Virus record (IMG/VR): IMGVR_UViG_3300008113_008855
Coordinates: 1-54,667 of that record
Direction: 5' to 3' (one strand)
DNA from: a virus
Taxonomy: Duplodnaviria > Caudoviricetes
DNA length: 54,667 nucleotides
How positions within the stretch are numbered: the first letter of the stretch is position 1; each line of letters opens with the position of its first letter. A program made the position numbers and the translations under genes. The notes beneath the pieces were generated by a model. That model was not told where the DNA came from. It searched no databases and saw nothing but the letters and a program-made list of their open reading frames with translations. Of the stretch, positions 1 through 54,667 are shown one piece after another.

Positions 1-1449
1 ACAACAAGCCCAACCGCTAAATTCCAAGTTGGTACACATTCTATAGGTGATGCTGGTAATGGAGATAATAGTGCGAATGTAAGAATTGGTGCAGCAAGTG
101 CGGGATCAAGAGTATATGGCATGACATTAGCCAATACTGCTACAGCTACACTTAGTAATGAATCTGCACTATCTTTTATAGTAGCTGGCAATTATTCAGC
201 AACTGGTATAATAAGTGCAGTATTACGAAACACCGGTAACGCAGCAACCGATCTTATCTTTACAAATTACAGTGGTGGTTTACAAGAAAGAATGCGTATT
301 TTATACGATGGTAATGTTGGTATAGGTACAAGTAGCCCTAAACAAAAATTAGATGTTAGTGGGGCTGGTGGAAAAATAGCTATTACAAATACAGGTACTA
401 CTGATTATTCTGAACTTGTATTTTATGAAGGTAATTCTGTAAAAGCTGATATTTGGGTAAACGGATCTGCACAAGCAACTTATGCAGGTGTAAATTCAAT
501 GAATATCTGGCAAGGTTCTAATGCCCCTATAGCATTTTATACCAACGGAACAAATGAAAAAATGCGTATTGCTGCTGATGGTAATGTTGGTATAGGTACA
601 ACAAGTCCCACTACAAAATTAGCCGTAAGTAATGGTACAACTATTGCGCAAGTTAATCCATATGATGGTGTAGCTTATTTTGGTACAGTTAATAGCTACC
701 CGATGGCACTATCAGTAAATAGTAGTGAAAAAGTTAGAATTACAAATGATGGCAATGTTGGCATAGGTACAACAATTCCCCTTTATAAATTGGATGTAAA
801 TGGTTCAGTCAATGCTAATAATATTAGAACTACTACTCAAATAGGCGGGACTACCGGTACAATCCAGTCTCTTGTCACTCCGGGCATATATTCAAACGGA
901 TCTTCTACTGGAAATGCAATTGCTATAAGTAGTAATACTACATTTGCAAATCAAGGCGCATGGGCCAATTTAGGATTACATCAAACAACAGCTAATGCAA
1001 ATGATCTAACAGCAAAAGTTTATCTGGCTATTGGAGGATGGTATCAAAATAGCGGAACTGGTCTTCCTGTTTATATCGGAGGTGGATATACATCAAACTC
1101 TTCTTCAGTTCTATCGGTAGTTCCTTCTGATACGGCTGGAAATGGAAACGTTGGTATAGGTACAACAAGCCCAACACAAAGATTACATGTTTTAATGACA
1201 GGTGGAAGTACAACCGCTCCTAACATAGTTGCAACATTTCAAGCTAATACTGCGACAACAATATTAGCCGGTGGTGGTACAGCAATAAAATTTGTTGGTG
1301 TTAGTAGTGGTGGTAATTTACAAAATTATGATCAAGGTATGATATCTACCTTGGGATATGCTGATAATAATCGACATGGTATGCAATTTTGGGTAAAACC
1401 AAATGCTAGTACCGTTTTAACTGTCGGACAAACTATAGCCCGCCGCTAA
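1..1449 (+). CDS. Tail fibre / receptor-binding protein, N-terminal part (5'-truncated by window; frame broken near 1438)
   Basis: Frame +1 is open from base 1 (TTSPTAKFQVG...). Repeated ERMRI..DGNVGIGTTSP..KLDV units typical of phage tail fibres; G/N/T/S-rich. Confidence 0.8.
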   Translation, partial: TTSPTAKFQVGTHSIGDAGNGDNSANVRIGAASAGSRVYGMTLANTATATLSNESALSFIVAGNYSATGIISAVLRNTGNAATDLIFTNYSGGLQERMRILYDGNVGIGTSSPKQKLDVSGAGGKIAITNTGTTDYSELVFYEGNSVKADIWVNGSAQATYAGVNSMNIWQGSNAPIAFYTNGTNEKMRIAADGNVGIGTTSPTTKLAVSNGTTIAQVNPYDGVAYFGTVNSYPMALSVNSSEKVRITNDGNVGIGTTIPLYKLDVNGSVNANNIRTTTQIGGTTGTIQSLVTPGIYSNGSSTGNAIAISSNTTFANQGAWANLGLHQTTANANDLTAKVYLAIGGWYQNSGTGLPVYIGGGYTSNSSSVLSVVPSDTAGNGNVGIGTTSPTQRLHVLMTGGSTTAPNIVATFQANTATTILAGGGTAIKFVGVSSGGNLQNYDQGMISTLGYADNNRHGMQFWVKPNASTVLTVGQTIARR

Positions 1450-2193
1450 ATTACATATAGAAGGTAATGATATAAGACTAAATACTGAAGGAAGTTATGC
1501 TGAAAAATCTTTGTATTTTAGATATTCAGATAATGCAAAAATAATGTCAGATAGTTATTTGACATTTCTTACAAGCGGCACACCTGCTGAAAGAATGCGT
1601 ATTACCAGTGTTGGTAATGTGGGTATAGGTACAACTACAGTAAGAGGATTGTTACATGTAAGTGGTGATATTATAAGAGATACAAATCTACCATATTCAT
1701 GGGGTACATCTGCTCCGCACAGAACATTTGCGGGTGCGTATAGTTACGCAAATGGTGGAGTAAATGGTGTGGCTAGATATCTGTTGTTATGGCCACAAAT
1801 TACAAATGTTAACGGACAAAATGGTAGATTTGTAAATGCAAGATTGGTTGTATCCAGAGGAGCAACTCATGCTTATAATGATACTACAATAGGAGATGTA
1901 GTTGCATCCGCTGGATATAATTCTTCAGCAAACGTATATGCTTATACACCAATAGTTGGAGAAAAACTTTATTTTTATAATATCGTATATAATAGTGTAA
2001 CTTATTTAGCTATATCATTGCCAATTAGTGATTATCGCTGGGAATTAACTGGACACTATGGTATAGAAGAAATCGCATATTATAGTCCAACATTCGTATA
2101 TGCAAATACTAGTGGTGTTGGTACCATAACACAATTAACAGATTATACAAATGAATCTGTGATGGTAATTTAGGTATAGGTACAACAAGTCCT
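307..2193 (+). repeat. Intragenic tail-fibre repeat encoding (D)GNVGIGTTSP, six copies
   Basis: GATGGTAATGTTGGTATAGGTACA is identical at 307-330 and 577-600; variants near 748, 1144, 1613 and 2161. Confidence 0.85.
1439..2173 (+). CDS. Tail fibre, middle segment (frame +2 continuation of the same gene)
   Basis: Frame +2 from 1439 reads PAAKLHIEGNDIRL..., the back half of a GIGTTSP-xKLHx repeat, and contains another ERMRITSVGNVGIGTT unit. Confidence 0.7.
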   Translation, partial: PAAKLHIEGNDIRLNTEGSYAEKSLYFRYSDNAKIMSDSYLTFLTSGTPAERMRITSVGNVGIGTTTVRGLLHVSGDIIRDTNLPYSWGTSAPHRTFAGAYSYANGGVNGVARYLLLWPQITNVNGQNGRFVNARLVVSRGATHAYNDTTIGDVVASAGYNSSANVYAYTPIVGEKLYFYNIVYNSVTYLAISLPISDYRWELTGHYGIEEIAYYSPTFVYANTSGVGTITQLTDYTNESVMVI

Positions 2194-2607
2194 TCGCAAA
2201 AATTAGATGTAAATGGCACAATAAAAGCAACTTCTTATATTGGAGATTTCACTGGAAGATTAGTTAGAACAAGCACTACTCAAACAATCACAGGAAATAG
2301 TGCTTTAACAATAGATGTTGCTGCGGCATATATACATGTCATAACCGTGGCAGCATCAGGAGGTATATTTGGAATATCAAGCGTAACATATAATAATAGA
2401 AAAGCTAACCCAGAAGTAGATGAAATCATATTGATTTTTAAATGGCCAGCAAGCGGATCTGGATCGATAAATATTTCTAATACAATTGGCGACATACCTT
2501 TTAACTATGGCAAAGCCACAGTGACTCGTCTGACATCTTACAAAGGAACGTCAGGCTTTTGGATTGCAGAAACAGTTGCCTCAAATATAGACTATACAAA
2601 TTTATAA
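2161..2607 (+). CDS. Tail fibre, C-terminal segment (frame +1)
   Basis: Frame +1 from 2161 reads DGNLGIGTTSPSQKLDVNGTIKA... open to TAA at 2605-2607; includes the 2347-2607 ORF. Confidence 0.7.
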   Translation, partial: DGNLGIGTTSPSQKLDVNGTIKATSYIGDFTGRLVRTSTTQTITGNSALTIDVAAAYIHVITVAASGGIFGISSVTYNNRKANPEVDEIILIFKWPASGSGSINISNTIGDIPFNYGKATVTRLTSYKGTSGFWIAETVASNIDYTNL

Positions 2608-2660
2608 AATTTTTACAGTTTGTTGTAATTCTAAAATTTAATTCTGATGGAGCTATTCTT

Positions 2661-2666
2661 GTGTAA
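2661..2666 (+). promoter_or_regulatory. GTGTAA motif, candidate phage (late?) promoter element
   Basis: GTGTAA 9 nt before ATG 2676; the same motif precedes starts at 5783(-) and 10471(+). Confidence 0.4.
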
Positions 2667-2675
2667 TTAAAGTAT

Positions 2676-3197
2676 ATGAAGGTTGTTGATATAGCCCAAG
2701 AGATTTACTTTGACTTAAATAGTCCAAGTGATTTAAGTATTGCTGCCTTATCTTATTGGCTAAGATCTAATGTTGGCAAATTGAATAGTTTAGTTTTTGG
2801 AAACTTTTCCATTGACGCAAGCTATGAGATAGTTGATGGAGATAATAATAATGAAGAGATAGATATTAATGCTGCCGCCATCTTGAAAAAGATGTACATG
2901 ATAAATAGATATGCTGTTATTCTAAGATCAAAATTAACAGACCTTGGCACAGATGATGTTATAGAAGTAAAAGATCAAGACACTTCAGTAAGAAGAACAG
3001 ATAAAAATCAAACAATTCGAAGCATAACAGCAGAAAAGAAACAAGAAGAGGACGAATTAAGATATCTAATAAATGCTTATAGAGCTAAAAAATCTGCTCC
3101 AAAACAAGTTGTTGGAGACGACATTATACCTGGAAAATATCCAGAGTATAATCCGTCATTTACTTACAGCAGAACTTACGGCTATACAGCTTTTTAA
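2676..3197 (+). CDS. Hypothetical protein, possibly head-tail adaptor/neck-type virion protein
   Basis: 173-aa helical ORF directly after the tail fibre; function inferred only from size and context. Confidence 0.45.
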   Translation: MKVVDIAQEIYFDLNSPSDLSIAALSYWLRSNVGKLNSLVFGNFSIDASYEIVDGDNNNEEIDINAAAILKKMYMINRYAVILRSKLTDLGTDDVIEVKDQDTSVRRTDKNQTIRSITAEKKQEEDELRYLINAYRAKKSAPKQVVGDDIIPGKYPEYNPSFTYSRTYGYTAF

Positions 3198-3397
3198 AAA
3201 AAGTCTTCGCCGCTGTCTTTCTCTAGCTTTTCTATCTGAGAAATTTCGTAAGAGATGCGCTTTTTTAAAGCGTCAAGTTCAAGCAAGATTTTTTTGGCTT
3301 GCTTTTCAGACTTGCATTTTGTTAGTTTCTCCAGAAGCCTATCTGCTTCAGCAGAGTAAAAGTCGCAAGATTTTGAAATAAGATCTATGTCTTTCAT
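3194..3397 (-). CDS. Small coiled-coil hypothetical protein
   Basis: 67-aa K/E/L-rich ORF co-directional with neighbours. Confidence 0.6.
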   Translation of the reverse strand: MKDIDLISKSCDFYSAEADRLLEKLTKCKSEKQAKKILLELDALKKRISYEISQIEKLEKDSGEDFF

Positions 3398-3426
3398 AAA
3401 AGAAACGGGGGAGCTTTCGCTCCCCC
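3398..3426 (-). terminator. Rho-independent terminator
   Basis: Minus strand GGGGGAGC-GAAA-GCTCCCCC followed by GTTTCTTTT. Confidence 0.8.
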
Positions 3427-3433
3427 TTGCAAT

Positions 3434-3631
3434 TCATCGAGTCTTGCGAGATGCTCGCTTGGCCATTGTCATGGTCTGCGGATCTGCTTGATTTGCGAAA
3501 CCAAAAGCGCTCTTAGCGATTCGCTTAGAATCAGAGCGGTATTGATTAATACGCACCAAACGCTCCACGTTGGTAACCGTTAGGCGACCATTACCAGACT
3601 CTTGAATTGTTACTGTATATGTCTTGCTCAT
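3434..3631 (-). CDS. Small basic hypothetical protein
   Basis: 65-aa ORF with its own promoter (3641-3668) and terminator (3398-3426). Confidence 0.7.
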   Translation of the reverse strand: MSKTYTVTIQESGNGRLTVTNVERLVRINQYRSDSKRIAKSAFGFANQADPQTMTMAKRASRKTR

Positions 3632-3640
3632 AGCAAGAGT

Positions 3641-3668
3641 AATATGGTCTAGATTTTCCTATAGGCAA
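3641..3668 (-). promoter_or_regulatory. Sigma70-like promoter TTGCCT-N16-CATATT
   Basis: -10 ends 9 nt before ATG 3631; same geometry as seven other sites in the window. Confidence 0.65.
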
Positions 3669-3669
3669 A

Positions 3670-4005
3670 TTATTTTATAGGAATAACGTTTACTTTTTCT
3701 TGCTCTTTTTTAGGAACAGTGATTTTTAAAACTCCATCTTCAAGACAAGCAATAGACTCTGAAACTACAGCAGAATTTGGCAACTTATACTCTGCTGAAA
3801 ACGGAGTCCTCTTGTTTCCTTGCTTTGGAGAAACAGTAACGCAAATAATGTTTCCTTTGGAAGTAACAGTTACTTCGTTCTTTGAAAAGCCCGGAACATC
3901 AAGTTCTAGAATGAATGACGTTTCCGTTTCTTTCCACATGTCTAATGTTAGATAGCTGTTTAGTTCTTTTTTCAATTGAGCTGGTGTCTTAAGTGTGTAG
4001 TACAT
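3670..4005 (-). CDS. Small heat-shock protein (Hsp20/alpha-crystallin)
   Basis: LDVPGFSKNEVTV...F...Y.LP...ACLEDGVLKITVPK and C-terminal VIPI (IxI-type) motif. Confidence 0.92.
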   Translation of the reverse strand: MYYTLKTPAQLKKELNSYLTLDMWKETETSFILELDVPGFSKNEVTVTSKGNIICVTVSPKQGNKRTPFSAEYKLPNSAVVSESIACLEDGVLKITVPKKEQEKVNVIPIK

Positions 4006-4019
4006 AGGCGTCTCACTAA

Positions 4020-4035
4020 AGCAATGACCGTGCCG
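4020..4035 (-). promoter_or_regulatory. Sigma-54 (-24/-12) promoter
   Basis: Minus strand CGGCACGGTCATTGCT versus consensus TGGCACG-N4-TTGCW; exact GG-N10-GC spacing, 14 nt before the Hsp20 ATG. Confidence 0.75.
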
Positions 4036-4722
4036 CTATATTTTCTTTAGATTTTCTAAGCTTTTTCGAAGCTTTTGAGACTTGCTGGGATTTTTTGTCT
4101 CACTGATTGTGTCGATGATGAGACGAAATAACTCTTCAACTGAAGCCTTGGAAAAATGGCTATTCTCAGGAGCAATAGGGGAGGTGTCTTGCCATTCAAT
4201 AATAAAGTCCGCAAGCTCTTCTAGCTTAGGGGTGTGGTAAGCTTCTTCGCTATTAACTGGAATAGAATAAAACTTTGCATGATTAAAGAGTTCGTGTATT
4301 TGATATTTCTTGACATGGATTAAAATTCCTTTATTCTTTTTAATCCAAGCTACCTCGTCATTTTCGTATTCGGCATGTCGGATATCTGGAATGCAAATTA
4401 TTCTATCAGTTTTAGCTTTGGGCAAAGCCTTTATTTTTTTATCTAGCTTATTTACCCAATGGGTGCCTTTAGACTCTTCGCGCTTCACCTTAGCATAAAA
4501 AACCAAGAAGTCTCTAATTACAGCCTTCTCTGTTCTTGAGCATGCAACTGGATTTATGTTATACATAGACAGCAAAGTTTCTCGGCACTCTTCCTTTAGC
4601 TCGTCTGCCAAAGCCATGCGCTCAAATTCAAAGCCTTTGCTTTCGAATAACTCTCTAAGCATATTACATAAAGAGTCTTTGCCGTCTCCTGCTAGTCCTG
4701 ATATTCCTATGATTTTTTTCAT
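4036..4722 (-). CDS. Deoxynucleoside monophosphate kinase-like P-loop protein
   Basis: N-terminal IIGISGLAGDGKD Walker A, ALADELK, IPDIR..YENDE as in phage dNMP kinases. Confidence 0.75.
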   Translation of the reverse strand: MKKIIGISGLAGDGKDSLCNMLRELFESKGFEFERMALADELKEECRETLLSMYNINPVACSRTEKAVIRDFLVFYAKVKREESKGTHWVNKLDKKIKALPKAKTDRIICIPDIRHAEYENDEVAWIKKNKGILIHVKKYQIHELFNHAKFYSIPVNSEEAYHTPKLEELADFIIEWQDTSPIAPENSHFSKASVEELFRLIIDTISETKNPSKSQKLRKSLENLKKI

Positions 4723-5330
4723 TTGATAAATAAATTCCAGTCTATATGATTGTTAAAATTGATATAATTATAAGCTAAAATTGGCTTCATTTCTTTTGGC
4801 TCTTTTATTAGTTTAAGGCCAGCCTCTTCTGGGGTTTTGTTTCCTTTTTTGGAGTTTATTTCTTTATGGCAAAGTACCATATTCTCCCAAGTGTTTGGGC
4901 CTCCTCTAGATTTTGGAAAAGGGTGGTCTATGTTTGCCTCTTCTGGCTTTAATTTTTTGCCGCTATATTGGCAAATTCCTTTGTCTCTTAGCCAGATGTT
5001 ATTTTTTGTTGGGCGAAATCTCTTTATAGGAACATCAGAATATCTAGAAGAAACAATAATAGTTGGGACTCTAATTGCTAATTTACTAGTCCTGATTTCT
5101 AGATCACATTGACGGATAGGAAGCTGAATCCAGTCTTCCCATTTTAAGGTTTGGATTTCTTGCACCTCATTGAAATCAAATGATTCATCTGCTTTTTGTT
5201 TATAGATAATATTTAAAGCAGAGCAGTGAGGGCTAACAAGTTCATTGAACGCTTCTCTAACAGATTTAACCCCAATGGGTTGCCAGAGCTTGTTCAAGCA
5301 AAGGCATATGATTTTATCCTCTATCCCCAT
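4719..5330 (-). CDS. HNH endonuclease (McrA/HNH_5-like)
   Basis: RDKGICQYSG...NIDHPFPKSRGGPNTWENMVLCHKEINSKKGNKTPEEA. Confidence 0.9.
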   Translation of the reverse strand: MGIEDKIICLCLNKLWQPIGVKSVREAFNELVSPHCSALNIIYKQKADESFDFNEVQEIQTLKWEDWIQLPIRQCDLEIRTSKLAIRVPTIIVSSRYSDVPIKRFRPTKNNIWLRDKGICQYSGKKLKPEEANIDHPFPKSRGGPNTWENMVLCHKEINSKKGNKTPEEAGLKLIKEPKEMKPILAYNYINFNNHIDWNLFIK

Positions 5331-5371
5331 TTAATAATGAAGCATCTTAATGAAATAAAGTCAAGATTTTT

Positions 5372-5399
5372 TTGAAATTTTAAAGGCGCTCTTTACAAT
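5372..5399 (+). promoter_or_regulatory. Sigma70-like promoter TTGAAA-N16-TACAAT
   Basis: -10 ends 7 nt before ATG 5407. Confidence 0.6.
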
Positions 5400-5406
5400 A
5401 AAGAGT

Positions 5407-5550
5407 ATGCCAAAGACAAACAAGAATACAAAGAAGAAGCCAGCCCCGAAGGCGGCAGCTAAGAAGACGCCAACTACCGGATCAGCAGGGTCAGCGGGAT
5501 CTGCGGGATCTAAGGGTTCGGCTGGATCAGCAGGAAAGACTAAGAAGTGA
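5407..5550 (+). CDS. 47-aa lysine-rich, GSA-repeat peptide (not in ORF track)
   Basis: MPKTNKNTKKKPAPKAAAKKTPTTGSAGSAGSAGSKGSAGSAGKTKK*; own promoter and terminator; synonymous variation among the GSA codons. Confidence 0.7.
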   Translation: MPKTNKNTKKKPAPKAAAKKTPTTGSAGSAGSAGSKGSAGSAGKTKK

Positions 5551-5554
5551 AATC

Positions 5555-5584
5555 AAAGGCGCAATAAAATGCGCCTCTTTTTTT
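5555..5584 (+). terminator. Rho-independent terminator between convergent genes
   Basis: AGGCGCA-ATAAAA-TGCGCCT followed by CTTTTTTT. Confidence 0.7.
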
Positions 5585-5783
5585 AATAAATTATAAAAGA
5601 CTCGTCCATAGAGTCTTCCCAATCAAGAGACTCAGAAGCCTTAGCTTTTCTCTTGAATTGGCTATAGCAAACAGCAATGCGCTGTTTTTGGTCAGGAAAT
5701 TCCTTTAGCATTGATGAATCTCCAGCGCATCTACTCACAAACTCTTTTTGTTTTTCGGTTTTTTTAGGACTCATTAGTGGCAT
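5583..5783 (-). CDS. Small phage hypothetical protein (MP..P...E....F.SRC...QR.A.CYSQ type)
   Basis: 66-aa ORF with a motif pattern I recall from small phage proteins; preceded by GTGTAA (5794-5799). Confidence 0.65.
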   Translation of the reverse strand: MPLMSPKKTEKQKEFVSRCAGDSSMLKEFPDQKQRIAVCYSQFKRKAKASESLDWEDSMDESFIIY

Positions 5784-5799
5784 ATAGAAAATATTACAC

Positions 5800-5979
5800 T
5801 TAATCTACAGACCTTATATTAAAAATATCTACAGTCACCAAAGTCTCGCCGTTAGAAACAAGAAAAGTGTCCTCGTCTTTAACGTCTACAACTTCACCAA
5901 CCCATTCGAAATCGCTATCTAAGATCTTAATTGTTTTTCCAATCAGTCTTCTATTAGCTTGAATTTTTGCGTCGTTCAT
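5800..5979 (-). CDS. 59-aa small beta-barrel (Sm/SH3-like) hypothetical protein (not in ORF track)
   Basis: MNDAKIQANRRLIGKTIKILDSDFEWVGEVVDVKDEDTFLVSNGETLVTVDIFNIRSVD*; ATGA overlap with the upstream gene and fills the gap exactly. Confidence 0.7.
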   Translation of the reverse strand: MNDAKIQANRRLIGKTIKILDSDFEWVGEVVDVKDEDTFLVSNGETLVTVDIFNIRSVD

Positions 5980-6287
5980 TTTAGTTTAATTTTTTTATCA
6001 CTCTTTGAGAAAGACAAAAATACAGAAGTATAATTTTCGTTTTCACTAAAAATTCTGCCGAGAGTATCTAGCACATCTTGAGACATGCCAAGCATTTGAT
6101 CCATGTAAATTTTTTCCAGCTCTAAGCTTAGTCTCTTATTATCCTTCTTGCAGTCACAATCAACTACTGAAGTGTAGCAAAAATTAAGAAACTTTTGAAG
6201 TTGCTCGCTCTTTATTATCTCCTCAGGATGAGCGGCCAAAAGCTTACAGAATTGAAATACGTCTTTTATTTCAAGCGCTCTTTCCAT
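5976..6287 (-). CDS. Hypothetical protein
   Basis: 103-aa ORF overlapping its neighbours in an operon. Confidence 0.65.
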   Translation of the reverse strand: MERALEIKDVFQFCKLLAAHPEEIIKSEQLQKFLNFCYTSVVDCDCKKDNKRLSLELEKIYMDQMLGMSQDVLDTLGRIFSENENYTSVFLSFSKSDKKIKLK

Positions 6288-6615
6288 AAATTAAAATCTT
6301 ATACATAAGCAAGTAAAACCCATAAACAGCCAAGGGATTCTGTCTCCCTAAACTAACCGCTAAGCAACACCAAAATCCAAAACAATATGGACATGACATT
6401 AACCTAGTAATAAAATTATTGTTTCTTGTCTTTAAAAAATCAAAATAATTTACACCTGTTCCGTTAGAAAGCTTAAAACAAAAGTACTCCTCAAGTTTCA
6501 ATAGCCTATTTAGCTTGAAAAGCTTGCAATACTCAACGAGAGCTTCGGTATGATACAGGACATAAATCACTGCCGTTACCATTGAAGCCAAGCAAAGACT
6601 AGCCTGAATGTCCAT
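6271..6615 (-). CDS. Membrane protein, DUF1360-like (CPYC..FW)
   Basis: Hydrophobic segments and LMSCPYCFGFW; likely start ATG at 6615 overlapping the dUTPase end. Confidence 0.55.
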   Translation of the reverse strand: MDIQASLCLASMVTAVIYVLYHTEALVEYCKLFKLNRLLKLEEYFCFKLSNGTGVNYFDFLKTRNNNFITRLMSCPYCFGFWCCLAVSLGRQNPLAVYGFYLLMYKILIYGKSA

Positions 6616-7021
6616 ATCCCTTATCTCCTCTCTTGGTTTCGGCAAGGTTTTCAGACTTTATCCAGTTAATATCGTGGCACTTTTCGATAATAATCTGAGC
6701 AATCTTGTCTCCTTTGTTTACCTCAAAGTCAATATTTAAATCTGTATTTAAAAGAATCACTCCAATGTCTCCTCTATAGTCAGCATCTATTACACCTGCC
6801 ATTACATCTATGCCGCTCTTGTATGCCAATCCAGAGCGCGGAGCAATCCTTCCATAGAAGCCAATTGGAATTGCTAACGAGATATTGGTTTTAATTAGCT
6901 TTCTTGATTGCCTAGAGACCGTTACGGTTTCTGCGGCATACAGATCGTATCCAGCAGAAGAGCCAGTAGCCTTTGTTGGCAAAACCGCTGAATCAGACAA
7001 AAACTTAATATGGATGTCCAT
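6599..7021 (-). CDS. dut: Trimeric dUTPase
   Basis: Motifs AGYDL, RSGLA, GVIDADYRG, KIAQII, RGDKGYGHSG. Confidence 0.97.
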   Translation of the reverse strand: MDIHIKFLSDSAVLPTKATGSSAGYDLYAAETVTVSRQSRKLIKTNISLAIPIGFYGRIAPRSGLAYKSGIDVMAGVIDADYRGDIGVILLNTDLNIDFEVNKGDKIAQIIIEKCHDINWIKSENLAETKRGDKGYGHSG

Positions 7022-7027
7022 AGCAGA

Positions 7028-7055
7028 ATTATGTAAATTTCTATATAAAAGTCAA
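7028..7055 (-). promoter_or_regulatory. Sigma70-like promoter TTGACT-N16-CATAAT
   Basis: -10 ends 6 nt before the dut ATG; back-to-back with the promoter at 7064. Confidence 0.7.
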
Positions 7056-7063
7056 CTTAAAGT

Positions 7064-7091
7064 TTGCCTTTTTTTTATTAGCTATCATATT
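7064..7091 (+). promoter_or_regulatory. Sigma70-like promoter TTGCCT-N16-CATATT
   Basis: -10 ends 7 nt before ATG 7099. Confidence 0.65.
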
Positions 7092-7098
7092 TGTTAAT

Positions 7099-7506
7099 AT
7101 GACTATATTAGATGCATATCAAAATCTAAACGAATTCTTTAATGAGAACCAAGTCCTGAATCTGCGAAGAGACTTTAGAAAAGTTGTTTTGGTAACCGAT
7201 AGAGAAAACGACGATAAGGCTTCGGTTCTTTGTGCTTTGGCAGAGATGGAAAAGTCTGGAATCGTAAAGTCAACCACAATTGAAAATGAAGTTTATTGGG
7301 TTTTATTTAAACCTCTTGAAGCCTTTTCTCAAGATGTGGAGGTTAATTATTTGCTTGCAGCAGGTATCGCAAGTGTAATAAATAAAGTCTGCGAAGCTCT
7401 TAAGAATGATTCTGATAAATGTGATCCAAAAAATATCACGGAAAAAGATCTGAAGAATCTGATATTTATTGCATCTAAGGTCTCAGAGGAGAATCTTAAG
7501 AATTAG
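7099..7506 (+). CDS. Hypothetical protein
   Basis: 135-aa ORF with its own promoter; first gene of the long plus-strand block. Confidence 0.75.
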   Translation: MTILDAYQNLNEFFNENQVLNLRRDFRKVVLVTDRENDDKASVLCALAEMEKSGIVKSTTIENEVYWVLFKPLEAFSQDVEVNYLLAAGIASVINKVCEALKNDSDKCDPKNITEKDLKNLIFIASKVSEENLKN

Positions 7507-7507
7507 T

Positions 7508-7535
7508 TTGACTTTAAAGGAAAACGGTCAATCGT
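7508..7535 (+). promoter_or_regulatory. Probable promoter of the structured RNA, TTGACT-N16-AATCGT
   Basis: Same -35 and spacer as the other promoters but a weaker -10; predicted start ~7542-7543 coincides with the first paired base of the RNA. Confidence 0.5.
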
Positions 7536-7542
7536 TCTTTGA

Positions 7543-7966
7543 ATAGTTGCGCGGGAGGTAGCTTGAGCAAAACCATGCTCACTTAAAGATAGCATCTTTA
7601 TTTAAACTCGTAAGAGACAACAAGCCCGTAAAAAGACTACAGTGGTTGAGAGAAATCTCAGCGTTTGTTCGGGAGAAGCGGCGTCCTAAAAAGGCCACTG
7701 TATAAAACTGCTAGAAACTTATTCCTCTCAAATGGAAAAGGCGATGGCTGTGTCAAAAAATAAGTCACCCGCAAAACAACTATAGAAATAGCAAATCTCA
7801 GTTACTAGCTAAACGGACTATCTAAAGCCGGAGATGCGATGACTGATGTAGGTGAGATTTGGTTAAATAAACTGAAATATAAAAGTTTCAGTTGACCTGC
7901 TATTTCTTTAGCCAACTCAATGGAAAATTCAAAGGCGATGGCTGTTTCCGAAACACAAAGGAAACA
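7543..7966 (+). ncRNA. Large multi-domain structured RNA of unknown family (ncRNA or leader of the sigma-factor gene)
   Basis: ORF-free 460-bp gap with nested helices: 7543-7549/7777-7783, 7551-7555/7768-7772, 7638-7645/7695-7702, 7717-7723/7759-7765, 7784-7793/7898-7907, 7793-7800/7853-7860, 7870-7877/7886-7893, 7943-7949/7960-7966, plus GAAA/GTAA tetraloop hairpins; G-U pairs favour the plus strand. Confidence 0.7.
7737..7945 (+). repeat. Direct repeat AAAGGCGATGGCTGT x2
   Basis: Exact 15-mers at 7737-7751 and 7931-7945, each associated with an upstream CTCAA(A)TGGAAAA. Confidence 0.85.
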
Positions 7967-7968
7967 CC

Positions 7969-8574
7969 ATGGAAAAAGTAAAAATTCAACACTCGGAGCT
8001 TGACCTTATATCAAAGGTTAAACTGGACAACTGCAACGATAGTTTCGGTGAGCTTTCTAAGCTCTACGACAACTTTTATTACTCCATCGCCCAAAAATAT
8101 TCTTCGACCTTAGTAAAGGCTGGGATGAACAAGGACGATATCAAATATGAGAAAGACTTCATTCTTTATAAAGCAGTTAAGTCTTTCGATGCGAAGCAGA
8201 AAACGAAGTTTTCAACTTGGTTCTGTAACTGCGTTAAATATCATTTCTTGAACTATATTAACTCCAACAAGAAGTACATGCTTGCTGAAGAAAACAAAAT
8301 AGACTTCTTTAATAACAAGGATATTTTAGTTTCTGTAGATAAGAATAATGATACTTACTCTTACCTGTTATCTCTACTCTCTTCTTTTAAGGACGAAAGA
8401 ATCAGGCAGGTTTATGAATTGAGATATTTTTCAGGAGGAGAGAAGCTTGCCACTTGGAATTCTATAGCCAAAAAGCTTGGAGTTAGCACTCAGACAGCTA
8501 TAAACTTGCACGAAAAGACAAGATCTTTTTTAAAAAATAAAGTCCAGAGCAAAAATTCTTGTGATTTTGTTTGA
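7969..8574 (+). CDS. Phage-encoded sigma-70-family RNA polymerase sigma factor (regions 2 and 4 only)
   Basis: Region 2 LYKAVKSFDAKQKTKFSTWF; region 4 HTH YELRYF...TWNSIAKKLGVSTQTAINL. Confidence 0.85.
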   Translation: MEKVKIQHSELDLISKVKLDNCNDSFGELSKLYDNFYYSIAQKYSSTLVKAGMNKDDIKYEKDFILYKAVKSFDAKQKTKFSTWFCNCVKYHFLNYINSNKKYMLAEENKIDFFNNKDILVSVDKNNDTYSYLLSLLSSFKDERIRQVYELRYFSGGEKLATWNSIAKKLGVSTQTAINLHEKTRSFLKNKVQSKNSCDFV

Positions 8575-8598
8575 CAAATTTGTTTTTACGACCATACT
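8571..8598 (+). promoter_or_regulatory. Sigma70-like promoter TTGACA-N16-CATACT
   Basis: -10 ends 9 nt before ATG 8608. Confidence 0.7.
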
Positions 8599-8607
8599 CA
8601 GTGGGTA

Positions 8608-8913
8608 ATGAACGATAATAAAAACGAAAATAACTGGACTCGCCGAGAAGTCGGTGCCTTGTGGACTAAACTCAGCAAGGATAAGAGTCAGAAGTACATG
8701 ACTGGACATATCCAAACCTCGTTGGAAGGAAAGATCGACATCGTGATTTTCTCCAATAAGGAAAAGAAGACAGATAAGGCTCCTGATTTTAGGATCTATT
8801 TGTCTGAAAAGAAAAATGATTCTGTCGCCTCAAGCGCGAATGTGAAGAGTGGGGCTTCGCAGAGCCGACCAAAGCCTCAAGAAGAGTCTTTGGAAGATGA
8901 GGGTGTTCTCTAA
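8608..8913 (+). CDS. DUF736-like ssDNA-binding protein with acidic tail
   Basis: EVGALW...YMTG...KAPDFRIY pattern and C-terminal EESLEDEGVL. Confidence 0.65.
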   Translation: MNDNKNENNWTRREVGALWTKLSKDKSQKYMTGHIQTSLEGKIDIVIFSNKEKKTDKAPDFRIYLSEKKNDSVASSANVKSGASQSRPKPQEESLEDEGVL

Positions 8914-8944
8914 AAAGAACTAAAAAAGATAGAAAATCCTTTTC

Positions 8945-8974
8945 ACCTACCTATAACAATAGGTAGGTTTTTTT
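8945..8974 (+). terminator. Terminator-like hairpin abutting the next start codon
   Basis: ACCTACCTAT-AACA-ATAGGTAGGT then T run, ATG at 8975. Confidence 0.65.
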
Positions 8975-10057
8975 ATGAATTTTTCTGTTCAGCTTCCTCT
9001 CAATAATCTTAGCTTTGGGCAAGTTAGTTACAATTTGCTATATGAATTTTTTAAGATGGGCCTAGAGCCTTGCTTATTTAAAGCTTCTGATCATCAAATA
9101 GACTATTCTGCTTATGATTTTGAACCAGAGTTTATTAGCTGGATTAATAATATTCACAACAAGTCTTTTACTAATCATAATAGAAGCATTCCTATTATTA
9201 GACTTTGGCATATAAATGACTCTTGGAGAACTTATTCTGATAAGCAAGTCTTGTTAACTTTCCATGAAACAGATGAGCTAACTGAAGCTGAAGTAAATAT
9301 AGCAAAGCACAGCAAACTTTGTGTAAGCTCTAAATTTTCTAAAGAAGTTTTTAAGAAGCACGGACTAGACGCTGAAGTTGTTAAGCTTGGATTTGACTCA
9401 AAGCATTTTAAAAAGTTAGATAAGGTTTATTTTGATGACGATAGAATTACATTTAATCTTTGTGGAAAGTTTGAGAAAAGAAAGCACCACGCTAAAATAG
9501 TAAAAACGTGGATTAAGAAGTTCGGAAGAAATAAAAAGTATTCTCTTCAGTGCGCTCTGCACAATATGTTTTATCAAGATCCTAACGAGCTTAAGCTTAT
9601 TTACAGCGATCTCCTTGATAATAGACAAGTATTTAATGTTTCGTTTTTGAATTTTATGCCAAAGAATTCTGTATATAATGACTACTTGAATTCTGGAGAT
9701 ATTATTATTGGAATGTCTGGAGGAGAGGGATGGGGCTTGCCAGAGTTCCAATCAGTAGCAATAGGAAAGCATGCTGTTATTTTAAATGCTACCTCTTATA
9801 AGGAGTGGGCCAATTCTGAAAATTCTATTCTTGTTAATCCTAATAATAAAACTGAAGTTTATGATGGCAAATTCTTTTCTAAAGGAGCGCCATTCAACCA
9901 AGGATCAATTTTTGATTTTAGCGAAGACGAATTTATCCACGGGTGCGAGCAAGCAATATCTAGGGTAGAAAAAGACAGAACAAATCACGAAGGGCTAAAG
10001 CTTCAAGATGAGTTTAAATATTCAGACCTAGCAAAACAATTACTATCAATGATTTAA
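8975..10057 (+). CDS. Glycosyltransferase, GT-B fold (GT4-like)
   Basis: GKFEKRK and SGGEGWGLPEFQSVAIGK (E-G-x-G-L-P) motifs. Confidence 0.85.
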   Translation: MNFSVQLPLNNLSFGQVSYNLLYEFFKMGLEPCLFKASDHQIDYSAYDFEPEFISWINNIHNKSFTNHNRSIPIIRLWHINDSWRTYSDKQVLLTFHETDELTEAEVNIAKHSKLCVSSKFSKEVFKKHGLDAEVVKLGFDSKHFKKLDKVYFDDDRITFNLCGKFEKRKHHAKIVKTWIKKFGRNKKYSLQCALHNMFYQDPNELKLIYSDLLDNRQVFNVSFLNFMPKNSVYNDYLNSGDIIIGMSGGEGWGLPEFQSVAIGKHAVILNATSYKEWANSENSILVNPNNKTEVYDGKFFSKGAPFNQGSIFDFSEDEFIHGCEQAISRVEKDRTNHEGLKLQDEFKYSDLAKQLLSMI

Positions 10058-10058
10058 T

Positions 10059-10430
10059 ATGCCAATTTATCTTTTTAAAAATCCCAATAGTGGTAAAATT
10101 GTTTCTGTGTTTCAACTCATGAATGATGAGCATACTTATTCAGAAGGGAATATTAAGTATGAAAGAGTGTTTACTGTACCTAACGCAGCAATAGATTCTC
10201 AAATAGACCCTAATTCTTCCCAGCAGTTCGTTGAGAAGACTGGAAAAATGAAAGGCACACTTGGAGAAATTTGGGACTACTCTAAGGAAATGAGCGAAAA
10301 GAGATCCAAGGCCACGGGAACAGATCCAATTCGAGACAAGACCGAGGCGGCATACTCTAAGAAAAGAAGAGGCATGAAGTACAAGGAAAAGATAAGTGTT
10401 TCTGAAATGCCAAAGATTCAATTTGACTAA
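10059..10430 (+). CDS. FmdB-like small protein lacking zinc-ribbon cysteines
   Basis: MPIYLF.N..SG...VFQLM N-terminus resembles FmdB MPxY motif; no CxxC. Confidence 0.55.
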   Translation: MPIYLFKNPNSGKIVSVFQLMNDEHTYSEGNIKYERVFTVPNAAIDSQIDPNSSQQFVEKTGKMKGTLGEIWDYSKEMSEKRSKATGTDPIRDKTEAAYSKKRRGMKYKEKISVSEMPKIQFD

Positions 10431-10470
10431 CTCCAAAAAGCTGGATTATTGTGTAACTCATCTTACCTTT

Positions 10471-12444
10471 ATGACTAAAACTCTCTCTAAGGACTTCGTA
10501 AATAAATATAAAAACAAACAACCAAACTGGGGCTTCAATGGCTTAGGATATATCGTATACAAGAGAACATACGCTCGTCTTAAGGAAGATGGAAATACCG
10601 AAGAGTGGTTCGAAACGGTAGAGCGTTGCGTAAATGGCGCTCAGAAAATTGGAGCCGGTTATACAGAAGAGGAAGCCGAAAGAATTTATGATTATGTTTT
10701 TAATCTTAAATGCAACTTTGCTGGCAGAATGCTTTGGCAGCTTGGCACTTCTACAGTAGACCGCTTCGGAGCAAATTCTCTTCTCAATTGCTGGGCTGTT
10801 GCAATGAGAGAGCCTAATGCATTTTTGTTCTTGTTTGAGAACTTGATGCTTGGAGGAGGAGTTGGATACAGCATTCGTCGAGAAGACGTCCATGAGCTTC
10901 CAAAAATTAAGAAAGGTGTAACGATTATTCATGAAGGAGTTAAAGACGCTGACTACATTGTTCCTGATAAACGCGAAGGTTGGGTTAATCTACTTTCGAA
11001 GGTGTTGGACGCTTTTTACGTCACAGGTAAATCATTTTCGTATTCGACTATTCTCATCAGAGGATACGGTGAGCCAATCAAGGGCTTTGGCGGAAAAGCT
11101 TCTGGCCCACAAATCCTTATTGACGGAATCGATAAGATCACAAAACTCTTTCAGTCGAGAGAAGGTAAAAAACTTCGTTCAATTGACGTTCTTGATATCT
11201 GTAACATTATTGGTAGTGTTGTTGTTGCTGGCAACGTTAGAAGGTCTGCTGAGATAGCTCTTGGAGATCCTGACGATATCCTTTATCTCCGTGCTAAGAA
11301 CTGGGGGACCGGGAATGTTCCCAACTGGAGAGCAATGAGCAATAACACTATCTATGCTGATAGTTATGATCATGTTCTTGAAGAGATCTGGAAGAATGGG
11401 TACGAAATAAATCCAGATAGCGGCTATGCCAACGGAGAGCCTTATGGCTTCTTCAACTTGCCATTGTCTCAAAAGTTTGGCCGCATTAAGGATGGCCCGA
11501 TCTCAGACAACGCAATGTATCCAACAAGTGCTGATGATTGCGAAATGACAAACCCATGCGCCGAGATCAGCCTTTCAAATTACGAGTGCTGCAATCTGTG
11601 CGAACTTTATCTTAACAACATTGAAAGCAAAGAAGAGCTTATCGACTGCTCTCAATTGCTTTATAAGACTCAAAAGGCTATAGCCTCTCTTCCGTTCATC
11701 CATGAGCAAACTAATAAGATCGTCCACAAGAATATGCGTCTTGGCCTTGGTGTTACTGGCGTTTGTCAGTCTCTACATAAGCTTGCTTGGCTTGATGATT
11801 GTTATGTTGCTTTGCGCGCTTTTGATAGGTCTTGGAGCAAGCTTCGTGGATGGCCTGAAAGTATTAAGCTCACGACTATTAAGCCTTCTGGCACACTAAG
11901 CCTTCTTGGCGGCGCAACCCCCGGAGTTCACCCAGCGTTTAGCGAGTATTACATGCGCACAGTTCGCATGTCTAGTTCTGATGGTCTAGTTCAAATCTGC
12001 AAGGATATGGGCTACCACGTTGAGTTCCTTGTTAATTTTGATGGAACTGAAAACCGAGACACTGTAGTTGTTTATTTCCCATGCAAGACTCCTGAAGGAT
12101 CTATTCTTGCTAAGGATATGGATGTATTGAAGCAGCTTGATATGGTTAAGAAGCTTCAAACTGACTGGTCTGATAATGCAGTTTCTGTTACTGCTTACTA
12201 TAAGCCTGAAGAGCTTGATTCTTTAAAGACTTGGCTAAAGGACAACTATGAGCATAATGTTAAGAGCGTTAGCTTCTTGTTGTTTAAGAATCACGGCTTC
12301 AAGCAAGCTCCATATCAAGAGATCGACGAAGAGACCTATTCTAGCGCAATAGCTAAAGTTAAGAATCTCTCTGCAATGTCCATTAACAGTTCAGAAATGC
12401 TAGACATGGCGGAGTGCTCTACGGGGGCTTGCCCAATTCGCTAA
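10471..12444 (+). CDS. nrdJ: Adenosylcobalamin-dependent (class II, monomeric RTPR-type) ribonucleotide reductase
   Basis: GRMLW, SLLNC, GGGVG, VVAGNVRRSAEI, TNPCAEI, CNLCE, TIKPSGT, C-terminal ECSTGACPIR; no nrdB in window. ATG 10471 is the likely start. Confidence 0.93.
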   Translation: MTKTLSKDFVNKYKNKQPNWGFNGLGYIVYKRTYARLKEDGNTEEWFETVERCVNGAQKIGAGYTEEEAERIYDYVFNLKCNFAGRMLWQLGTSTVDRFGANSLLNCWAVAMREPNAFLFLFENLMLGGGVGYSIRREDVHELPKIKKGVTIIHEGVKDADYIVPDKREGWVNLLSKVLDAFYVTGKSFSYSTILIRGYGEPIKGFGGKASGPQILIDGIDKITKLFQSREGKKLRSIDVLDICNIIGSVVVAGNVRRSAEIALGDPDDILYLRAKNWGTGNVPNWRAMSNNTIYADSYDHVLEEIWKNGYEINPDSGYANGEPYGFFNLPLSQKFGRIKDGPISDNAMYPTSADDCEMTNPCAEISLSNYECCNLCELYLNNIESKEELIDCSQLLYKTQKAIASLPFIHEQTNKIVHKNMRLGLGVTGVCQSLHKLAWLDDCYVALRAFDRSWSKLRGWPESIKLTTIKPSGTLSLLGGATPGVHPAFSEYYMRTVRMSSSDGLVQICKDMGYHVEFLVNFDGTENRDTVVVYFPCKTPEGSILAKDMDVLKQLDMVKKLQTDWSDNAVSVTAYYKPEELDSLKTWLKDNYEHNVKSVSFLLFKNHGFKQAPYQEIDEETYSSAIAKVKNLSAMSINSSEMLDMAECSTGACPIR

Positions 12445-12463
12445 TCACATAAATATTTACAAA

Positions 12464-12507
12464 ATTAGGGTCTAATTTTATGGAAATTTCCATAGTTAGG
12501 CCCTAAT
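12464..12507. repeat. Imperfect long inverted repeat / hairpin after nrdJ
   Basis: ATTAGGGTCTAAT..TATGGAAA / TTTCCATA GTTAGGCCCTAAT; mismatches are G-U compatible on the plus strand. Confidence 0.6.
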
Positions 12508-12520
12508 ACATTTTAAACAT

Positions 12521-13306
12521 ATGAAATTTTACATCCGTGGCGGAATTGGTGATTTTTTGCAGTCTCTTTGGTTCGCTAGAAACTACTCTCATAAAGAGTA
12601 TGTAGTTCACACTCACTTTAAAAAAGCCAAAGAGTTCTATGATCATTTTGGAATTAAGAATACCTTTTTCTATCCATTCGATGATTTGAAAAGCCACGAT
12701 GCTCAAGTAGATAATATTGTTAAAGAGCAAGGCGAAAATTCGACCAAGAATATCCAAGAAACTCCAAGGGCTTTTTATTCTGGATTTGAATTTGGAGAAG
12801 AGGCAGATAAGGCTTCAGAAGCTTTAGTTAATTCATTTAAGGAAAAGAAGAATATAATTGGAATTCACCCATTCCGAAGCGGCTTTGCTCTTTCTGTTTA
12901 CGCAAGCTTTGATCTTCCAGCCAGAATTATTCCGATCTCCATAACAAAAGAGATAATTAATAATGACAACAATTATCTAATTTTTGGCTCGAAAGAAGAG
13001 CTTGCCAATTACGGACTACAAGAGTCTGATAATGTAAAGTTTGTTTCTTTTGATAATATTCTCCACAGCTTGAATACAGTTAAGCATTGTAGCAAGTTGA
13101 TTGGCGTAGATAGTTGCTTTAAGACAATGTCATCTATGCAAAAGATTTCTACCATTTGTTTGATTGGAGATTTCCCAGATCAGACAAGAGACGCTTTCTT
13201 TGTTGATCAATATGTTAACGATGGTTACATGAAGGTTATGAAGGTGAAGGATATTGTGGCTGAACACGATCAAGTCGTGTCTTTTATTAAAGAAAACTTA
13301 GCTTAA
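12521..13306 (+). CDS. GT9-like (heptosyltransferase-type) glycosyltransferase
   Basis: RGGIGDFL, IGIHPF and LIGVDSCF motifs. Confidence 0.65.
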   Translation: MKFYIRGGIGDFLQSLWFARNYSHKEYVVHTHFKKAKEFYDHFGIKNTFFYPFDDLKSHDAQVDNIVKEQGENSTKNIQETPRAFYSGFEFGEEADKASEALVNSFKEKKNIIGIHPFRSGFALSVYASFDLPARIIPISITKEIINNDNNYLIFGSKEELANYGLQESDNVKFVSFDNILHSLNTVKHCSKLIGVDSCFKTMSSMQKISTICLIGDFPDQTRDAFFVDQYVNDGYMKVMKVKDIVAEHDQVVSFIKENLA

Positions 13307-13983
13307 TGAAAACATTCTACGCTCATATAGATCTTGGAGATCTTATCTATTCATTATATTTTGCCAAGAGACTTGGCGTAGAAAACTACTTAATAGATTC
13401 TAAAAGAGGCATTTGCAAATTTAATGAAGCTAGTAAAAACTTCATAACGCCCCTAATAAAAAATCAAAGCTATATAAAGTCTGTAGAAGATTTTAATTAT
13501 CAGCCTTATGATTTTGATTACGGATCTCATCCAAAAAACTTAGAAGTAAAAATTGGTGACAATCTGACAGAGTACCACTCTTCAAAATTTGATATTGACT
13601 GGAAAACCGTGCAAGAGCCTTGGCTTCAAGCGAATCCTATTGATTTCGGAAAAAAGATCATCATAAATAGAACTCCTAGATATCAAAAAAATTATTACTT
13701 TTATCATGATTTTTTAAGACATGTTAACTTGAATGATTGTTTATTTGTTGGGCTTGAGGAAGAATGGAAAGAATTTTGTTATCTATTTAAGAAACCAATG
13801 GATTATTATAGCAGCACATCTTCCGCAGATCTTGCTTCTGTAATTAATGGGTGCGAAACTTTTCTTGGAAATCAATCTTTAGCTCTATCTATCGCCACGG
13901 GACTTGGTAAGCACTGCATTGTTGAAACTGGAGAATATTGTGCTAATTATATTTTTAATAGCAAGAGAATGATTTATTTTTAA
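13306..13983 (+). CDS. GT9-like glycosyltransferase
   Basis: DLGDLIYSL and FLGNQSLALSIATGLG motifs. Confidence 0.6.
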   Translation: MKTFYAHIDLGDLIYSLYFAKRLGVENYLIDSKRGICKFNEASKNFITPLIKNQSYIKSVEDFNYQPYDFDYGSHPKNLEVKIGDNLTEYHSSKFDIDWKTVQEPWLQANPIDFGKKIIINRTPRYQKNYYFYHDFLRHVNLNDCLFVGLEEEWKEFCYLFKKPMDYYSSTSSADLASVINGCETFLGNQSLALSIATGLGKHCIVETGEYCANYIFNSKRMIYF

Positions 13984-14715
13984 ATGAAAATTGCGATCCT
14001 GAACATCTACACAAAGAACATAAAAGAGCTTGCTGTAATTACAGTAGAGTACAACAAGAGAAAGTATTGTGAAAAGCATAACTATGATTTAATTGTTCAA
14101 ACTGATAATTTTTCAATTCCACATCTTGGTTTTGAAAAGCTGGCAATGATCAAGCGCACACTTGAGACAGGAAAGTATGACTGGGTATACTGGTGCGGCT
14201 CGGACACAATGATAACAAACTACGATATCAAGATTGAAGATTTAATTGATAATAACTATTGCTTTATTCTTGCTTGTGATGTTTGGGATTGGAATGTTGA
14301 TTCTATGCTTTTTAAGAACGATAAAAGAAGCATAGATTTCTTAGAAAAAATAATCTCTAAGCACGATCAATATGTTGACGAAAATGGAAATGCCAGAAGC
14401 AATAATATAAAGCTAAAAGATGGCTGCACTATAGCTTGGGGAGAGCAGGCTGCAATCATTGAAGAATGCAAAGGCAAATTCTTTAGTCCAGAAATCAAAG
14501 AAGAGTACAAAGACTTTGTCAAAGAAGTCCCTCAGAAAACTATGAACTCTTATCTTTACGACTTGTATCCAACTCCATTCCATGCTAAAAAAATGGACTA
14601 TCAAGAAAGAAGAGGAGAGTGGTCTGATGGAGACTTTATAATGCACTGGCCCGGAACTAGAAATGAAATTCGCATTCGATTGGCTCTAAACTCAATTCAA
14701 CTCGTCAAAGAATAA
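13984..14715 (+). CDS. GT34 (GMA12/MNN10-like) glycosyltransferase
   Basis: NKRKYCEKHNYD, WVYWCGSDTMITN, EQAAI, GDFIMHWPG. Confidence 0.75.
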   Translation: MKIAILNIYTKNIKELAVITVEYNKRKYCEKHNYDLIVQTDNFSIPHLGFEKLAMIKRTLETGKYDWVYWCGSDTMITNYDIKIEDLIDNNYCFILACDVWDWNVDSMLFKNDKRSIDFLEKIISKHDQYVDENGNARSNNIKLKDGCTIAWGEQAAIIEECKGKFFSPEIKEEYKDFVKEVPQKTMNSYLYDLYPTPFHAKKMDYQERRGEWSDGDFIMHWPGTRNEIRIRLALNSIQLVKE

Positions 14716-14716
14716 C

Positions 14717-16027
14717 ATGCAAGAAATTCTAAATCTAATCAAAGAATACGCAGACTCTAATCTTACTAAAAAGAAATGGGAGGCTGGAAAAGATTGGGTT
14801 CAATATGGTGGCCCATACTTTTCATCAGCAGAGTACACCGCAGCAGTTAAGTCTCTTCTTGGCGGCTGGATTGTAATGTCTGAAGATTCATTATCTTTTG
14901 AGAATGTGTTTCCAAAACATCTTGGCAAGGAATACGGCATTCTTACTAATAGCGGCAGTAGCTCTAATTTAATTATGATGTCAGCAATGACATCTAAGAG
15001 GCTCTATAATTTTCCTAAAGGCACAAAAGTCATTACTCCAATCGCAGGATTTCCTACTACAATTAATCCTATATTTCAGGTAGGCTTTGAACCTGTGTTC
15101 GTTGATATTGATTTGGACACTTTAAACTTGAATCTTGATCAAGTTGAAGAACAAGCAAAGAAAGGAGCCAAGATTATAACTTTCGCTCATGTGCTTGGCA
15201 ATCCTCCAAATATGGATCGCTTGATGCAGATCATTAAGGACAACAATCTTGTTCTTTTGGAAGACTGCTGCGATGCTCTTGGTTGCACATATAAAGGACA
15301 AGTTCTTGGAAGCTTTGGAGAATTTGCTAGTTGCAGTTTCTATCCCGCTCATCACATGACAATGGGAGAGGGAGGATTTGTAGCTTGCAATACTAGACTT
15401 CAAGAAGTTGTAGCTAGAAGCTTCAGAGAGTGGGGTCGTGGATGTTATTGCGTAGGCAAGAAGGCTAATCTTCTCAAGAACGGAACCTGCAATAAGAGAT
15501 TCCATAATTGGCTCCCATCTATACCAGATGAAATTTTTGATCATAAATATGTCTATGATGAAATTGGTTATAATTTAAAGCCAATAGAACTTCAGGCTTC
15601 TATCGGTCTTGAACAAATCAAAAAGCTTCCTGAGATCCATAACAGGAGAAAAGAAAACCATGCCTTGCTAACCAATGCATTTAAGAAGTATGAAGAATTT
15701 TTCCATATTCCAGTAGCTACCCCAAATTCTGATCCTAGCTGGTTCGCGTTTGCTGTTACGCTAAAAGACTCATCACCATTCAAGAGGAGACGAATCGTAG
15801 ACTTCTTTGAAACCAACAAAGTTCAAACTAGACCATACTTTGCTGGCAACATAATGCTTCAGCCAGCTTACGAAGGTTATATTAGTCAAGAAGAGGTTAT
15901 TAAGAACTATCCAGTAGCAAGAAAAGTAACCTCAGATACATTCTTCTTGGGGACAAGCCCAGTTATTTCGATTCAGCAAATCCAATACATTGAAGAAAAA
16001 CTTGATTTATTTATTGGTAGTTTGTAA
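14717..16027 (+). CDS. rfbH: NDP-4-keto-6-deoxyglucose 3-dehydrase (E1; RfbH/DdhC/AscC family)
   Basis: NSGSSSNL, FPTTINP, AHVLGNP, EDCCDA, SFYPAHHMTMGEGG (His in place of the PLP Lys), WGRGCYC...TC, DHKYVY..IGYNLK. Confidence 0.92.
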   Translation: MQEILNLIKEYADSNLTKKKWEAGKDWVQYGGPYFSSAEYTAAVKSLLGGWIVMSEDSLSFENVFPKHLGKEYGILTNSGSSSNLIMMSAMTSKRLYNFPKGTKVITPIAGFPTTINPIFQVGFEPVFVDIDLDTLNLNLDQVEEQAKKGAKIITFAHVLGNPPNMDRLMQIIKDNNLVLLEDCCDALGCTYKGQVLGSFGEFASCSFYPAHHMTMGEGGFVACNTRLQEVVARSFREWGRGCYCVGKKANLLKNGTCNKRFHNWLPSIPDEIFDHKYVYDEIGYNLKPIELQASIGLEQIKKLPEIHNRRKENHALLTNAFKKYEEFFHIPVATPNSDPSWFAFAVTLKDSSPFKRRRIVDFFETNKVQTRPYFAGNIMLQPAYEGYISQEEVIKNYPVARKVTSDTFFLGTSPVISIQQIQYIEEKLDLFIGSL

Positions 16028-16038
16028 TATATTTTATC

Positions 16039-16884
16039 ATGTCTAAGGTAGTTTATATCACTGGATGCTTGGGCCTTATTGGCTCCTATCTCACTAGAGC
16101 TTGCTTAAAGCAAAATTATTATGTTATAGGAGTAGATAAAATTACCTACGCTGCAAGACCAGATCTTTTAAATGAATTTCTTGCATATGAGAAGTTTAAA
16201 TTTGAAGAGCAAGATATTTGCGATATAAGCAGACTTGTAGATTGTGATTACTTTATTAACGTTGCAGCAGAAACTCATGTAGATAACTCTATTAGAAAGA
16301 GTGATGACTTTATTAAGTCTAATATTAATGGAGTTCATAATATTCTTGAACTTATTAAAGGATACAAGAAGGAAGGAATAATTACCCCTACTCTTTTGCA
16401 CTTTAGCACCGATGAAGTTTACGGAGATATTTCTAATGGAGAGCATATTGAGACCGATCTATTAAAACCAAGCAATCCATACGCCGCAACCAAAGCCGCA
16501 GCAGATCAACTAACTCTTAATAGAAAGATTCCTCTTCATAATCAAGGAAGCCCATTCAGAAACTGGCTCCACGCAAAAGATACCGCAGAAGGAGTGCTGT
16601 CTATAATCAACAGTGGAGTAAAGAATGAAATATTTAATATTGCTGGAGGATTTGAGCAAAGTAATATCGTAACAGTCGAGAAGATTATAGCTGAATATTT
16701 TGGCAAACTTCCTTCTGATTATACCGATAAGTATCTTGATCTATCCGTCTCTAGAGAAGGGCAAGATGTAAGATATGCTCTAAATGATAATAAATTAAGA
16801 TCTTTAGGGTGGAAACCAAAGTGCAAATTTGATGATGAGTTAAAAGACATAGTTAAATATTACAAAAATAATTTCGTGTGGTAA
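16039..16884 (+). CDS. rmlB: dTDP-glucose 4,6-dehydratase (in-frame internal deletion near 16512)
   Basis: DKITYA, AAETHVDNSI, STDEVYG, PSNPYAATKAAAD, RNWLH, REGQDVRYA; the usual R..NNYG..Q..EKLIP segment is absent. Confidence 0.88.
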   Translation: MSKVVYITGCLGLIGSYLTRACLKQNYYVIGVDKITYAARPDLLNEFLAYEKFKFEEQDICDISRLVDCDYFINVAAETHVDNSIRKSDDFIKSNINGVHNILELIKGYKKEGIITPTLLHFSTDEVYGDISNGEHIETDLLKPSNPYAATKAAADQLTLNRKIPLHNQGSPFRNWLHAKDTAEGVLSIINSGVKNEIFNIAGGFEQSNIVTVEKIIAEYFGKLPSDYTDKYLDLSVSREGQDVRYALNDNKLRSLGWKPKCKFDDELKDIVKYYKNNFVW

Positions 16885-16915
16885 ACTAGCTTTTTAACAT
16901 TTACAATATTAAATT

Positions 16916-18679
16916 ATGACAAAGATTAGAGTCTCTGATTATATTGCCAACTTTTTAGAAAGCAAAGGCATAAAATACGCATTTGAAGTTCCCGGTGGTG
17001 GAGCAATGTTTTTAAATGACTCTATTGCAAAAAGCAACATTAAACCTATTTTTTGCCATCACGAACAGGCTTGTGCTATGGCTGCCGTTGGTTATACAAA
17101 ATTAACCAATGAAACATCTTTAGTAGTTTGTACCTCTGGGTGCGCTGGAACAAATGTTATTACAGGATTATTAGACGCATGGCAAGACAGCCATAAATTA
17201 ATAGTAATATCCGGACAAGTAAATAAAAAAGATACAACTTATTTAAAAAATGTTCCACTAAGAAAACTAGGTATACAAGAAGTAAATATAGTAAAAATTA
17301 TCAGCTCTATAACCAAGTATTCTACTATGGTTGAAGACGCTAATAATATTGCTTATGAGCTAGAAAAGGCATACCATATATGCACAACTGGCCGTCATGG
17401 ACCCGTTTGGATAGACGTTCCACTAGATATCCAGTCCGCTTATATAAATTTAGAAGACCTAAATCATTTTAATATTCCAGAAGTTGTTGTTGGTAGCAAA
17501 GAATCTGAGGTATTTAAAAAATACTTGTCGGAATCAAAAAGACCTATAATAATTGCTGGCAATGGAATATATTTGTCCAACTCTAAAAACGAATTTAAAA
17601 ATTTTATTGAACAATATCAAATTCCAGTAGCATGCACATTTTTAGGTATAGATATACTAGAAGAAGAGCATCCTCTTTATGTTGGCAGAATAGGGCTCAA
17701 AGGAACTAGAGCTGGTAATTTTGCCGTTGCTAATTCTGATTTAGTAATATCTATCGGAAGCTCTCTTAATATTCCTACTACTGGTTTTCAATATCATTTA
17801 TTCGCTAGAGAAGCTAAGATAATAGCGATTGACATTGATACTAACGAGCACTCAAAAAACACTGTAAAAATAAATGAAATAATAAATGAAGATATTTCTA
17901 ATTTTATATCTTCTAATATGCGTTTGGAATACAGATGCCCATCAACTTGGGTAGAAAAATGTCAACATTGGAAAAACAAATGGAATACATTCGATAGAAA
18001 AGATATAGATTTATTGAATATGTATTCTTTCTCTAAGAAGTTAGGAGAAATTACAAAAGAAAGCAAGTCAATTGTTGTCACGGATGCCGGATCTGCTAAT
18101 TATGTGCTATGTCAAACTCTTATTAATAGCAGACTAATACTTCCTGCTGCTCAAGGAGAAATGGGGTTTATGATTCCAGCCTGCGTTGGAATTAGTCTTG
18201 GAGCAAAAAATGAAAATGTAATAGGCGTAACTGGAGAAGGATCTTTTCAATTTAATATCCAAGAGCTTCAAACTATAGTTCAAAACAAACTTCCTATAAA
18301 AATGTTTATTTTGAACAATGGCGGTTATTTGTGCATAAGAAACACTCAAATAAAATTCTTTAATAAAAATTTCTCTGGCGTAGACGCAAGCTCAGGGGTT
18401 TCTTTTCCAGATCCAGAAAAAATCGCATATGCATATGGAATACCTTTTAAGAGAATATCTAACATAGAAGAATTGCATCAAAATTTAAAATCAATAATAG
18501 AATATAATGGAGCATATTTGTGCGAAATAATGTGCCCATCTGATGAAGAAGTTTATCCTACATCAGCAACAATGAAAACAGAAGATGGAAAATTAGTATC
18601 TCAACCATTAGAAAACATGTCTCCATTCTTATCTAAAGAAGAGTTTGAGAAAGAAATGATAGTCAAAATTCACAAATAA
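16916..18679 (+). CDS. Thiamine-diphosphate enzyme, acetolactate-synthase-like (YerE-type in this context)
   Basis: HHEQACAMAA, ISGQV, GRHGPVWIDVPLDIQ, GEGSFQFNIQEL...LNNGGY ThDP motif. Confidence 0.88.
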   Translation: MTKIRVSDYIANFLESKGIKYAFEVPGGGAMFLNDSIAKSNIKPIFCHHEQACAMAAVGYTKLTNETSLVVCTSGCAGTNVITGLLDAWQDSHKLIVISGQVNKKDTTYLKNVPLRKLGIQEVNIVKIISSITKYSTMVEDANNIAYELEKAYHICTTGRHGPVWIDVPLDIQSAYINLEDLNHFNIPEVVVGSKESEVFKKYLSESKRPIIIAGNGIYLSNSKNEFKNFIEQYQIPVACTFLGIDILEEEHPLYVGRIGLKGTRAGNFAVANSDLVISIGSSLNIPTTGFQYHLFAREAKIIAIDIDTNEHSKNTVKINEIINEDISNFISSNMRLEYRCPSTWVEKCQHWKNKWNTFDRKDIDLLNMYSFSKKLGEITKESKSIVVTDAGSANYVLCQTLINSRLILPAAQGEMGFMIPACVGISLGAKNENVIGVTGEGSFQFNIQELQTIVQNKLPIKMFILNNGGYLCIRNTQIKFFNKNFSGVDASSGVSFPDPEKIAYAYGIPFKRISNIEELHQNLKSIIEYNGAYLCEIMCPSDEEVYPTSATMKTEDGKLVSQPLENMSPFLSKEEFEKEMIVKIHK

Positions 18680-18680
18680 T

Positions 18681-19430
18681 ATGAAAAATTTAATTGAAAA
18701 TTTACAAAATTTATCTATCTCACGCAATGTCATTGGAATTAAACAGTCTTTTGAAGATGAAGGCGTTTCTACCGAAGATGTAATTCTAGCAAGAAGAATT
18801 ACAGATAAGTGCGAGCTTCAAAGCTTTGTCAAAATAGGAGGGTGCGAAGCTAAGTCTGATTTAAATAAATGTATCAAGATCGGGATTGATAATATCATAG
18901 CTCCAATGGTAGAGTCTGAGTTTTCTTTATCTAAATTTATAAATATCACAAATGATCATTCCAGTTTAATAAATAGATTTATAGTGGTAGAAACTAAAAC
19001 AGCATATCAAAATATAGATGAGCTTTTAAGTTTAGCGAAGAACAGTTTAAATGGAATAATTGTTGGCAGATCAGATTTTTCTAAATCTTATAACTTAAAT
19101 AAATCTGAATGCGATAGCGATTTTATTTTTGAAAAAGTAAAAGATATTTTTACAAAATGCAAAAAAGAAAAACTCCAAACAACTTTGGGAGGAAACATTT
19201 CCGCAAAAAGCGTCAAGTTTATAAAAGAAATGTATTTTAATTCTTTACTTGACAAAATCGAAACCAGAAACATAGTAGTAAAGTTGAATCAATCTAACGT
19301 TTCTGACCTAGATAACACCATTCAAGAAATCCTTAAATTTGAAATTGAATGGACTCAATTCAAAAGAAACAAACTGTTTTCCTCCTTAGGGGAGCTAGAT
19401 AGTAGAATCAAAATATTAAATAATCGATAA
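18681..19430 (+). CDS. HpcH/HpaI aldolase / citrate-lyase-like TIM-barrel protein
   Basis: FEDEG, VKIGGCEA, IIAPMVES, VETK, VGRSDF. Confidence 0.7.
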   Translation: MKNLIENLQNLSISRNVIGIKQSFEDEGVSTEDVILARRITDKCELQSFVKIGGCEAKSDLNKCIKIGIDNIIAPMVESEFSLSKFINITNDHSSLINRFIVVETKTAYQNIDELLSLAKNSLNGIIVGRSDFSKSYNLNKSECDSDFIFEKVKDIFTKCKKEKLQTTLGGNISAKSVKFIKEMYFNSLLDKIETRNIVVKLNQSNVSDLDNTIQEILKFEIEWTQFKRNKLFSSLGELDSRIKILNNR

Positions 19431-19431
19431 A

Positions 19432-20589
19432 ATGAAAACACGATTCGAAACATTGCAAAGTATTGTTCATAAAGAACAGTGTTTTAAAATGATATGCGGA
19501 GCTGGAAATGAAGATAGAAATCATGTAAAAAAACTAGCTTTTGTTTACACTTTAGCTGGAACAAAAATTTTAGATGTATCAGCAAATGTTGAGGTTGTAA
19601 AGGCCGCAATGGAAGGCATTGATCTAGCTTATGATTACGCTCATAAATTAAATACTACAATAGAGCATAGACCATATATTATGGTAAGCGTCGGTATGCC
19701 AGGAGACCCTCATGTTAGAAAGTCATTTATAAATCAAGACAAATGTATTGCATGTACTTTATGCATTCCAATTTGCCCAACCGACGCTATCCCTAAAGAC
19801 TTTACTAAGAATTTAGATTTTTTTAAGAAACTTAATGGATCGTTTGACGTAGAGGATCAGTCAAAAGAAATTGTAATAAAAGATCTATGTATTGGATGCG
19901 GTAAATGCAGCAGCATCTGTCCAAAATCTGATATCATATCATATAGACACAACGCAAGAGAAGTTAATGAATTACTGCCAAAATGCATGAATGCAGGAGC
20001 AGAACTATTCGAGCTTCATGCTGGCGTTGGTGAAGACGATATCACTCTCCAAGAGTGGAAGCTTATCAATGAAATAAATACAAACAATTATAATTCAATG
20101 TGTCTAGATAGATTAAATCTTGGCAATTTGCGACTAGAACATCGAATTCAAGAAGCTAAAAAGATTTCAGGAAATAGGCTAATGATTCAAGCTGACGGCT
20201 ATCCAATGAGCGGTGGAGAAGACGATTATAATACAACCCTTCAAGCTGTCTCATGCGCCGATGTTGTAAATAAAAAATTCAACATGAGAATCGATAAAAA
20301 GCGAGGACTAGATAAATTAGGAAAGCCAAAGATATCATCTAAAAAAATCTATAAAGATATAAATGATAATGATAATATTCCTATTCTTATATCTGGAGGA
20401 ACCAACTCATTCAGTAAAGAACTAGCTGAAAAAGCTGGAGTAAGAATAAATGGCGTGTCTATAGGAACATTTGCAAGAGACCTTATCGAAGAGTTTATTG
20501 TTTCTAATGATTTCTATAATAACGATGAGCTAATAAATTTAGCATATTTAAATGCTAAAGAACTAATCACCAAAAGCAACAAAGCATAA
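19432..20589 (+). CDS. LdpA-like 2x[4Fe-4S] protein
   Basis: FKMICGA..., LAFVYTLAG...DVSA, MVSVG..GDPHVRK, CIACTLCIPICP, CIGCGKCSSICP, QADGYPMSG, SGGTN parallel cyanobacterial LdpA. Confidence 0.78.
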   Translation: MKTRFETLQSIVHKEQCFKMICGAGNEDRNHVKKLAFVYTLAGTKILDVSANVEVVKAAMEGIDLAYDYAHKLNTTIEHRPYIMVSVGMPGDPHVRKSFINQDKCIACTLCIPICPTDAIPKDFTKNLDFFKKLNGSFDVEDQSKEIVIKDLCIGCGKCSSICPKSDIISYRHNAREVNELLPKCMNAGAELFELHAGVGEDDITLQEWKLINEINTNNYNSMCLDRLNLGNLRLEHRIQEAKKISGNRLMIQADGYPMSGGEDDYNTTLQAVSCADVVNKKFNMRIDKKRGLDKLGKPKISSKKIYKDINDNDNIPILISGGTNSFSKELAEKAGVRINGVSIGTFARDLIEEFIVSNDFYNNDELINLAYLNAKELITKSNKA

Positions 20590-20592
20590 AAC

Positions 20593-20973
20593 ATGAAACA
20601 ACTAACGATAGCTGTAGACTTTGACGGAACATTATGCGAATACGCATTTCCTAATATAGGAAATCAAACCGATCAGCAAAAGCAACTTTTAAATCTTTTG
20701 ATCAGCCTGAAGCAAAAAGGTCACTATTTGATACTATGGACAAATCGAGGAGACAATGAAAAATTAAAATGCTTAAGCGAAGCAATTGAATGGTGCAAGC
20801 AACAAGGCTTAGAATTCGATCAAATTAATAAAAACAATCCAGAAAGAGAAGCTAAAAAGCTTTCTGGATATAGCCCTAAAATTTTAGCAGATTACTATAT
20901 AGACGACAAAGCTCTTGAGTTCGGAAACGAAGCTGCAAGGTTTAGAAGCTTAAGTTTTCTATCTTCTCTATGA
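20593..20973 (+). CDS. Small HAD-superfamily phosphatase
   Basis: AVDFDGT, ILWTNR, K..ADYYIDDK. Confidence 0.8.
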   Translation: MKQLTIAVDFDGTLCEYAFPNIGNQTDQQKQLLNLLISLKQKGHYLILWTNRGDNEKLKCLSEAIEWCKQQGLEFDQINKNNPEREAKKLSGYSPKILADYYIDDKALEFGNEAARFRSLSFLSSL

Positions 20974-21740
20974 AAATTTTAATTACTGGGTCAAACGGTT
21001 ATGTAGCGAAAGCGCTTATTGAGTCTTTAAGTAAAAAACATTCAATTACTTGTTTATCTAGGATGGAAGCAGATTTAACATCTCTAGAAGAGGTTAATTA
21101 TTTTTTTAATAAACATTCAATTTTTGATGTTGTAATACATACCGCAATAACTGGAGGAAGAAGGACAAAGCCTGAAGATGGCGAAACTACAGATCAGAAC
21201 ATAAAGATGTATTATAATCTTTTAGAAAATAGAAATAGTTTTCGCAGATTTATTTCATTTGGATCTGGTGCAGAACTTCTAGCCTTAAACACGCCTTATG
21301 GTATAAGCAAAAGACTTATAGCAGACTCAATGAAGTATAAGGACAAATTTACTAACATTAGAATATTCGGTTGTTTTGATCATAATGAAGCAAACGATAG
21401 GTTTATAAAAGGAAATATAATCCGTTATATAAATAAAGAGCCCATTCAAATATACGAAAACAAACAGATGGACTTCTTCTTCATGGAAGATTTGATTTCT
21501 ATTGTTGAATATTGCCTAGCTCAAGAAAATCCTCCTAAAGAAGTAAACTGCTCATACAAAGAAAAATACTCTCTTTATCAAATTGCTGAAATAATAAATT
21601 GCCTAGGAAACCATAATGTACCTATATCCTCAAACAATTCTTTTGGAAAAGATTACATTGGAGAATTTAATTTACCGATCTCATATCTTGGACTAGAGAA
21701 AGGTATCAGGTCGGTTTATAATAAACTATCTAACTCATGA
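20970..21740 (+). CDS. NAD-dependent epimerase/dehydratase/reductase (extended SDR)
   Basis: ILITGSNGYV, FGSGAE, YGISK (YxxxK), RIFG. Confidence 0.85.
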   Translation: MKILITGSNGYVAKALIESLSKKHSITCLSRMEADLTSLEEVNYFFNKHSIFDVVIHTAITGGRRTKPEDGETTDQNIKMYYNLLENRNSFRRFISFGSGAELLALNTPYGISKRLIADSMKYKDKFTNIRIFGCFDHNEANDRFIKGNIIRYINKEPIQIYENKQMDFFFMEDLISIVEYCLAQENPPKEVNCSYKEKYSLYQIAEIINCLGNHNVPISSNNSFGKDYIGEFNLPISYLGLEKGIRSVYNKLSNS

Positions 21741-22630
21741 ATTCCGAAAGCAAGAAAAGATACGCCATACGAAGACATCTCTCTGGAGATGGTCTTGGGT
21801 CCAAAATGGGCAACTATGCGATTCTTTATGCTATTCATTTAGGAACAGGATTAATACCAGCTTATCTTAGCGACGAGTCTAATGATGCTTTTGATTTCTT
21901 TAATAAAGATAAAAACAATGTTTTAGATATCAAACAAGCTTTTCCAAATGTAAAAAAAGTATTTGAAAAAATAAATTTTTCAGAACACAAATGGGAACAC
22001 GTTAATACTGGTGTAATGCCATTAGAAAATATTATATACAGCATAATAGTAAATAGAAAATTTGGGCAATTTCCAAATTTTAGTTTTGAATGGTTTCAAA
22101 GGTACGATCAATGGTATGCTTTCAGAAGAGAAGTCACAGAGCTGTTTACTTTTAATTCAGATTTAATAAATAAAGCAAAATCCAATCTCCCAAACATAAA
22201 TAAAAAAATAGTGGGCGTTTCATTCAGAAACGAATATAAGAAATTTAATAGCACTGGAGGTCATAGTAAATTAGGAATTGATTATTATCGCAAAGCTTTT
22301 AGTTGCTTTCCTAAGGAAGATTATTGCTTTCTTATATTTGCAGATTTTTTTGAACAATGCCCAGAAGTTTTAGATCAATTATCTGGTGAGTACGATATAA
22401 TGTATACAAAAGAAAACATGTCTAGCGCAGAAGGCATGGCTACCCTTTCTCTTTGTGATAGCATTATTAATTCTAATAGTTCTTTTAGTTTTTGGGCTTC
22501 GTTTTTAAATAAAAATATAAACAAAAAAATCATTGCCCCAAATTACTTTTTACATCCTAGCCACGCTGGAGCAGGTCTTTTAAACCACAGATGGTTTCCT
22601 AGTGAATGGACTGGATTAAACGAAGTATAA
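21737..22630 (+). CDS. GT11 (alpha-1,2-fucosyltransferase-like) glycosyltransferase
   Basis: GLGSKMGNYA, DYYRKA, LSLCDSIINSNSSFSFWASFL, IIAP..W. Confidence 0.75.
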   Translation: MNSESKKRYAIRRHLSGDGLGSKMGNYAILYAIHLGTGLIPAYLSDESNDAFDFFNKDKNNVLDIKQAFPNVKKVFEKINFSEHKWEHVNTGVMPLENIIYSIIVNRKFGQFPNFSFEWFQRYDQWYAFRREVTELFTFNSDLINKAKSNLPNINKKIVGVSFRNEYKKFNSTGGHSKLGIDYYRKAFSCFPKEDYCFLIFADFFEQCPEVLDQLSGEYDIMYTKENMSSAEGMATLSLCDSIINSNSSFSFWASFLNKNINKKIIAPNYFLHPSHAGAGLLNHRWFPSEWTGLNEV

Positions 22631-22632
22631 TT

Positions 22633-23541
22633 ATGACATACGAAGCTTTCATGTTCTTCCAAGAGAACGACCTTCTTGAGGTAAAATTAAATCAACACTG
22701 GAATTTCATAGATAAATTTATTATCGTCGAAGCTGGAGAAACTCACACTGGTATAAAAAAGGATCTTATATTTGATCACGAAAGATTCAAAAAATACTCA
22801 GATAAAATCATATACAGATCATTCAATTCATTTGCAGAACTATATGATATTTATCCCAATATAGTCTCTGGACATATATACAAAACGGTTAAAGCTCAGC
22901 CACATCTTGCCTTAAATGACTGGATGAGAGACGCTATTCAAGCCGAATATCTAACAGTTGTATTATTAGAGCAGCAACCAAAAGATTCAGACATTATTCT
23001 TTTCTCCTGTCTGGACGAAATATTAAATGAAGAAGCCTTTTCAGAGGCTCATAAAATTTTTTCAGAAAGTAAAACTTACAATCTTTATTCTCATCTTCAA
23101 CGTAAATATATTACAACCTCTTGCGATTTTGCTCCCACTTTTGGATTTGATGTAGACATGTACGCTTATAAGCTGAATCTATATAGCAAAAAAAGTGCTA
23201 TTGGATGCATGACTTTATTTTCTAATTTAAACAAAATTAAACACACAGAACTTAGATATTATGCTTTAAGTACTCACGATCCGATTAAAAATGCTGGATG
23301 GCACTTTACATTCTTAGATGACACAAGAGGAGAAAAAGCCCTGAAAAAATACAAAAGCTGGGCTCACTCAAGAGATAGCGGTCATAATGTTTCTTATTTT
23401 GATATTGAAACTCCATTAGAAGCCGAAAAAAGAGTCATTTCCGAATACAATACTCAGGTAGTAGAAATATCTTCAAAGACTCACCCCAAATGGCTCATTG
23501 ACAACATCTCTAAATATTCTAGTTACATTTATTCTGCTTGA
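22633..23541 (+). CDS. GT17 (GnT-III-like) glycosyltransferase
   Basis: FMFFQENDLLEVKL, FIIVEAGETHTG..K, DEI, AGWHFTF, SWAH. Confidence 0.75.
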   Translation: MTYEAFMFFQENDLLEVKLNQHWNFIDKFIIVEAGETHTGIKKDLIFDHERFKKYSDKIIYRSFNSFAELYDIYPNIVSGHIYKTVKAQPHLALNDWMRDAIQAEYLTVVLLEQQPKDSDIILFSCLDEILNEEAFSEAHKIFSESKTYNLYSHLQRKYITTSCDFAPTFGFDVDMYAYKLNLYSKKSAIGCMTLFSNLNKIKHTELRYYALSTHDPIKNAGWHFTFLDDTRGEKALKKYKSWAHSRDSGHNVSYFDIETPLEAEKRVISEYNTQVVEISSKTHPKWLIDNISKYSSYIYSA

Positions 23542-23552
23542 TTATAATTAGT

Positions 23553-24492
23553 ATGAAAAAGATTCTGATAACTGGTATTCTCGGGCAAGATGGCGCTAAC
23601 ATGGCGGAATACTTACTTAAGAATACTGACTGCCTAATCTATGGCATGATGCGTAGAAGCTCGAATCCAAATTTTATTAATTGTCAGTCATGGATGCAGT
23701 TGGGAAATGCCGTTGCAGACGCTAGACGTTAATGCAAACGGAGTTCTTAGATGCTTAGAGGCCATCAGAAAACTAAAGCCTGCTTGCAGATTCTATTCCG
23801 CTGGCTCAAGCGAAGAATTCGGAGACGTTGAATATTTCCCTCAGGATATTAAGCATCCAATAAGACCAAGAAGCCCATATGGCGCATCAAAAGCTTCAGC
23901 TAGGCACATTGTTAAAGTTTATAGAGAGTCTTATAATCTATATGCTGTTCACGGTATTTTATTTAACCATGAAGGCACGAAAAGAGGAGAAGAATTTGTA
24001 ACTCGTAAAATTACCAAAGGAGTAGCTCGAATTAAGAAAGCTATAGACAGCAATCAAGTATTTACCCCAATTGAATTAGGTAATCTAGACTCTAAAAGAG
24101 ACTGGTCAGATTCAGAAGACTTTGTTGATGGGGTATGGAAAATGCTAAATCAAGAAAAGCCCAAGGACTATGTTCTTTCTAGCGATGAGACCCATTCGAT
24201 CAGGGAGTTCGTAGAGAAGGCATTTAAATTTGCTGGAATAAATGGAGCTTGGCATGGGCAAGGACTAACCGAAGAGTACAGCGTTACAACCGAGTACGCT
24301 TTAAAAAATGAGCCTATCTCATCTATCTTAGTTAAAATAAATCCTAAATTTTACAGACCAGCAGAGGTTGATCTTCTCTTGGGCAATTCTGAGCCAGCTA
24401 GGGAAGAACTCAAGTGGGCTCCAAAAACTTCATTTAATGCCCTTGTCAAAAAAATGGTTGAAAATGACATTCGCCTCTTGACTGGGGCGTGA
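23553..24492 (+). pseudogene. gmd: GDP-mannose 4,6-dehydratase, frameshifted by an internal deletion at ~23691
   Basis: N-part ITGILGQDG...RRSS; C-part (GCSWE)MP...SSEEFG, PRSPYGASK, GILFNHEG..RGEEFVTRKIT, LGNLDSKRDW, YRPAEVDLL; the GDL...NLAAQSFV segment is missing. Confidence 0.85.
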
Positions 24493-24505
24493 AGGCGTCC
24501 ATATT
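24478..24505 (+). promoter_or_regulatory. Sigma70-like promoter TTGACT-N16-CATATT
   Basis: -10 ends 5 nt before GTG 24511; opens the replication operon. Confidence 0.65.
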
Positions 24506-24510
24506 GGACC

Positions 24511-24867
24511 GTGCCTCCGGGTCCAAAAAAACCTAGAAAATTAAGCAACCACCAGTTGCTAGTTATGGCTTTTTTAAATGAGCCAAATAAATGTAACTGG
24601 CCCAACGAGATGCGGGTTGCTGGCAAACTAATCAAGCAGTACGGGTTTGATTTTTTAATTAATCTAAAGGGAAGAACTAAGCTTATTTCTCTAACTTGGT
24701 TTCTTGGGGAGAATGGCAAAAAGTTTCTTAACGATATCAAAAAATACCAGTCTCTTTCTTTTGAAAAAGAAAAGATTGAACTAGAAGATAAGCCAGTAGC
24801 TCCTCCTACAGAAGTAACCAAAAAACCAAAGTCAGTAAAAGAGTTTTTAAATTTATTCAATAAATAA
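24511..24867 (+). CDS. Hypothetical basic protein
   Basis: 118-aa ORF between a promoter and the recA-like gene. Confidence 0.65.
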   Translation: MPPGPKKPRKLSNHQLLVMAFLNEPNKCNWPNEMRVAGKLIKQYGFDFLINLKGRTKLISLTWFLGENGKKFLNDIKKYQSLSFEKEKIELEDKPVAPPTEVTKKPKSVKEFLNLFNK

Positions 24868-24868
24868 T

Positions 24869-25981
24869 ATGGCAAGACCAAAGAAAGAAATAATCGAAAG
24901 TGAAGAGCCCCAATCAAACGACAAGCTTAGGGTTCTAGATAGCATCTTAAAGACTAATAAAGACCACCATTATGCTTACGATAATAATATTGATTATGTT
25001 GTAAGTAGTGGCAGCCTAACTCTTGATATTGAGATGGGCGGAGGTATTCATCCCGGCATCGTTCGCTCCTCTGGAATTACCGAGGGCGGAAAGACAAGCA
25101 ATGCCTTGTCATTTGCTCGTAACTTCCAAACTCTGCATCCTGAAAAGGGCTGCATTATTTACATCAAGTCAGAAGGTCGTCTTAGCGAGAATATGGTTTC
25201 CCGTTCTGGCGTGAACACTGATCCTAGCAAGTGGCGCGTAATTCCTACAAATGATTACGAATTTGTGACAGATACCATGCGAGAGCTTATCAAAAACAAT
25301 GATGATGGAAATATTTATTTCTTCATAATTGATAGCTTGGATGCGTTGGTTCCAAGAAACGACTTGGCAAAATCAGCAACTGAGGCCAATAAGACCGCTG
25401 GAGCAGCATTGCTTACGGCTGATCTTCTTCGCAAGATGGCAGCGGCATTCTCTTCCAGAGGTCATATTTGCTTTCTTATCTCTCAGGTAAGGTCTTCCAT
25501 CAAGATCAATCCTTATGAAAAGGGCGATCCCAAGGTTACCAATGCAAGCGGCGGAAACGCTGCTTTGCACTATTCAGATTGGATCTTAGAATTCCAACAA
25601 CGCTGGAATAAAGATTTTATTTACGCTAACGCCAAAGGCGAGGGCAATCCTGTAGGGCATTGGTGTAAGATTGTCTTCAAGAAAACTCCTAACGAAAAAT
25701 CCGGCAGAGAAGTACGCTATCCAATTAAATATGGCAGAACCAATGGTTCAAGCGTTTGGATTGAGTATGAGATTGTTGACCAGCTTCTAGCTTGGGAGTT
25801 CGCTCACGCTAAGGGCGCTTGGATCACCATCACTGACGAGCTAATCAAGGAACTGGCTGACAATAATCTTGAGCTTCCAAAGCAGCATCAGGGAGAAGCT
25901 AATCTAAAGAACTTCTTGGAAGAGCATCCCGATATTACTAAGTATCTATTTAATAAGTTTATTAGCGTCCTCAAGAAATGA
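24869..25981 (+). CDS. RecA/UvsX-like recombinase
   Basis: SSGSLTLDIEMGGG, G.TEGGKT Walker A, IIDSLDALVP, ISQVR, SGGNAALHYS. Confidence 0.88.
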   Translation: MARPKKEIIESEEPQSNDKLRVLDSILKTNKDHHYAYDNNIDYVVSSGSLTLDIEMGGGIHPGIVRSSGITEGGKTSNALSFARNFQTLHPEKGCIIYIKSEGRLSENMVSRSGVNTDPSKWRVIPTNDYEFVTDTMRELIKNNDDGNIYFFIIDSLDALVPRNDLAKSATEANKTAGAALLTADLLRKMAAAFSSRGHICFLISQVRSSIKINPYEKGDPKVTNASGGNAALHYSDWILEFQQRWNKDFIYANAKGEGNPVGHWCKIVFKKTPNEKSGREVRYPIKYGRTNGSSVWIEYEIVDQLLAWEFAHAKGAWITITDELIKELADNNLELPKQHQGEANLKNFLEEHPDITKYLFNKFISVLKK

Positions 25982-26394
25982 AACTCTTTAATATATATGG
26001 TAAAATTGTAAATAAGAATGTCTCTGAATATCTTATTGATTGGGATGCTAGTTCTCGTTCTAAAATACAATTTAAAACCAAGCAATTCCTTAAGAATTAC
26101 TGGAAGAACCATATAGTCTACGAAGAATTTCCCGTCTTTGGATCCCTGTTAAAAGTTGACATTATCAACGCAACGCGCAAGATTGCTGTGGAAGTTCATG
26201 GTCCGCAGCACTCTTCTTACAACAAATTCTTTCATGGCGAATCTAGATTGAATTATCTTAAATCAATCAAAAGAGATGTCGCAAAAGAAAATTGGCTTAC
26301 CTTGAACAAATTTGTCCTGATTGAAATATATCATGACGAAGTAGACTCCCTGAACGCAAGCTTCTTTAAAGAAAAACATAATATCATTCTCTGA
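25978..26394 (+). CDS. Vsr/DUF559-like PD-(D/E)XK endonuclease
   Basis: YEEFP...VDI......AVEVHGPQH...RD..K pattern. Confidence 0.7.
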   Translation: MKLFNIYGKIVNKNVSEYLIDWDASSRSKIQFKTKQFLKNYWKNHIVYEEFPVFGSLLKVDIINATRKIAVEVHGPQHSSYNKFFHGESRLNYLKSIKRDVAKENWLTLNKFVLIEIYHDEVDSLNASFFKEKHNIIL

Positions 26395-27857
26395 TGTCGA
26401 TCTACTCCTTACAGCTAGAAAAATATCTCCTATCTGCCCTAATTAAGCATCAAGATGCTTTTGCAGATATAGAGAGCTTTATTACCGAAAACGATTTCGT
26501 CAATGATGTCCATTATACCATCTTTTGTGTATATAAGGACACATATAACAAGGGCGAGACTATTGATAAAGTTCTAATAGCCCAGAAAGCAAAAAATCTC
26601 GGCATCACATTTAAAGATCAATCTGTTGATGTATTTAATTATGTTAATAGTATTTGTCTTATTCCTACGACTAAGGGCGGGCTAATTGATGCTGCTAAAG
26701 AGCTTCTTAAATTTAGAGTAAGGAGAGAGCTAGAAGAGACTGGCGAGGAGATTAAGAAGTTCGCACATTCTTGTGCCGAAAAAGAGCTTGAGGAGATTAT
26801 TACTGAAAGCGATCAGATCTACAATAAAAATATATCCCCATATACTCATAACAGTAATAAGCCTGAAGATATTACTGCTAATACAATTGAGATTATTGAG
26901 GAGCGCGGTAATAATCCAATCAAAGAAACTGGCCTTGAAACTCCATATCCAAACTTCAACAGGTTATATGGTGGCGTAAGACCCGGAAATCTATACGCTT
27001 GGGTTAGCCGACCAAAGCATGGTAAATCTACAATCTTGAATGATCTGGCTATCAAGACTACAACTATTAATCCTGGTTGTAAAGCCCTTGTTCTTGATAC
27101 CGAAATGTCTACTCAAGATATGAAGTTTCGAGTTGCTTCTTCTATAACTCAAATTCCCGTTTGGTATCTAGAAACTGGCAACTGGAAAAAAAGCCCAAAT
27201 TTATACAAACTTTTCCAAGAAAAGAAAAGTGAAATCTTAAAGATCCAAAACCAAGTAGATCATGTTCAGGTTTCTGGAAAGCCAATCCACGAAGTAATAT
27301 CTATTATTAAGAGATGGTATTTTGCAAAGGTGGGCCGTGGCAACCCATGTGTTGTTATTTATGACTACATCAAGCTCACTGGAGAGTCTGATAAGAATAA
27401 GCAAGAGTATCAGTTGATTGGAGATAAGGTAAACTCTTTGAAAGAGCTATGCTCAGAACTTAATATTCCAATTCTAACAGCTTGCCAATTAAACCGCAGC
27501 GCAGAGAACGGAGTTGACGATAGTAGCGCTATTTCTCAATCTGACCGCTTGCAATGGTTCGCTTCATTTGTAGGCATCTTTCGCAGAAAGACTGTAGAGG
27601 AGATTGCTGACGATGGAGAAGAGTTTGGTTCCCATAAACTTATTCCTCTTGCGACAAGATTCCAAGGCAAAGATTCCGCTGGTCATCACGATCTAGTTAG
27701 AATCAAAGAAGGCAAGAAAATAAAATATGCCCCAAATTATGTAAGCTTTAATATTCTGAACTTCAATGTAGAAGAGAAGGGAACTCTAGAAGATATTATT
27801 TCTGCTAGAGCTTTGCGACCTGAGTTGGATGATTCTGGAGATGGCGAAATTCTATGA
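26394..27857 (+). CDS. dnaB: DnaB-like replicative helicase
   Basis: N-terminal LEKYLLSAL domain, RPKHGKS Walker A, DTEMS, IYDYIKL, CQLNR, SDRLQ. Confidence 0.9.
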   Translation: MSIYSLQLEKYLLSALIKHQDAFADIESFITENDFVNDVHYTIFCVYKDTYNKGETIDKVLIAQKAKNLGITFKDQSVDVFNYVNSICLIPTTKGGLIDAAKELLKFRVRRELEETGEEIKKFAHSCAEKELEEIITESDQIYNKNISPYTHNSNKPEDITANTIEIIEERGNNPIKETGLETPYPNFNRLYGGVRPGNLYAWVSRPKHGKSTILNDLAIKTTTINPGCKALVLDTEMSTQDMKFRVASSITQIPVWYLETGNWKKSPNLYKLFQEKKSEILKIQNQVDHVQVSGKPIHEVISIIKRWYFAKVGRGNPCVVIYDYIKLTGESDKNKQEYQLIGDKVNSLKELCSELNIPILTACQLNRSAENGVDDSSAISQSDRLQWFASFVGIFRRKTVEEIADDGEEFGSHKLIPLATRFQGKDSAGHHDLVRIKEGKKIKYAPNYVSFNILNFNVEEKGTLEDIISARALRPELDDSGDGEIL

Positions 27858-28613
27858 ACGACTGCGAATCTGTTAGGAGGATTCTTCAAGACATTGGGTA
27901 TGTATTAACGGATAATGGTAGAGAGTTTAGAGCTAAACCTCTTTATCGAGACTCCGATAACGATAGCGTACTCAGGATATGGAAGAATTCTGGGCAATGG
28001 GTAGACTTTAAAGAAAATAAGAGCGGCTCTTTGGAAGAGCTTATTCGACTCACTTTAAAGTTAAAATCCATAGAAGAAGCCAAACAATGGATAGGCGCTA
28101 AAGGCATTTCGGTAAGCAATGAGGAAATTGAAAAGCCTAGAGCAATCACAAAGCAGATCCAATATTTTGAAAAGTCTCTGCTGCTTAAGCTTACAAAAAA
28201 TGACGACTACTGGAACAATAGAGGAATCTCGTCTTCCACATTAGCTCCATTTAATGGCGGAGTCGCTACCACTGGCAAGATGTATAATAGATACACATTT
28301 CCAGTTTTTGATAACAAAGACAATATCATAGGCTTTTCGGGAAGAGATGTCGCTCCACTTTCTCTAGAGGGCCGCCCAAAATGGAAACATATTGGAGACA
28401 AGAAAGAGTGGGTTTATCCATTAAAAGTTAATCTCGAAGATATCAAAAAATGCAAAAAGATAATTCTTCTAGAAAGTATTGGAGACATGCTTGCTTCTTA
28501 ATTATTTTGATCGCAGTCAGATTTCCATTAATCTTCCTGTAGGAGCAAAAGATTTTGGAGATTTAAATTTGTCTGATAAGAATAAAATACAAGAGTGGTA
28601 TAAAACAACATGA
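27854..28613 (+). pseudogene. DnaG-like primase, frameshifted by an internal deletion at ~28496
   Basis: RGIS, RYTFPVFD...IIGFSGR, PKWKH, LLESIGDML; C-terminus LLNYFD...LPVGAKDFGD continues in another frame to TGA 28611-28613. Confidence 0.8.
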
Positions 28614-29560
28614 GCACGACCAAAGAAAAAGTAAAGCTTAGCGCAAGCAAAATTAAGACTATCGAAAGCTGTAGCTGGCTATACTACTCCAAATATATTC
28701 TTAAGTATCCTGATATTTCTAATTCTGGAGCTTCAAGAGGAACTATCTGTCACTTAATTTTTGAGCTTCTTCTCACAGATAGACACAAGAAGTATTTTGA
28801 AGACTTATGTTCTGGAAAAGCTGGAGTAATAAAAAACCCTGCAATCCATAGACTCATCCTAAAGAATGCCAAAAAATTAAAAGTAGATGATGAAGAAAAT
28901 CTAGATCTAATCTACAACATGATTCAGACCGGCTTGCAAAGTGACTTCTTTTGCCAAGGAGCACTTTTAGTTGAAGCTGAATCTGAGTTTAAACTAGAGG
29001 AAGAGAATTATATCATTAATGGCTTTATTGACAAGCTCGCCAAGTTTGGAGATGACAATTATAAAATTTACGACTATAAGTCTAGTAAAGGAAAATTCTC
29101 TAAGGAAGAGATAGATTTTAATCTTCAGAACTTGATGTATTCTTTGGCGATCTTCAAAACCAAAAAGCACATTCCTGACGTTTGCTTTATCTTTCTAAAG
29201 TTTAAGAAACAGCCTCTTCAAGAGGCCCCAAAACCCACAGAAGAGCAGCTTAATGGATTCAAAGAGTATCTGTCTTATGTGGCTGGATATATTTCTGAAT
29301 TTGACGAGAAGAAATCCATTGAAAATCTAGCCGCTAGTTCTCCGAAAAAGAAATGGATGTGCGGAAGCGATGTTCAGGGTAAATGGATTTGCCCATCTAG
29401 ACTTCCAGCCAGCTATTACATGGGCTACGATAAAAATGATAAATTTATCAAGTCTTCTTTAAATAGAGAGTCCTTATTCGAAGATAAAAACATAGCTCTA
29501 ATAAATAAAGTAGATTATAAGGGCTGTCCATTCTGGCGTAAAGATGATCCAACTTTTTGA
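28610..29560 (+). CDS. PD-(D/E)XK nuclease (RecB/Cas4-like exonuclease)
   Basis: LSASKIK...C.W.Y, RGTICH, GFIDKL...IYDYKS, QNLMY, C-terminal Cys residues. Confidence 0.82.
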   Translation: MSTTKEKVKLSASKIKTIESCSWLYYSKYILKYPDISNSGASRGTICHLIFELLLTDRHKKYFEDLCSGKAGVIKNPAIHRLILKNAKKLKVDDEENLDLIYNMIQTGLQSDFFCQGALLVEAESEFKLEEENYIINGFIDKLAKFGDDNYKIYDYKSSKGKFSKEEIDFNLQNLMYSLAIFKTKKHIPDVCFIFLKFKKQPLQEAPKPTEEQLNGFKEYLSYVAGYISEFDEKKSIENLAASSPKKKWMCGSDVQGKWICPSRLPASYYMGYDKNDKFIKSSLNRESLFEDKNIALINKVDYKGCPFWRKDDPTF

Positions 29561-29588
29561 TTGACTTCTCTTTCGGATGAAGCATGAT
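29561..29588 (+). promoter_or_regulatory. Sigma70-like promoter TTGACT-N16-CATGAT
   Basis: -10 ends 5 nt before ATG 29594. Confidence 0.65.
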
Positions 29589-29593
29589 AGCGT

Positions 29594-30361
29594 ATGGAGT
29601 ATTCAGCCATACCGCTTTTTAAATCTCATTATAGCCTTGGCAAGTCCATCTTGACGCTTGCTAAGGCTGGCTCAAGCGAGGCCGATGAGCCAAGCTCAAT
29701 AATAGACATAGCAAAAAAGCTGAATCTAGAGAATCTACATCTAGTAGATGATTCCATCTCAGGATTTCTAGAAGCTTATAAGTCTTGTGAAGATGCCAAA
29801 TTGAATTTAAGATTTGGCCTTCGTTTAACTGTCTGCGACGACATAGATAACAAGACAGCCGAATCAAGAGAAAAAGAACACAAGGTTATAATATACATCT
29901 TGAATACTGATGGCTATTATGATCTCATTAAGATTTCTACTCTTGCAAGCATTCAGGGCTTTTATTATTATCCAAGAATAGATTGCAAAAATTTAAAGAA
30001 GCTATGGAATGATAAAAATTTGCACCTTTGCGTTCCATTTTATGACTCTTATGTTTTTAAGAATAATTTAAGCTATAGTATATGTGTGCCTGATTTTAGC
30101 TTTTGCAATCCAACTTATTTCGTAGAAGATAATAATCTGCCCTTTGATGAAATTCTTAAATCGAAAGTCGAAGAAATCACCACAGATAAACAGCCAGCAG
30201 TCAAAACACAGTCTGTATATTATGAAAATAAAGAAGACTTCTTGGCTTACCTTACCTTCCGATGCATCTCGGAGAGAACGACGCTAAACAAACCTAACCT
30301 AGAACACTGCTCTTCAAACGAATTTTGCGCTGAGTCATTCAAGGAAAAATATGGAAAATGA
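29594..30361 (+). CDS. Stand-alone PHP domain of DNA polymerase III alpha
   Basis: SHYSLGKSIL, L.DDSISGF, FGLRL, NTDGYYDLIKIST, FYYYPRID match the DnaE N-terminus. Confidence 0.8.
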   Translation: MEYSAIPLFKSHYSLGKSILTLAKAGSSEADEPSSIIDIAKKLNLENLHLVDDSISGFLEAYKSCEDAKLNLRFGLRLTVCDDIDNKTAESREKEHKVIIYILNTDGYYDLIKISTLASIQGFYYYPRIDCKNLKKLWNDKNLHLCVPFYDSYVFKNNLSYSICVPDFSFCNPTYFVEDNNLPFDEILKSKVEEITTDKQPAVKTQSVYYENKEDFLAYLTFRCISERTTLNKPNLEHCSSNEFCAESFKEKYGK

Positions 30362-30989
30362 ACTACTAAGATTCGACAAGTCTAAAAAGCTTGTCTTTAT
30401 CGATTGCGAGACGTTAAATCTCTGCCTTAACTTCTGCCAGAATCTTCCTTGGCAGATTGCAATGTTGAATACTGTCGGTGGTAAAAAAATTGATGAGCGA
30501 GATTTCTTGATTAAATGGGAAACTAATCTTAAGATATCAGAAGATGCCAGACGAATCACAAGATACCCTGAACAACTTATCCAAACAACTGGCAAGAAAT
30601 TTGACGATATCTTTGATACTGTTAGGGATTGGCTTGACTCTGCTGACTACATTGTTGGTCACAATATTCTTGGCTTCGATCTCTACCTTATAAAAGAGAT
30701 GTATTTGCTCAAAGGATTGCGAGCAAGTCATTTGGTTAATAAAATACTAGACACTAATTGCTTGGCTAAAGGAATCAAATATGGAATCCCCAAGATGCCA
30801 AAAGAGTCTTTAATTGAATACCAATATAAGCTTTTACATACCTATAAAAAAGGAATCAAAACTAATTTAACCGCGCTTGGCAAAGACTACAGCATTGATC
30901 ATGATTACGACAATCTTCACAATGCTATCGTAGACTTAGAACTTAACCTTAAGGTTTGGAATAAAATTAAATTTCAAGTGGAAATATGA
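30351..30989 (+). CDS. DEDDh 3'-5' exonuclease (epsilon/DnaQ-like)
   Basis: FIDCET, VGHNILGFD, ILDT, LHNAIVD. Confidence 0.88.
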   Translation: MENELLRFDKSKKLVFIDCETLNLCLNFCQNLPWQIAMLNTVGGKKIDERDFLIKWETNLKISEDARRITRYPEQLIQTTGKKFDDIFDTVRDWLDSADYIVGHNILGFDLYLIKEMYLLKGLRASHLVNKILDTNCLAKGIKYGIPKMPKESLIEYQYKLLHTYKKGIKTNLTALGKDYSIDHDYDNLHNAIVDLELNLKVWNKIKFQVEI

Positions 30990-33553
30990 AAGACTTTAAT
31001 TCTCTTTTCTCAAATATGAAGCTGCCATTGTATGGCGTAAGACTTCCTGAATTCAATATCGAGAGCCGCTTGAAGAAGCAGTATGGCCTTAAAGAGGACT
31101 CTTCTAACTATGATTTCTTGATGCAGGTGTGCAGAGCAAATTTCAAGAAGCTTAAAATTGCAAAAGAGGATTTCCCAAAATATTCAGAAAGAGTAAAATA
31201 TGAACTTGAGACCATTAAAGAACTTGGATTTCTTGACTATATTCTTTTGGTTTGGACTGTTATTAACTACTGTAACGAAAATTCCATACCTGTCGGTCTT
31301 GGGCGCGGTTCTGCTGCTGGTAGTCTTATTCTTTATTTGTTGGGAGTTACTAAAGTAGACCCAATTAAGTACGAACTATTCTTCGAGCGCTTCATCTCCA
31401 AGATTCGAGCCAAGAAGCAAGTAGTTGACGGCATCACTTATCTTGATGGGTCTTTGATGTGCGACGTAGATATTGATATCTGCTACTACAATCGGCCAAA
31501 GGTTATTAAATTTTTGGAGCAGTTGTTCGCAGGAAGAACATCTAAGATTCTTACTTTGACAACTTTGAGCGGCAAATTGCTGATCAAAGAGTGCGGAAAG
31601 ATCATTGATGAAAAGCCTGAAACAGAAATGAATGATGTTAGCTCTTTGATTCCAAAGACTTTCGGTCAGGTCATGGATCTTAAAGAGGCTTATGGTGAAG
31701 TTGAGCAGCTTAAGAATTGGTGTGACGAAAATCCAAGATCCTATAAAACTGCTCTAAAGCTCAGAAATCTAATCAAGAATAAGAGCGTTCATGCATCTGG
31801 AATGATGCTTTCATACTATCCAATAGAACAAAGCTGCCCCACTGAACTTACCACAGACAAAGAACAGGTGTCTAGTTATGACATGAACTGGGCTTCTATC
31901 TCTAATGTTAAGCTTGATCTACTCGGATTGCGCAGCGTGTCTATCGTTGATAGAGTTTGTAAGCTAGTTGGCATTAAAGTCGATGATCTTAATTTTAATG
32001 ATCCATTCATTTATCAGCAACTTCAAGATCTGAGAACTCCTCATGGATGCTTCCAGATTGAAGCTGATACTAACTTCAAAGTTTGCAAAAAGGTAAAACC
32101 AAGAAACCTAGAGGAATTAAGTGGCGTTCTAGCTCTTGCTCGACCGGGAGCTTTGGAGTTCGTTGATCAATATGCTAATTTTACAACTAACAACCACTAC
32201 GAAGGAATCCATGAGTTCTTTGACTCTGTGCTTAGCGGCAGTGGTGGCGTTGCATTGTATCAGGAGCAGTTGATGAAAATGTCCAACAAGATTGGCTTTA
32301 CTCTTGATGAAGCAGAAGTGCTGCGCCGAATCGTTGGTAAAAAGAAAGTCGAAGAGGTTAAAAAGTGGCAAGAAAAGATTGCTGAAAAGATCAAAGAAAA
32401 CAAATTAGCTCCAGAAATTGGAGACATTCTTTGGCGCATTCTTGAAAATTCAGCCAACTATTCATTCAACAAGTCTCACTCAATGAGCTATGCTGCTCTT
32501 GCGGCTTGTACTGTTTATCTTAAATTTAGACATCCTAAGGAGTTTTTCTTGGCTTTGCTTGAGATGACCAAGCACGAACCAGCGCCGCTAGAAGAAATCT
32601 CAAAGATCCAGAAAGAGCTTCGCCACTTTGGGATTACTTTGCTTGGTCCTCATATATTAAAATCAGATACAGATTTTTCTATTCAAGGAAATAACATTAG
32701 ATTTGGATTGTCTTCTATTAAGGGCATCTCTGAAAAGACGATGGACAAATTGAAGAACTTTAAATCAGATCAATCTAATAAATTTGAAGTATTTCAAGCT
32801 GCTAAGGAAGTTGGTATTTCTATTGGTGTTTTGTCTGCTCTGATTCAGGCTGGAGCATTGGATGGCTTCTCTACCTCTAGAAGTCGAGTCGTTCTTGAGG
32901 CTCAGCTTTGGAACGTCTTAACAGACAAGGAAAAAGTATTGAGTATGGAACATGGCCCAGATCAAGACTACGACTTGCTAAAGACTGTCAAGAAACTATC
33001 AGAAACAAAAAATGAAAACGGCAAGTTCCTTATTAAGGAAACTCGCCTAGAAACAATTAAAAAGAAATACGATCCATATCTAAAGATCTATCAGCAAAAT
33101 AATAAATCAGAAAGCTTTGCCAACTGGTTCTATGAAAATAAATTACTTGGCTATAGTTATGATAAGTCTTTGAACGCCATCTTCTCCCAAAAGATGCCAA
33201 ATCTAATATCTACTTCTAGAGCTATGGAATCTTCTGAAAACCAGATGGTTTACATAGTCGGCAAGGTAGAAGAAGCTTCTGAATGGACATCTAAAAACGA
33301 GAAAAAAACCAGAGTATTTAAGATGATCGTTTCTGACGAATTTGGATCTATTCCAGTTCTTACTTTCAACGATAAGATTGATTTTAATAAATCATCGAAT
33401 AATGAAAAGCTTCCTGAAAAAGACGACATAGTTATCGTTAAAGGAGTTAAAAAGAAAGACTGCCTTTTTGGCGATACCATTGGAATTCAAACCTTAAAAA
33501 TTTACACAAAACTGTCCGAATTAAAAGAAAAAAATCTTGACAATCAAGAGTAA
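30986..33553 (+). CDS. dnaE: DNA polymerase III alpha catalytic core (lacking PHP)
   Basis: GLGRGSAAGSL, LFFERF, DVDID, HASG, KLDLLGL, LYQEQLM, YSFNKSH, IRFGLSSIKG, C-terminal OB fold. Confidence 0.95.
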   Translation: MKDFNSLFSNMKLPLYGVRLPEFNIESRLKKQYGLKEDSSNYDFLMQVCRANFKKLKIAKEDFPKYSERVKYELETIKELGFLDYILLVWTVINYCNENSIPVGLGRGSAAGSLILYLLGVTKVDPIKYELFFERFISKIRAKKQVVDGITYLDGSLMCDVDIDICYYNRPKVIKFLEQLFAGRTSKILTLTTLSGKLLIKECGKIIDEKPETEMNDVSSLIPKTFGQVMDLKEAYGEVEQLKNWCDENPRSYKTALKLRNLIKNKSVHASGMMLSYYPIEQSCPTELTTDKEQVSSYDMNWASISNVKLDLLGLRSVSIVDRVCKLVGIKVDDLNFNDPFIYQQLQDLRTPHGCFQIEADTNFKVCKKVKPRNLEELSGVLALARPGALEFVDQYANFTTNNHYEGIHEFFDSVLSGSGGVALYQEQLMKMSNKIGFTLDEAEVLRRIVGKKKVEEVKKWQEKIAEKIKENKLAPEIGDILWRILENSANYSFNKSHSMSYAALAACTVYLKFRHPKEFFLALLEMTKHEPAPLEEISKIQKELRHFGITLLGPHILKSDTDFSIQGNNIRFGLSSIKGISEKTMDKLKNFKSDQSNKFEVFQAAKEVGISIGVLSALIQAGALDGFSTSRSRVVLEAQLWNVLTDKEKVLSMEHGPDQDYDLLKTVKKLSETKNENGKFLIKETRLETIKKKYDPYLKIYQQNNKSESFANWFYENKLLGYSYDKSLNAIFSQKMPNLISTSRAMESSENQMVYIVGKVEEASEWTSKNEKKTRVFKMIVSDEFGSIPVLTFNDKIDFNKSSNNEKLPEKDDIVIVKGVKKKDCLFGDTIGIQTLKIYTKLSELKEKNLDNQE

Positions 33554-33572
33554 AAAATCAATCATATAACGT

Positions 33573-34148
33573 ATGCTTCAATTCTACAAACCAAATTCCA
33601 AGAACACCGGCTGTGGTTGCTCCTTTAAGTATTCTGCCAAGGACGACTGTATTTTCGTAAACATGATTAAGCAAGCTAGTTGGGACGAGCAGACAAAGCG
33701 AGGCTCGTTCGCTGGCAACGCTCAAAACCCAAAGGCTTCATGCTCTCTGAAGCTTAGCCTGACAGAGGCTGCTGATATCATCTCTGCTGTCCGCCGTAAC
33801 GGAGACATTTCTGCGTTCCACGACTCCGCAAAGCAAGTTACCAGAATTAAGTTCTCTCCTTATGTTCGCCCAACTAAGGATGACCCAAGTAAGACCGCTC
33901 AAGTAGGTTATTCCTTCTCAGTGTCGAAGGAGAGCAAGGAGAACGCGCAAGACAAGACTTCTTTCTTGATTGGTTTTACTTTTGGCGAAGGAACTCGCCT
34001 TGAGTCTTTCCTATGCTTTGCTCTAGCGAAAAGTTTTGAAAAGGCTTCGCTTGAGCAAGATAATAGATCAGCCGCTACTCCTCAAGCAGCCCCTCCAAAG
34101 AAGGAGGAGGCTCCTAAGCAGGAGTCGTCGGATGAAGATCTATGGTGA
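33573..34148 (+). CDS. Putative ssDNA-binding protein (Whirly/PC4-like) with acidic tail
   Basis: Beta-rich core, A/P linker and ESSDEDLW terminus, directly after dnaE; TTGACA upstream at 33537. Confidence 0.5.
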   Translation: MLQFYKPNSKNTGCGCSFKYSAKDDCIFVNMIKQASWDEQTKRGSFAGNAQNPKASCSLKLSLTEAADIISAVRRNGDISAFHDSAKQVTRIKFSPYVRPTKDDPSKTAQVGYSFSVSKESKENAQDKTSFLIGFTFGEGTRLESFLCFALAKSFEKASLEQDNRSAATPQAAPPKKEEAPKQESSDEDLW

Positions 34149-36007
34149 GAAAAAAGAAATTAGTATTTCACAGCGATTTTGCCCTTTCTAAGACTGGCTT
34201 TGGTAGAAATACCAAGGCCATTCTTTCTTATTTATTTAATACTGGAAAGTACGAAATCGTCTCTATTGCTGGCGGAATATCAAAAGCTCACCCAGAGCTA
34301 GAGAGAACTCCTTGGAAAAGCGTAGGCGTAGTTCCTATGACTGGCCAAGAACAAATAGATTGCAATAGCTCGCCAGATAAAACTAGGCTTTATGCTTATG
34401 GAGCCTATGAAGTAGACTCTGTAATTAAACAAGAAAAACCCGATGTTTATATTACTGCTCAGGATTTTTGGGGAGTTGATTTCGCAATCTCTAAACCTTG
34501 GTTCAACGGTATAACTTCAGCTATTTGGACCACTCTTGATTCTTTGCCTTTGCTGCCATCAGCAGTTAAAGAAGCCCCTAATGTTAAAAACTATTGGGTC
34601 TGGTCAAATTTTGCTGAGAAAGAAATGCATAAGCTTGGGCATAGCCATGTAAAAACAGTTCATGGATGCATTGAGGTGGCAGATTTTAAACCTCTACCCC
34701 CAGAAGAAAAAGAATCTTTAAGAGAAAAGAATGGCATCTCTAAAGATGAATTTATTATTGGCTTTGTATTTAGAAATCAGCTAAGAAAGTCTGTTCCAAA
34801 TTTACTTCAAGGCTTTAAGATTTTTAAAGATAGTAACCCAAAAATCAACGCCAAATTATTACTGCACACTAATTGGCAAGAGGGCTGGAATATTTTAAAG
34901 CTCTGCAAAGAAGCGGAAGTAGACAACTCAGATATTCTTACTACTTATGTTTGCAAGTCTTGCAGAGGATATGAAGTAAAAAATTTCTCAGGACCAGAAG
35001 TTAATTGCTCTTATTGCAAGACTAATAGTTCTTGCGTCACTACTGGAGTCTCTTATGGCGTAAACGAGAAACAACTAAATGAGATATATAATTGCATGGA
35101 TGTGTATTGCCATCCATTCACAAGCGGAGGACAAGAGATTCCAATTCAAGAAGCCAAATTAGCTGGATTAATTACTCTTGTTACTAATTATAGTTGCGGC
35201 GCAGAGATGTGTTGCCCAGAAGCTCACTCGTATGCGCTAGACTGGAGCGAGTATAGAGAGTTTGGAACTGAGTTTATTAAAGCTTCAACAAGTCCTCAAT
35301 CTATAGCTGAGAAACTGCAAATAGTTTATAGCATGCCTATTGATCAGAGGATTAAAAAAGGTAGACTAGCAAGAAAATGGGCTATAGATAATTTTTCCAC
35401 AGAAAGCATTGGCGGCAAAATAGAGAAGTTTATCGACTCCGCTCCATTCGCTGAGCATAGAGACGAGCCGCCTCCAGCTCCTGCTGTAAATCCAGAAGCA
35501 GAGATTCCAGACATTAAAGATAGAGTTTTGTGGCTAAAAGCTCTTTATGATAAAATTCTAGGCAGAAAAACTAGTGAAGAGGACGAAGGTTTACTCCACT
35601 GGGTTAATAAGCTTGATGGTGGAATGTCTAGGCAAACGGTTGAGTCTTTCTTTAGGTCTACCGCAAAACAAGAACTGGCTAAATTTAAACCCACCACTTT
35701 TGAAGACATCTTTGGTGACTCTAAGAAAGGTGACAGAATACTAGTAGTAATTAACTCTGCAAAAGAAAATGTATTCCTAGCTACTAAAATCATAAGAGGA
35801 ATCAAAAAGAAATATCCAGAAAAACTAGTCTTTATATTTACAAACAAAGACGCCTCTGAAATTTTTATGGGCAATAGCGATGTTTCAGATGTTCTAGTTC
35901 AAGGTAAAGAGTTTAGAAATCCTGAATTTTTAAAGGATAATTTCTATGAATGCTATTCTTTAGATGAGTTTTCTATCAATAATAATCATTCAGTTTTCCT
36001 CAAATGA
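34142..36007 (+). CDS. GT4-like glycosyltransferase with CxxC insert and C-terminal extra domains
   Basis: TGFGR, FRNQLRK, CKSC...CSYC, PFTSGGQEIPIQEA; LY..ILGR...EEGL.HW resembles DUF4214. Confidence 0.75.
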   Translation: MVRKKKLVFHSDFALSKTGFGRNTKAILSYLFNTGKYEIVSIAGGISKAHPELERTPWKSVGVVPMTGQEQIDCNSSPDKTRLYAYGAYEVDSVIKQEKPDVYITAQDFWGVDFAISKPWFNGITSAIWTTLDSLPLLPSAVKEAPNVKNYWVWSNFAEKEMHKLGHSHVKTVHGCIEVADFKPLPPEEKESLREKNGISKDEFIIGFVFRNQLRKSVPNLLQGFKIFKDSNPKINAKLLLHTNWQEGWNILKLCKEAEVDNSDILTTYVCKSCRGYEVKNFSGPEVNCSYCKTNSSCVTTGVSYGVNEKQLNEIYNCMDVYCHPFTSGGQEIPIQEAKLAGLITLVTNYSCGAEMCCPEAHSYALDWSEYREFGTEFIKASTSPQSIAEKLQIVYSMPIDQRIKKGRLARKWAIDNFSTESIGGKIEKFIDSAPFAEHRDEPPPAPAVNPEAEIPDIKDRVLWLKALYDKILGRKTSEEDEGLLHWVNKLDGGMSRQTVESFFRSTAKQELAKFKPTTFEDIFGDSKKGDRILVVINSAKENVFLATKIIRGIKKKYPEKLVFIFTNKDASEIFMGNSDVSDVLVQGKEFRNPEFLKDNFYECYSLDEFSINNNHSVFLK

Positions 36008-37164
36008 ATTTATTAAAATCTTTCTCGGCTACAACTTGTATAACTCCTGAAAAAGGATATATTTATGACAGGTTTTTTCCTCTTCCATTCTCAGATTACA
36101 TTGTTTTAAACACTCAGAATGAAGACCAAAACTCTAATTATGTTTTTTGGAATAGAACAATTCAGCTTATTACTCCATTCTTAGAAGAGAAAAATATTAA
36201 AATCATTCAATTCATAGAAGATAAGAAGTTCCAATTTGATCACATAGTAGTAGACAAAACTGTATCTATAAGCGAAAAAGCTTACCTATTAAAGCGAGCA
36301 AAATTCTTCTGCGGAAGTTCAAAGCTTTATTCTTTGATATGCTCAGAGTATGGAGTGGATCAGTGTTTCTTAAAGTATGATTATACTCTAGACAATTGTT
36401 TGGTATCTGAAGATCAGATTATTCATTCTAACAGCACCAGAAAGGGCTTCTCCAATCCAGTAGGTAATTTCATTAATAATATTAGGCCAGAAGAAGTTGC
36501 TTTATTTATATTGAAGAAAATTTTTCCATGCCTTGATTTTAAATTTGATAAGACTATTTGTATTGGCAAAATATTTGCCGTTCCTTCTATAGACCTTATT
36601 CCCGACTGCAACTTTAAAATACCTCAAACTCAAGTTAATAATGAAGTAATAATCAGAATGGACAAGTTCTTTTCTGAAGAGAATTTATATGCTCAGCTAA
36701 TTAATACTCCATGTTCTATTGTTACTAATAGAACTATCAATAAAGACATCCTATCAGGAATGAAGAAAAGAATAAAAAAACTTTTTTTCAAAGTAGAAAA
36801 AGGCTCTGACTCTTCTTTTCTGGCGACCTTAGATAGTTTAAATATTAGCTACGATATCATGACAAATCTTGGCGCAGAAGATTTGAGCCAAGAAAAGATT
36901 AAATATCTTCATTATAAAAAAGTCAATAGACTGAACTTGTTGGACATTAGCTTTCTAGATGGACTAGATAAATCTAAAGTATACTATAAAACAAATAAAA
37001 TCATAATTAAATCTGGCAAAACTTATGCAAGTAGGTGGCACCTAAAGCACGACATATCATCCAAAGATATAAGAAATACTGATTTCAAATTGCCAGACGA
37101 GTTAGACGACTCTTTCCGAGAAGAAGCTGATGGCTTTTATTTCTTGACTTCGGAAGAAATCTAA
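36004..37164 (+). CDS. Degenerate GT-B (GT9-like) protein
   Basis: Y..W...I.LI, IIQF, AYLLKRAKFFCGSS, INNIRPEEV pattern. Confidence 0.45.
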   Translation: MNLLKSFSATTCITPEKGYIYDRFFPLPFSDYIVLNTQNEDQNSNYVFWNRTIQLITPFLEEKNIKIIQFIEDKKFQFDHIVVDKTVSISEKAYLLKRAKFFCGSSKLYSLICSEYGVDQCFLKYDYTLDNCLVSEDQIIHSNSTRKGFSNPVGNFINNIRPEEVALFILKKIFPCLDFKFDKTICIGKIFAVPSIDLIPDCNFKIPQTQVNNEVIIRMDKFFSEENLYAQLINTPCSIVTNRTINKDILSGMKKRIKKLFFKVEKGSDSSFLATLDSLNISYDIMTNLGAEDLSQEKIKYLHYKKVNRLNLLDISFLDGLDKSKVYYKTNKIIIKSGKTYASRWHLKHDISSKDIRNTDFKLPDELDDSFREEADGFYFLTSEEI

Positions 37165-37171
37165 GCATAAT
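37144..37171 (+). promoter_or_regulatory. Sigma70-like promoter TTGACT-N16-CATAAT
   Basis: -10 ends 7 nt before ATG 37179. Confidence 0.7.
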
Positions 37172-37178
37172 TCAATGC

Positions 37179-37886
37179 ATGAGTTCTACTCCTCCAAAAT
37201 CATTTAAGAGAAATGAATTTGGTCTTCTTGAAGACCCTCCTGTTCCTTACGTTTTTAATGACGATGGAACTGTAAATTGGCGAAAGATGATTCGCCCTGA
37301 GTTCCTTGTGCCTAACAAGCAGAAGACTCAAGAGACTGATATTACTAAGTTGGAAGATAAGGATCTTCTAATTCTTCTTGGCGGCATTAAGGAGCTTGCT
37401 CAAATCCGAGGATTTACTTGCGTATCTTACGATGTTCCTGAGGCTGGTCCGCACTATGTAATTGCTTCTTGTTACATTAACTGGATTGGCAATTATGAGA
37501 CTAATAACGAGCAGGTGTCTTTTCAAGCTCTAGCTGATGCATCTATTGAAAACACTCAAAGTTTCGCAAAGATGTTCCTAGCTGCCACCGCTGAGAACAG
37601 GTCTTTCGTTCGATGCGTTCGTAATTTCCTAAAAATCAACATTGTTGGTCAAGAGGAAATCGGATCTAAGGCGTTGCCAGAAGATCTTGGCGTTGAGAAC
37701 CCGCTTTCTCCTACGGCAGTTCTATCTAACCTAATGAGAGAAAAGGGCATTTCTTTCGATGATGTAAAGCGCCGCCTTATTAAGGATAAGCTCGACAAGG
37801 CTGATGAAATGACATCTCTTGCTGAGATTCCAAAGCCCAAGATCTTTGAATTGATCGACAGGATCAAAAAGACTCCCGGTAAGTAA
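37179..37886 (+). CDS. Putative Rad52/Sak-like single-strand annealing protein
   Basis: GIKELAQIRG...ADA...ATAENRSFVRCVRNFL resembles the AETRA..RA helix of Rad52-fold annealases. Confidence 0.5.
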   Translation: MSSTPPKSFKRNEFGLLEDPPVPYVFNDDGTVNWRKMIRPEFLVPNKQKTQETDITKLEDKDLLILLGGIKELAQIRGFTCVSYDVPEAGPHYVIASCYINWIGNYETNNEQVSFQALADASIENTQSFAKMFLAATAENRSFVRCVRNFLKINIVGQEEIGSKALPEDLGVENPLSPTAVLSNLMREKGISFDDVKRRLIKDKLDKADEMTSLAEIPKPKIFELIDRIKKTPGK

Positions 37887-38156
37887 TTACCACTTTCCTG
37901 CTGGACAGCTTTCAAAATCTAATTTTACTTTAATAGTAACAAAGCATCCACACAGTTCGCATCTGCCGCTTTGCTTGCAAAGCTTTGGGCATTTGTTGCA
38001 AATAGATAACCTCTTTTCCGCGCTATCCGGATTAGAGGTTATTTTTTCATTATTTATTATTGCTGAAGCGGCTTTCTTTGATGAAGAGACAAGGCTATTT
38101 TTAATTTTTAAACCTTCCTTCATTAAACTGGAAAACGAAAGATCGTTTTGACTCAT
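37887..38156 (-). CDS. Small Cys-rich protein, DUF6171-like
   Basis: RLSICNKCP....RCELCGCF...K......CPAGKW. Confidence 0.7.
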   Translation of the reverse strand: MSQNDLSFSSLMKEGLKIKNSLVSSSKKAASAIINNEKITSNPDSAEKRLSICNKCPKLCKQSGRCELCGCFVTIKVKLDFESCPAGKW

Positions 38157-41100
38157 ATCTTAATTGTACTAGGATAGAAGTTAGAATATCTAAAATCTAA
38201 TGTAGTGCTAGAAGAAGTCCCGCAAGTTTCAGAGCAAAAAACCTGATATGTATTTTTTATTCCATTTGGCAAAGCCAAAGCTGAAGCTGTTCCACTAGCA
38301 GACTCAGACAATCTTCCTCCTGTATAAAATCTAAAATTCCTTGTTTGAGTTGGTACGTCTATTGGAACATTTGTATTTGCTGGTATGGCTCTTGGATAAG
38401 CGTCTCCGAAAACTCCATTGCAACTAATAAATCCCACCCCGCCCTCTTGATATGGCTCGTAAGAAGAGCAAGAGTAAGTCAATTTTGTTTCTATTGCTAA
38501 GAATTTTTTCTTTAGACTTCTAACAAAAGATGCTGGCAAAGCTTTTTCCATCCAAGGGTGTACAAAAGGATTGAATGACATAGAATCTGAATACTCTGTA
38601 GATCTAATATAAACTCCTTGCCCACCGGTTACTTTTTGAGGGATATCCTGATTCTTTAAGTCTACTCTATTTACTGATCTACCAGCTGATACTCCAATGA
38701 TAGAATTAACTGGTAAATAATAGCTATATTTGCCAGGAGAAGAAACCTTATCTCCACCTGTGCTAAAATTAATAATCTTGTTTTTATCTGGCTCTTCATC
38801 TTTTAGGTAGTATTCATTAAATTGCCTTTCAAAATCAATCGCCCAAACCATTGGGAGAATGACTCTTGCTTCATTTAGATTATTTATTCCATCTACCAAT
38901 CTGTTGAAAAAGCTATTGGCTCTTGGTAACATGTTCGGAAGAGTTCCGTAAGCTGGCGCTCCATCAGCCCTCGACTCAAGAGGCAGCAACGTTAACCAAG
39001 GAGGCGCAGCGGCAGTGTCATAGATTGAGATTGCAGCGCTCGCATCTGTATAAACGTCTAGATTGCTCAAAGAGAAGGTTTGACCGCTCTTGGTGGTAGA
39101 TATGAAATTTTCATTTAATACCGTTGCATCAGATCCCTCTATTATTGATGATGAGCTGTTTACCGAGCTAGGAACGCTAGAGTCTTCAATCTCTGGCGTG
39201 GCAGCGTCAGTATCTTCATTATATATAGAAACGTTTTCTAATGGATTGTTGTATTTATCTGCGTAGAGCTTAGAAATTTGATACCAAAATGGATCAAGTT
39301 TAAGCATTGACGTTTCGTCTTCTGGATTTATATTAGTGTTTATGTAAGTTGATGCTGATCCAGAGTTGGCGTTTGTTTGTTCGGCGGCATTTTGCTGAGC
39401 TATATTATTTCTTGATAAGTAATCTTGTAGCACTTTAGCTTCTTGATCGTCTAGCGCGGCATCATTAGATCCAACTTGATTTAATGGCTTGCCGCCGTAT
39501 AGAGAAGCTTTTAGTTTGCTAAATGAGCTATTGATTGGTTTTAAAAACTCAGGAATATCGGTTCTTTTTGTTGATACAATCTTATATGAAGATTTTATAA
39601 TTGGAGTTAGATCGCTAAATGTTTGAATCCTTTTATCTGATTCGGTTTTAAACATTGAGTACCCATAGCCAGGATCAATGATTTTAATTCCTGATATCTT
39701 TCCGTATTCATTTAATACAACCTCTGCTTTTGCAGGCTTACCATTAGAATCTATATTAGGATCAGGAAGCTGAACCTTTGGAGCAATCAAAAACACTTCA
39801 TCAGGCTTAACTGGCAAATCAATGTAAGTTATTGTGCCTTCTCTAATTGGATCTGTGTAGAAAGCTTTTGATTCAGAAGTTAATTTATATAATGTTTTAA
39901 GTGTTTGAGTTATTGTGGCTGAGCCTTGATTATCTATAGCCAAATAAGTCATTCCTTCTATTTTATCGAACTCTTTAAACCCCCTATCTGGCAATCTGAT
40001 TCCTCTCAAAGCGTAATCATCTAAGTTAAAAGAAATTGTATTATCAGCCGCATTTCTTGATGTTGATCCTATAAACTCATCATAAACAAGATAATTCCAA
40101 GTAGGAGGCAGCAGCATCTTATCGAAAGAATATTCAACTGATCTATACGCAGTAGTGCAAGTTACATTGTGCTTTTCTATTTGTATTTTAAGATTTGCTG
40201 TTTTATTATCTAGGTTAGAGATTTTATCAAATAGATTTAAATAAGCTTGATTTACAGACGATCTCTTGAGCCTCAAAACAAATTTATCTTCATCTATATT
40301 ATAGTTTTCATTGTTTCCAAGCTTTAATGATGTAGCACTTAGAATAGTTCTGTAAACTGACCCATCATAGTATTGTACCGATACTTGTAAATCTGTTGTT
40401 AAAACACTAGCAGTAGCATTAAAAAGACTATAGTTATAAAAATCTTCTACTATTTTCCAAAACAAGATAACATCAGTAGTTAGCCCGCTTTGGTCTTTAA
40501 TTATATTAATGCATGGCAAGATTTCTGACACGCAAGCTGGATAAACGAATCCTTTATAGTTGTTAGATATAGAATTCTTTGGAGTTGCTTCGTACTGGAA
40601 TCCAGTAAAATATTCTCCACCTACAAATAGATTTACAATGAACTCTTGATCGGATGTCTTACCTTTGAATTTATCAAAATCTGAAAACAAGTGAGCAAAA
40701 GAGTGCTCGATCTTCTCGGTTGTTGAGCCTCTAACTGCCGTTATATTTTCTGCTTGTTTGTAAGTTTCTGAAATTTTTGCTTTTATTTCGTATCTTAATG
40801 CTGCTGGCTGCTTTTGATTTATTGTTAGATCTGGAACTGTGCCGCTTGGGTTCGCTACTCCTTCTAAGCCTAAAGCGTCAAAGAACAAAAATCTTTCTTT
40901 GCTAAAGTAATCCCCAAGCCCAGTGGCCGTGGTTTTAACTAGAAAGAAAATGGCAGATCCTATAGATGGGACATTAATTTTGATTTTATTGAAGATTATT
41001 GAATATCCAGAAACATCTTTATTATCATCTAGGATTTCAGTTACAGATGACGATCCTATATCTAAAGTTATTGGGGTCCAGCTTGGCGCTATTTCATTCT

Positions 41101-41629
41101 TATATAAAAGCTGTATTGATGTTACTAGTTTAAAATCAAAGTCTTGAATCTTATCTAAAACTATCTTTCCTTTTACTATGTTGAATGAATTAGATTCCCT
41201 TTCGATAGAGAATCCAGAAGTTTCATTATAAATCGCTCCAACCGCTGGAGATTTATTTTTAGAGTTATAGATTATTTGAGGATCTGAAGTGACTACAGTT
41301 GATATTGAGTTTGTTGCTCTAACTGAAATTTTTGTAGAGTAAGTTCTATCTAAAGCGACCTTATAATTCTGCTCTGATAATTCAGTAACATCATATATAA
41401 AAGGATCCCCAAAATTATCATAAGTTCCATAAGTTATATTTTTTTCTACCCTTTGAACTATCAATTCGATTTTTACAGCATTGCTTACTTCCCAATAAGC
41501 AAATATTTCACTTAGTGTTGAGGCTTCGCTAAGATCTACCTTAAAAAGCAATTTAACTACAGGATCAGAAGTAGAGCCCTGATCATTGCCATCTTGAAAT
41601 ATAGGAATTGTTCCTTGAGCTATTGGCAT
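38153..41629 (-). CDS. Large virion structural protein (tail/baseplate)
   Basis: 1158 aa; contains AKAEVVLNEYGKISGIKIIDPGYGY, a beta motif common in myophage baseplate/tail proteins. Confidence 0.6.
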   Translation of the reverse strand: MPIAQGTIPIFQDGNDQGSTSDPVVKLLFKVDLSEASTLSEIFAYWEVSNAVKIELIVQRVEKNITYGTYDNFGDPFIYDVTELSEQNYKVALDRTYSTKISVRATNSISTVVTSDPQIIYNSKNKSPAVGAIYNETSGFSIERESNSFNIVKGKIVLDKIQDFDFKLVTSIQLLYKNEIAPSWTPITLDIGSSSVTEILDDNKDVSGYSIIFNKIKINVPSIGSAIFFLVKTTATGLGDYFSKERFLFFDALGLEGVANPSGTVPDLTINQKQPAALRYEIKAKISETYKQAENITAVRGSTTEKIEHSFAHLFSDFDKFKGKTSDQEFIVNLFVGGEYFTGFQYEATPKNSISNNYKGFVYPACVSEILPCINIIKDQSGLTTDVILFWKIVEDFYNYSLFNATASVLTTDLQVSVQYYDGSVYRTILSATSLKLGNNENYNIDEDKFVLRLKRSSVNQAYLNLFDKISNLDNKTANLKIQIEKHNVTCTTAYRSVEYSFDKMLLPPTWNYLVYDEFIGSTSRNAADNTISFNLDDYALRGIRLPDRGFKEFDKIEGMTYLAIDNQGSATITQTLKTLYKLTSESKAFYTDPIREGTITYIDLPVKPDEVFLIAPKVQLPDPNIDSNGKPAKAEVVLNEYGKISGIKIIDPGYGYSMFKTESDKRIQTFSDLTPIIKSSYKIVSTKRTDIPEFLKPINSSFSKLKASLYGGKPLNQVGSNDAALDDQEAKVLQDYLSRNNIAQQNAAEQTNANSGSASTYINTNINPEDETSMLKLDPFWYQISKLYADKYNNPLENVSIYNEDTDAATPEIEDSSVPSSVNSSSSIIEGSDATVLNENFISTTKSGQTFSLSNLDVYTDASAAISIYDTAAAPPWLTLLPLESRADGAPAYGTLPNMLPRANSFFNRLVDGINNLNEARVILPMVWAIDFERQFNEYYLKDEEPDKNKIINFSTGGDKVSSPGKYSYYLPVNSIIGVSAGRSVNRVDLKNQDIPQKVTGGQGVYIRSTEYSDSMSFNPFVHPWMEKALPASFVRSLKKKFLAIETKLTYSCSSYEPYQEGGVGFISCNGVFGDAYPRAIPANTNVPIDVPTQTRNFRFYTGGRLSESASGTASALALPNGIKNTYQVFCSETCGTSSSTTLDFRYSNFYPSTIKI

Positions 41630-41631
41630 AA

Positions 41632-43386
41632 TTAAATTTGATATAAGGGTATATAGTTTACATTTACAGTTATTTCATTTTCAGAAAAATCTGTGTCAGC
41701 CGAAATTAAAAGAGAATAAACATAATCACTCACCTTAGAGAATGTTACACCATTTACCTCTGCGTTTACATCAAAAAAACCTGCTACTCCAAAAGTCAAA
41801 GAAGCAGCATCTACTTGTATGTATTTTGGATAATCTACAGTATTGACTATTGATCCATTAATGTCTTTTAGCTGCAATTTGGCATAAAGCTTCTGACCTT
41901 TTTTTAATTTGTCGGCGGCAGTTGTAAGAGCCAAATCGCTATAAAACTTAACTATAGCAGGCTCTTCAGCAGATAATCTTAGAGGAAAAGAGTAGGAAGA
42001 ACTTGTTAATGTTGCTTTTCTTATGGTTTCTACGCCAGAAGAAGCTGACAAACTTGTTGCTGTTATCCTTATGCTTATAGATGAAGCTTTCGATACATTT
42101 AAATTATCAACAGTAACCGTTTGGCTATCTGTGCTTGTTGAGTAAGAAGTTCTGGTATATAGAGAATCTATAATGTTGCCACTTTGATCTATTATTTCGT
42201 AAAGTATTTGTTCCGCTCCGGAGTATGAATATGAAAAAGTAACCGAAGCAGAACCAGCATCAGAGAATAAAACTGAATCTATAGTTGAACTAGAAACAGC
42301 AGGCGTTGTAGTATAAGTCGTTTTAAAATAGAAAGGAAAGATAAACTCTGTGCCATCTTGAAGTATTACTGCTATATTTACTTTTCCATACTCATCCAAT
42401 GCAGCATACAATTCATCTATAGTTAAGATATAAAAACTTGAAGAAGCCAATTCTACAGCATCATAAGACCCTACTCGTATGAATAGAGTGCCGCTAAAAG
42501 TATAGTTAAGTCTAAATCTAAAGTCTGTAGTCGTAGTTGAAGCTCTATAATAATAGTAAGTTAAAGAAGCTCCCTGAGCGAAATTGTTTCCAGAAATTTC
42601 ATTTAATAAAGCCCCATTAGCATCATAAAAAACTGACGCAGATATTCCTCTATACAATCTAAATTGTAAAGTGTCTATAGTTATATTCTTCTTGATTTCT
42701 ATAGAAGCTGAAGCTGCAAAAATACCAGAAGCCTCCGTATCTAAATCGTAAAAGTAATTTCTTACTTCGACATGTAAAGTTCCATACTTTCCTACTGTAG
42801 AGATTGTAGATATTTGATTTGTCCCATCAGCAGAATCTGTAATAGCCTGAGTAAAAGATTCTCCGCCTTCAAAGTAATATATGATAGAAGTTCCATAGTC
42901 AGAAATTACTTGAACTTTATCGTTATCTAAAAGATTTAGTTTAACAACAGGAATCTTTATTGTTGGTCTAAAATCTACCAAATAATCTGTTGTATCAGAA
43001 CCATTATCTGCTTGAAATTTATAAGAAAAAGTAAACGATTGGTTTCCATAAGAAGAGTCAAAATTATAAGCGAAATAATTTGAAGTCTTTAGTGTTTGAT
43101 TTTGATACCTCTGAGTTGTCGTTTTCACAGGAGCTGAGCCAACTAAAATTTCTGTTGAGCCATCTGGCTTTATGTACTTAACATAAGAGAAATTATAAGC
43201 ATAAACATTTAACACATTAGCTAAATTAGGCAAATCTTTATACAAGAAAACCTCATCTGAATTTACATTATCTATTCTAACAAAAGCAACCTTAGTAATT
43301 CCAGAGCATAATTGATCGTCAGCAAGCTTAACTATTGAGCCTCCAGAATATTGGATCATGATGTTTCCACCAAGATCACACGCCAT
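41632..43386 (-). CDS. Putative virion structural protein (Ig-like, S/T-rich)
   Basis: 584-aa beta-rich ORF in the structural operon. Confidence 0.55.
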   Translation of the reverse strand: MACDLGGNIMIQYSGGSIVKLADDQLCSGITKVAFVRIDNVNSDEVFLYKDLPNLANVLNVYAYNFSYVKYIKPDGSTEILVGSAPVKTTTQRYQNQTLKTSNYFAYNFDSSYGNQSFTFSYKFQADNGSDTTDYLVDFRPTIKIPVVKLNLLDNDKVQVISDYGTSIIYYFEGGESFTQAITDSADGTNQISTISTVGKYGTLHVEVRNYFYDLDTEASGIFAASASIEIKKNITIDTLQFRLYRGISASVFYDANGALLNEISGNNFAQGASLTYYYYRASTTTTDFRFRLNYTFSGTLFIRVGSYDAVELASSSFYILTIDELYAALDEYGKVNIAVILQDGTEFIFPFYFKTTYTTTPAVSSSTIDSVLFSDAGSASVTFSYSYSGAEQILYEIIDQSGNIIDSLYTRTSYSTSTDSQTVTVDNLNVSKASSISIRITATSLSASSGVETIRKATLTSSSYSFPLRLSAEEPAIVKFYSDLALTTAADKLKKGQKLYAKLQLKDINGSIVNTVDYPKYIQVDAASLTFGVAGFFDVNAEVNGVTFSKVSDYVYSLLISADTDFSENEITVNVNYIPLYQI

Positions 43387-44209
43387 TGTATTTAATGGTA
43401 AAGTAGGGGTAAAAAATCTTATTTAATTGAAGCGAAAAAGCTGTTGAAAACGAAGTGACAGAAGTAAAATCTTGAGCATATTGATACTCATTAGATATAT
43501 TTCTTAGTATAAGGATGTAGGTAGAATAATAGTATTGATTAGTAGAAAAATTAAAATTCTTAACAACATAAACATAAACCTTACATTTATAAAAGCTGGT
43601 TAATATTTTTTCGCTTATATCCGAGTAACTAGAACCGTCATAGTCCCAAGGGTAAGCTTCCGTAGTTACTTGAGACAATTGAACAAAAGATTTTGAAATA
43701 AAAATCCCATCGTATTCTCTTACTTCAGCGTAAACGCTATTTGCCCTATCGTCAGTGAAAGTATTTGACCCATCCACACCAAATGTTATTGTGTCTAAGG
43801 ATTCTTTTCCTGCGTTATAGATTTTAAAGTTTCCTATTAGATCGCTCGTATTTATTGTGCCGCCGCTTGATATGGAAACGCAGCTTTTCTGGCTAGTATT
43901 TCTATATCTAGATAATATATATAGATCCTTAAAGTCTGATTTTAATTGTTGTAGACTATACTTAAAAGCTTGATTTGTTTCTGCTGTGCTGCTTAAATTT
44001 AAAGACTCTAATATAATGTTGAAGTAAAAATTCTTGATGTCACTGTTATTCAACATGTTAGTTGAATTAAACTCATCAGCATTGTAGATATCCTTAATGT
44101 AAGCTGTTTTTATTTCAGTATCTATATTGGTATTCTTTTCAGCGATTGGAGTAACGCTTAAAGAATTAATACCGTCGAAAATATTGACAAAAAATAATTT
44201 ACTGCTCAT
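43376..44209 (-). CDS. Putative virion structural protein
   Basis: 277-aa ORF in the structural operon. Confidence 0.55.
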   Translation of the reverse strand: MSSKLFFVNIFDGINSLSVTPIAEKNTNIDTEIKTAYIKDIYNADEFNSTNMLNNSDIKNFYFNIILESLNLSSTAETNQAFKYSLQQLKSDFKDLYILSRYRNTSQKSCVSISSGGTINTSDLIGNFKIYNAGKESLDTITFGVDGSNTFTDDRANSVYAEVREYDGIFISKSFVQLSQVTTEAYPWDYDGSSYSDISEKILTSFYKCKVYVYVVKNFNFSTNQYYYSTYILILRNISNEYQYAQDFTSVTSFSTAFSLQLNKIFYPYFTIKYNGV

Positions 44210-44210
44210 A

Positions 44211-47200
44211 TTAGATGCTTTCGTTTAGTAGTTTCACCGTGGGGTCAAAAGAGAAATCTTCTACAGATATTTCTGGCTTAGTCTTAAGTTTTTCTACAGT
44301 AATAGTTACTTCAAAACTAGAATTTCTAACTTGGCTTGGAGATTTTGTAGAAGTTTGCAACAAAGCCTCTCTATTAATAGCGTTCAACTGGAATGGGCCA
44401 TCTGAATAAATGAAATCTTCCTTTCCGTATTCGGCTATAATATTTCTTCTTAACTTGCCTCTTTGAGCTGGAGTTAAATTGTAATCAAAACCCATAGACA
44501 CTTCGCCAGTGTCACTCATTTGTGTTTTCGGTTGTAAGGCGGAATAAAAATCATAATGATAGTTAGAAACTGGAGACCTTAAGCTGTTCTTTTTCATTGT
44601 GCATTTTACAAATGACAGCTCTTTGGTTTGAGAGTCCTCTGTTTGAGTTATCTTGACTTCAGAGTTCGCGCTTACAGATGTAACTTGCCAAATATCCTTA
44701 TTGAAATTAGGCTCCAACCAAAATGCATTTTGATTTTCAGGGATCCAACACAGTGCGGCTGGAACTCCAAATTTAGTAGATAAAGAATCGCTAATCTTAG
44801 AGAAAATTAATTCCTTGAACTTGCCTAAAGGATCTAAATTTTCGCCTTCTATAACCTCAGAGCTATCTACGTCTGTTTCATTGATTGGCTCATAAGAAAC
44901 ATCAAAACCATTGGGAATTTCTCTTACAACCTTATAAACTCTAACATAATTTGGGAAGTCCACCTCATACCAAGAAGATTTTCCTCCAATGAATGTTTGT
45001 CCATTATAGTATTTTTTATTCATATACCTAACAGATCCAAAGTTTGCTGTATTAATATCTTCTCCTAAGCTTAAGTTGTAAAACAATCCTTCATTTATAT
45101 CAACCACATATTCTACGCCCTCTGTTATTCCCGGTAGCGTATAATAGTTGTCTACTGGATCAAAGAACAAAAACTTATAGATAGTTTCATGACCAGTTCC
45201 AACCTCATAAGCTACCATGTTAGTTGGGCAATCGGAAGGGATATCTTGACCATAATAATAGTCTTGCAAATTTAAATAAACAGACTCCTCTTGCCCAGTC
45301 TTAGAGAATAAAGTCAAATAAGAAATCTGCTCAATAAAATCTAAATTGTTTATTGGCAAAATCTTTTGTTGTTGTTTGATATTTAAGACTAGACTTACTT
45401 CTCTTTGAGTGGATACGATTGTCTTAGGATTGAATACAGAGTAAAACTCATCTCTGCTCTTTGCTTTCTTTAGATATTTATATCCGCTCGAATTTACAAC
45501 AAGAACTGTATTGCGATATAGTATTAGATTTCCAGCGGATCTCTTTACGAAAATATTTTCGCTTGTATTGTTTACTAGGAAAGAATTTCCTGCCGCTGGA
45601 GTTAAATCTATAAAATTATTATTATTTGAAAAAATGAAATGCCCAGCTGTTGTTATATTATAGAATGGTTTTAGTAATAATATTTGTTGTCTATTGTCTA
45701 GAGAAGAGAAGTTTCCTATAGTGGATAAATCATAAATTCGCCCAGTATTTAAGTAATCAGATGATAAAGAATATGCGCTTGTTAAAGTTTCTCCCTGATT
45801 AGTTTGCAAAAAGTAATTTTTATCAAAATAACAAACTTCAGCATTTGTAGCTGTTAGTGTTAGCAAGCAATTCTTAACCTGAGAGACTTGCTGGTCGTTA
45901 TCTAAAAAGGCCGTTGAGCTTATAGTGACATCTCTTACTACATCAATAAATAGTTTTGTGTTGTTTTTTTGGATATAGTTTTTATTAGAATCTCTGTAAG
46001 ATATATAAAATTTGCCTCTTTGATGAGTCTCGCAGTATTTGAATACAATAACAGAAGTGTTTTTTATTTCCACCATTCTAGTTGGCAATAAACTTAATTG
46101 AATATCGCCTATAACTAAAAACATATCTCTAATTGTATTATTAAAGATGAAAAATGAAGAACTCCTTTGCTCCGCATTTTTTATGTTTAAAGTATAGTTA
46201 TCAAAAACATAATCGCTTTCATTTCTTACTGAAGAACCGTAAATAAACAATCTAGAATCAGGATCATAATCTTCCAAATCTTTTATATCTAGTATAGCAT
46301 TATTAGGAAAGGCTACCTCTACCCAAGCGTAAGAATTATTTACTAACTGAGATTTTAATAAAGCAAAATATAAAGTTGATTGAGCTGAAGTACGATAGTT
46401 TAGCTTTAGATATGCGTCTTTAGATGGGCTTGGGAACTTAAGTGTCGCTCTCTGCTGAATTTTATCCTGATCTGCATCTTTAATCTCTAAAAGCTCTGTC
46501 TCAATAAAGTCTGTGCTTCCATTATACTGCAAACTAGTAATATTGAAAAGCGCGCCATCAAAAGACACTTTATTTAAATATCCTAGCGAAGAAGATAAGC
46601 TTGCTTGAATAGATCCATCTTTAATTAACTTGATTGGATAACTGCAAGAATTGTAAAGATAGAAATTTTGGAACTGTTTATTCTTGAAACTGTTTAAGTT
46701 AATTTCAAAAGTATCAATATTCGGCAAATATATGAACTCATTTCCATCTGTGACGTTAGCGCAGCTTTGATCTGTAACGCCAGTTATATTATTTAAAACT
46801 GGATAACAATTTTGCACTACTGGGACATTAGATGTCTGCTTTTGCCATTCGTAAACGCTGCCATTCAAAACTACAGAAAATACAGCAACAGCATTTAAAG
46901 ATGTTAAATCAGTATTACTGCCTGTATTTGAATAGTTGTAAATTTGATTTGCTGCTGAGGCATTGTTAGTTACGAGATTTATAAATACAAATTTTTTACC
47001 TAATAATAATTGCCCAAGAGAACTTTGCTGTTCATTATTAGTTATAGTAACAGATAGATTAGGCAAATAGAAAGACGATGTTTCTCTATAGAACGGAATC
47101 ATTGTTACATCTTCTAAATCTGATATATTTATAGCCCCAGATCTTCCTTCAAATAATAAACCAAGATCTAGCTTAGATCTTTCTATATAAACTGCTTTAC

Positions 47201-50200
47201 TTGGCGGTTTTTGGAAAGAAATAAATTTATTACCCCAAACTTGACCTAAAGTTAAAACTGTAGAATTGCATAGCGTATACAGATAAAAATCATTCAAAAC
47301 ATAAAGATTTGCATCTTCTAATGTTATGCCTGGACCTTTTCTCCCAAAGCAGAAAATAGTAGCTTCTCCTGCTATTGCATTATTTGTATTTGCATCAACA
47401 GTTAAATCGGTAGAAGAGTCTACTATAGCATAAGATATAGAGTTATTTAATATAGCAGCAGTTTTTTCTTCACCATTTGCGTCTGGCAAAAATGCACTTA
47501 AAATTGAAGAAGCTATTGTCGTTGACCCAGATCCATCCCACAAATCTTTGAATGGATGATTAGCGTCTGTTTCTAAGTATTGATTTTGGAAAAGAATTTG
47601 CAGCGGTTTATTTTGCAATGAACCATCCGTTGAAATGTTATAAGCTGCGACAGACCAAACTCCTGCTATGAACGAAATCGTAATTTTAGAATTTGGATTT
47701 AAAGTAGTGATTGTTGAGTTGGTGGATATTAATTTAATATCTATTGGCTTAGAGCTTAAATTATTAAATATATATTTATTACTGGTATCAAATGGCTTTG
47801 GAAAAATTATTTGGCTAACATCAGTAGCAAAAACCACATCGTAAAAATACGAAGATCCACTTTGATAATCAACTTCTACTTGCTGCTGAGATTGACTTAT
47901 GAAAAACTCAGAAGAATTGTATACTGGAAAAACATTTAAATCGTCATCTAAAATTCTATTCTTATACAAATTTACAGTTCCAGTTTGCACTAATATTGAA
48001 TCATAAGCGAAATTAACGCATAAATGAGAGTCCTTAAGTTCAGATAATTTTTTTAAACCGTTATCTTCCAAATCAGAATTCAAAATTATGGAATCTCCTT
48101 GAGAAGCATTTATAGATAACAATCCATCTGGAGTGTCTCCAGCGTCAAAATCGAAATCAAAACTTCTTCCAGATAATGTTCTATTTGGGTATATCTCATC
48201 AAAAGAAAAGAGTTTCAATTGTCTATCTGTGGCTGTTAATATCTTTCCACTATATCTACCTTTTCTTGCGTACAAATCTGAAATTGTAAAATTAGCAAGA
48301 TCTTGATCTTTAATATAAAAGACATTAAATTCATGATTTACTAAATCATTATCAGTATAACCATTAGAAGAAGATATTGGTTCTCTAAAGAAAGATGTTA
48401 AATTTGTTTTATCTGCCTCGACGATATCAACTGTTGGAACCTTATCAGATGCTTCTTTCTTGAATAATCTAAGCACTCTAGAGTTGGCTCCGACTAAATC
48501 ATTTTCAATTAAATTAGATCCTGCGACTGTTACTTGATCTATTTGGTTTTGCAAAAATCTATTCTTACAAAGCAAGAAAGTATTCTTCCCAGCAAAAGAA
48601 CTTACAGAAGGAACAGCAATCTTCGTTCCGCAAAACTTTAGATTCAATATATTTATGTCTGATGGATCAACTAAATGCGTAGCGGGAGTTATAGAGAAAC
48701 CTAAATGACTCAAAGGATTTGCTACTTTTGAAATCAAAGCTCTACCGCTTCCTTTCTGCAATACAGCCTTTGCGACCTCTCCTGTCCCCAAAGAGAATAC
48801 GTTTTGTGTTAGATTTTTCTTGAATATAACGTCCGAATTAGATTTATTTACAAAATAAACAAAAGCGTTAGACTTCAATGCCGATTCAATATAACCAATG
48901 TCTATTTCTACCCCATTAGTTTTTATTACGATCATCTGCTCTCTTGTGTCAGTGATCACTGTAGAGAAATCGTTAGAAGGATAAAGAATTGAATAAGTGA
49001 TGCCGTCTGTTGTTTTCTTTACTGTTAACTTAAAATCTTGAGATCCCCTTGGTAATACTGTTTGCTCAGATCCATTAACTATCTTGAGATTTAAAGCTCT
49101 AGAAACAGAATCGTCTTTTATAAAAAAGTAAACCTTGTCTTGACCGACTGCAGACGTAGGTCTAAAGTTAGAAATATTAATATCAGTATCATCTTTTAAT
49201 ACAAAGATGCTTTCTGATTCGGCTTCAGCTCCTTTAATAAATATTTTTATTGAATCAAAGTATTTTTTCTTAGTCGCTGTTGGAGGAGTGAGGGGAGATG
49301 TTTGGCCGTTCCAATTTACAAAATAGAAAGAGTCTCCGTCCAAATCAATATCTCCATTTACAGACAACTTGTCGTTAGAAAAATTATAAACTGGAAGATT
49401 CGTGTAGTCTTTGGTTTGCAATTCTAGAAGCTCGTAGTTTAAATTAACAAGACTATCTTTGCTTGATATGAAAGATGTTTGAACCTGAACATTAGAGTAA
49501 GAAATAGAAGCTGATATCGTTGGGGAATATGTAGATCCATTCCAGCCATTATTGAAATTTAATTTTCTTGTTTCATTTGCTGGGATGCTTATGTTGGTTG
49601 TTCCATAGTCTATTTGTATGGAAGAGCTTGAGTCATTAACTATAGTAGCGCTAAAAGAAATAAGAGTAGAGCTTGAGAAGTCGGCAGTATTTATATTTGC
49701 CCCAGCAGTTAAATATAAAATTTCTCCTGACAGTAAGTTAGCTTGGCTAGTTGGCAAGCTAGATAAAGCAGAGACTGATTTAGTTGGATAATTTGCTACG
49801 ATAGCTACGTTATTAGCTGGTATATTTGTTGTGCTAGAATCTGTATCAGTTAAAACGCATTGAACAGCCCCAGTGTTTGCTACATAAAATTCCAAATCAT
49901 TAAAAGCATTAGTTATTGTAGCATTCTTACCATCTGATATAAAATAGTATCCATTATAATTTGAATTGATATTGAAATCTGCAATCTTAGCCTCTGGATT
50001 ATTGAAATTTATTAAAGGAGAATATGTTACATTGGATACTGTATTGAATCCTTGCGTTGAGTTTACATTTTCAATAACATTCACTTGAAGCTGCCCGCCG
50101 TCTTCGTTTCCAATCTTTGCTCCATTAAAAACATCCGAAACATTAACAGACGCTTCGTTCGTGCGCGGGAGCGCGCCAGAGGCGACAATGTTATAATATC

Positions 50201-50684
50201 CCGTACCATTAATTGGGTAAGTTTTTAATCCTTTATTAAAGGACTGCTGCTTAACGCTAGGAATAACGTAACTTACAGTCTTGCTCTGAGTTTCTGTTCC
50301 TATCAATTTGTAATTATTATCGTAATCTACCTGATATATATTATAATATTGAGATTGATTATCCCATGTCAAATTAACCTGAACTGGCAAAAAGTTTGTC
50401 TTGCGATAGATGTCTACCGATTCAGACGGAGATATTAGTTTTTGATATTTAAATATTCTAAACTCATAATCGTTATCATCTAGGAATCTGCTAATATTAG
50501 AAACAAACCCAACCATAGACAAATAATTTGGATTAAATAAGTCCTCTAGCTTGTAAAAATATGGACTCAAAAACGAAGAAATAGCCTGAATCTTTTTGTT
50601 TCCTAATTCAGAAACAGTTTCCATTTCTTTCCACTCGCCATTTTTTAATCTATATTGCAGTTTATATTCCCATCCTGTATTCAA
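44211..50684 (-). CDS. Very large putative virion structural protein
   Basis: 2157-aa N/S/T-rich ORF with recurring F..N.S...I.I short beta units; start uncertain (TTG). Confidence 0.6.
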   Translation of the reverse strand: MNTGWEYKLQYRLKNGEWKEMETVSELGNKKIQAISSFLSPYFYKLEDLFNPNYLSMVGFVSNISRFLDDNDYEFRIFKYQKLISPSESVDIYRKTNFLPVQVNLTWDNQSQYYNIYQVDYDNNYKLIGTETQSKTVSYVIPSVKQQSFNKGLKTYPINGTGYYNIVASGALPRTNEASVNVSDVFNGAKIGNEDGGQLQVNVIENVNSTQGFNTVSNVTYSPLINFNNPEAKIADFNINSNYNGYYFISDGKNATITNAFNDLEFYVANTGAVQCVLTDTDSSTTNIPANNVAIVANYPTKSVSALSSLPTSQANLLSGEILYLTAGANINTADFSSSTLISFSATIVNDSSSSIQIDYGTTNISIPANETRKLNFNNGWNGSTYSPTISASISYSNVQVQTSFISSKDSLVNLNYELLELQTKDYTNLPVYNFSNDKLSVNGDIDLDGDSFYFVNWNGQTSPLTPPTATKKKYFDSIKIFIKGAEAESESIFVLKDDTDINISNFRPTSAVGQDKVYFFIKDDSVSRALNLKIVNGSEQTVLPRGSQDFKLTVKKTTDGITYSILYPSNDFSTVITDTREQMIVIKTNGVEIDIGYIESALKSNAFVYFVNKSNSDVIFKKNLTQNVFSLGTGEVAKAVLQKGSGRALISKVANPLSHLGFSITPATHLVDPSDINILNLKFCGTKIAVPSVSSFAGKNTFLLCKNRFLQNQIDQVTVAGSNLIENDLVGANSRVLRLFKKEASDKVPTVDIVEADKTNLTSFFREPISSSNGYTDNDLVNHEFNVFYIKDQDLANFTISDLYARKGRYSGKILTATDRQLKLFSFDEIYPNRTLSGRSFDFDFDAGDTPDGLLSINASQGDSIILNSDLEDNGLKKLSELKDSHLCVNFAYDSILVQTGTVNLYKNRILDDDLNVFPVYNSSEFFISQSQQQVEVDYQSGSSYFYDVVFATDVSQIIFPKPFDTSNKYIFNNLSSKPIDIKLISTNSTITTLNPNSKITISFIAGVWSVAAYNISTDGSLQNKPLQILFQNQYLETDANHPFKDLWDGSGSTTIASSILSAFLPDANGEEKTAAILNNSISYAIVDSSTDLTVDANTNNAIAGEATIFCFGRKGPGITLEDANLYVLNDFYLYTLCNSTVLTLGQVWGNKFISFQKPPSKAVYIERSKLDLGLLFEGRSGAINISDLEDVTMIPFYRETSSFYLPNLSVTITNNEQQSSLGQLLLGKKFVFINLVTNNASAANQIYNYSNTGSNTDLTSLNAVAVFSVVLNGSVYEWQKQTSNVPVVQNCYPVLNNITGVTDQSCANVTDGNEFIYLPNIDTFEINLNSFKNKQFQNFYLYNSCSYPIKLIKDGSIQASLSSSLGYLNKVSFDGALFNITSLQYNGSTDFIETELLEIKDADQDKIQQRATLKFPSPSKDAYLKLNYRTSAQSTLYFALLKSQLVNNSYAWVEVAFPNNAILDIKDLEDYDPDSRLFIYGSSVRNESDYVFDNYTLNIKNAEQRSSSFFIFNNTIRDMFLVIGDIQLSLLPTRMVEIKNTSVIVFKYCETHQRGKFYISYRDSNKNYIQKNNTKLFIDVVRDVTISSTAFLDNDQQVSQVKNCLLTLTATNAEVCYFDKNYFLQTNQGETLTSAYSLSSDYLNTGRIYDLSTIGNFSSLDNRQQILLLKPFYNITTAGHFIFSNNNNFIDLTPAAGNSFLVNNTSENIFVKRSAGNLILYRNTVLVVNSSGYKYLKKAKSRDEFYSVFNPKTIVSTQREVSLVLNIKQQQKILPINNLDFIEQISYLTLFSKTGQEESVYLNLQDYYYGQDIPSDCPTNMVAYEVGTGHETIYKFLFFDPVDNYYTLPGITEGVEYVVDINEGLFYNLSLGEDINTANFGSVRYMNKKYYNGQTFIGGKSSWYEVDFPNYVRVYKVVREIPNGFDVSYEPINETDVDSSEVIEGENLDPLGKFKELIFSKISDSLSTKFGVPAALCWIPENQNAFWLEPNFNKDIWQVTSVSANSEVKITQTEDSQTKELSFVKCTMKKNSLRSPVSNYHYDFYSALQPKTQMSDTGEVSMGFDYNLTPAQRGKLRRNIIAEYGKEDFIYSDGPFQLNAINREALLQTSTKSPSQVRNSSFEVTITVEKLKTKPEISVEDFSFDPTVKLLNESI

Positions 50685-53673
50685 CTCGATAGAGTAAGGA
50701 AATCTTTAAAGTATTATTTAATGCGCCATCAGCAAAAGCATTAATATTACTAGAATCAACAGGAACACCTTCGTAATTTTTAGAAGTAGAAGGGCCATTA
50801 GGAAATGTAATTAAGTTTTCTGCAACTGCCTTGGCCTCTTCTGGAGAGTCTTGAAAAAATCTAGGAATAACCAATCCGAAAACATTATCCGCTCCATAGT
50901 TGTCGTCGTTTATTGGGTTTTGCTTATTAGTATACCAAGGTATAGACTTGTTATCATCGCTTGTGAGGATCTTTGCCTCGTAATTATATTTTTGTAAATT
51001 GAAAAATACTTTAGCTTGGTTCACCATTTGACCGTTAGAGTCAACTATGGTAGTATCTATTGCTCTATAAGAATTGACATCGTCTTGTTTAACGTAAGTC
51101 TTTTGGCCAAATGCTTTTTTATTAAACTTTAAAACTACAGCGTTTGTTTTGTTTACAGCCGCTACATCATTAGCTTTAACATTTCCTTTTACAAAAGTAA
51201 GCTCATCAGTTGTAGAATCATAACCATACAAATGATATCCATAGTTTTGCTCATCTTGATTGGCTATAGAAATAGTTGCATTGTTTAGACCATTCCAAGC
51301 CGAGTAAGAGGAAAGCTTTTGGTAAGTGAAAGCGTCTCCAGTTACATATTCTAGTCTATAAAGTTGAGACTGATCTAAAGTAATGTCTCTAGAATAGACA
51401 GTCCCGTAATTTTCTCCTGTAGCATAGCTTAGTATTTGATTTGCCGCAGCATCTTTGTATGGCGAGAAAGAAGCGAATGTTACGCTCTCTTGATAATCTT
51501 TTGCGTTAAAGAAAAATCTAGACATCTGATTACTTGCAGCAAAATCAGTATCAAAAGTTTGAACAGCGTAAAGCTTATCTTTATTTTCGGACTGTAACTC
51601 AAAATCGCCAGTTACTCCAGTTATTGGATTTATAACATTATTGAATAAACCAATTTGATCAGTATCAAAATCTTCAACATATATTTCTCTCTCTACATAA
51701 ATTAATGCGCCCTTATCTTTCCCAGCAGAAGCAAACTCTCCCATGCCTACTCCAACCCTGCCTAGGGCCGTGCTTAAAGCGTTTTTCAATGCGATCTGCC
51801 TTGCCTCTACGGAGTCAGTTGGGAAGATGTCACATGAGAATAAATAGTTTTTGTTATAATAATAATTGATTGCTGAAGACCAGATGTCTTTATCTGTGAA
51901 CTTTTCTTTTGATATTACGCCATCGCTAGGAATATTTGTAGCTTGACCATTTAAAAGATAAACATCTTCTACATATGGCATATTAGCAAAAGTGGCAGAA
52001 TCTCCTACGCATAGACCAGTTTCTTTTATGAAGATGCCATTGCAAGTTGAGTTTATAACTGTTCTTGTTGTCTCGTTCGGCCCCTCTTCTATGTAGTATC
52101 CTAATTGCCCATATTGATCGCCATAGAAAAGATAATTAGTATTTAAGTTATAAGATACCAATGGATTCGCCACATACTCTTCTCCAGAATTTATATAGTT
52201 AGAAAAATACTCTTTATCAACAGTCTCCTTTGGCAAAGGTAAAATTGGCAGAATAAATCTTTGCAGTATAGGGTTCTCATTTTGAGAATTTAAATCTCGG
52301 ATCTCTAAATCATCCACTGTTCTTCTTGTGATTGTCTCGTCTGTGCCGTCTTCAGGTCCAGATAGTGGCTCATCTGTAAGCAGATCGTTTATTATTTTTT
52401 GCCTATTTTCTATGTCTTGTCTTAGATTGGTTGCGAATTTATCTTCATCACCATAATCAATATTAGCGGCATTTTCTTGAGCTACTTCTTCGTTGTAAAT
52501 TAACTCATCAGCGTTTGCCAAATTCAATAAATCATTAGAGTTATATTTTGTAGACTGAATAACTCTTGGATAAACTCCTGAGTTTATTGCTATATCAATA
52601 ACTGTTTTAGGTGACCCATCTTCTATTTGAATTCCTGTTAAAACATAGCCTACGACATCTTCTTTTACTATAGAAGAGAATCTATCTAGGTTAAATGATA
52701 CCTTATAAATCTCTGAGTAATTATCTACAGTCAACAACTTAAAGCTAAAACAATCTATGTCATTTTCGTCTGTTATTCGAGATAGCTGAATCCCAGTTAT
52801 AGAGGAGTCGTTTATTGGTCTATTAATAAATTGACCATTTTCTAAATTTTCAAATACTCTTTGTGGGAATATAAATTTAGCTGTCTGCTCGAAGTTGTAA
52901 TTGACTAAAGAATCAGCAAACCCAGAAACCTCATCCTTATAAGCAGAATAGTCTATAATGATTTTGCCATCTGTAGTTGTTGTCGGCGAAAAGTAAGATC
53001 CAAGTGGATCGCTCTTTCTAGAAATTCTGTATCTTATATCCGCTCCGTTTTCGACTTGAGTTGGCAATTCAAAAGCAGAAATATTTTGCTCTACCGAGTT
53101 GTCCTTATTATCGTAAAGGAACTTGTATCTTGTAGTTACTTCATTAGAGTAGCCTGAGTATTGAGAGTCAGAATATCCATATTCTAGATCGGTTCCATTC
53201 GCTTGAACTGATATATTTGTTGCAATCCAATCTTCTCCAGATACGCTTAAAATTTTGCTGTCATTATATAAAGATTTTACTAAGCCAGTCACTTCGTTCT
53301 TCCTGTATACTTTTCCTGCGAAATCCATATCTGGCATTATAACCAACGGCTTGTAGCCAGAAACGAATGTGTCTGTTATATCTGCGATTATTTCAGTAAA
53401 TTCCTCAGATCCTTTTTGCCCAGAAGTAATAAAGAATCTTACATTAGAATATTCCCCATCGTAGTTGAATATAGATAGCTTTTTATTTACTACAGAGTAA
53501 TCTATGGAAGTAAAATCTTGTATTACTGGCTTAGGATATGAATATCCATTTAAGCTATGATTAACATTCTCGAAAACACTAACCCAAAGCCCGAAAACAT
53601 CCTTATCAAAATCTAAAGTTTTACCAGTCAAAACTCCGCTAAGGAATTGTTTATTTTCGGTTAATGCGCTCAT
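50662..53673 (-). CDS. Large putative virion structural protein
   Basis: 1003-aa acidic ORF; TAA-T-ATG coupling to the upstream gene. Confidence 0.6.
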   Translation of the reverse strand: MSALTENKQFLSGVLTGKTLDFDKDVFGLWVSVFENVNHSLNGYSYPKPVIQDFTSIDYSVVNKKLSIFNYDGEYSNVRFFITSGQKGSEEFTEIIADITDTFVSGYKPLVIMPDMDFAGKVYRKNEVTGLVKSLYNDSKILSVSGEDWIATNISVQANGTDLEYGYSDSQYSGYSNEVTTRYKFLYDNKDNSVEQNISAFELPTQVENGADIRYRISRKSDPLGSYFSPTTTTDGKIIIDYSAYKDEVSGFADSLVNYNFEQTAKFIFPQRVFENLENGQFINRPINDSSITGIQLSRITDENDIDCFSFKLLTVDNYSEIYKVSFNLDRFSSIVKEDVVGYVLTGIQIEDGSPKTVIDIAINSGVYPRVIQSTKYNSNDLLNLANADELIYNEEVAQENAANIDYGDEDKFATNLRQDIENRQKIINDLLTDEPLSGPEDGTDETITRRTVDDLEIRDLNSQNENPILQRFILPILPLPKETVDKEYFSNYINSGEEYVANPLVSYNLNTNYLFYGDQYGQLGYYIEEGPNETTRTVINSTCNGIFIKETGLCVGDSATFANMPYVEDVYLLNGQATNIPSDGVISKEKFTDKDIWSSAINYYYNKNYLFSCDIFPTDSVEARQIALKNALSTALGRVGVGMGEFASAGKDKGALIYVEREIYVEDFDTDQIGLFNNVINPITGVTGDFELQSENKDKLYAVQTFDTDFAASNQMSRFFFNAKDYQESVTFASFSPYKDAAANQILSYATGENYGTVYSRDITLDQSQLYRLEYVTGDAFTYQKLSSYSAWNGLNNATISIANQDEQNYGYHLYGYDSTTDELTFVKGNVKANDVAAVNKTNAVVLKFNKKAFGQKTYVKQDDVNSYRAIDTTIVDSNGQMVNQAKVFFNLQKYNYEAKILTSDDNKSIPWYTNKQNPINDDNYGADNVFGLVIPRFFQDSPEEAKAVAENLITFPNGPSTSKNYEGVPVDSSNINAFADGALNNTLKISLLYRVEYRMGI

Positions 53674-53674
53674 A

Positions 53675-54667
53675 TTATTGTTTTATACTAGCACTTGGTG
53701 GGATTGGTATATAATTACTAGTTGAAATATCATAAGATTTTCTCATGAGGTCTTCAAATAAATAATCCCCAACCGCAGAGTCGTAGCCCCCAACGTAATC
53801 AATTCCAGTTTCATTCTCTGAAACTATCCTCTGCACATCTTCAGGAGACAACTCAGTGCTATTGTTCACAAATCCATTACACATTGCTCTAAGATAATAC
53901 TCCATTTGGGTATAGTGATCTGAATACATTACTGTATCAGCAGATACTTTAGGTATCAATTTAACGAAATAGAATCTTGGATAACAGCATCCAAATGGTC
54001 TTTGTTTGGTCCAAAATTGCCTATTATCTAAAGAAACGTCTCCAACTATGTTTCTTGGGCATGATCTATTAGCTATTGTATGTAAAACATAATCAATAAC
54101 AGCAGACTCATCTGTTCTGAATTGAAAAGCATTCGCCTTATTAATAAAATCCGCTAAATTTTCACTTACTTTTCCCTTGAATGACGGCACTGCTCCGTTA
54201 ACTTTAGATGCAGTAAGGCGAGTATTTAATGTAACTTTTATAACCTCACAATTAGGATCAAATGGATTAACTCTAACTGCTGATTCTATAGAATATGGAG
54301 ACTTGTAAATTGGACAGCTAGAAGCAAAATTTAAAGCGTAATTTGGATCAGCGGATCCAGACTTTGATAGGTCTGTGTTCGCCCCTTCTATGTATGTATA
54401 TCCTGGAGGAGCTTCAACTACTAATGGAATATCATTAGGCTTCCAAGTAACATTAGCTAAATGCTTCTTTACATTTTTAGATGTGCCTCTGTTATACTCT
54501 AGAGAATCGCTTGCTGTTAAACATCTTCCATTTAGCGCCCCCATAATGTCGCCATACATTGCTGGCTTCCAAGCTGAGCTGTTAGACCAGTGATAAAGAT
54601 TATAAGACATGAACATAGTCCATTCATTGCTTACATTACCATTAGAGTATTGAAGATTTTTATTATC
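53675..54667 (-). CDS. Putative virion structural protein, C-terminal part (truncated by window)
   Basis: Frame stays open beyond ATG 54616 to the window edge (DNKNLQYSNGNVSNEWT MFM...). Confidence 0.6.
   Translation of the reverse strand, partial: DNKNLQYSNGNVSNEWTMFMSYNLYHWSNSSAWKPAMYGDIMGALNGRCLTASDSLEYNRGTSKNVKKHLANVTWKPNDIPLVVEAPPGYTYIEGANTDLSKSGSADPNYALNFASSCPIYKSPYSIESAVRVNPFDPNCEVIKVTLNTRLTASKVNGAVPSFKGKVSENLADFINKANAFQFRTDESAVIDYVLHTIANRSCPRNIVGDVSLDNRQFWTKQRPFGCCYPRFYFVKLIPKVSADTVMYSDHYTQMEYYLRAMCNGFVNNSTELSPEDVQRIVSENETGIDYVGGYDSAVGDYLFEDLMRKSYDISTSNYIPIPPSASIKQ

What the first reader, a model, noticed from the sequence alone, without database searches (positions are those of the whole stretch)
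7543..8574. A ~425-nt multi-domain structured RNA transcribed straight into a phage sigma-factor gene
Seen: this is the only long ORF-free gap in an otherwise tightly packed genome, and it folds by eye into nested domains. Domain 1 is closed by ATAGTTG/CAACTAT (7543-7549/7777-7783) and GCGGG/CCCGC. It holds two multi-way junctions: GCTT/AAGC enclosing three hairpins, and TACAGTGG/CCACTGTA enclosing TGAGA-GAAA-TCTCA and two more. A CCCG(7625-7628)/CGGG(7670-7673) pseudoknot is possible. Domain 2 is closed by AGAAATAGCA/TGCTATTTCT. GNRA tetraloops and G-U pairs point to a plus-strand RNA, and a TTGACT-N16 promoter would start it at its first paired base. It ends 2 nt before the ATG of a region-2/region-4 sigma factor. 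I cannot match it to RNase P, tmRNA, 6S, group I/II introns or a riboswitch I know. Inference: an undescribed RNA-sigma module. It could be a timing switch for late transcription, an RNA cofactor bound by the sigma factor, or a put/EAR-like processive antiterminator at the head of the 30-kb co-directional block.
Basis: partly seen in the sequence, partly recalled or inferred. Interest (0 to 1): 0.9.

Follow-up and report, generated by a model that had tools for sequence, protein, structure and literature searches.

The report
Large pseudoknotted RNA of aquatic phages
The gap in front of this phage's sigma-factor gene encodes an intricately folded RNA of about 400 bases that many uncultured lake and ocean phages share, that matches no catalogued RNA family, and whose job is still unknown.

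Summary
Window 7507-7968 is the longest ORF-free stretch. It carries a structured plus-strand RNA of about 405 nt (about 7543-7950).

- **Spread.** Homologues turned up in 67 of 68 viral contigs that match a 24-letter core pattern. They also turned up in 76 of 80 fetched metagenome contigs, from lakes and oceans. None turned up in 185,579 species genomes.
- **Known families.** Rfam 15 has no match. ARAGORN finds nothing.
- **Structure.** Covariation supports two domains tied together by four long-range pairings. In the window's clade 89.6% of cells pair, and 87.7% pair in 46 other sequences; slid controls give 36-45%.
- **Repeat.** A 10-18-nt repeat (R1/R2) is identical within a genome but differs between clades, in 113 of 127 complete loci.
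- **Link to sigma.** A sigma gene always lies downstream, but often behind a dNMP-kinase gene with its own promoter, or a tRNA.

So this is a stand-alone RNA gene rather than a dedicated sigma leader. Its function is unknown.

The parts
7099..7506 (+). Upstream ORF of 135 aa with no family assigned. It ends one base before the gap.
   Evidence: ORF list. No Pfam, PHROG or NCBIfam match. A homologue sits next to the RNA in another clade.
7508..7535 (+). Inferred promoter: a -35-like TTGACT at 7508-7513, a 16-nt spacer, and a weak -10-like hexamer at 7530-7535 (3 of 6).
   Evidence: The hexamer is invariant in 5 of 5 close sequences. My own scan puts it at a fixed distance from the core in the window's clade. 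The tool's scan does not call it. The start near 7543 is inferred.
7543..7950 (+). Body of the non-coding RNA, about 405 nt. Both ends are inferred.
   Evidence: nhmmer with the family profile matches 7528-7950 once in the window. Covariation supports the fold. RNA-library contigs cover 7530-7690 and 7758-7915.
7543..7783 (+). Domain 1. It is closed by P1 (7543-7549 with 7777-7783) and P2 (7551-7555 with 7768-7772).
   Evidence: P1 has 6 of 7 and P2 has 4 of 5 pairs changed on both sides. P2 is 99.6% paired in 46 other sequences.
7561..7679 (+). P3, a long-range pairing of 7561-7564 with 7676-7679. The 3' strand lies in the loop of helix P8.
Evidence: Mutual information picks out these columns; two pairs changed on both sides; 100% paired, with UA:22 GC:14 CG:10 at one pair.
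7565..7616 (+). Three hairpins: P4a 7565-7580, P4b 7585-7599 and P5 7607-7616. P5 has a GNRA loop.
   Evidence: P4b has 5 of 5 pairs changed on both sides. P4a is nearly invariant. P5 is 94.4% paired.
7618..7894 (+). PKd, a long-range pairing of 7618-7621 (core of domain 1) with 7891-7894 (3' part of domain 2).
   Evidence: Mutual information finds it, with 100% standard pairs at the best column pair; 100% paired. In A6 three of four pairs change on both sides (CG:34 AU:12, AU:25 UA:21, CG:41 AU:5).
7625..7673 (+).
   Evidence: Invariant in A5. In A6 it is 100% paired, with CG:42 UA:4 at one pair.
7638..7702 (+). Junction closed by P6 (7638-7645 with 7695-7702). It holds P7 (7647-7660) and P8 (7661-7665 with 7680-7684).
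   Evidence: P6 has 5 of 8 and P7 has 3 of 5 pairs changed on both sides. P6 has 6 of 6, P7 has 5 of 5 and P8 has 3 of 5.
7708..7751 (+). Hairpin H1: element Z1 (7708-7720), the small hairpin 7722-7737, and repeat R1 (7737-7751).
   Evidence: The repeat is exact; 94.1% paired, and the pair GC:9 AU:5 GU:4 changes in the same way in H1 and H2. Swap test for Z1: 15 of 5000 permutations reach the observed value.
7763..7844 (+). PKb, a long-range pairing of 7763-7767 (just before the 3' strand of P2) with 7840-7844 (inside domain 2).
   Evidence: 95.5% paired; 99.1% paired, with three pairs changed on both sides (GC:39 AU:6, CG:39 UA:5, CG:44 AU:2).
7784..7907 (+). Domain 2. The closing helix is 7784-7792 with 7899-7907, of which only the inner five pairs are kept. 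Inside it lie P12/P13 (7793-7805 with 7848-7860), inner helices at 7808-7837, and hairpin P16 (7873-7890).
   Evidence: the closing helix is 69.1% paired with no informative variation. P12/P13 have 8 of 12 and P16 has 4 of 5 pairs changed on both sides.
7897..7945 (+). Hairpin H2: element Z2 (7897-7909) paired with repeat R2 (7931-7945). It cannot form together with the closing helix of domain 2.
   Evidence: 77.1% paired in other clades, against 73.8% in shuffles and 32-54% in slid controls.
7944..7965 (+). Small hairpin whose 3' strand overlaps the purine-rich stretch before the sigma start codon. It is specific to the window's subgroup.
   Evidence: RNAalifold on 4 sequences. Other clades have different sequence at this place.
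7969..8574 (+). Sigma-70-family (two-domain, ECF-like) sigma factor gene of 201 aa.
   Evidence: Pfam Sigma70_r2 at E 2.8e-5. PHROG 351 at E 2.4e-10. NCBIfam TIGR02937, profile positions 5-164 of 165, at 36.5 bits, below the cut-off of 42.9. 192 homologues.

Best explanation
**What it is.** The interval is the single-copy gene of a stand-alone, non-coding RNA of about 405 nt. It is read from the plus strand, from a host-type promoter that stands just right of the point where leftward and rightward genes diverge.

**How it folds.** The RNA works as a folded molecule. Domain 1 (7543-7783) and domain 2 (7784-7907) are locked into one compact body by four long-range pairings: P3, PKa, PKb and PKd. 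Many invariant unpaired bases sit at the junctions. That pattern is typical of RNAs that bind a partner or catalyse a reaction.

**The two hairpins.** Two hairpins, H1 and H2, carry the same stem sequence and a similar loop. My best guess (inferred, about 40%) is that they present two copies of one recognition site to a single partner that reads sequence. The alternative (about 25%) is that their strands swap with each other and with the closing helix of domain 2 as a conformational switch.

**Relation to sigma.** In the window's clade the same transcript probably runs on into the sigma gene. In most other clades the next gene has its own promoter.

**Status of the claims.** Shown: conservation, fold, strand, copy number and gene context. 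Inferred: the promoter, both ends of the RNA, action in trans, and any partner. The biological function is not known.
For: **Family**
- 67 of 68 viral contigs that match the core pattern are homologues at nhmmer E of 1.7e-13 or better.
- 76 of 80 fetched metagenome contigs are homologues.

**Fold**
- In A5, 89.6% of cells pair, against 79.6% in shuffles (0 of 500 reach it) and 36-45% when partners are slid. 40 of 97 pairs change on both sides.
- In A6, 87.7% pair, against 75.0% in shuffles (0 of 500) and 38-43% when slid. 63 of 88 pairs change on both sides.
- Mutual information found the long-range pairs independently.

**Strand**
- G-U cells outnumber A-C cells, 118 to 37 in A5 and 341 to 83 in A6.
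- The plus strand folds at z -4.5 and the minus strand at z -2.5.

**Stand-alone gene**
- A promoter-like site scoring 9 of 12 or more lies upstream in 33 of 86 unique loci, against 28 of 308 control windows, and at a fixed distance from the core.
- A promoter-like site of 9 of 12 or more lies downstream of R2 in 32 of 78 loci (examples).
- A tRNA starts 6 nt after the RNA extract in L119.
- A dNMP-kinase-like gene lies between the RNA and sigma in many clades.

**Copy number.** One match in the window, one in an 84%-complete record and one in a 100%-complete record.

**Repeat and hairpins**
- An exact repeat of 10 nt or more stands at the expected places in 113 of 127 complete loci.
- The variable part of R is complementary to its own Z1 and Z2 more than to those of other clades. 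15 of 5000 permutations reach the observed value for Z1 and 0 of 5000 for Z2.

**Transcription (weak).** Contigs from RNA libraries of three of four runs lie on the RNA. In run X16 the only two contigs are 7530-7690 and 7758-7915.
Against: **Ends and transcription**
- No transcript end was seen. Only assembled contigs of low depth (2-8) were available, and DNA carry-over cannot be excluded.
- Contigs of X15 (7405-8047) and X18 (7300-7840) bridge into the neighbouring genes.
- The X16 contig starts at 7530, 13 nt before my inferred start.

**Promoter**
- The window's own promoter is below the scan's threshold and was not called.
- 53 of 86 loci score under 9 of 12.

**Leader role.** In the window's clade there is neither a promoter nor a terminator between the RNA and sigma. 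There the RNA is also, or only, a 5' leader.

**Hairpins H1 and H2**
- Support in the other clades is moderate: 77.1% paired against 73.8% in shuffles.
- The swap test with the whole repeat was weak: -10.5 against -9.6 kcal/mol.

**Controls and partner**
- The sequences are related, so the shuffle controls overstate significance, as the tool itself warns.
- No partner, target or activity was identified.
Confidence: 0.75

Rival explanations
1. It is a cis-acting leader. The RNA would act only on its own transcript, in one of two ways. It could gate expression of the next gene through the choice between the domain-2 closing helix and hairpin H2. Or it could make RNA polymerase resistant to termination through the long rightward gene block, in the manner of put or EAR elements.
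For: - In the window's clade only 23 nt separate R2 from the sigma start, with no promoter-like site. Sigma must therefore be transcribed through the RNA.
- The closing helix of domain 2 and H2 cannot both form.
- The RNA stands at the head of co-directional genes from 7099 to about 37886.
- A small hairpin overlaps the purine-rich stretch before the sigma start.
Against: - In many other clades the next gene is a dNMP-kinase-like gene, not sigma. It has its own promoter-like site after R2: 32 of 78 loci score 9 of 12 or more.
- A tRNA follows the RNA in L119.
- The hairpin over the sigma ribosome site is not conserved outside the window's subgroup.
- By recalled knowledge, known cis antiterminator RNAs are 70-120 nt. 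About 400 nt with four long-range pairings is far more than such a role needs.
Confidence: 0.15
2. It is a self-processing ribozyme. The conserved pseudoknotted core would cleave, or otherwise process, the primary transcript at or near the two identical sites. That would release a stable RNA and define the 5' end of the downstream message.
For: - Invariant unpaired bases lie at junctions inside a multi-pseudoknot core.
- Two identical sequences would suit recognition by one internal guide.
- R2 lies at the boundary between the RNA and the next gene in all clades.
Against: - There is no similarity to any ribozyme model in Rfam.
- No joint or cut ends were seen, although the contigs could not show them.
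- R1 lies inside domain 1, upstream of the 3' strands of P1 and P2. A cut there would split the fold.
Confidence: 0.07
3. It is a DNA element. The repeats R1/R2 and Z1/Z2 would be iterons, or binding sites of a DNA-binding protein, at a replication origin or a regulatory region next to the divergent promoters.
For: - Direct repeats that change in concert between genomes are what sites of one DNA-binding protein would do.
- The interval lies about 450 nt from the switch of gene orientation.
- It lies at a local minimum of cumulative GC skew, in the bin 6001-8000.
Against: - GC skew follows gene orientation here, so it is not independent evidence.
- Covariation keeps Watson-Crick and G-U pairs on the plus strand. 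G-U exceeds A-C by 118 to 37 and by 341 to 83. This includes long-range pseudoknots, which have no meaning in duplex DNA.
- A promoter-like site stands at a fixed distance upstream.
- The repeat has no further copies in the window.
Confidence: 0.03

Closest known systems
GOLLD and ROOL (large 'ornate' non-coding RNAs, often carried by phages)
   Same: - It is a large, heavily structured, stand-alone RNA of unknown function carried by phages.
- It was found through metagenomes.
- It can lie next to tRNA genes, as in L119.
   Different: - There is no sequence or structure match to their Rfam models in the window or in 16 diverse loci.
- It is smaller, about 400 nt.
- Whether it forms multimers, as I recall for those RNAs, was not tested.
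- Of the cryo-EM paper on them (10.1101/2024.12.08.627333) I saw only the search listing and the start of the abstract.
put RNAs of phage HK022 and EAR RNA (cis-acting processive antiterminators); recalled
   Same: It is an RNA element just downstream of an early promoter, at the head of a long co-directional gene block.
   Different: - It is several times larger.
- In many clades it is followed by a separate promoter or a tRNA.
- No Rfam match was found.
- Antitermination was not tested.
boxB hairpins of the nutL and nutR sites of lambdoid phages; recalled
   Same: Two hairpins are near-identical within one phage but differ between phages. In the nut case this is explained by one phage-specific RNA-binding protein reading both.
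   Different: - Here both hairpins lie in one RNA, about 190-240 nt apart, inside a much larger fold.
- No candidate protein was identified.
- This is an analogy for the concerted change only. It is not a claim of homology.
6S RNA
   Same: It is a non-coding RNA that could, in principle, act on RNA polymerase holoenzyme. It lies near a sigma gene.
   Different: - The 6S hallmark, as I recall it, is one long irregular hairpin with a central bubble. It is absent here: the fold has two domains and several pseudoknots.
- There is no match to the Rfam 6S models.
tmRNA
   Same: It is similar in size and has several pseudoknots. I also recalled a loose resemblance of an A-rich stretch to the region before the tmRNA tag frame.
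   Different: - ARAGORN finds no tmRNA, whether standard or permuted.
- No Rfam tmRNA model matches.
- No tRNA-like end is visible.
- The stretch in question is part of helices P2 and PKb.

Membership tests
Any Rfam 15 family (4227 models, including RNase P, tmRNA, 6S, group I/II introns, riboswitches, GOLLD, ROOL, HEARO, OLE, raiA) | A covariance-model score at or above the family's gathering threshold. | tested here: not met
   - 0 matches in the whole window.
- In permissive mode on 7400-8100, only rliB at 17.4 bits (threshold 40) and SAM-II at 14.6 bits (threshold 44).
- 16 diverse loci give only 3 tRNAs.
- The RNA of L096 in permissive mode gives only a snoRNA model at E 3.1.
tmRNA | A tRNA-like acceptor and T-arm domain plus a tag reading frame. 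| tested here: not met
   ARAGORN finds 0 tRNA or tmRNA genes in the window. No Rfam tmRNA match.
Group I or group II intron | It interrupts a gene, with exons flanking it, and matches the intron core. | tested here: not met
   - It lies between two complete ORFs.
- A promoter-like site stands directly upstream.
- Its neighbours differ between clades.
- No Rfam intron match.
Riboswitch or other dedicated 5' leader of the sigma gene | It always lies directly upstream of the regulated gene, on the same transcript, with an expression platform. | tested here: not met
   - The RNA sits directly before sigma only in the window's clade and a few others.
- Elsewhere a kinase-like gene, up to three genes, or a tRNA lie between them, often with a promoter-like site after R2.
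- For the window's clade alone the test is inconclusive.
Processive antiterminator RNA (put, EAR) | The nascent RNA modifies the transcribing polymerase in cis, so that terminators downstream are read through. | not testable with these tools
   - Only position could be assessed: the RNA heads a block of about 30 kb.
- No Rfam match.
- The only terminator-like site in 6900-8700 is hairpin P7 inside the RNA.
6S RNA | A single extended hairpin with a large central bubble that mimics an open promoter (recalled). | tested here: not met
   The covariation-supported fold has two domains and four long-range pairings. No Rfam 6S match.
Template RNA of a reverse transcriptase (retron, DRT-type); considered because a direct repeat flanks a segment of about 200 nt | A reverse-transcriptase gene in the same element. 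| tested here: not met
   Pfam RVT_1 has 0 matches in 3 of 3 records searched: the window, an 84%-complete record and a 100%-complete record. The control genomes gave hits. A host enzyme cannot be excluded.
Replication origin with iterons (a DNA element) | Repeats that act as duplex DNA, with no constraint on RNA pairing. | tested here: not met
   Covariation is strand-specific, with G-U far above A-C, and it includes pseudoknots. The origin itself was not mapped.
Sigma-70 family, for the downstream ORF | Region 2 and region 4 domains. | tested here: met
   - Pfam Sigma70_r2 at 24.3 bits, cut-off 24.
- TIGR02937 is aligned over profile positions 5-164 of 165 at E 3.6e-9, but at 36.5 bits, below its cut-off of 42.9.
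- PHROG sigma families match.
- Region 4 has no Pfam hit of its own.

The most novel reading that the evidence does not exclude
This is a new class of large functional RNA, either a ribozyme or the RNA core of a ribonucleoprotein. A widespread lineage of uncultured aquatic phages would express it early, to take over or reprogram host transcription together with their own sigma factor. The two hairpins that change in concert would be a paired docking site, or a strand-swap switch, of a type not described for any other RNA.
Probability: 0.25. Interest if true: 0.9.

Novelty: new variant of a known kind. Interest (0 to 1): 0.75.

Why it matters
- **Rarity.** Large, highly conserved, multi-pseudoknot RNAs are rare. 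Nearly every one whose function was solved turned out to be a ribozyme, a ribonucleoprotein core or a new regulatory principle.
- **Abundance.** This one is abundant in public lake and ocean data.
- **Where it lives.** It is confined to phages. There are no members in one genome each of 185,579 species.
- **Gene context.** It sits in the early gene block, next to the phage's own sigma factor.
- **Structural puzzle.** Two hairpins stay letter-for-letter identical within a genome while drifting between clades.
- **Ready for the bench.** The alignment and fold given here support chemical probing, cryo-EM, cleavage assays and pull-downs without a cultured host.
- **Caveat on novelty.** The RNA may already be one of the more than ten thousand unnamed candidates in a published catalogue of phage RNAs (PMC10690425). 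I could not see that paper's supplementary tables.

Tried and rejected
**Ideas tested and dropped**
1. **Known RNA family.** Rejected.
2. **The repeat R is a promoter or operator used elsewhere in the phage.** There are only the two exact copies in the window, plus two matches with 3 mismatches, against 1.06 expected by chance.
3. **R targets the sigma mRNA.** An eight-letter complement lies at 8084-8091. In 22 loci, however, the repeat's best site in the 2.6 kb downstream was no better than for repeats of other clades, and its place was not conserved. Rejected.
4. **R holds a start codon of a small ORF or of the next gene.** The ATG is present only in some clades, and the peptides are not conserved (my reading). 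Rejected.
5. **R pairs with the stretch just upstream of the RNA.** This was the best duplex in the window, but that stretch is the promoter and the pairing is not found in other clades. Rejected.
6. **Reverse-transcription template.** No RT gene was found.
7. **Prophage or host copy.** 8 of the 9 pattern matches in species genomes match only the motif itself, 25-29 nt at E 0.002-2.1, and one has no match.
8. **Cultured relatives.**
   - The RNA has no DNA match among 50,697 phage records.
   - The sigma protein has no tblastn match there.
   - The DnaE-type polymerase is under 33% identical to any isolate.
   - The host therefore stays unknown.
9. **Whole-repeat swap test.** It gave only a weak signal. 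The test restricted to the variable part was clearer.
10. **L138.** It carries the core pattern by chance and looks coding. I left it out of all alignments.

**Limits of what I could see**
- **RNA-library contigs.** Parts of the region have no cover in the four runs laid. This says nothing either way.
- **Literature.**
  - Three full-text searches and a term search inside PMC10690425 (0 hits for 'sigma') found no description of this RNA.
  - Of the other papers I saw only the listings.
  - Supplements were closed.
- **Rows dropped.**
  - A5 and A6 use 18 and 46 of the 86 unique complete sequences. Sequences over 95% alike were thinned, and six loci without a detectable repeat were left out.
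  - The 39 metagenome stretches beyond the 80 fetched were never seen.
Full report
**What is at the coordinates**

The window is a 54.7-kb fragment of an uncultured virus record, estimated 36% complete. Positions 7507-7968 lie between a 135-aa ORF of no known family (7099-7506) and a 201-aa sigma-70-family gene (7969-8574). This is the longest stretch of the window without an ORF of 40 or 60 aa in any frame.

The plus strand folds much better than shuffled sequence: -127.7 kcal/mol, z -4.50, 0 of 100 shuffles as low. The minus strand gives z -2.48. No Rfam 15 family reaches its threshold anywhere in the window. The permissive mode on 7400-8100 lists only two chance-level matches. ARAGORN finds no tRNA or tmRNA.

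**It is a conserved family, far wider than the window's relatives**

- Four viral contigs with a sigma protein 80-91% identical carry the same interval. It is more conserved than the end of the upstream ORF, and compensatory changes are visible.
- A 24-letter degenerate pattern taken from the most conserved stretch matched 68 viral contigs. 67 of these are homologous over most of the RNA by nhmmer. The odd one, L138, is GC-rich coding sequence.
76 of the 80 fetched are homologues, from marine as well as freshwater samples.
- In one genome each of 185,579 bacterial and archaeal species the pattern matched nine times. None extends beyond the motif.
- The RNA has no DNA match, and the sigma protein no tblastn match, among 50,697 phage records. 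The DnaE-type polymerase is under 33% identical to any of them.
- The RNA occurs once per genome, including in one record estimated complete at 174.5 kb.
- Rfam finds nothing in 16 diverse members except three tRNAs. It finds nothing in a permissive scan of one distant member.

**The fold**

I tested an explicit structure on two alignments. A5 holds 18 distinct sequences of the window's clade. A6 holds 46 sequences of the other clades.

| Measure | A5 | A6 |
|---|---|---|
| Cells forming standard pairs | 89.6% | 87.7% |
| Same, in shuffles | 79.6% (0 of 500 reach it) | 75.0% (0 of 500) |
| Same, with 3' partners slid by 1-3 columns | 36-45% | 38-43% |
| Pairs changed on both sides | 40 of 97 | 63 of 88 |

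The sequences are related, so the shuffle figures overstate significance. The slid controls and the number of distinct pair types are the safer guide.

- Correction 1: 7561-7564 pairs with 7676-7679, in the loop of helix P8, not with 7622-7625.
- Correction 2: only the inner five pairs of the ten-pair closure of domain 2 are conserved, and they never vary.
- Mutual information then revealed two further long-range pairings, which the counts confirmed.
  - 7618-7621 pairs with 7891-7894. It is 100% paired in both alignments, and three of its four pairs change on both sides in A6.
  - 7763-7767 pairs with 7840-7844. It is 95.5% paired in A5 and 99.1% in A6.
- Four long-range pairings therefore tie the two domains into one body.
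- G-U cells outnumber A-C cells, 118 to 37 and 341 to 83. This fixes the plus strand and argues for RNA rather than duplex DNA.

**The repeat**

A 15-letter sequence stands at 7737-7751 (R1) and again at 7931-7945 (R2).

- An exact repeat of 10-18 letters stands at the same two places in 113 of 127 complete loci, and in 78 of 86 unique ones. The sequence differs between clades, with about 30 variants.
- Each copy follows a short element, Z1 at 7708-7720 and Z2 at 7897-7909. These two are also alike and change together.
- The variable part of R is more complementary to its own Z elements than to those of other clades. For Z2 the mean is -7.23 against -5.97 kcal/mol, and 0 of 5000 permutations reach it. 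For Z1 it is -4.83 against -3.85, with 15 of 5000.
- In A5 the two hairpins are 94.1% paired, and the same pair changes GC to AU to GU in both. In A6 the support is moderate, 77.1% against 73.8% in shuffles.
- H2 and the closing helix of domain 2 use the same bases, so they are alternatives.
- Why two hairpins must stay identical is not explained by pairing alone.
- Several explanations were checked and found no support.
  - There is no further copy of the repeat in the window.
  - There is no cognate target in the 2.6 kb downstream.
  - There is no conserved small ORF.
  - There is no reverse transcriptase in three records.

**Gene context**

- All 35 viral members with at least 1.7 kb of downstream sequence have a homologous sigma gene on the same strand, 0.35-2.6 kb from the RNA core. 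Two members with less flank have it too.
- The ten members without a sigma hit have at most 1.1 kb downstream.
- The whole block is syntenic: upstream ORF, RNA, sigma, a DUF736-like ORF and a glycosyltransferase.
- In many clades a dNMP-kinase-like gene lies between the RNA and sigma.
- A promoter-like site scoring 9 of 12 or more follows R2 in 32 of 78 loci.
- In L119 a tRNA starts six bases after the RNA extract.
- Seen from the sigma side, only 29 of 80 loci with a sigma homologue have the RNA within 1.5 kb upstream.
- Upstream of the RNA, a promoter-like site of 9 of 12 or more lies at a fixed distance from the core in 33 of 86 loci, against 28 of 308 control windows.
- The window's own site has a good -35 hexamer but only 3 of 6 in the -10 hexamer. 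The scan did not call it.

**Transcription**

Only assembled contigs of RNA libraries could be laid.

- Run X16 has two contigs, 7530-7690 and 7758-7915, both inside the RNA, and none on its neighbours.
- X15 has one contig at 7405-8047, and X18 has several between 7300 and 8034.
- X17 covers only the 3' half of the sigma gene.
- Depths are 2-8, and DNA carry-over cannot be excluded.
- This is a weak hint of transcription. It gives no ends, and the X16 contig starts 13 nt before my inferred start.

**Reading**

- The evidence best fits a stand-alone, single-copy gene for a compact, multi-pseudoknot RNA of an uncultured lineage of aquatic phages. It would be expressed from a host-type promoter in the early gene block.
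- In the window's clade the same transcript probably also carries the sigma gene, so a leader role there stays open.
- The function is unknown. I commit to an RNA that acts through its fold.
  - My first guess is that the two identical hairpins are a doubled site for one sequence-reading partner.
  - My second guess is a strand-swap switch.
- Rivals, in order of weight, are a purely cis-acting leader or antiterminator, a self-processing ribozyme, and a DNA element.

**Novelty**

- The RNA matches nothing in Rfam 15.
- Three literature searches found no description of it.
- The catalogue of phage RNA candidates (PMC10690425) does not mention sigma in its text, but its supplementary tables could not be read.
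- I file it as a new family within the known kind of large, phage-borne structured RNAs. It has one feature, the concerted pair of hairpins, for which I know no precedent inside a single RNA.

Noticed in passing
window 7028-7055 (minus strand) and 8571-8598 (plus strand): Two promoter-like sites score 10 of 12. One heads the leftward genes. The other stands right after the sigma stop, before ORF 8608-8913, which matches Pfam DUF736.
   Followed up: no
window 7099-7506: This 135-aa ORF has no Pfam, PHROG or NCBIfam family. It is nevertheless conserved next to the RNA in at least one distant clade (L093 homologue). It is a candidate partner of the RNA, but that was not tested.
   Followed up: partly
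L093, L096, L110, L152 and others, between the RNA and sigma: A P-loop ORF of about 200-220 aa resembles deoxynucleotide monophosphate kinase (Pfam DNMK at 30.5 bits in L096). It is inserted between the RNA and the sigma gene in many clades and has its own promoter-like site.
   Followed up: partly
L119 1310-1382; L211 326-479: tRNA genes lie next to the RNA in some relatives. In L119 the tRNA starts six bases after the RNA extract.
   Followed up: no
window 30986-33553 and 26394-27857: The replication genes are a DnaE-type (Pol III alpha-like) polymerase and a DnaB-like helicase. The polymerase is under 33% identical to any of 50,697 phage records. The phage lineage therefore has no cultured relative in that collection.
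   Followed up: partly
window 38153-54616 (minus strand): A run of very large ORFs of 1158, 584, 277, 2157, 1003 and 313 aa lies on the minus strand. The 584-aa one has no PHROG match. The others were not examined.
   Followed up: no
L138 (viral contig, GC 0.58): It carries the 24-letter core pattern, and even an 11-letter direct repeat at a similar spacing. It looks like coding sequence and has no other similarity, so this is a chance match.
   Followed up: yes
L098, L105, L118, L167, L176, L180, L216, L226: Eight unique members have no exact R1/R2 repeat of 10 nt or more. L098 also has a large insertion in domain 1, and its sigma gene lies farther away. These members could show whether the repeat is dispensable.
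   Followed up: no

Follow-up and report, generated by a model that had tools for sequence, protein, structure and literature searches.

How a homologue of LdpA comes to be encoded in the sugar operon of a phage, and what it might do there, is the question raised by this locus. The window (the whole stretch of 54,667 nucleotides that was analysed) is an IMG/VR virus record with a CheckV completeness of 36%, so its gene content covers part of the genome. In the excerpted text of PMC5520375, LdpA is treated as a clock input protein of cyanobacteria only, with no catalytic role, and a literature search found no report linking relatives of LdpA to phages or to sugar biosynthesis. The preliminary description of this DNA had proposed that the phage protein is a redox enzyme or electron donor in sugar synthesis, possibly replacing E3, the reductase partner of the E1 dehydrase. 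Most likely, as argued below, the protein is an Fe-S enzyme for the sugar side chain rather than E1’s missing electron donor.

An LdpA-family protein in a phage sugar operon

The genes and motifs under discussion are the following.

13984-14715, plus strand: glycosyltransferase, GT34-like (PF05637, 42.5 bits; its homologue in L094, a sibling phage locus, shares 96% identity)
14717-16027, plus strand: E1-type NDP-4-keto-6-deoxyhexose 3-dehydrase (RfbH/DdhC), PMP plus [2Fe-2S] type
16039-16884, plus strand: NDP-hexose 4,6-dehydratase homologue (TIGR01181 matched in two stretches; in-frame deletion of 39 residues)
16916-18679, plus strand: YerE-like ThDP-dependent carboligase (all three TPP_enzyme domains present)
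18681-19430, plus strand: putative lyase of 249 aa, called c5 (PF03328 HpcH_HpaI, 31.3 bits, cutoff 25)
19432-20589, plus strand: LdpA-like gene, encoding a (beta/alpha)8 barrel whose strands 3 and 4 are separated by a ferredoxin insert with two [4Fe-4S] clusters
19744-19779, plus strand: first CxxCxxCxxxCP motif, residues 105-116 of the translation (C105-x2-C108-x2-C111-x3-C115-P)
19888-19923, plus strand: second CxxCxxCxxxCP motif, residues 153-164 of the translation (C153-x2-C156-x2-C159-x3-C163-P)
20593-20973, plus strand: small HAD phosphatase without a cap, 126 aa, probably of the BT0820 family (HAD motif I present as DFDGT in the translation)
20970-21740, plus strand: extended SDR (PF01370, 61 bits; its start overlaps the HAD stop codon)
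21737-23541, plus strand: two glycosyltransferases, GT11-like and GT17-like (PF01531, 48.6 bits; PF04724, 45 bits)
23553-24492, plus strand: GDP-mannose 4,6-dehydratase (gmd), disrupted by the loss of 122 bp, which shifts the reading frame

From 16916 to 21740, starts and stops abut or overlap, and together with the E1 and glycosyltransferase genes these genes form one tight operon. The LdpA-like gene had been described as full-length, with two CxxCxxCxxxCP clusters and a place between an aldolase and a HAD phosphatase, and this account holds: both motifs are read in the translation, and 18681-20973 contains three abutting plus-strand ORFs. The encoded protein of 385 aa is full length and scores above the cutoff of PF25160, LdpA_Fe-S-bd (39.2 versus 27.6 bits). 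NCBIfam model NF045992 (CircClkLdpA) matches residues 7-358 over profile positions 5-324 of 360 (E 2e-41), with 142.2 bits against an equivalog cutoff of 450 that marks S. elongatus-type clock LdpA. Scores for PF12617, LdpA_C (20.3 bits, cutoff 22.2), and PF04481, DUF561 (21.4 bits, cutoff 21.6), fall slightly short; precomputed PF12617 matches are present in many homologues at 64-77% identity, and LdpA_C or LdpA_Fe-S-bd is found in every one of the ESM Atlas clusters nearest to the window protein. PHROGs has no family for this protein at E 1e-5 or better. On these profile matches, the window protein is assigned to the LdpA family.

The sole LdpA homologues of three picocyanobacterial genomes (Prochlorococcus, Synechococcus, and Cyanobium) reach about 117-129 bits with NF045992, also below 450, so what the cutoff sets apart is S. 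elongatus-like sequence rather than function. The family extends to phages and to ten or more bacterial phyla. The excerpted text of PMC5520375 states that LdpA is restricted to cyanobacteria; judged by homology, the loci found here contradict that restriction for the wider LdpA family.

The neighbouring genes suggest a specific kind of sugar. For the ThDP enzyme, the best PDB match is JanthE (8rph; 360 bits over the full length), while the best acetolactate synthase scores 242 bits. JanthE is a YerE-like enzyme according to the excerpted text of PMC12188165, and the window product is likewise predicted to be YerE-like, closer to such enzymes than to acetolactate synthases. The c5 lyase matches HpcH aldolases in a profile search of the PDB over partial length only (E 4e-9). 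Its AF2 model (pLDDT 94) aligns in VIA-align with pyruvate kinase, HpcH aldolases, citrate lyase beta (CitE), and malyl-CoA lyase, all tied at Z 16.5-18.1, against Z 14 or less for generic TIM barrels; it is thus a putative divergent barrel of the pyruvate kinase/HpcH/CitE superfamily, acting as a pyruvate- or PEP-dependent C-C lyase. The small HAD protein scores 89 bits with NF046079 (BT0820-family HAD; equivalog cutoff 165), and 2obb is its sole PDB sequence match (E 2.6e-20). The SDR may be the enzyme that reduces the branch carbonyl, as YerF/ErwF do; 44 of 65 viral E1 loci carry a homologue.

Acyl-branched sugars are made, in the scheme of PMC9306805, from an E1-derived keto sugar, a YerE-like ThDP enzyme, a hydroxy-2-oxo acid supplied by an aldolase, and a reductase. 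The keto-sugar genes, ThDP enzyme, reductase, and aldolase-type gene all lie within 14717-21740, and this gene content fits the scheme as a predicted acyl-branched 3,6-dideoxyhexose cluster. The 4,6-dehydratase carries a deletion: it is 73% identical to the L094 homologue of 320 aa, compared with which it lacks 39 aa right after YAATKAAADQ. In gmd, the ORF at 23707-24492 matches its Pfam profile from position 95 onward only, the N-terminal codons lie in another frame, and the DNA aligned to L094 shows a gap of 122 columns. Together, the dehydratase deletion and the gmd frameshift may reflect a decaying pathway or a faulty assembly at this point. Clock input by LdpA is characterized by a redox-dependent influence on period and by association with KaiA and CikA. 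No clock genes were found among the window ORFs scanned, no nucleotidyltransferase gene in the window, and no radical-SAM gene among the window cluster genes scanned with Pfam.

The E1 dehydrase and its electron supply

The window E1 scores 449 bits with NF011936 (RfbH; cutoff 423) and aligns end to end with the Yersinia E1 3bcx (E 8e-101). In that alignment it keeps the active-site histidine (FYPAHH) and the cysteines of EDCCDALG, GCYC, and TCNKRF; a histidine replacing the aminotransferase lysine and four cluster cysteines are the distinguishing criteria for RfbH/E1 in the excerpted text of PMC8987622. The window enzyme is predicted to be of this Fe-S type, which requires an external reductant and, per the same excerpts, two electrons. 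A ColD-type, reductase-independent E1 was ruled out, the cluster cysteines being present.

E3 is characterized in those excerpts by NADH, FAD, and a [2Fe-2S] cluster. As the preliminary description had stated, no E3 is evident in the window: six-frame searches with PF00175 (NAD_binding_1) and PF00111 (Fer2) gave no match, and control genomes were positive. A 296-kb relative rated 100% complete also has no NAD_binding_1 domain and no ascD/rfbI. It is in this setting that the LdpA-like [4Fe-4S] clusters could be imagined to feed the [2Fe-2S] cluster of E1, replacing AscD/RfbI in C-3 deoxygenation. An E1-type gene does lie within 7-9 kb of the LdpA-like gene in 14 of 25 viral and 4 of 80 cellular loci, and none of these E1-carrying loci (14 viral, 4 cellular) has an E3-like ORF, as judged by a sequence motif (C-x4-C-x2-C-x20-40-C plus RxYS) that is cruder than the whole-record Pfam searches. 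The LdpA-like protein itself has no Fer2, FAD_binding_6, or NAD_binding_1 Pfam match.

The wider distribution of these genes, however, speaks against such a partnership. The LdpA-like gene is missing from 62 of 65 viral E1 loci, which have no other Fe-S ORF either, and by the same motif screen an E3-like ORF occurs in 0 of the 65. Where viral E1 loci lack a ThDP gene, the LdpA-like gene is absent as well (0/33). Among sibling phages, the nearest two, L094 and L095, retain E1 but have no LdpA-like gene. Conversely, just 7 of the 83 LdpA-like loci from the first two scans include an E1-type gene (76 do not), and none is found in the eight viral loci that pair the lyase-LdpA-phosphatase trio with a CMP-transferase. 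Finally, the NAD_binding_1 domain is absent from all five large E1-bearing viral records searched (84-100% complete; the 296-kb relative and four more). Because such records carry no NAD_binding_1 domain, phage E1 would generally appear to work without a phage-encoded partner. The E1 homologue SpnQ works with general ferredoxin or flavodoxin reductase pairs, according to the excerpted text of PMC8987622.

This co-occurrence pattern argues against a dedicated link between the LdpA-like protein and E1, and the conserved barrel active site described below would be unexpected in a pure electron carrier. The earlier proposal that the protein replaces E3 is therefore not supported, given the 62 viral E1 loci without it and the 76 LdpA-like loci without E1, and we regard that role as quite improbable.

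A conserved trio and a proposed Fe-S reductase

The trio of lyase, LdpA-like protein, and phosphatase recurs in phages and in many bacterial phyla. Among 25 viral LdpA-like loci (from a scan with alignment A1), 24 have the small HAD gene, which follows that for the LdpA-like protein, and 23 have the c5 lyase. That the trio stands with an E1-type gene in 14 of the 25 phage loci is an observation that would also suit an E1 link. Across the 83 loci of the first two scans, HAD genes were counted in 33, aldolase-type genes in 41, and both in 30. Sugar-nucleotide or aldolase/HAD neighbours lie within 7 kb in 52 of these 83 related loci, and the recurrent linkage to sugar genes far outside cyanobacteria, whose absence would have told against the preliminary proposal, is in this way borne out. 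The remaining 31, with no sugar or aldolase/HAD neighbour, are Synechococcus/Cyanobium, Sericytochromatia, and many Gastranaerophilales loci. In Prochlorococcus, 9 of 10 loci sampled in one scan place the LdpA homologue no more than 7 kb from genes of these same kinds: lyase, HAD, HpcH aldolase, or CMP-transferase.

Members of the trio are also subject to non-homologous replacement, with either a BT0820-type HAD or HAD_2, and either c5 or a BphI-like HMGL protein. Locus L003/L160 has a ThDP enzyme, an LdpA-like gene, and a HAD gene without a lyase, and the lyase is therefore not always required in cis. An Fpr-type ferredoxin-NADP reductase gene (profile match to 2xnj, E 1.9e-12) occurs within 7 kb in seven loci, adjoining the LdpA-like gene in six; none of the seven has an E1-type gene. 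A phosphonate pathway, an idea prompted by the HMGL-like protein, cytidylyltransferase, B12 radical-SAM, and ThDP enzyme genes, was dropped: no PEP-mutase family match was found in the scanned neighbours.

B12-binding radical-SAM genes lie within 7 kb in five loci (L051-L053, L055, and L057), and radical-SAM genes flank some Gastranaerophilales copies. Such neighbours would suit a general low-potential electron carrier serving some other enzyme, a radical-SAM protein for instance, encoded at the locus or by the host, with the barrel acting as a docking scaffold only. Nevertheless, radical-SAM proteins are missing both from the scanned window cluster genes and from the recurrent gene families labelled in viral LdpA-like loci, the sole constant partners (lyase and phosphatase) need no electrons, and the barrel residues are conserved. 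We give a carrier role of this kind hardly any credence.

Conservation within the barrel is extensive. The AF2 model of the LdpA-like protein (pLDDT 95.6, pTM 0.92) is a TIM barrel. The strand-end residues K19, D48, S86, D92, H94, K97, E194, H196, S222, D226, R227, Q253, and D255 are kept in all seven groups of homologues compared (76 proteins), as are the phosphate-type loops SGGTN321-325 and G341/G345/A348-R349. All eight cluster cysteines are invariant or nearly so in a 54-sequence alignment (A2) reaching down to 26% identity. Compared with L002, the window gene has dN 0.048 and a saturated dS of 2.9; because 92% amino-acid identity persists at that dS, it is, as read from this comparison, under strong purifying selection.

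Foldseek against the PDB returned generic TIM barrels only (TM about 0.4). In VIA-align, KDPG aldolase, HPS, DeoC, and RPE-type barrels tied at Z 15-18, so that fold search does not separate aldolase, epimerase, synthase, and flavin barrels as the enzyme class. A complex prediction for lyase plus LdpA-like protein scored 0.00, run without controls, and counts neither way.

The top fold rows are non-redox enzymes: KDPG aldolase (Z 17.9), hexulose-phosphate synthase, DeoC, and ribulose-phosphate epimerase. The protein might accordingly catalyse a non-redox isomerization, epimerization, or aldol step on a sugar phosphate, its clusters only sensing redox state and gating activity, much as LdpA is described as a redox sensor in the excerpted text of PMC5520375. 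The trio with its CMP-transferase would then parallel KdsD-KdsA-KdsC-KdsB, with the barrel in the position of the isomerase; a KdsB-like match is indeed found, as set out below. Yet flavin and redox barrels are among the tied rows (OYE, Z 15.8; 2,4-dienoyl-CoA reductase, Z 15.2), the Fpr-type reductase gene adjoining the LdpA-like gene in six loci points to electron supply rather than sensing, and all eight cluster cysteines are retained down to 26% identity. A redox-gated barrel of this sort seems unlikely, if a little less so than an E3 stand-in.

On balance, gene content, fold, conservation, and co-occurrence make it somewhat probable that the LdpA-like protein is a catalytic Fe-S oxidoreductase at the core of a lyase/HAD sub-module making a 2-oxo acid for a branched sugar. 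What survives of the preliminary proposal is thus a redox enzyme in the synthesis of a glycan precursor, favoured because of the linkage to sugar genes, the kept barrel residues, and the Fpr-type reductase in seven loci; the E3 stand-in is not supported.

In the proposed sequence of steps, the lyase would form a C-C bond in a pyruvate- or PEP-type reaction. The LdpA-like protein, a predicted phosphate-binding barrel into which electrons would enter via the two inserted ferredoxin-type [4Fe-4S] clusters, would carry out a reductive step on a phosphorylated intermediate, or else supply the aldehyde for the lyase, as ErwJ does for the aldolase ErwI (PMC9306805). The HAD phosphatase would remove the phosphate afterwards, yielding a 2-oxo acid of the 3-deoxy-ulosonic type. 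Meanwhile, the 4,6-dehydratase and E1 would generate a 4-keto-3,6-dideoxyhexose, to which the YerE-like enzyme would add the trio’s acid by decarboxylation. The SDR would then reduce the branch, and the glycosyltransferases would attach the acyl-branched sugar to a glycan of the host surface.

It is tempting to extend this role to the whole LdpA family, including picocyanobacterial clock LdpA, as a reductase driven by ferredoxin and Fpr and acting on a phosphorylated, Kdo-like 3-deoxy-2-ulosonic acid or 2-oxo-acid side-chain precursor of surface glycans. The Prochlorococcus, Synechococcus, and Cyanobium genomes tested have a single LdpA homologue each, whose barrel residues are identical to the set conserved in the wider family, and the gene neighbourhoods of the 9 Prochlorococcus loci described above point the same way. 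We consider this extension possible though doubtful; if true, the redox-sensor phenotype of the clock would be a consequence of a metabolic role.

Two outlets, exchangeable cassettes, and known systems

The 25 viral loci divide between two apparent outlets: 16 have a YerE-like ThDP gene and 8 a CMP-transferase, none has both, and one is cut by the contig end. In the cellular operon L022, the CMP-transferase passes the kdsB models (TIGR00466, 165.6 versus 155.2 bits; NF009905, 258.8 versus 255). The YerE-like ThDP enzymes and the CMP-transferases of trio loci both use 2-oxo acids. The trio may thus supply one of two enzymes, a ThDP branching enzyme in some loci and a Kdo-type CMP-transferase in others.

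Comparison with sibling phages adds to this picture. Locus L094 closely matches the window in E1 (94% identity), GT34 (96%), and SDR (86%), and it carries at the position of the trio a NeuB-like synthase, another ThDP enzyme, a short-chain dehydrogenase, and a DHQS-like enzyme. The cassette of L099 combines a c5-like lyase, a dehydrogenase, a DHQS-like enzyme, and a ThDP enzyme. Such comparison shows that marine phages exchange side-chain cassettes while the 3,6-dideoxyhexose chassis stays constant, and this may bear on the remodelling of host surfaces by phages. Taken as a whole, the proposal offers a testable biochemical role for a protein family previously without one, and the acyl-branched sugar scheme would gain an iron-sulfur step.

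Clock LdpA resembles the window protein in homology across nearly the whole NCBIfam model, in the two CxxCxxCxxxCP motifs, and in LdpA_Fe-S-bd. The window protein differs in its score (142 bits against an equivalog cutoff of 450) and in being phage-encoded within a sugar operon, not in a housekeeping setting, with no clock partners present. With E3 (AscD/RfbI/DdhD, the CDP-6-deoxy-delta-3,4-glucoseen reductase), it shares the character of an Fe-S protein encoded beside an E1 dehydrase; unlike E3, it is a TIM barrel with two [4Fe-4S] motifs, and its distribution does not track E1.

The yersiniose (YerE/YerF), erwiniose (ErwE/F/I/J), and caryophyllose (MMAR_2331/2332) clusters share with the window an E1 route, a YerE-like ThDP enzyme, a reductase, and a pyruvate-type aldolase (PMC9306805). 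Where the erwiniose cluster has the acetaldehyde dehydrogenase ErwJ as aldolase helper, the window has an LdpA-like Fe-S protein together with a phosphatase; moreover, the window cluster is phage-borne and has no nucleotidyltransferase or E3 gene in the window.

Finally, the Kdo pathway consists of the KdsA synthase, the HAD phosphatase KdsC, and the CMP-transferase KdsB. The condensing enzymes of LdpA-like loci are HpcH-type or BphI-like aldolases, not KdsA, and the extra Fe-S barrel step, sometimes with an Fpr-type reductase, has no Kdo counterpart. Nonetheless, the cellular operons and the eight viral loci parallel that pathway in combining a C-C forming enzyme, a HAD phosphatase, and a CMP-transferase, here accompanied by an LdpA-like gene.

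The sugar operon of the window

The window, a 54,667-bp virus record from IMG/VR with a CheckV completeness of 36%, encodes a tail-fibre-like protein at the 5' end, and its replication genes encode a class II RNR, a RecA-like protein, DnaB, and the DNA polymerase III alpha subunit. Between 12521 and 23541, the + strand carries a series of ORFs that abut or overlap.

Features of the 12521-23541 run, in gene order
Start of the run, +, two unknown ORFs
After these and before E1, +, GT34-like glycosyltransferase
14717-16027, +, E1 (RfbH-type 3-dehydrase)
16039-16884, +, NDP-hexose 4,6-dehydratase homologue
16916-18679, +, three-domain ThDP enzyme
18681-19430, +, HpcH-family protein by a weak match (c5)
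19432-20589, +, LdpA-like protein
20593-20973, +, HAD protein of 126 aa
20970-21740, +, extended SDR
Downstream of the SDR to the end of the run at 23541, +, GT11-like and GT17-like glycosyltransferases

Because the ORF order of the operon so reads, the interval 18681-20973, singled out in the preliminary description as an LdpA homologue, holds three genes rather than one (hereafter, the trio). Two neighboring genes carry deletions. Immediately past its catalytic YxxxK segment, the 4,6-dehydratase homologue shows an in-frame loss of 39 residues relative to a 320-aa protein (73% identical) of L094, the closest sibling phage; the gene may be inactive, or the gap may be an assembly artefact. The GDP-mannose 4,6-dehydratase gene (gmd; 23553-24492) is broken: it has lost 122 bp relative to L094, and the resulting frameshift separates about 40 N-terminal codons from the rest of the coding sequence, which matches the Pfam profile from position 95 onward. 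Two more glycosyltransferase-like genes (phrog_2170; 8975-10057 and 34142-36007) are located apart from the main sugar operon. Among the large minus-strand ORFs in 38153-54616, those scanned, a set without the largest (44211-50684), gave no PHROG match at E <=1e-5.

The LdpA-like protein and its family

The proposed relationship to LdpA was borne out. The 385-aa protein contains two CxxCxxCxxxCP motifs (residues 105-116 and 153-164), passes the Pfam LdpA Fe-S-binding model (39.2 bits versus a cutoff of 27.6), and matches the NCBIfam LdpA model over nearly its full length (E 2e-41), with 142 bits versus the equivalog cutoff of 450. Its LdpA_C score of 20.3 bits falls slightly below the cutoff of 22.2, and LdpA domains are present in all of its nearest ESM Atlas clusters. 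An AlphaFold2 model built with 54 homologues (pLDDT 95.6, pTM 0.92) predicts a (beta/alpha)8 barrel in which a ferredoxin-like segment follows strand 3 as an insertion. Searches for similar folds returned only generic barrels of the phosphate-binding or aldolase type: KDPG aldolase scored Z 17.9, and HPS, DeoC, RPE, and others were tied in a range that reached down to Z 15; the predicted fold, then, names no reaction.

Across seven groups comprising 76 LdpA family members, picocyanobacteria included, the strand-end residues K19, D48, S86, D92, H94, K97, E194, H196, S222, D226, R227, Q253, and D255 are identical in 7/7 groups, as are the phosphate-type loops SGGTN321-325 and G341/G345/A348-R349. 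In a comparison of the window with L002, the LdpA-like proteins are 92% identical despite saturated synonymous sites (dN 0.048, dS 2.9), versus just 60% for the neighboring lyase. Such conserved strand ends and loops, together with the constancy of the sequence, are signs of a putative enzyme. A quick maximum-likelihood analysis united the phage proteins in one clade (SH-aLRT 100) whose sister is a Chloroflexota MAG protein (SH-aLRT 92), and the enclosing clade adds Pelagibacteraceae and one Omnitrophota protein (SH-aLRT 99); every member of this assemblage carries the trio.

LdpA is stated to be confined to cyanobacteria (PMC5520375), but the wider family clearly is not. The NCBIfam cutoff was passed by the S. 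elongatus control genome and by none of five cyanobacterial and related genomes tested, each of which encodes exactly one homologue scoring 117-135 bits. In Prochlorococcus, 9 of 10 loci sampled have genes of the same kinds (lyase, HAD, HpcH aldolase, or cytidylyltransferase) no more than 7 kb from the homologue, a context that supports, from few genomes, the bolder reading that all of the LdpA family may be enzymatic. A search of full-text literature, with most subscription journals outside its coverage, retrieved no publication about LdpA relatives in phages or sugar synthesis, nor, within the same scope, any on DUF561/Ycf23 function.

Gene partners and the supply of electrons to E1

The E1 of the window aligns end to end with the Yersinia enzyme (3bcx, E 8e-101) and retains the cluster cysteines as well as the His found in place of the aminotransferase Lys, features that mark a reductant-needing E1 (PMC8987622); judged by these residues, it would need a reductant. 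The AscD/RfbI-type reductase, E3, had been described as missing from the window, and six-frame searches indeed yielded no NAD_binding_1 or Fer2 match, nor was an NTP_transferase domain found. Among 65 viral loci bearing E1 homologues 49-94% identical to that of the window (10-kb flanks), no ORF showed an E3-like motif. Whole-record searches of five large E1-bearing phage records likewise recovered no NAD_binding_1 domain; one is a 296-kb relative, 100% complete, with LdpA-like and E1 proteins 91% and 77% identical to those of the window, and the others are rated 84, 87, 100, and 100% complete. Together, the motif screen and the whole records suggest that phage E1 normally occurs without a phage-encoded reductase, and the missing E3 is, therefore, not peculiar to this cluster. 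SpnQ, an E1 homologue, is reported to be active with general ferredoxin or flavodoxin reductase pairs (PMC8987622).

The suggestion that the LdpA-like protein replaces E3 was not supported, since its gene fails to track E1. It occurs in only 3 of the 65 viral E1 loci, on the same three contigs that the LdpA query returned, and all three are among the 32 E1 loci with a ThDP enzyme (0/33 among those without). Conversely, an E1-type gene lies within 7 kb of only 7 of 83 LdpA-like loci, gathered in the first two scans of an LdpA-first survey (3 viral contigs and 80 from one genome per species). Ferredoxin motifs in the 65 loci are confined to the three LdpA-like ORFs. We regard a side role of the LdpA-like protein as electron donor to E1 as improbable.

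Recurrent linkage to sugar genes outside cyanobacteria was, on the other hand, upheld when all ORFs within 7 kb at the 83 loci were clustered and representatives scanned against Pfam and NCBIfam. An HAD phosphatase (small BT0820 type or 250-aa HAD_2 type) occurs in 33 loci, an aldolase-type gene in 41, both together in 30, and a CTP_transf_3-family cytidylyltransferase in 28, that of L022 passing kdsB models. The aldolase-type genes comprise the weakly HpcH-like c5 (18 loci), a true HpaI/GarL-like aldolase (24), and a 540-aa protein whose HMGL domain is BphI/4-hydroxy-2-oxovalerate-aldolase-like (19). The typical cellular operon, seen in Microthrix, Nitrosomonadales, Omnitrophota, and others, reads HMGL-like, LdpA-like, HAD_2, HpcH aldolase, cytidylyltransferase, and surface-carbohydrate protein. 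Seven loci have a 290-aa gene nearby, in six of them right next to the LdpA-like gene; by profile it matches ferredoxin/flavodoxin-NADP reductases of the E. coli type (2xnj, E 1.9e-12), and none of the seven has an E1-type gene. Sugar context is absent from 31 of the 83 loci: those of Synechococcus/Cyanobium, where holB, tmk, and a response-regulator gene neighbor the LdpA-like gene, those of Sericytochromatia, and many of the Gastranaerophilales.

Several further neighbors were observed. An LdpA-clustering paralogue of 273-300 aa, devoid of ferredoxin motifs and of Pfam or NCBIfam matches, lies directly beside the LdpA-like gene in several Prochlorococcus and one Pelagibacteraceae locus (L020 1108-1929; L026, L027, L028, L030, L031; L034 9614-10513). 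A B12-binding radical-SAM protein of ~570 aa is encoded within 7 kb at five cellular loci (L051-L053, L055, L057; e.g., L052 11523-13247), and in L052 its gene adjoins that of the cytidylyltransferase, an arrangement that calls to mind the methylation of a CMP-activated substrate. In an Arcobacteraceae MAG (L010 8511-9722), an IS110-family transposase separates the HMGL-like aldolase and LdpA-like genes, and a reverse-transcriptase gene (RVT_1; L016 14016-14999) lies just downstream of an Omnitrophota E1/ThDP/lyase/LdpA/HAD/SDR cluster. In a Pelagibacteraceae locus (L007 12158-13631), the trio and a PseF-like cytidylyltransferase gene are followed by HisF-like and HisH-like genes, pairs of which occur in amidino-sugar pathways. 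Finally, a Microgenomates protein (L068 11754-13484) fuses an HMGL-like aldolase domain to an MptE-like (DUF115) domain.

The trio as a putative source of 2-oxo acids

A broader viral scan yielded 25 full-length LdpA-like loci and one remnant. Downstream of the LdpA-like gene, 24 of the 25 carry the small HAD, and upstream of it 23 carry the c5 lyase. A YerE-like ThDP gene is present in 16, of which 14 also have an E1-type gene, and a cytidylyltransferase takes its place in eight; the two never co-occur, and the remaining locus ends at a contig end. This mutual exclusion suggests that the trio is a sub-module with two alternative outlets. Enzymes of both outlet types take 2-oxo acids: KdsB-type enzymes activate 3-deoxy-2-ulosonic acids. 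For YerE-like enzymes, 2-oxo acids serve as acyl-anion donors (PMC9306805).

The remnant locus (L184 9001-9132) preserves only 50 LdpA-like residues (40% identity to residues 4-53) and retains the lyase, ThDP enzyme, and SDR with no HAD; it looks like a loss of the LdpA-like/HAD pair. In L165, another viral locus, the YerE-like ThDP gene is divided between two ORFs (343 and 245 aa).

The sibling phage L094 closely resembles the window in E1 (94% identity), GT34 (96%), SDR (86%), and gmd (94%), but between its dehydratase and SDR it encodes a NeuB-family synthase, a ThDP enzyme that shares just 35% identity with that of the window, a short-chain dehydrogenase, and a 3-dehydroquinate-synthase (DHQS)-like enzyme. 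The corresponding cassette of L099 comprises a c5-like lyase, a dehydrogenase, a DHQS-like enzyme, and a ThDP enzyme. These cassette swaps indicate that the LdpA-like gene and its ThDP enzyme belong to a variable side-chain part of the cluster, and not to the constant E1 part.

The c5 model (pLDDT 94) scores Z 16.5-18.1 against pyruvate kinase barrels, HpcH aldolases, citrate lyase beta, and malyl-CoA lyases, ahead of generic barrels, and its sequence profile matches HpcH aldolases along part of its length only; it is best called a putative pyruvate/PEP-type lyase. The ThDP enzyme scores 360 bits against JanthE (8rph) versus 242 for the best acetolactate synthase, and is by this measure YerE-like. 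We take the LdpA-like protein to be a putative reductase that would draw electrons from a host ferredoxin or Fpr-type partner and, with the lyase and phosphatase, would generate a 2-oxo acid as donor for the YerE-like enzyme. Its step might be reduction of the aldol product or, alternatively, aldehyde supply, as ErwJ provides for ErwI. Against this reading stand L003, which has the ThDP enzyme, LdpA-like gene, and HAD without the lyase, the 31 loci without sugar context, and a fold that points to no particular reaction.

In acyl-branched sugar pathways, YerE, ErwE, MMAR_2332, and MyGE add 2-oxo acids to CDP-4-keto-3,6-dideoxyglucose (PMC9306805). These acids come from a pyruvate aldolase (BphI-like ErwI, or MMAR_2331, a member of the aldolase/citrate lyase family), with ErwJ as the aldehyde supplier and a reductase completing the branch (PMC9306805). 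This published scheme for acyl-branched sugars employs a YerE-like ThDP enzyme, and one is also encoded in the window.
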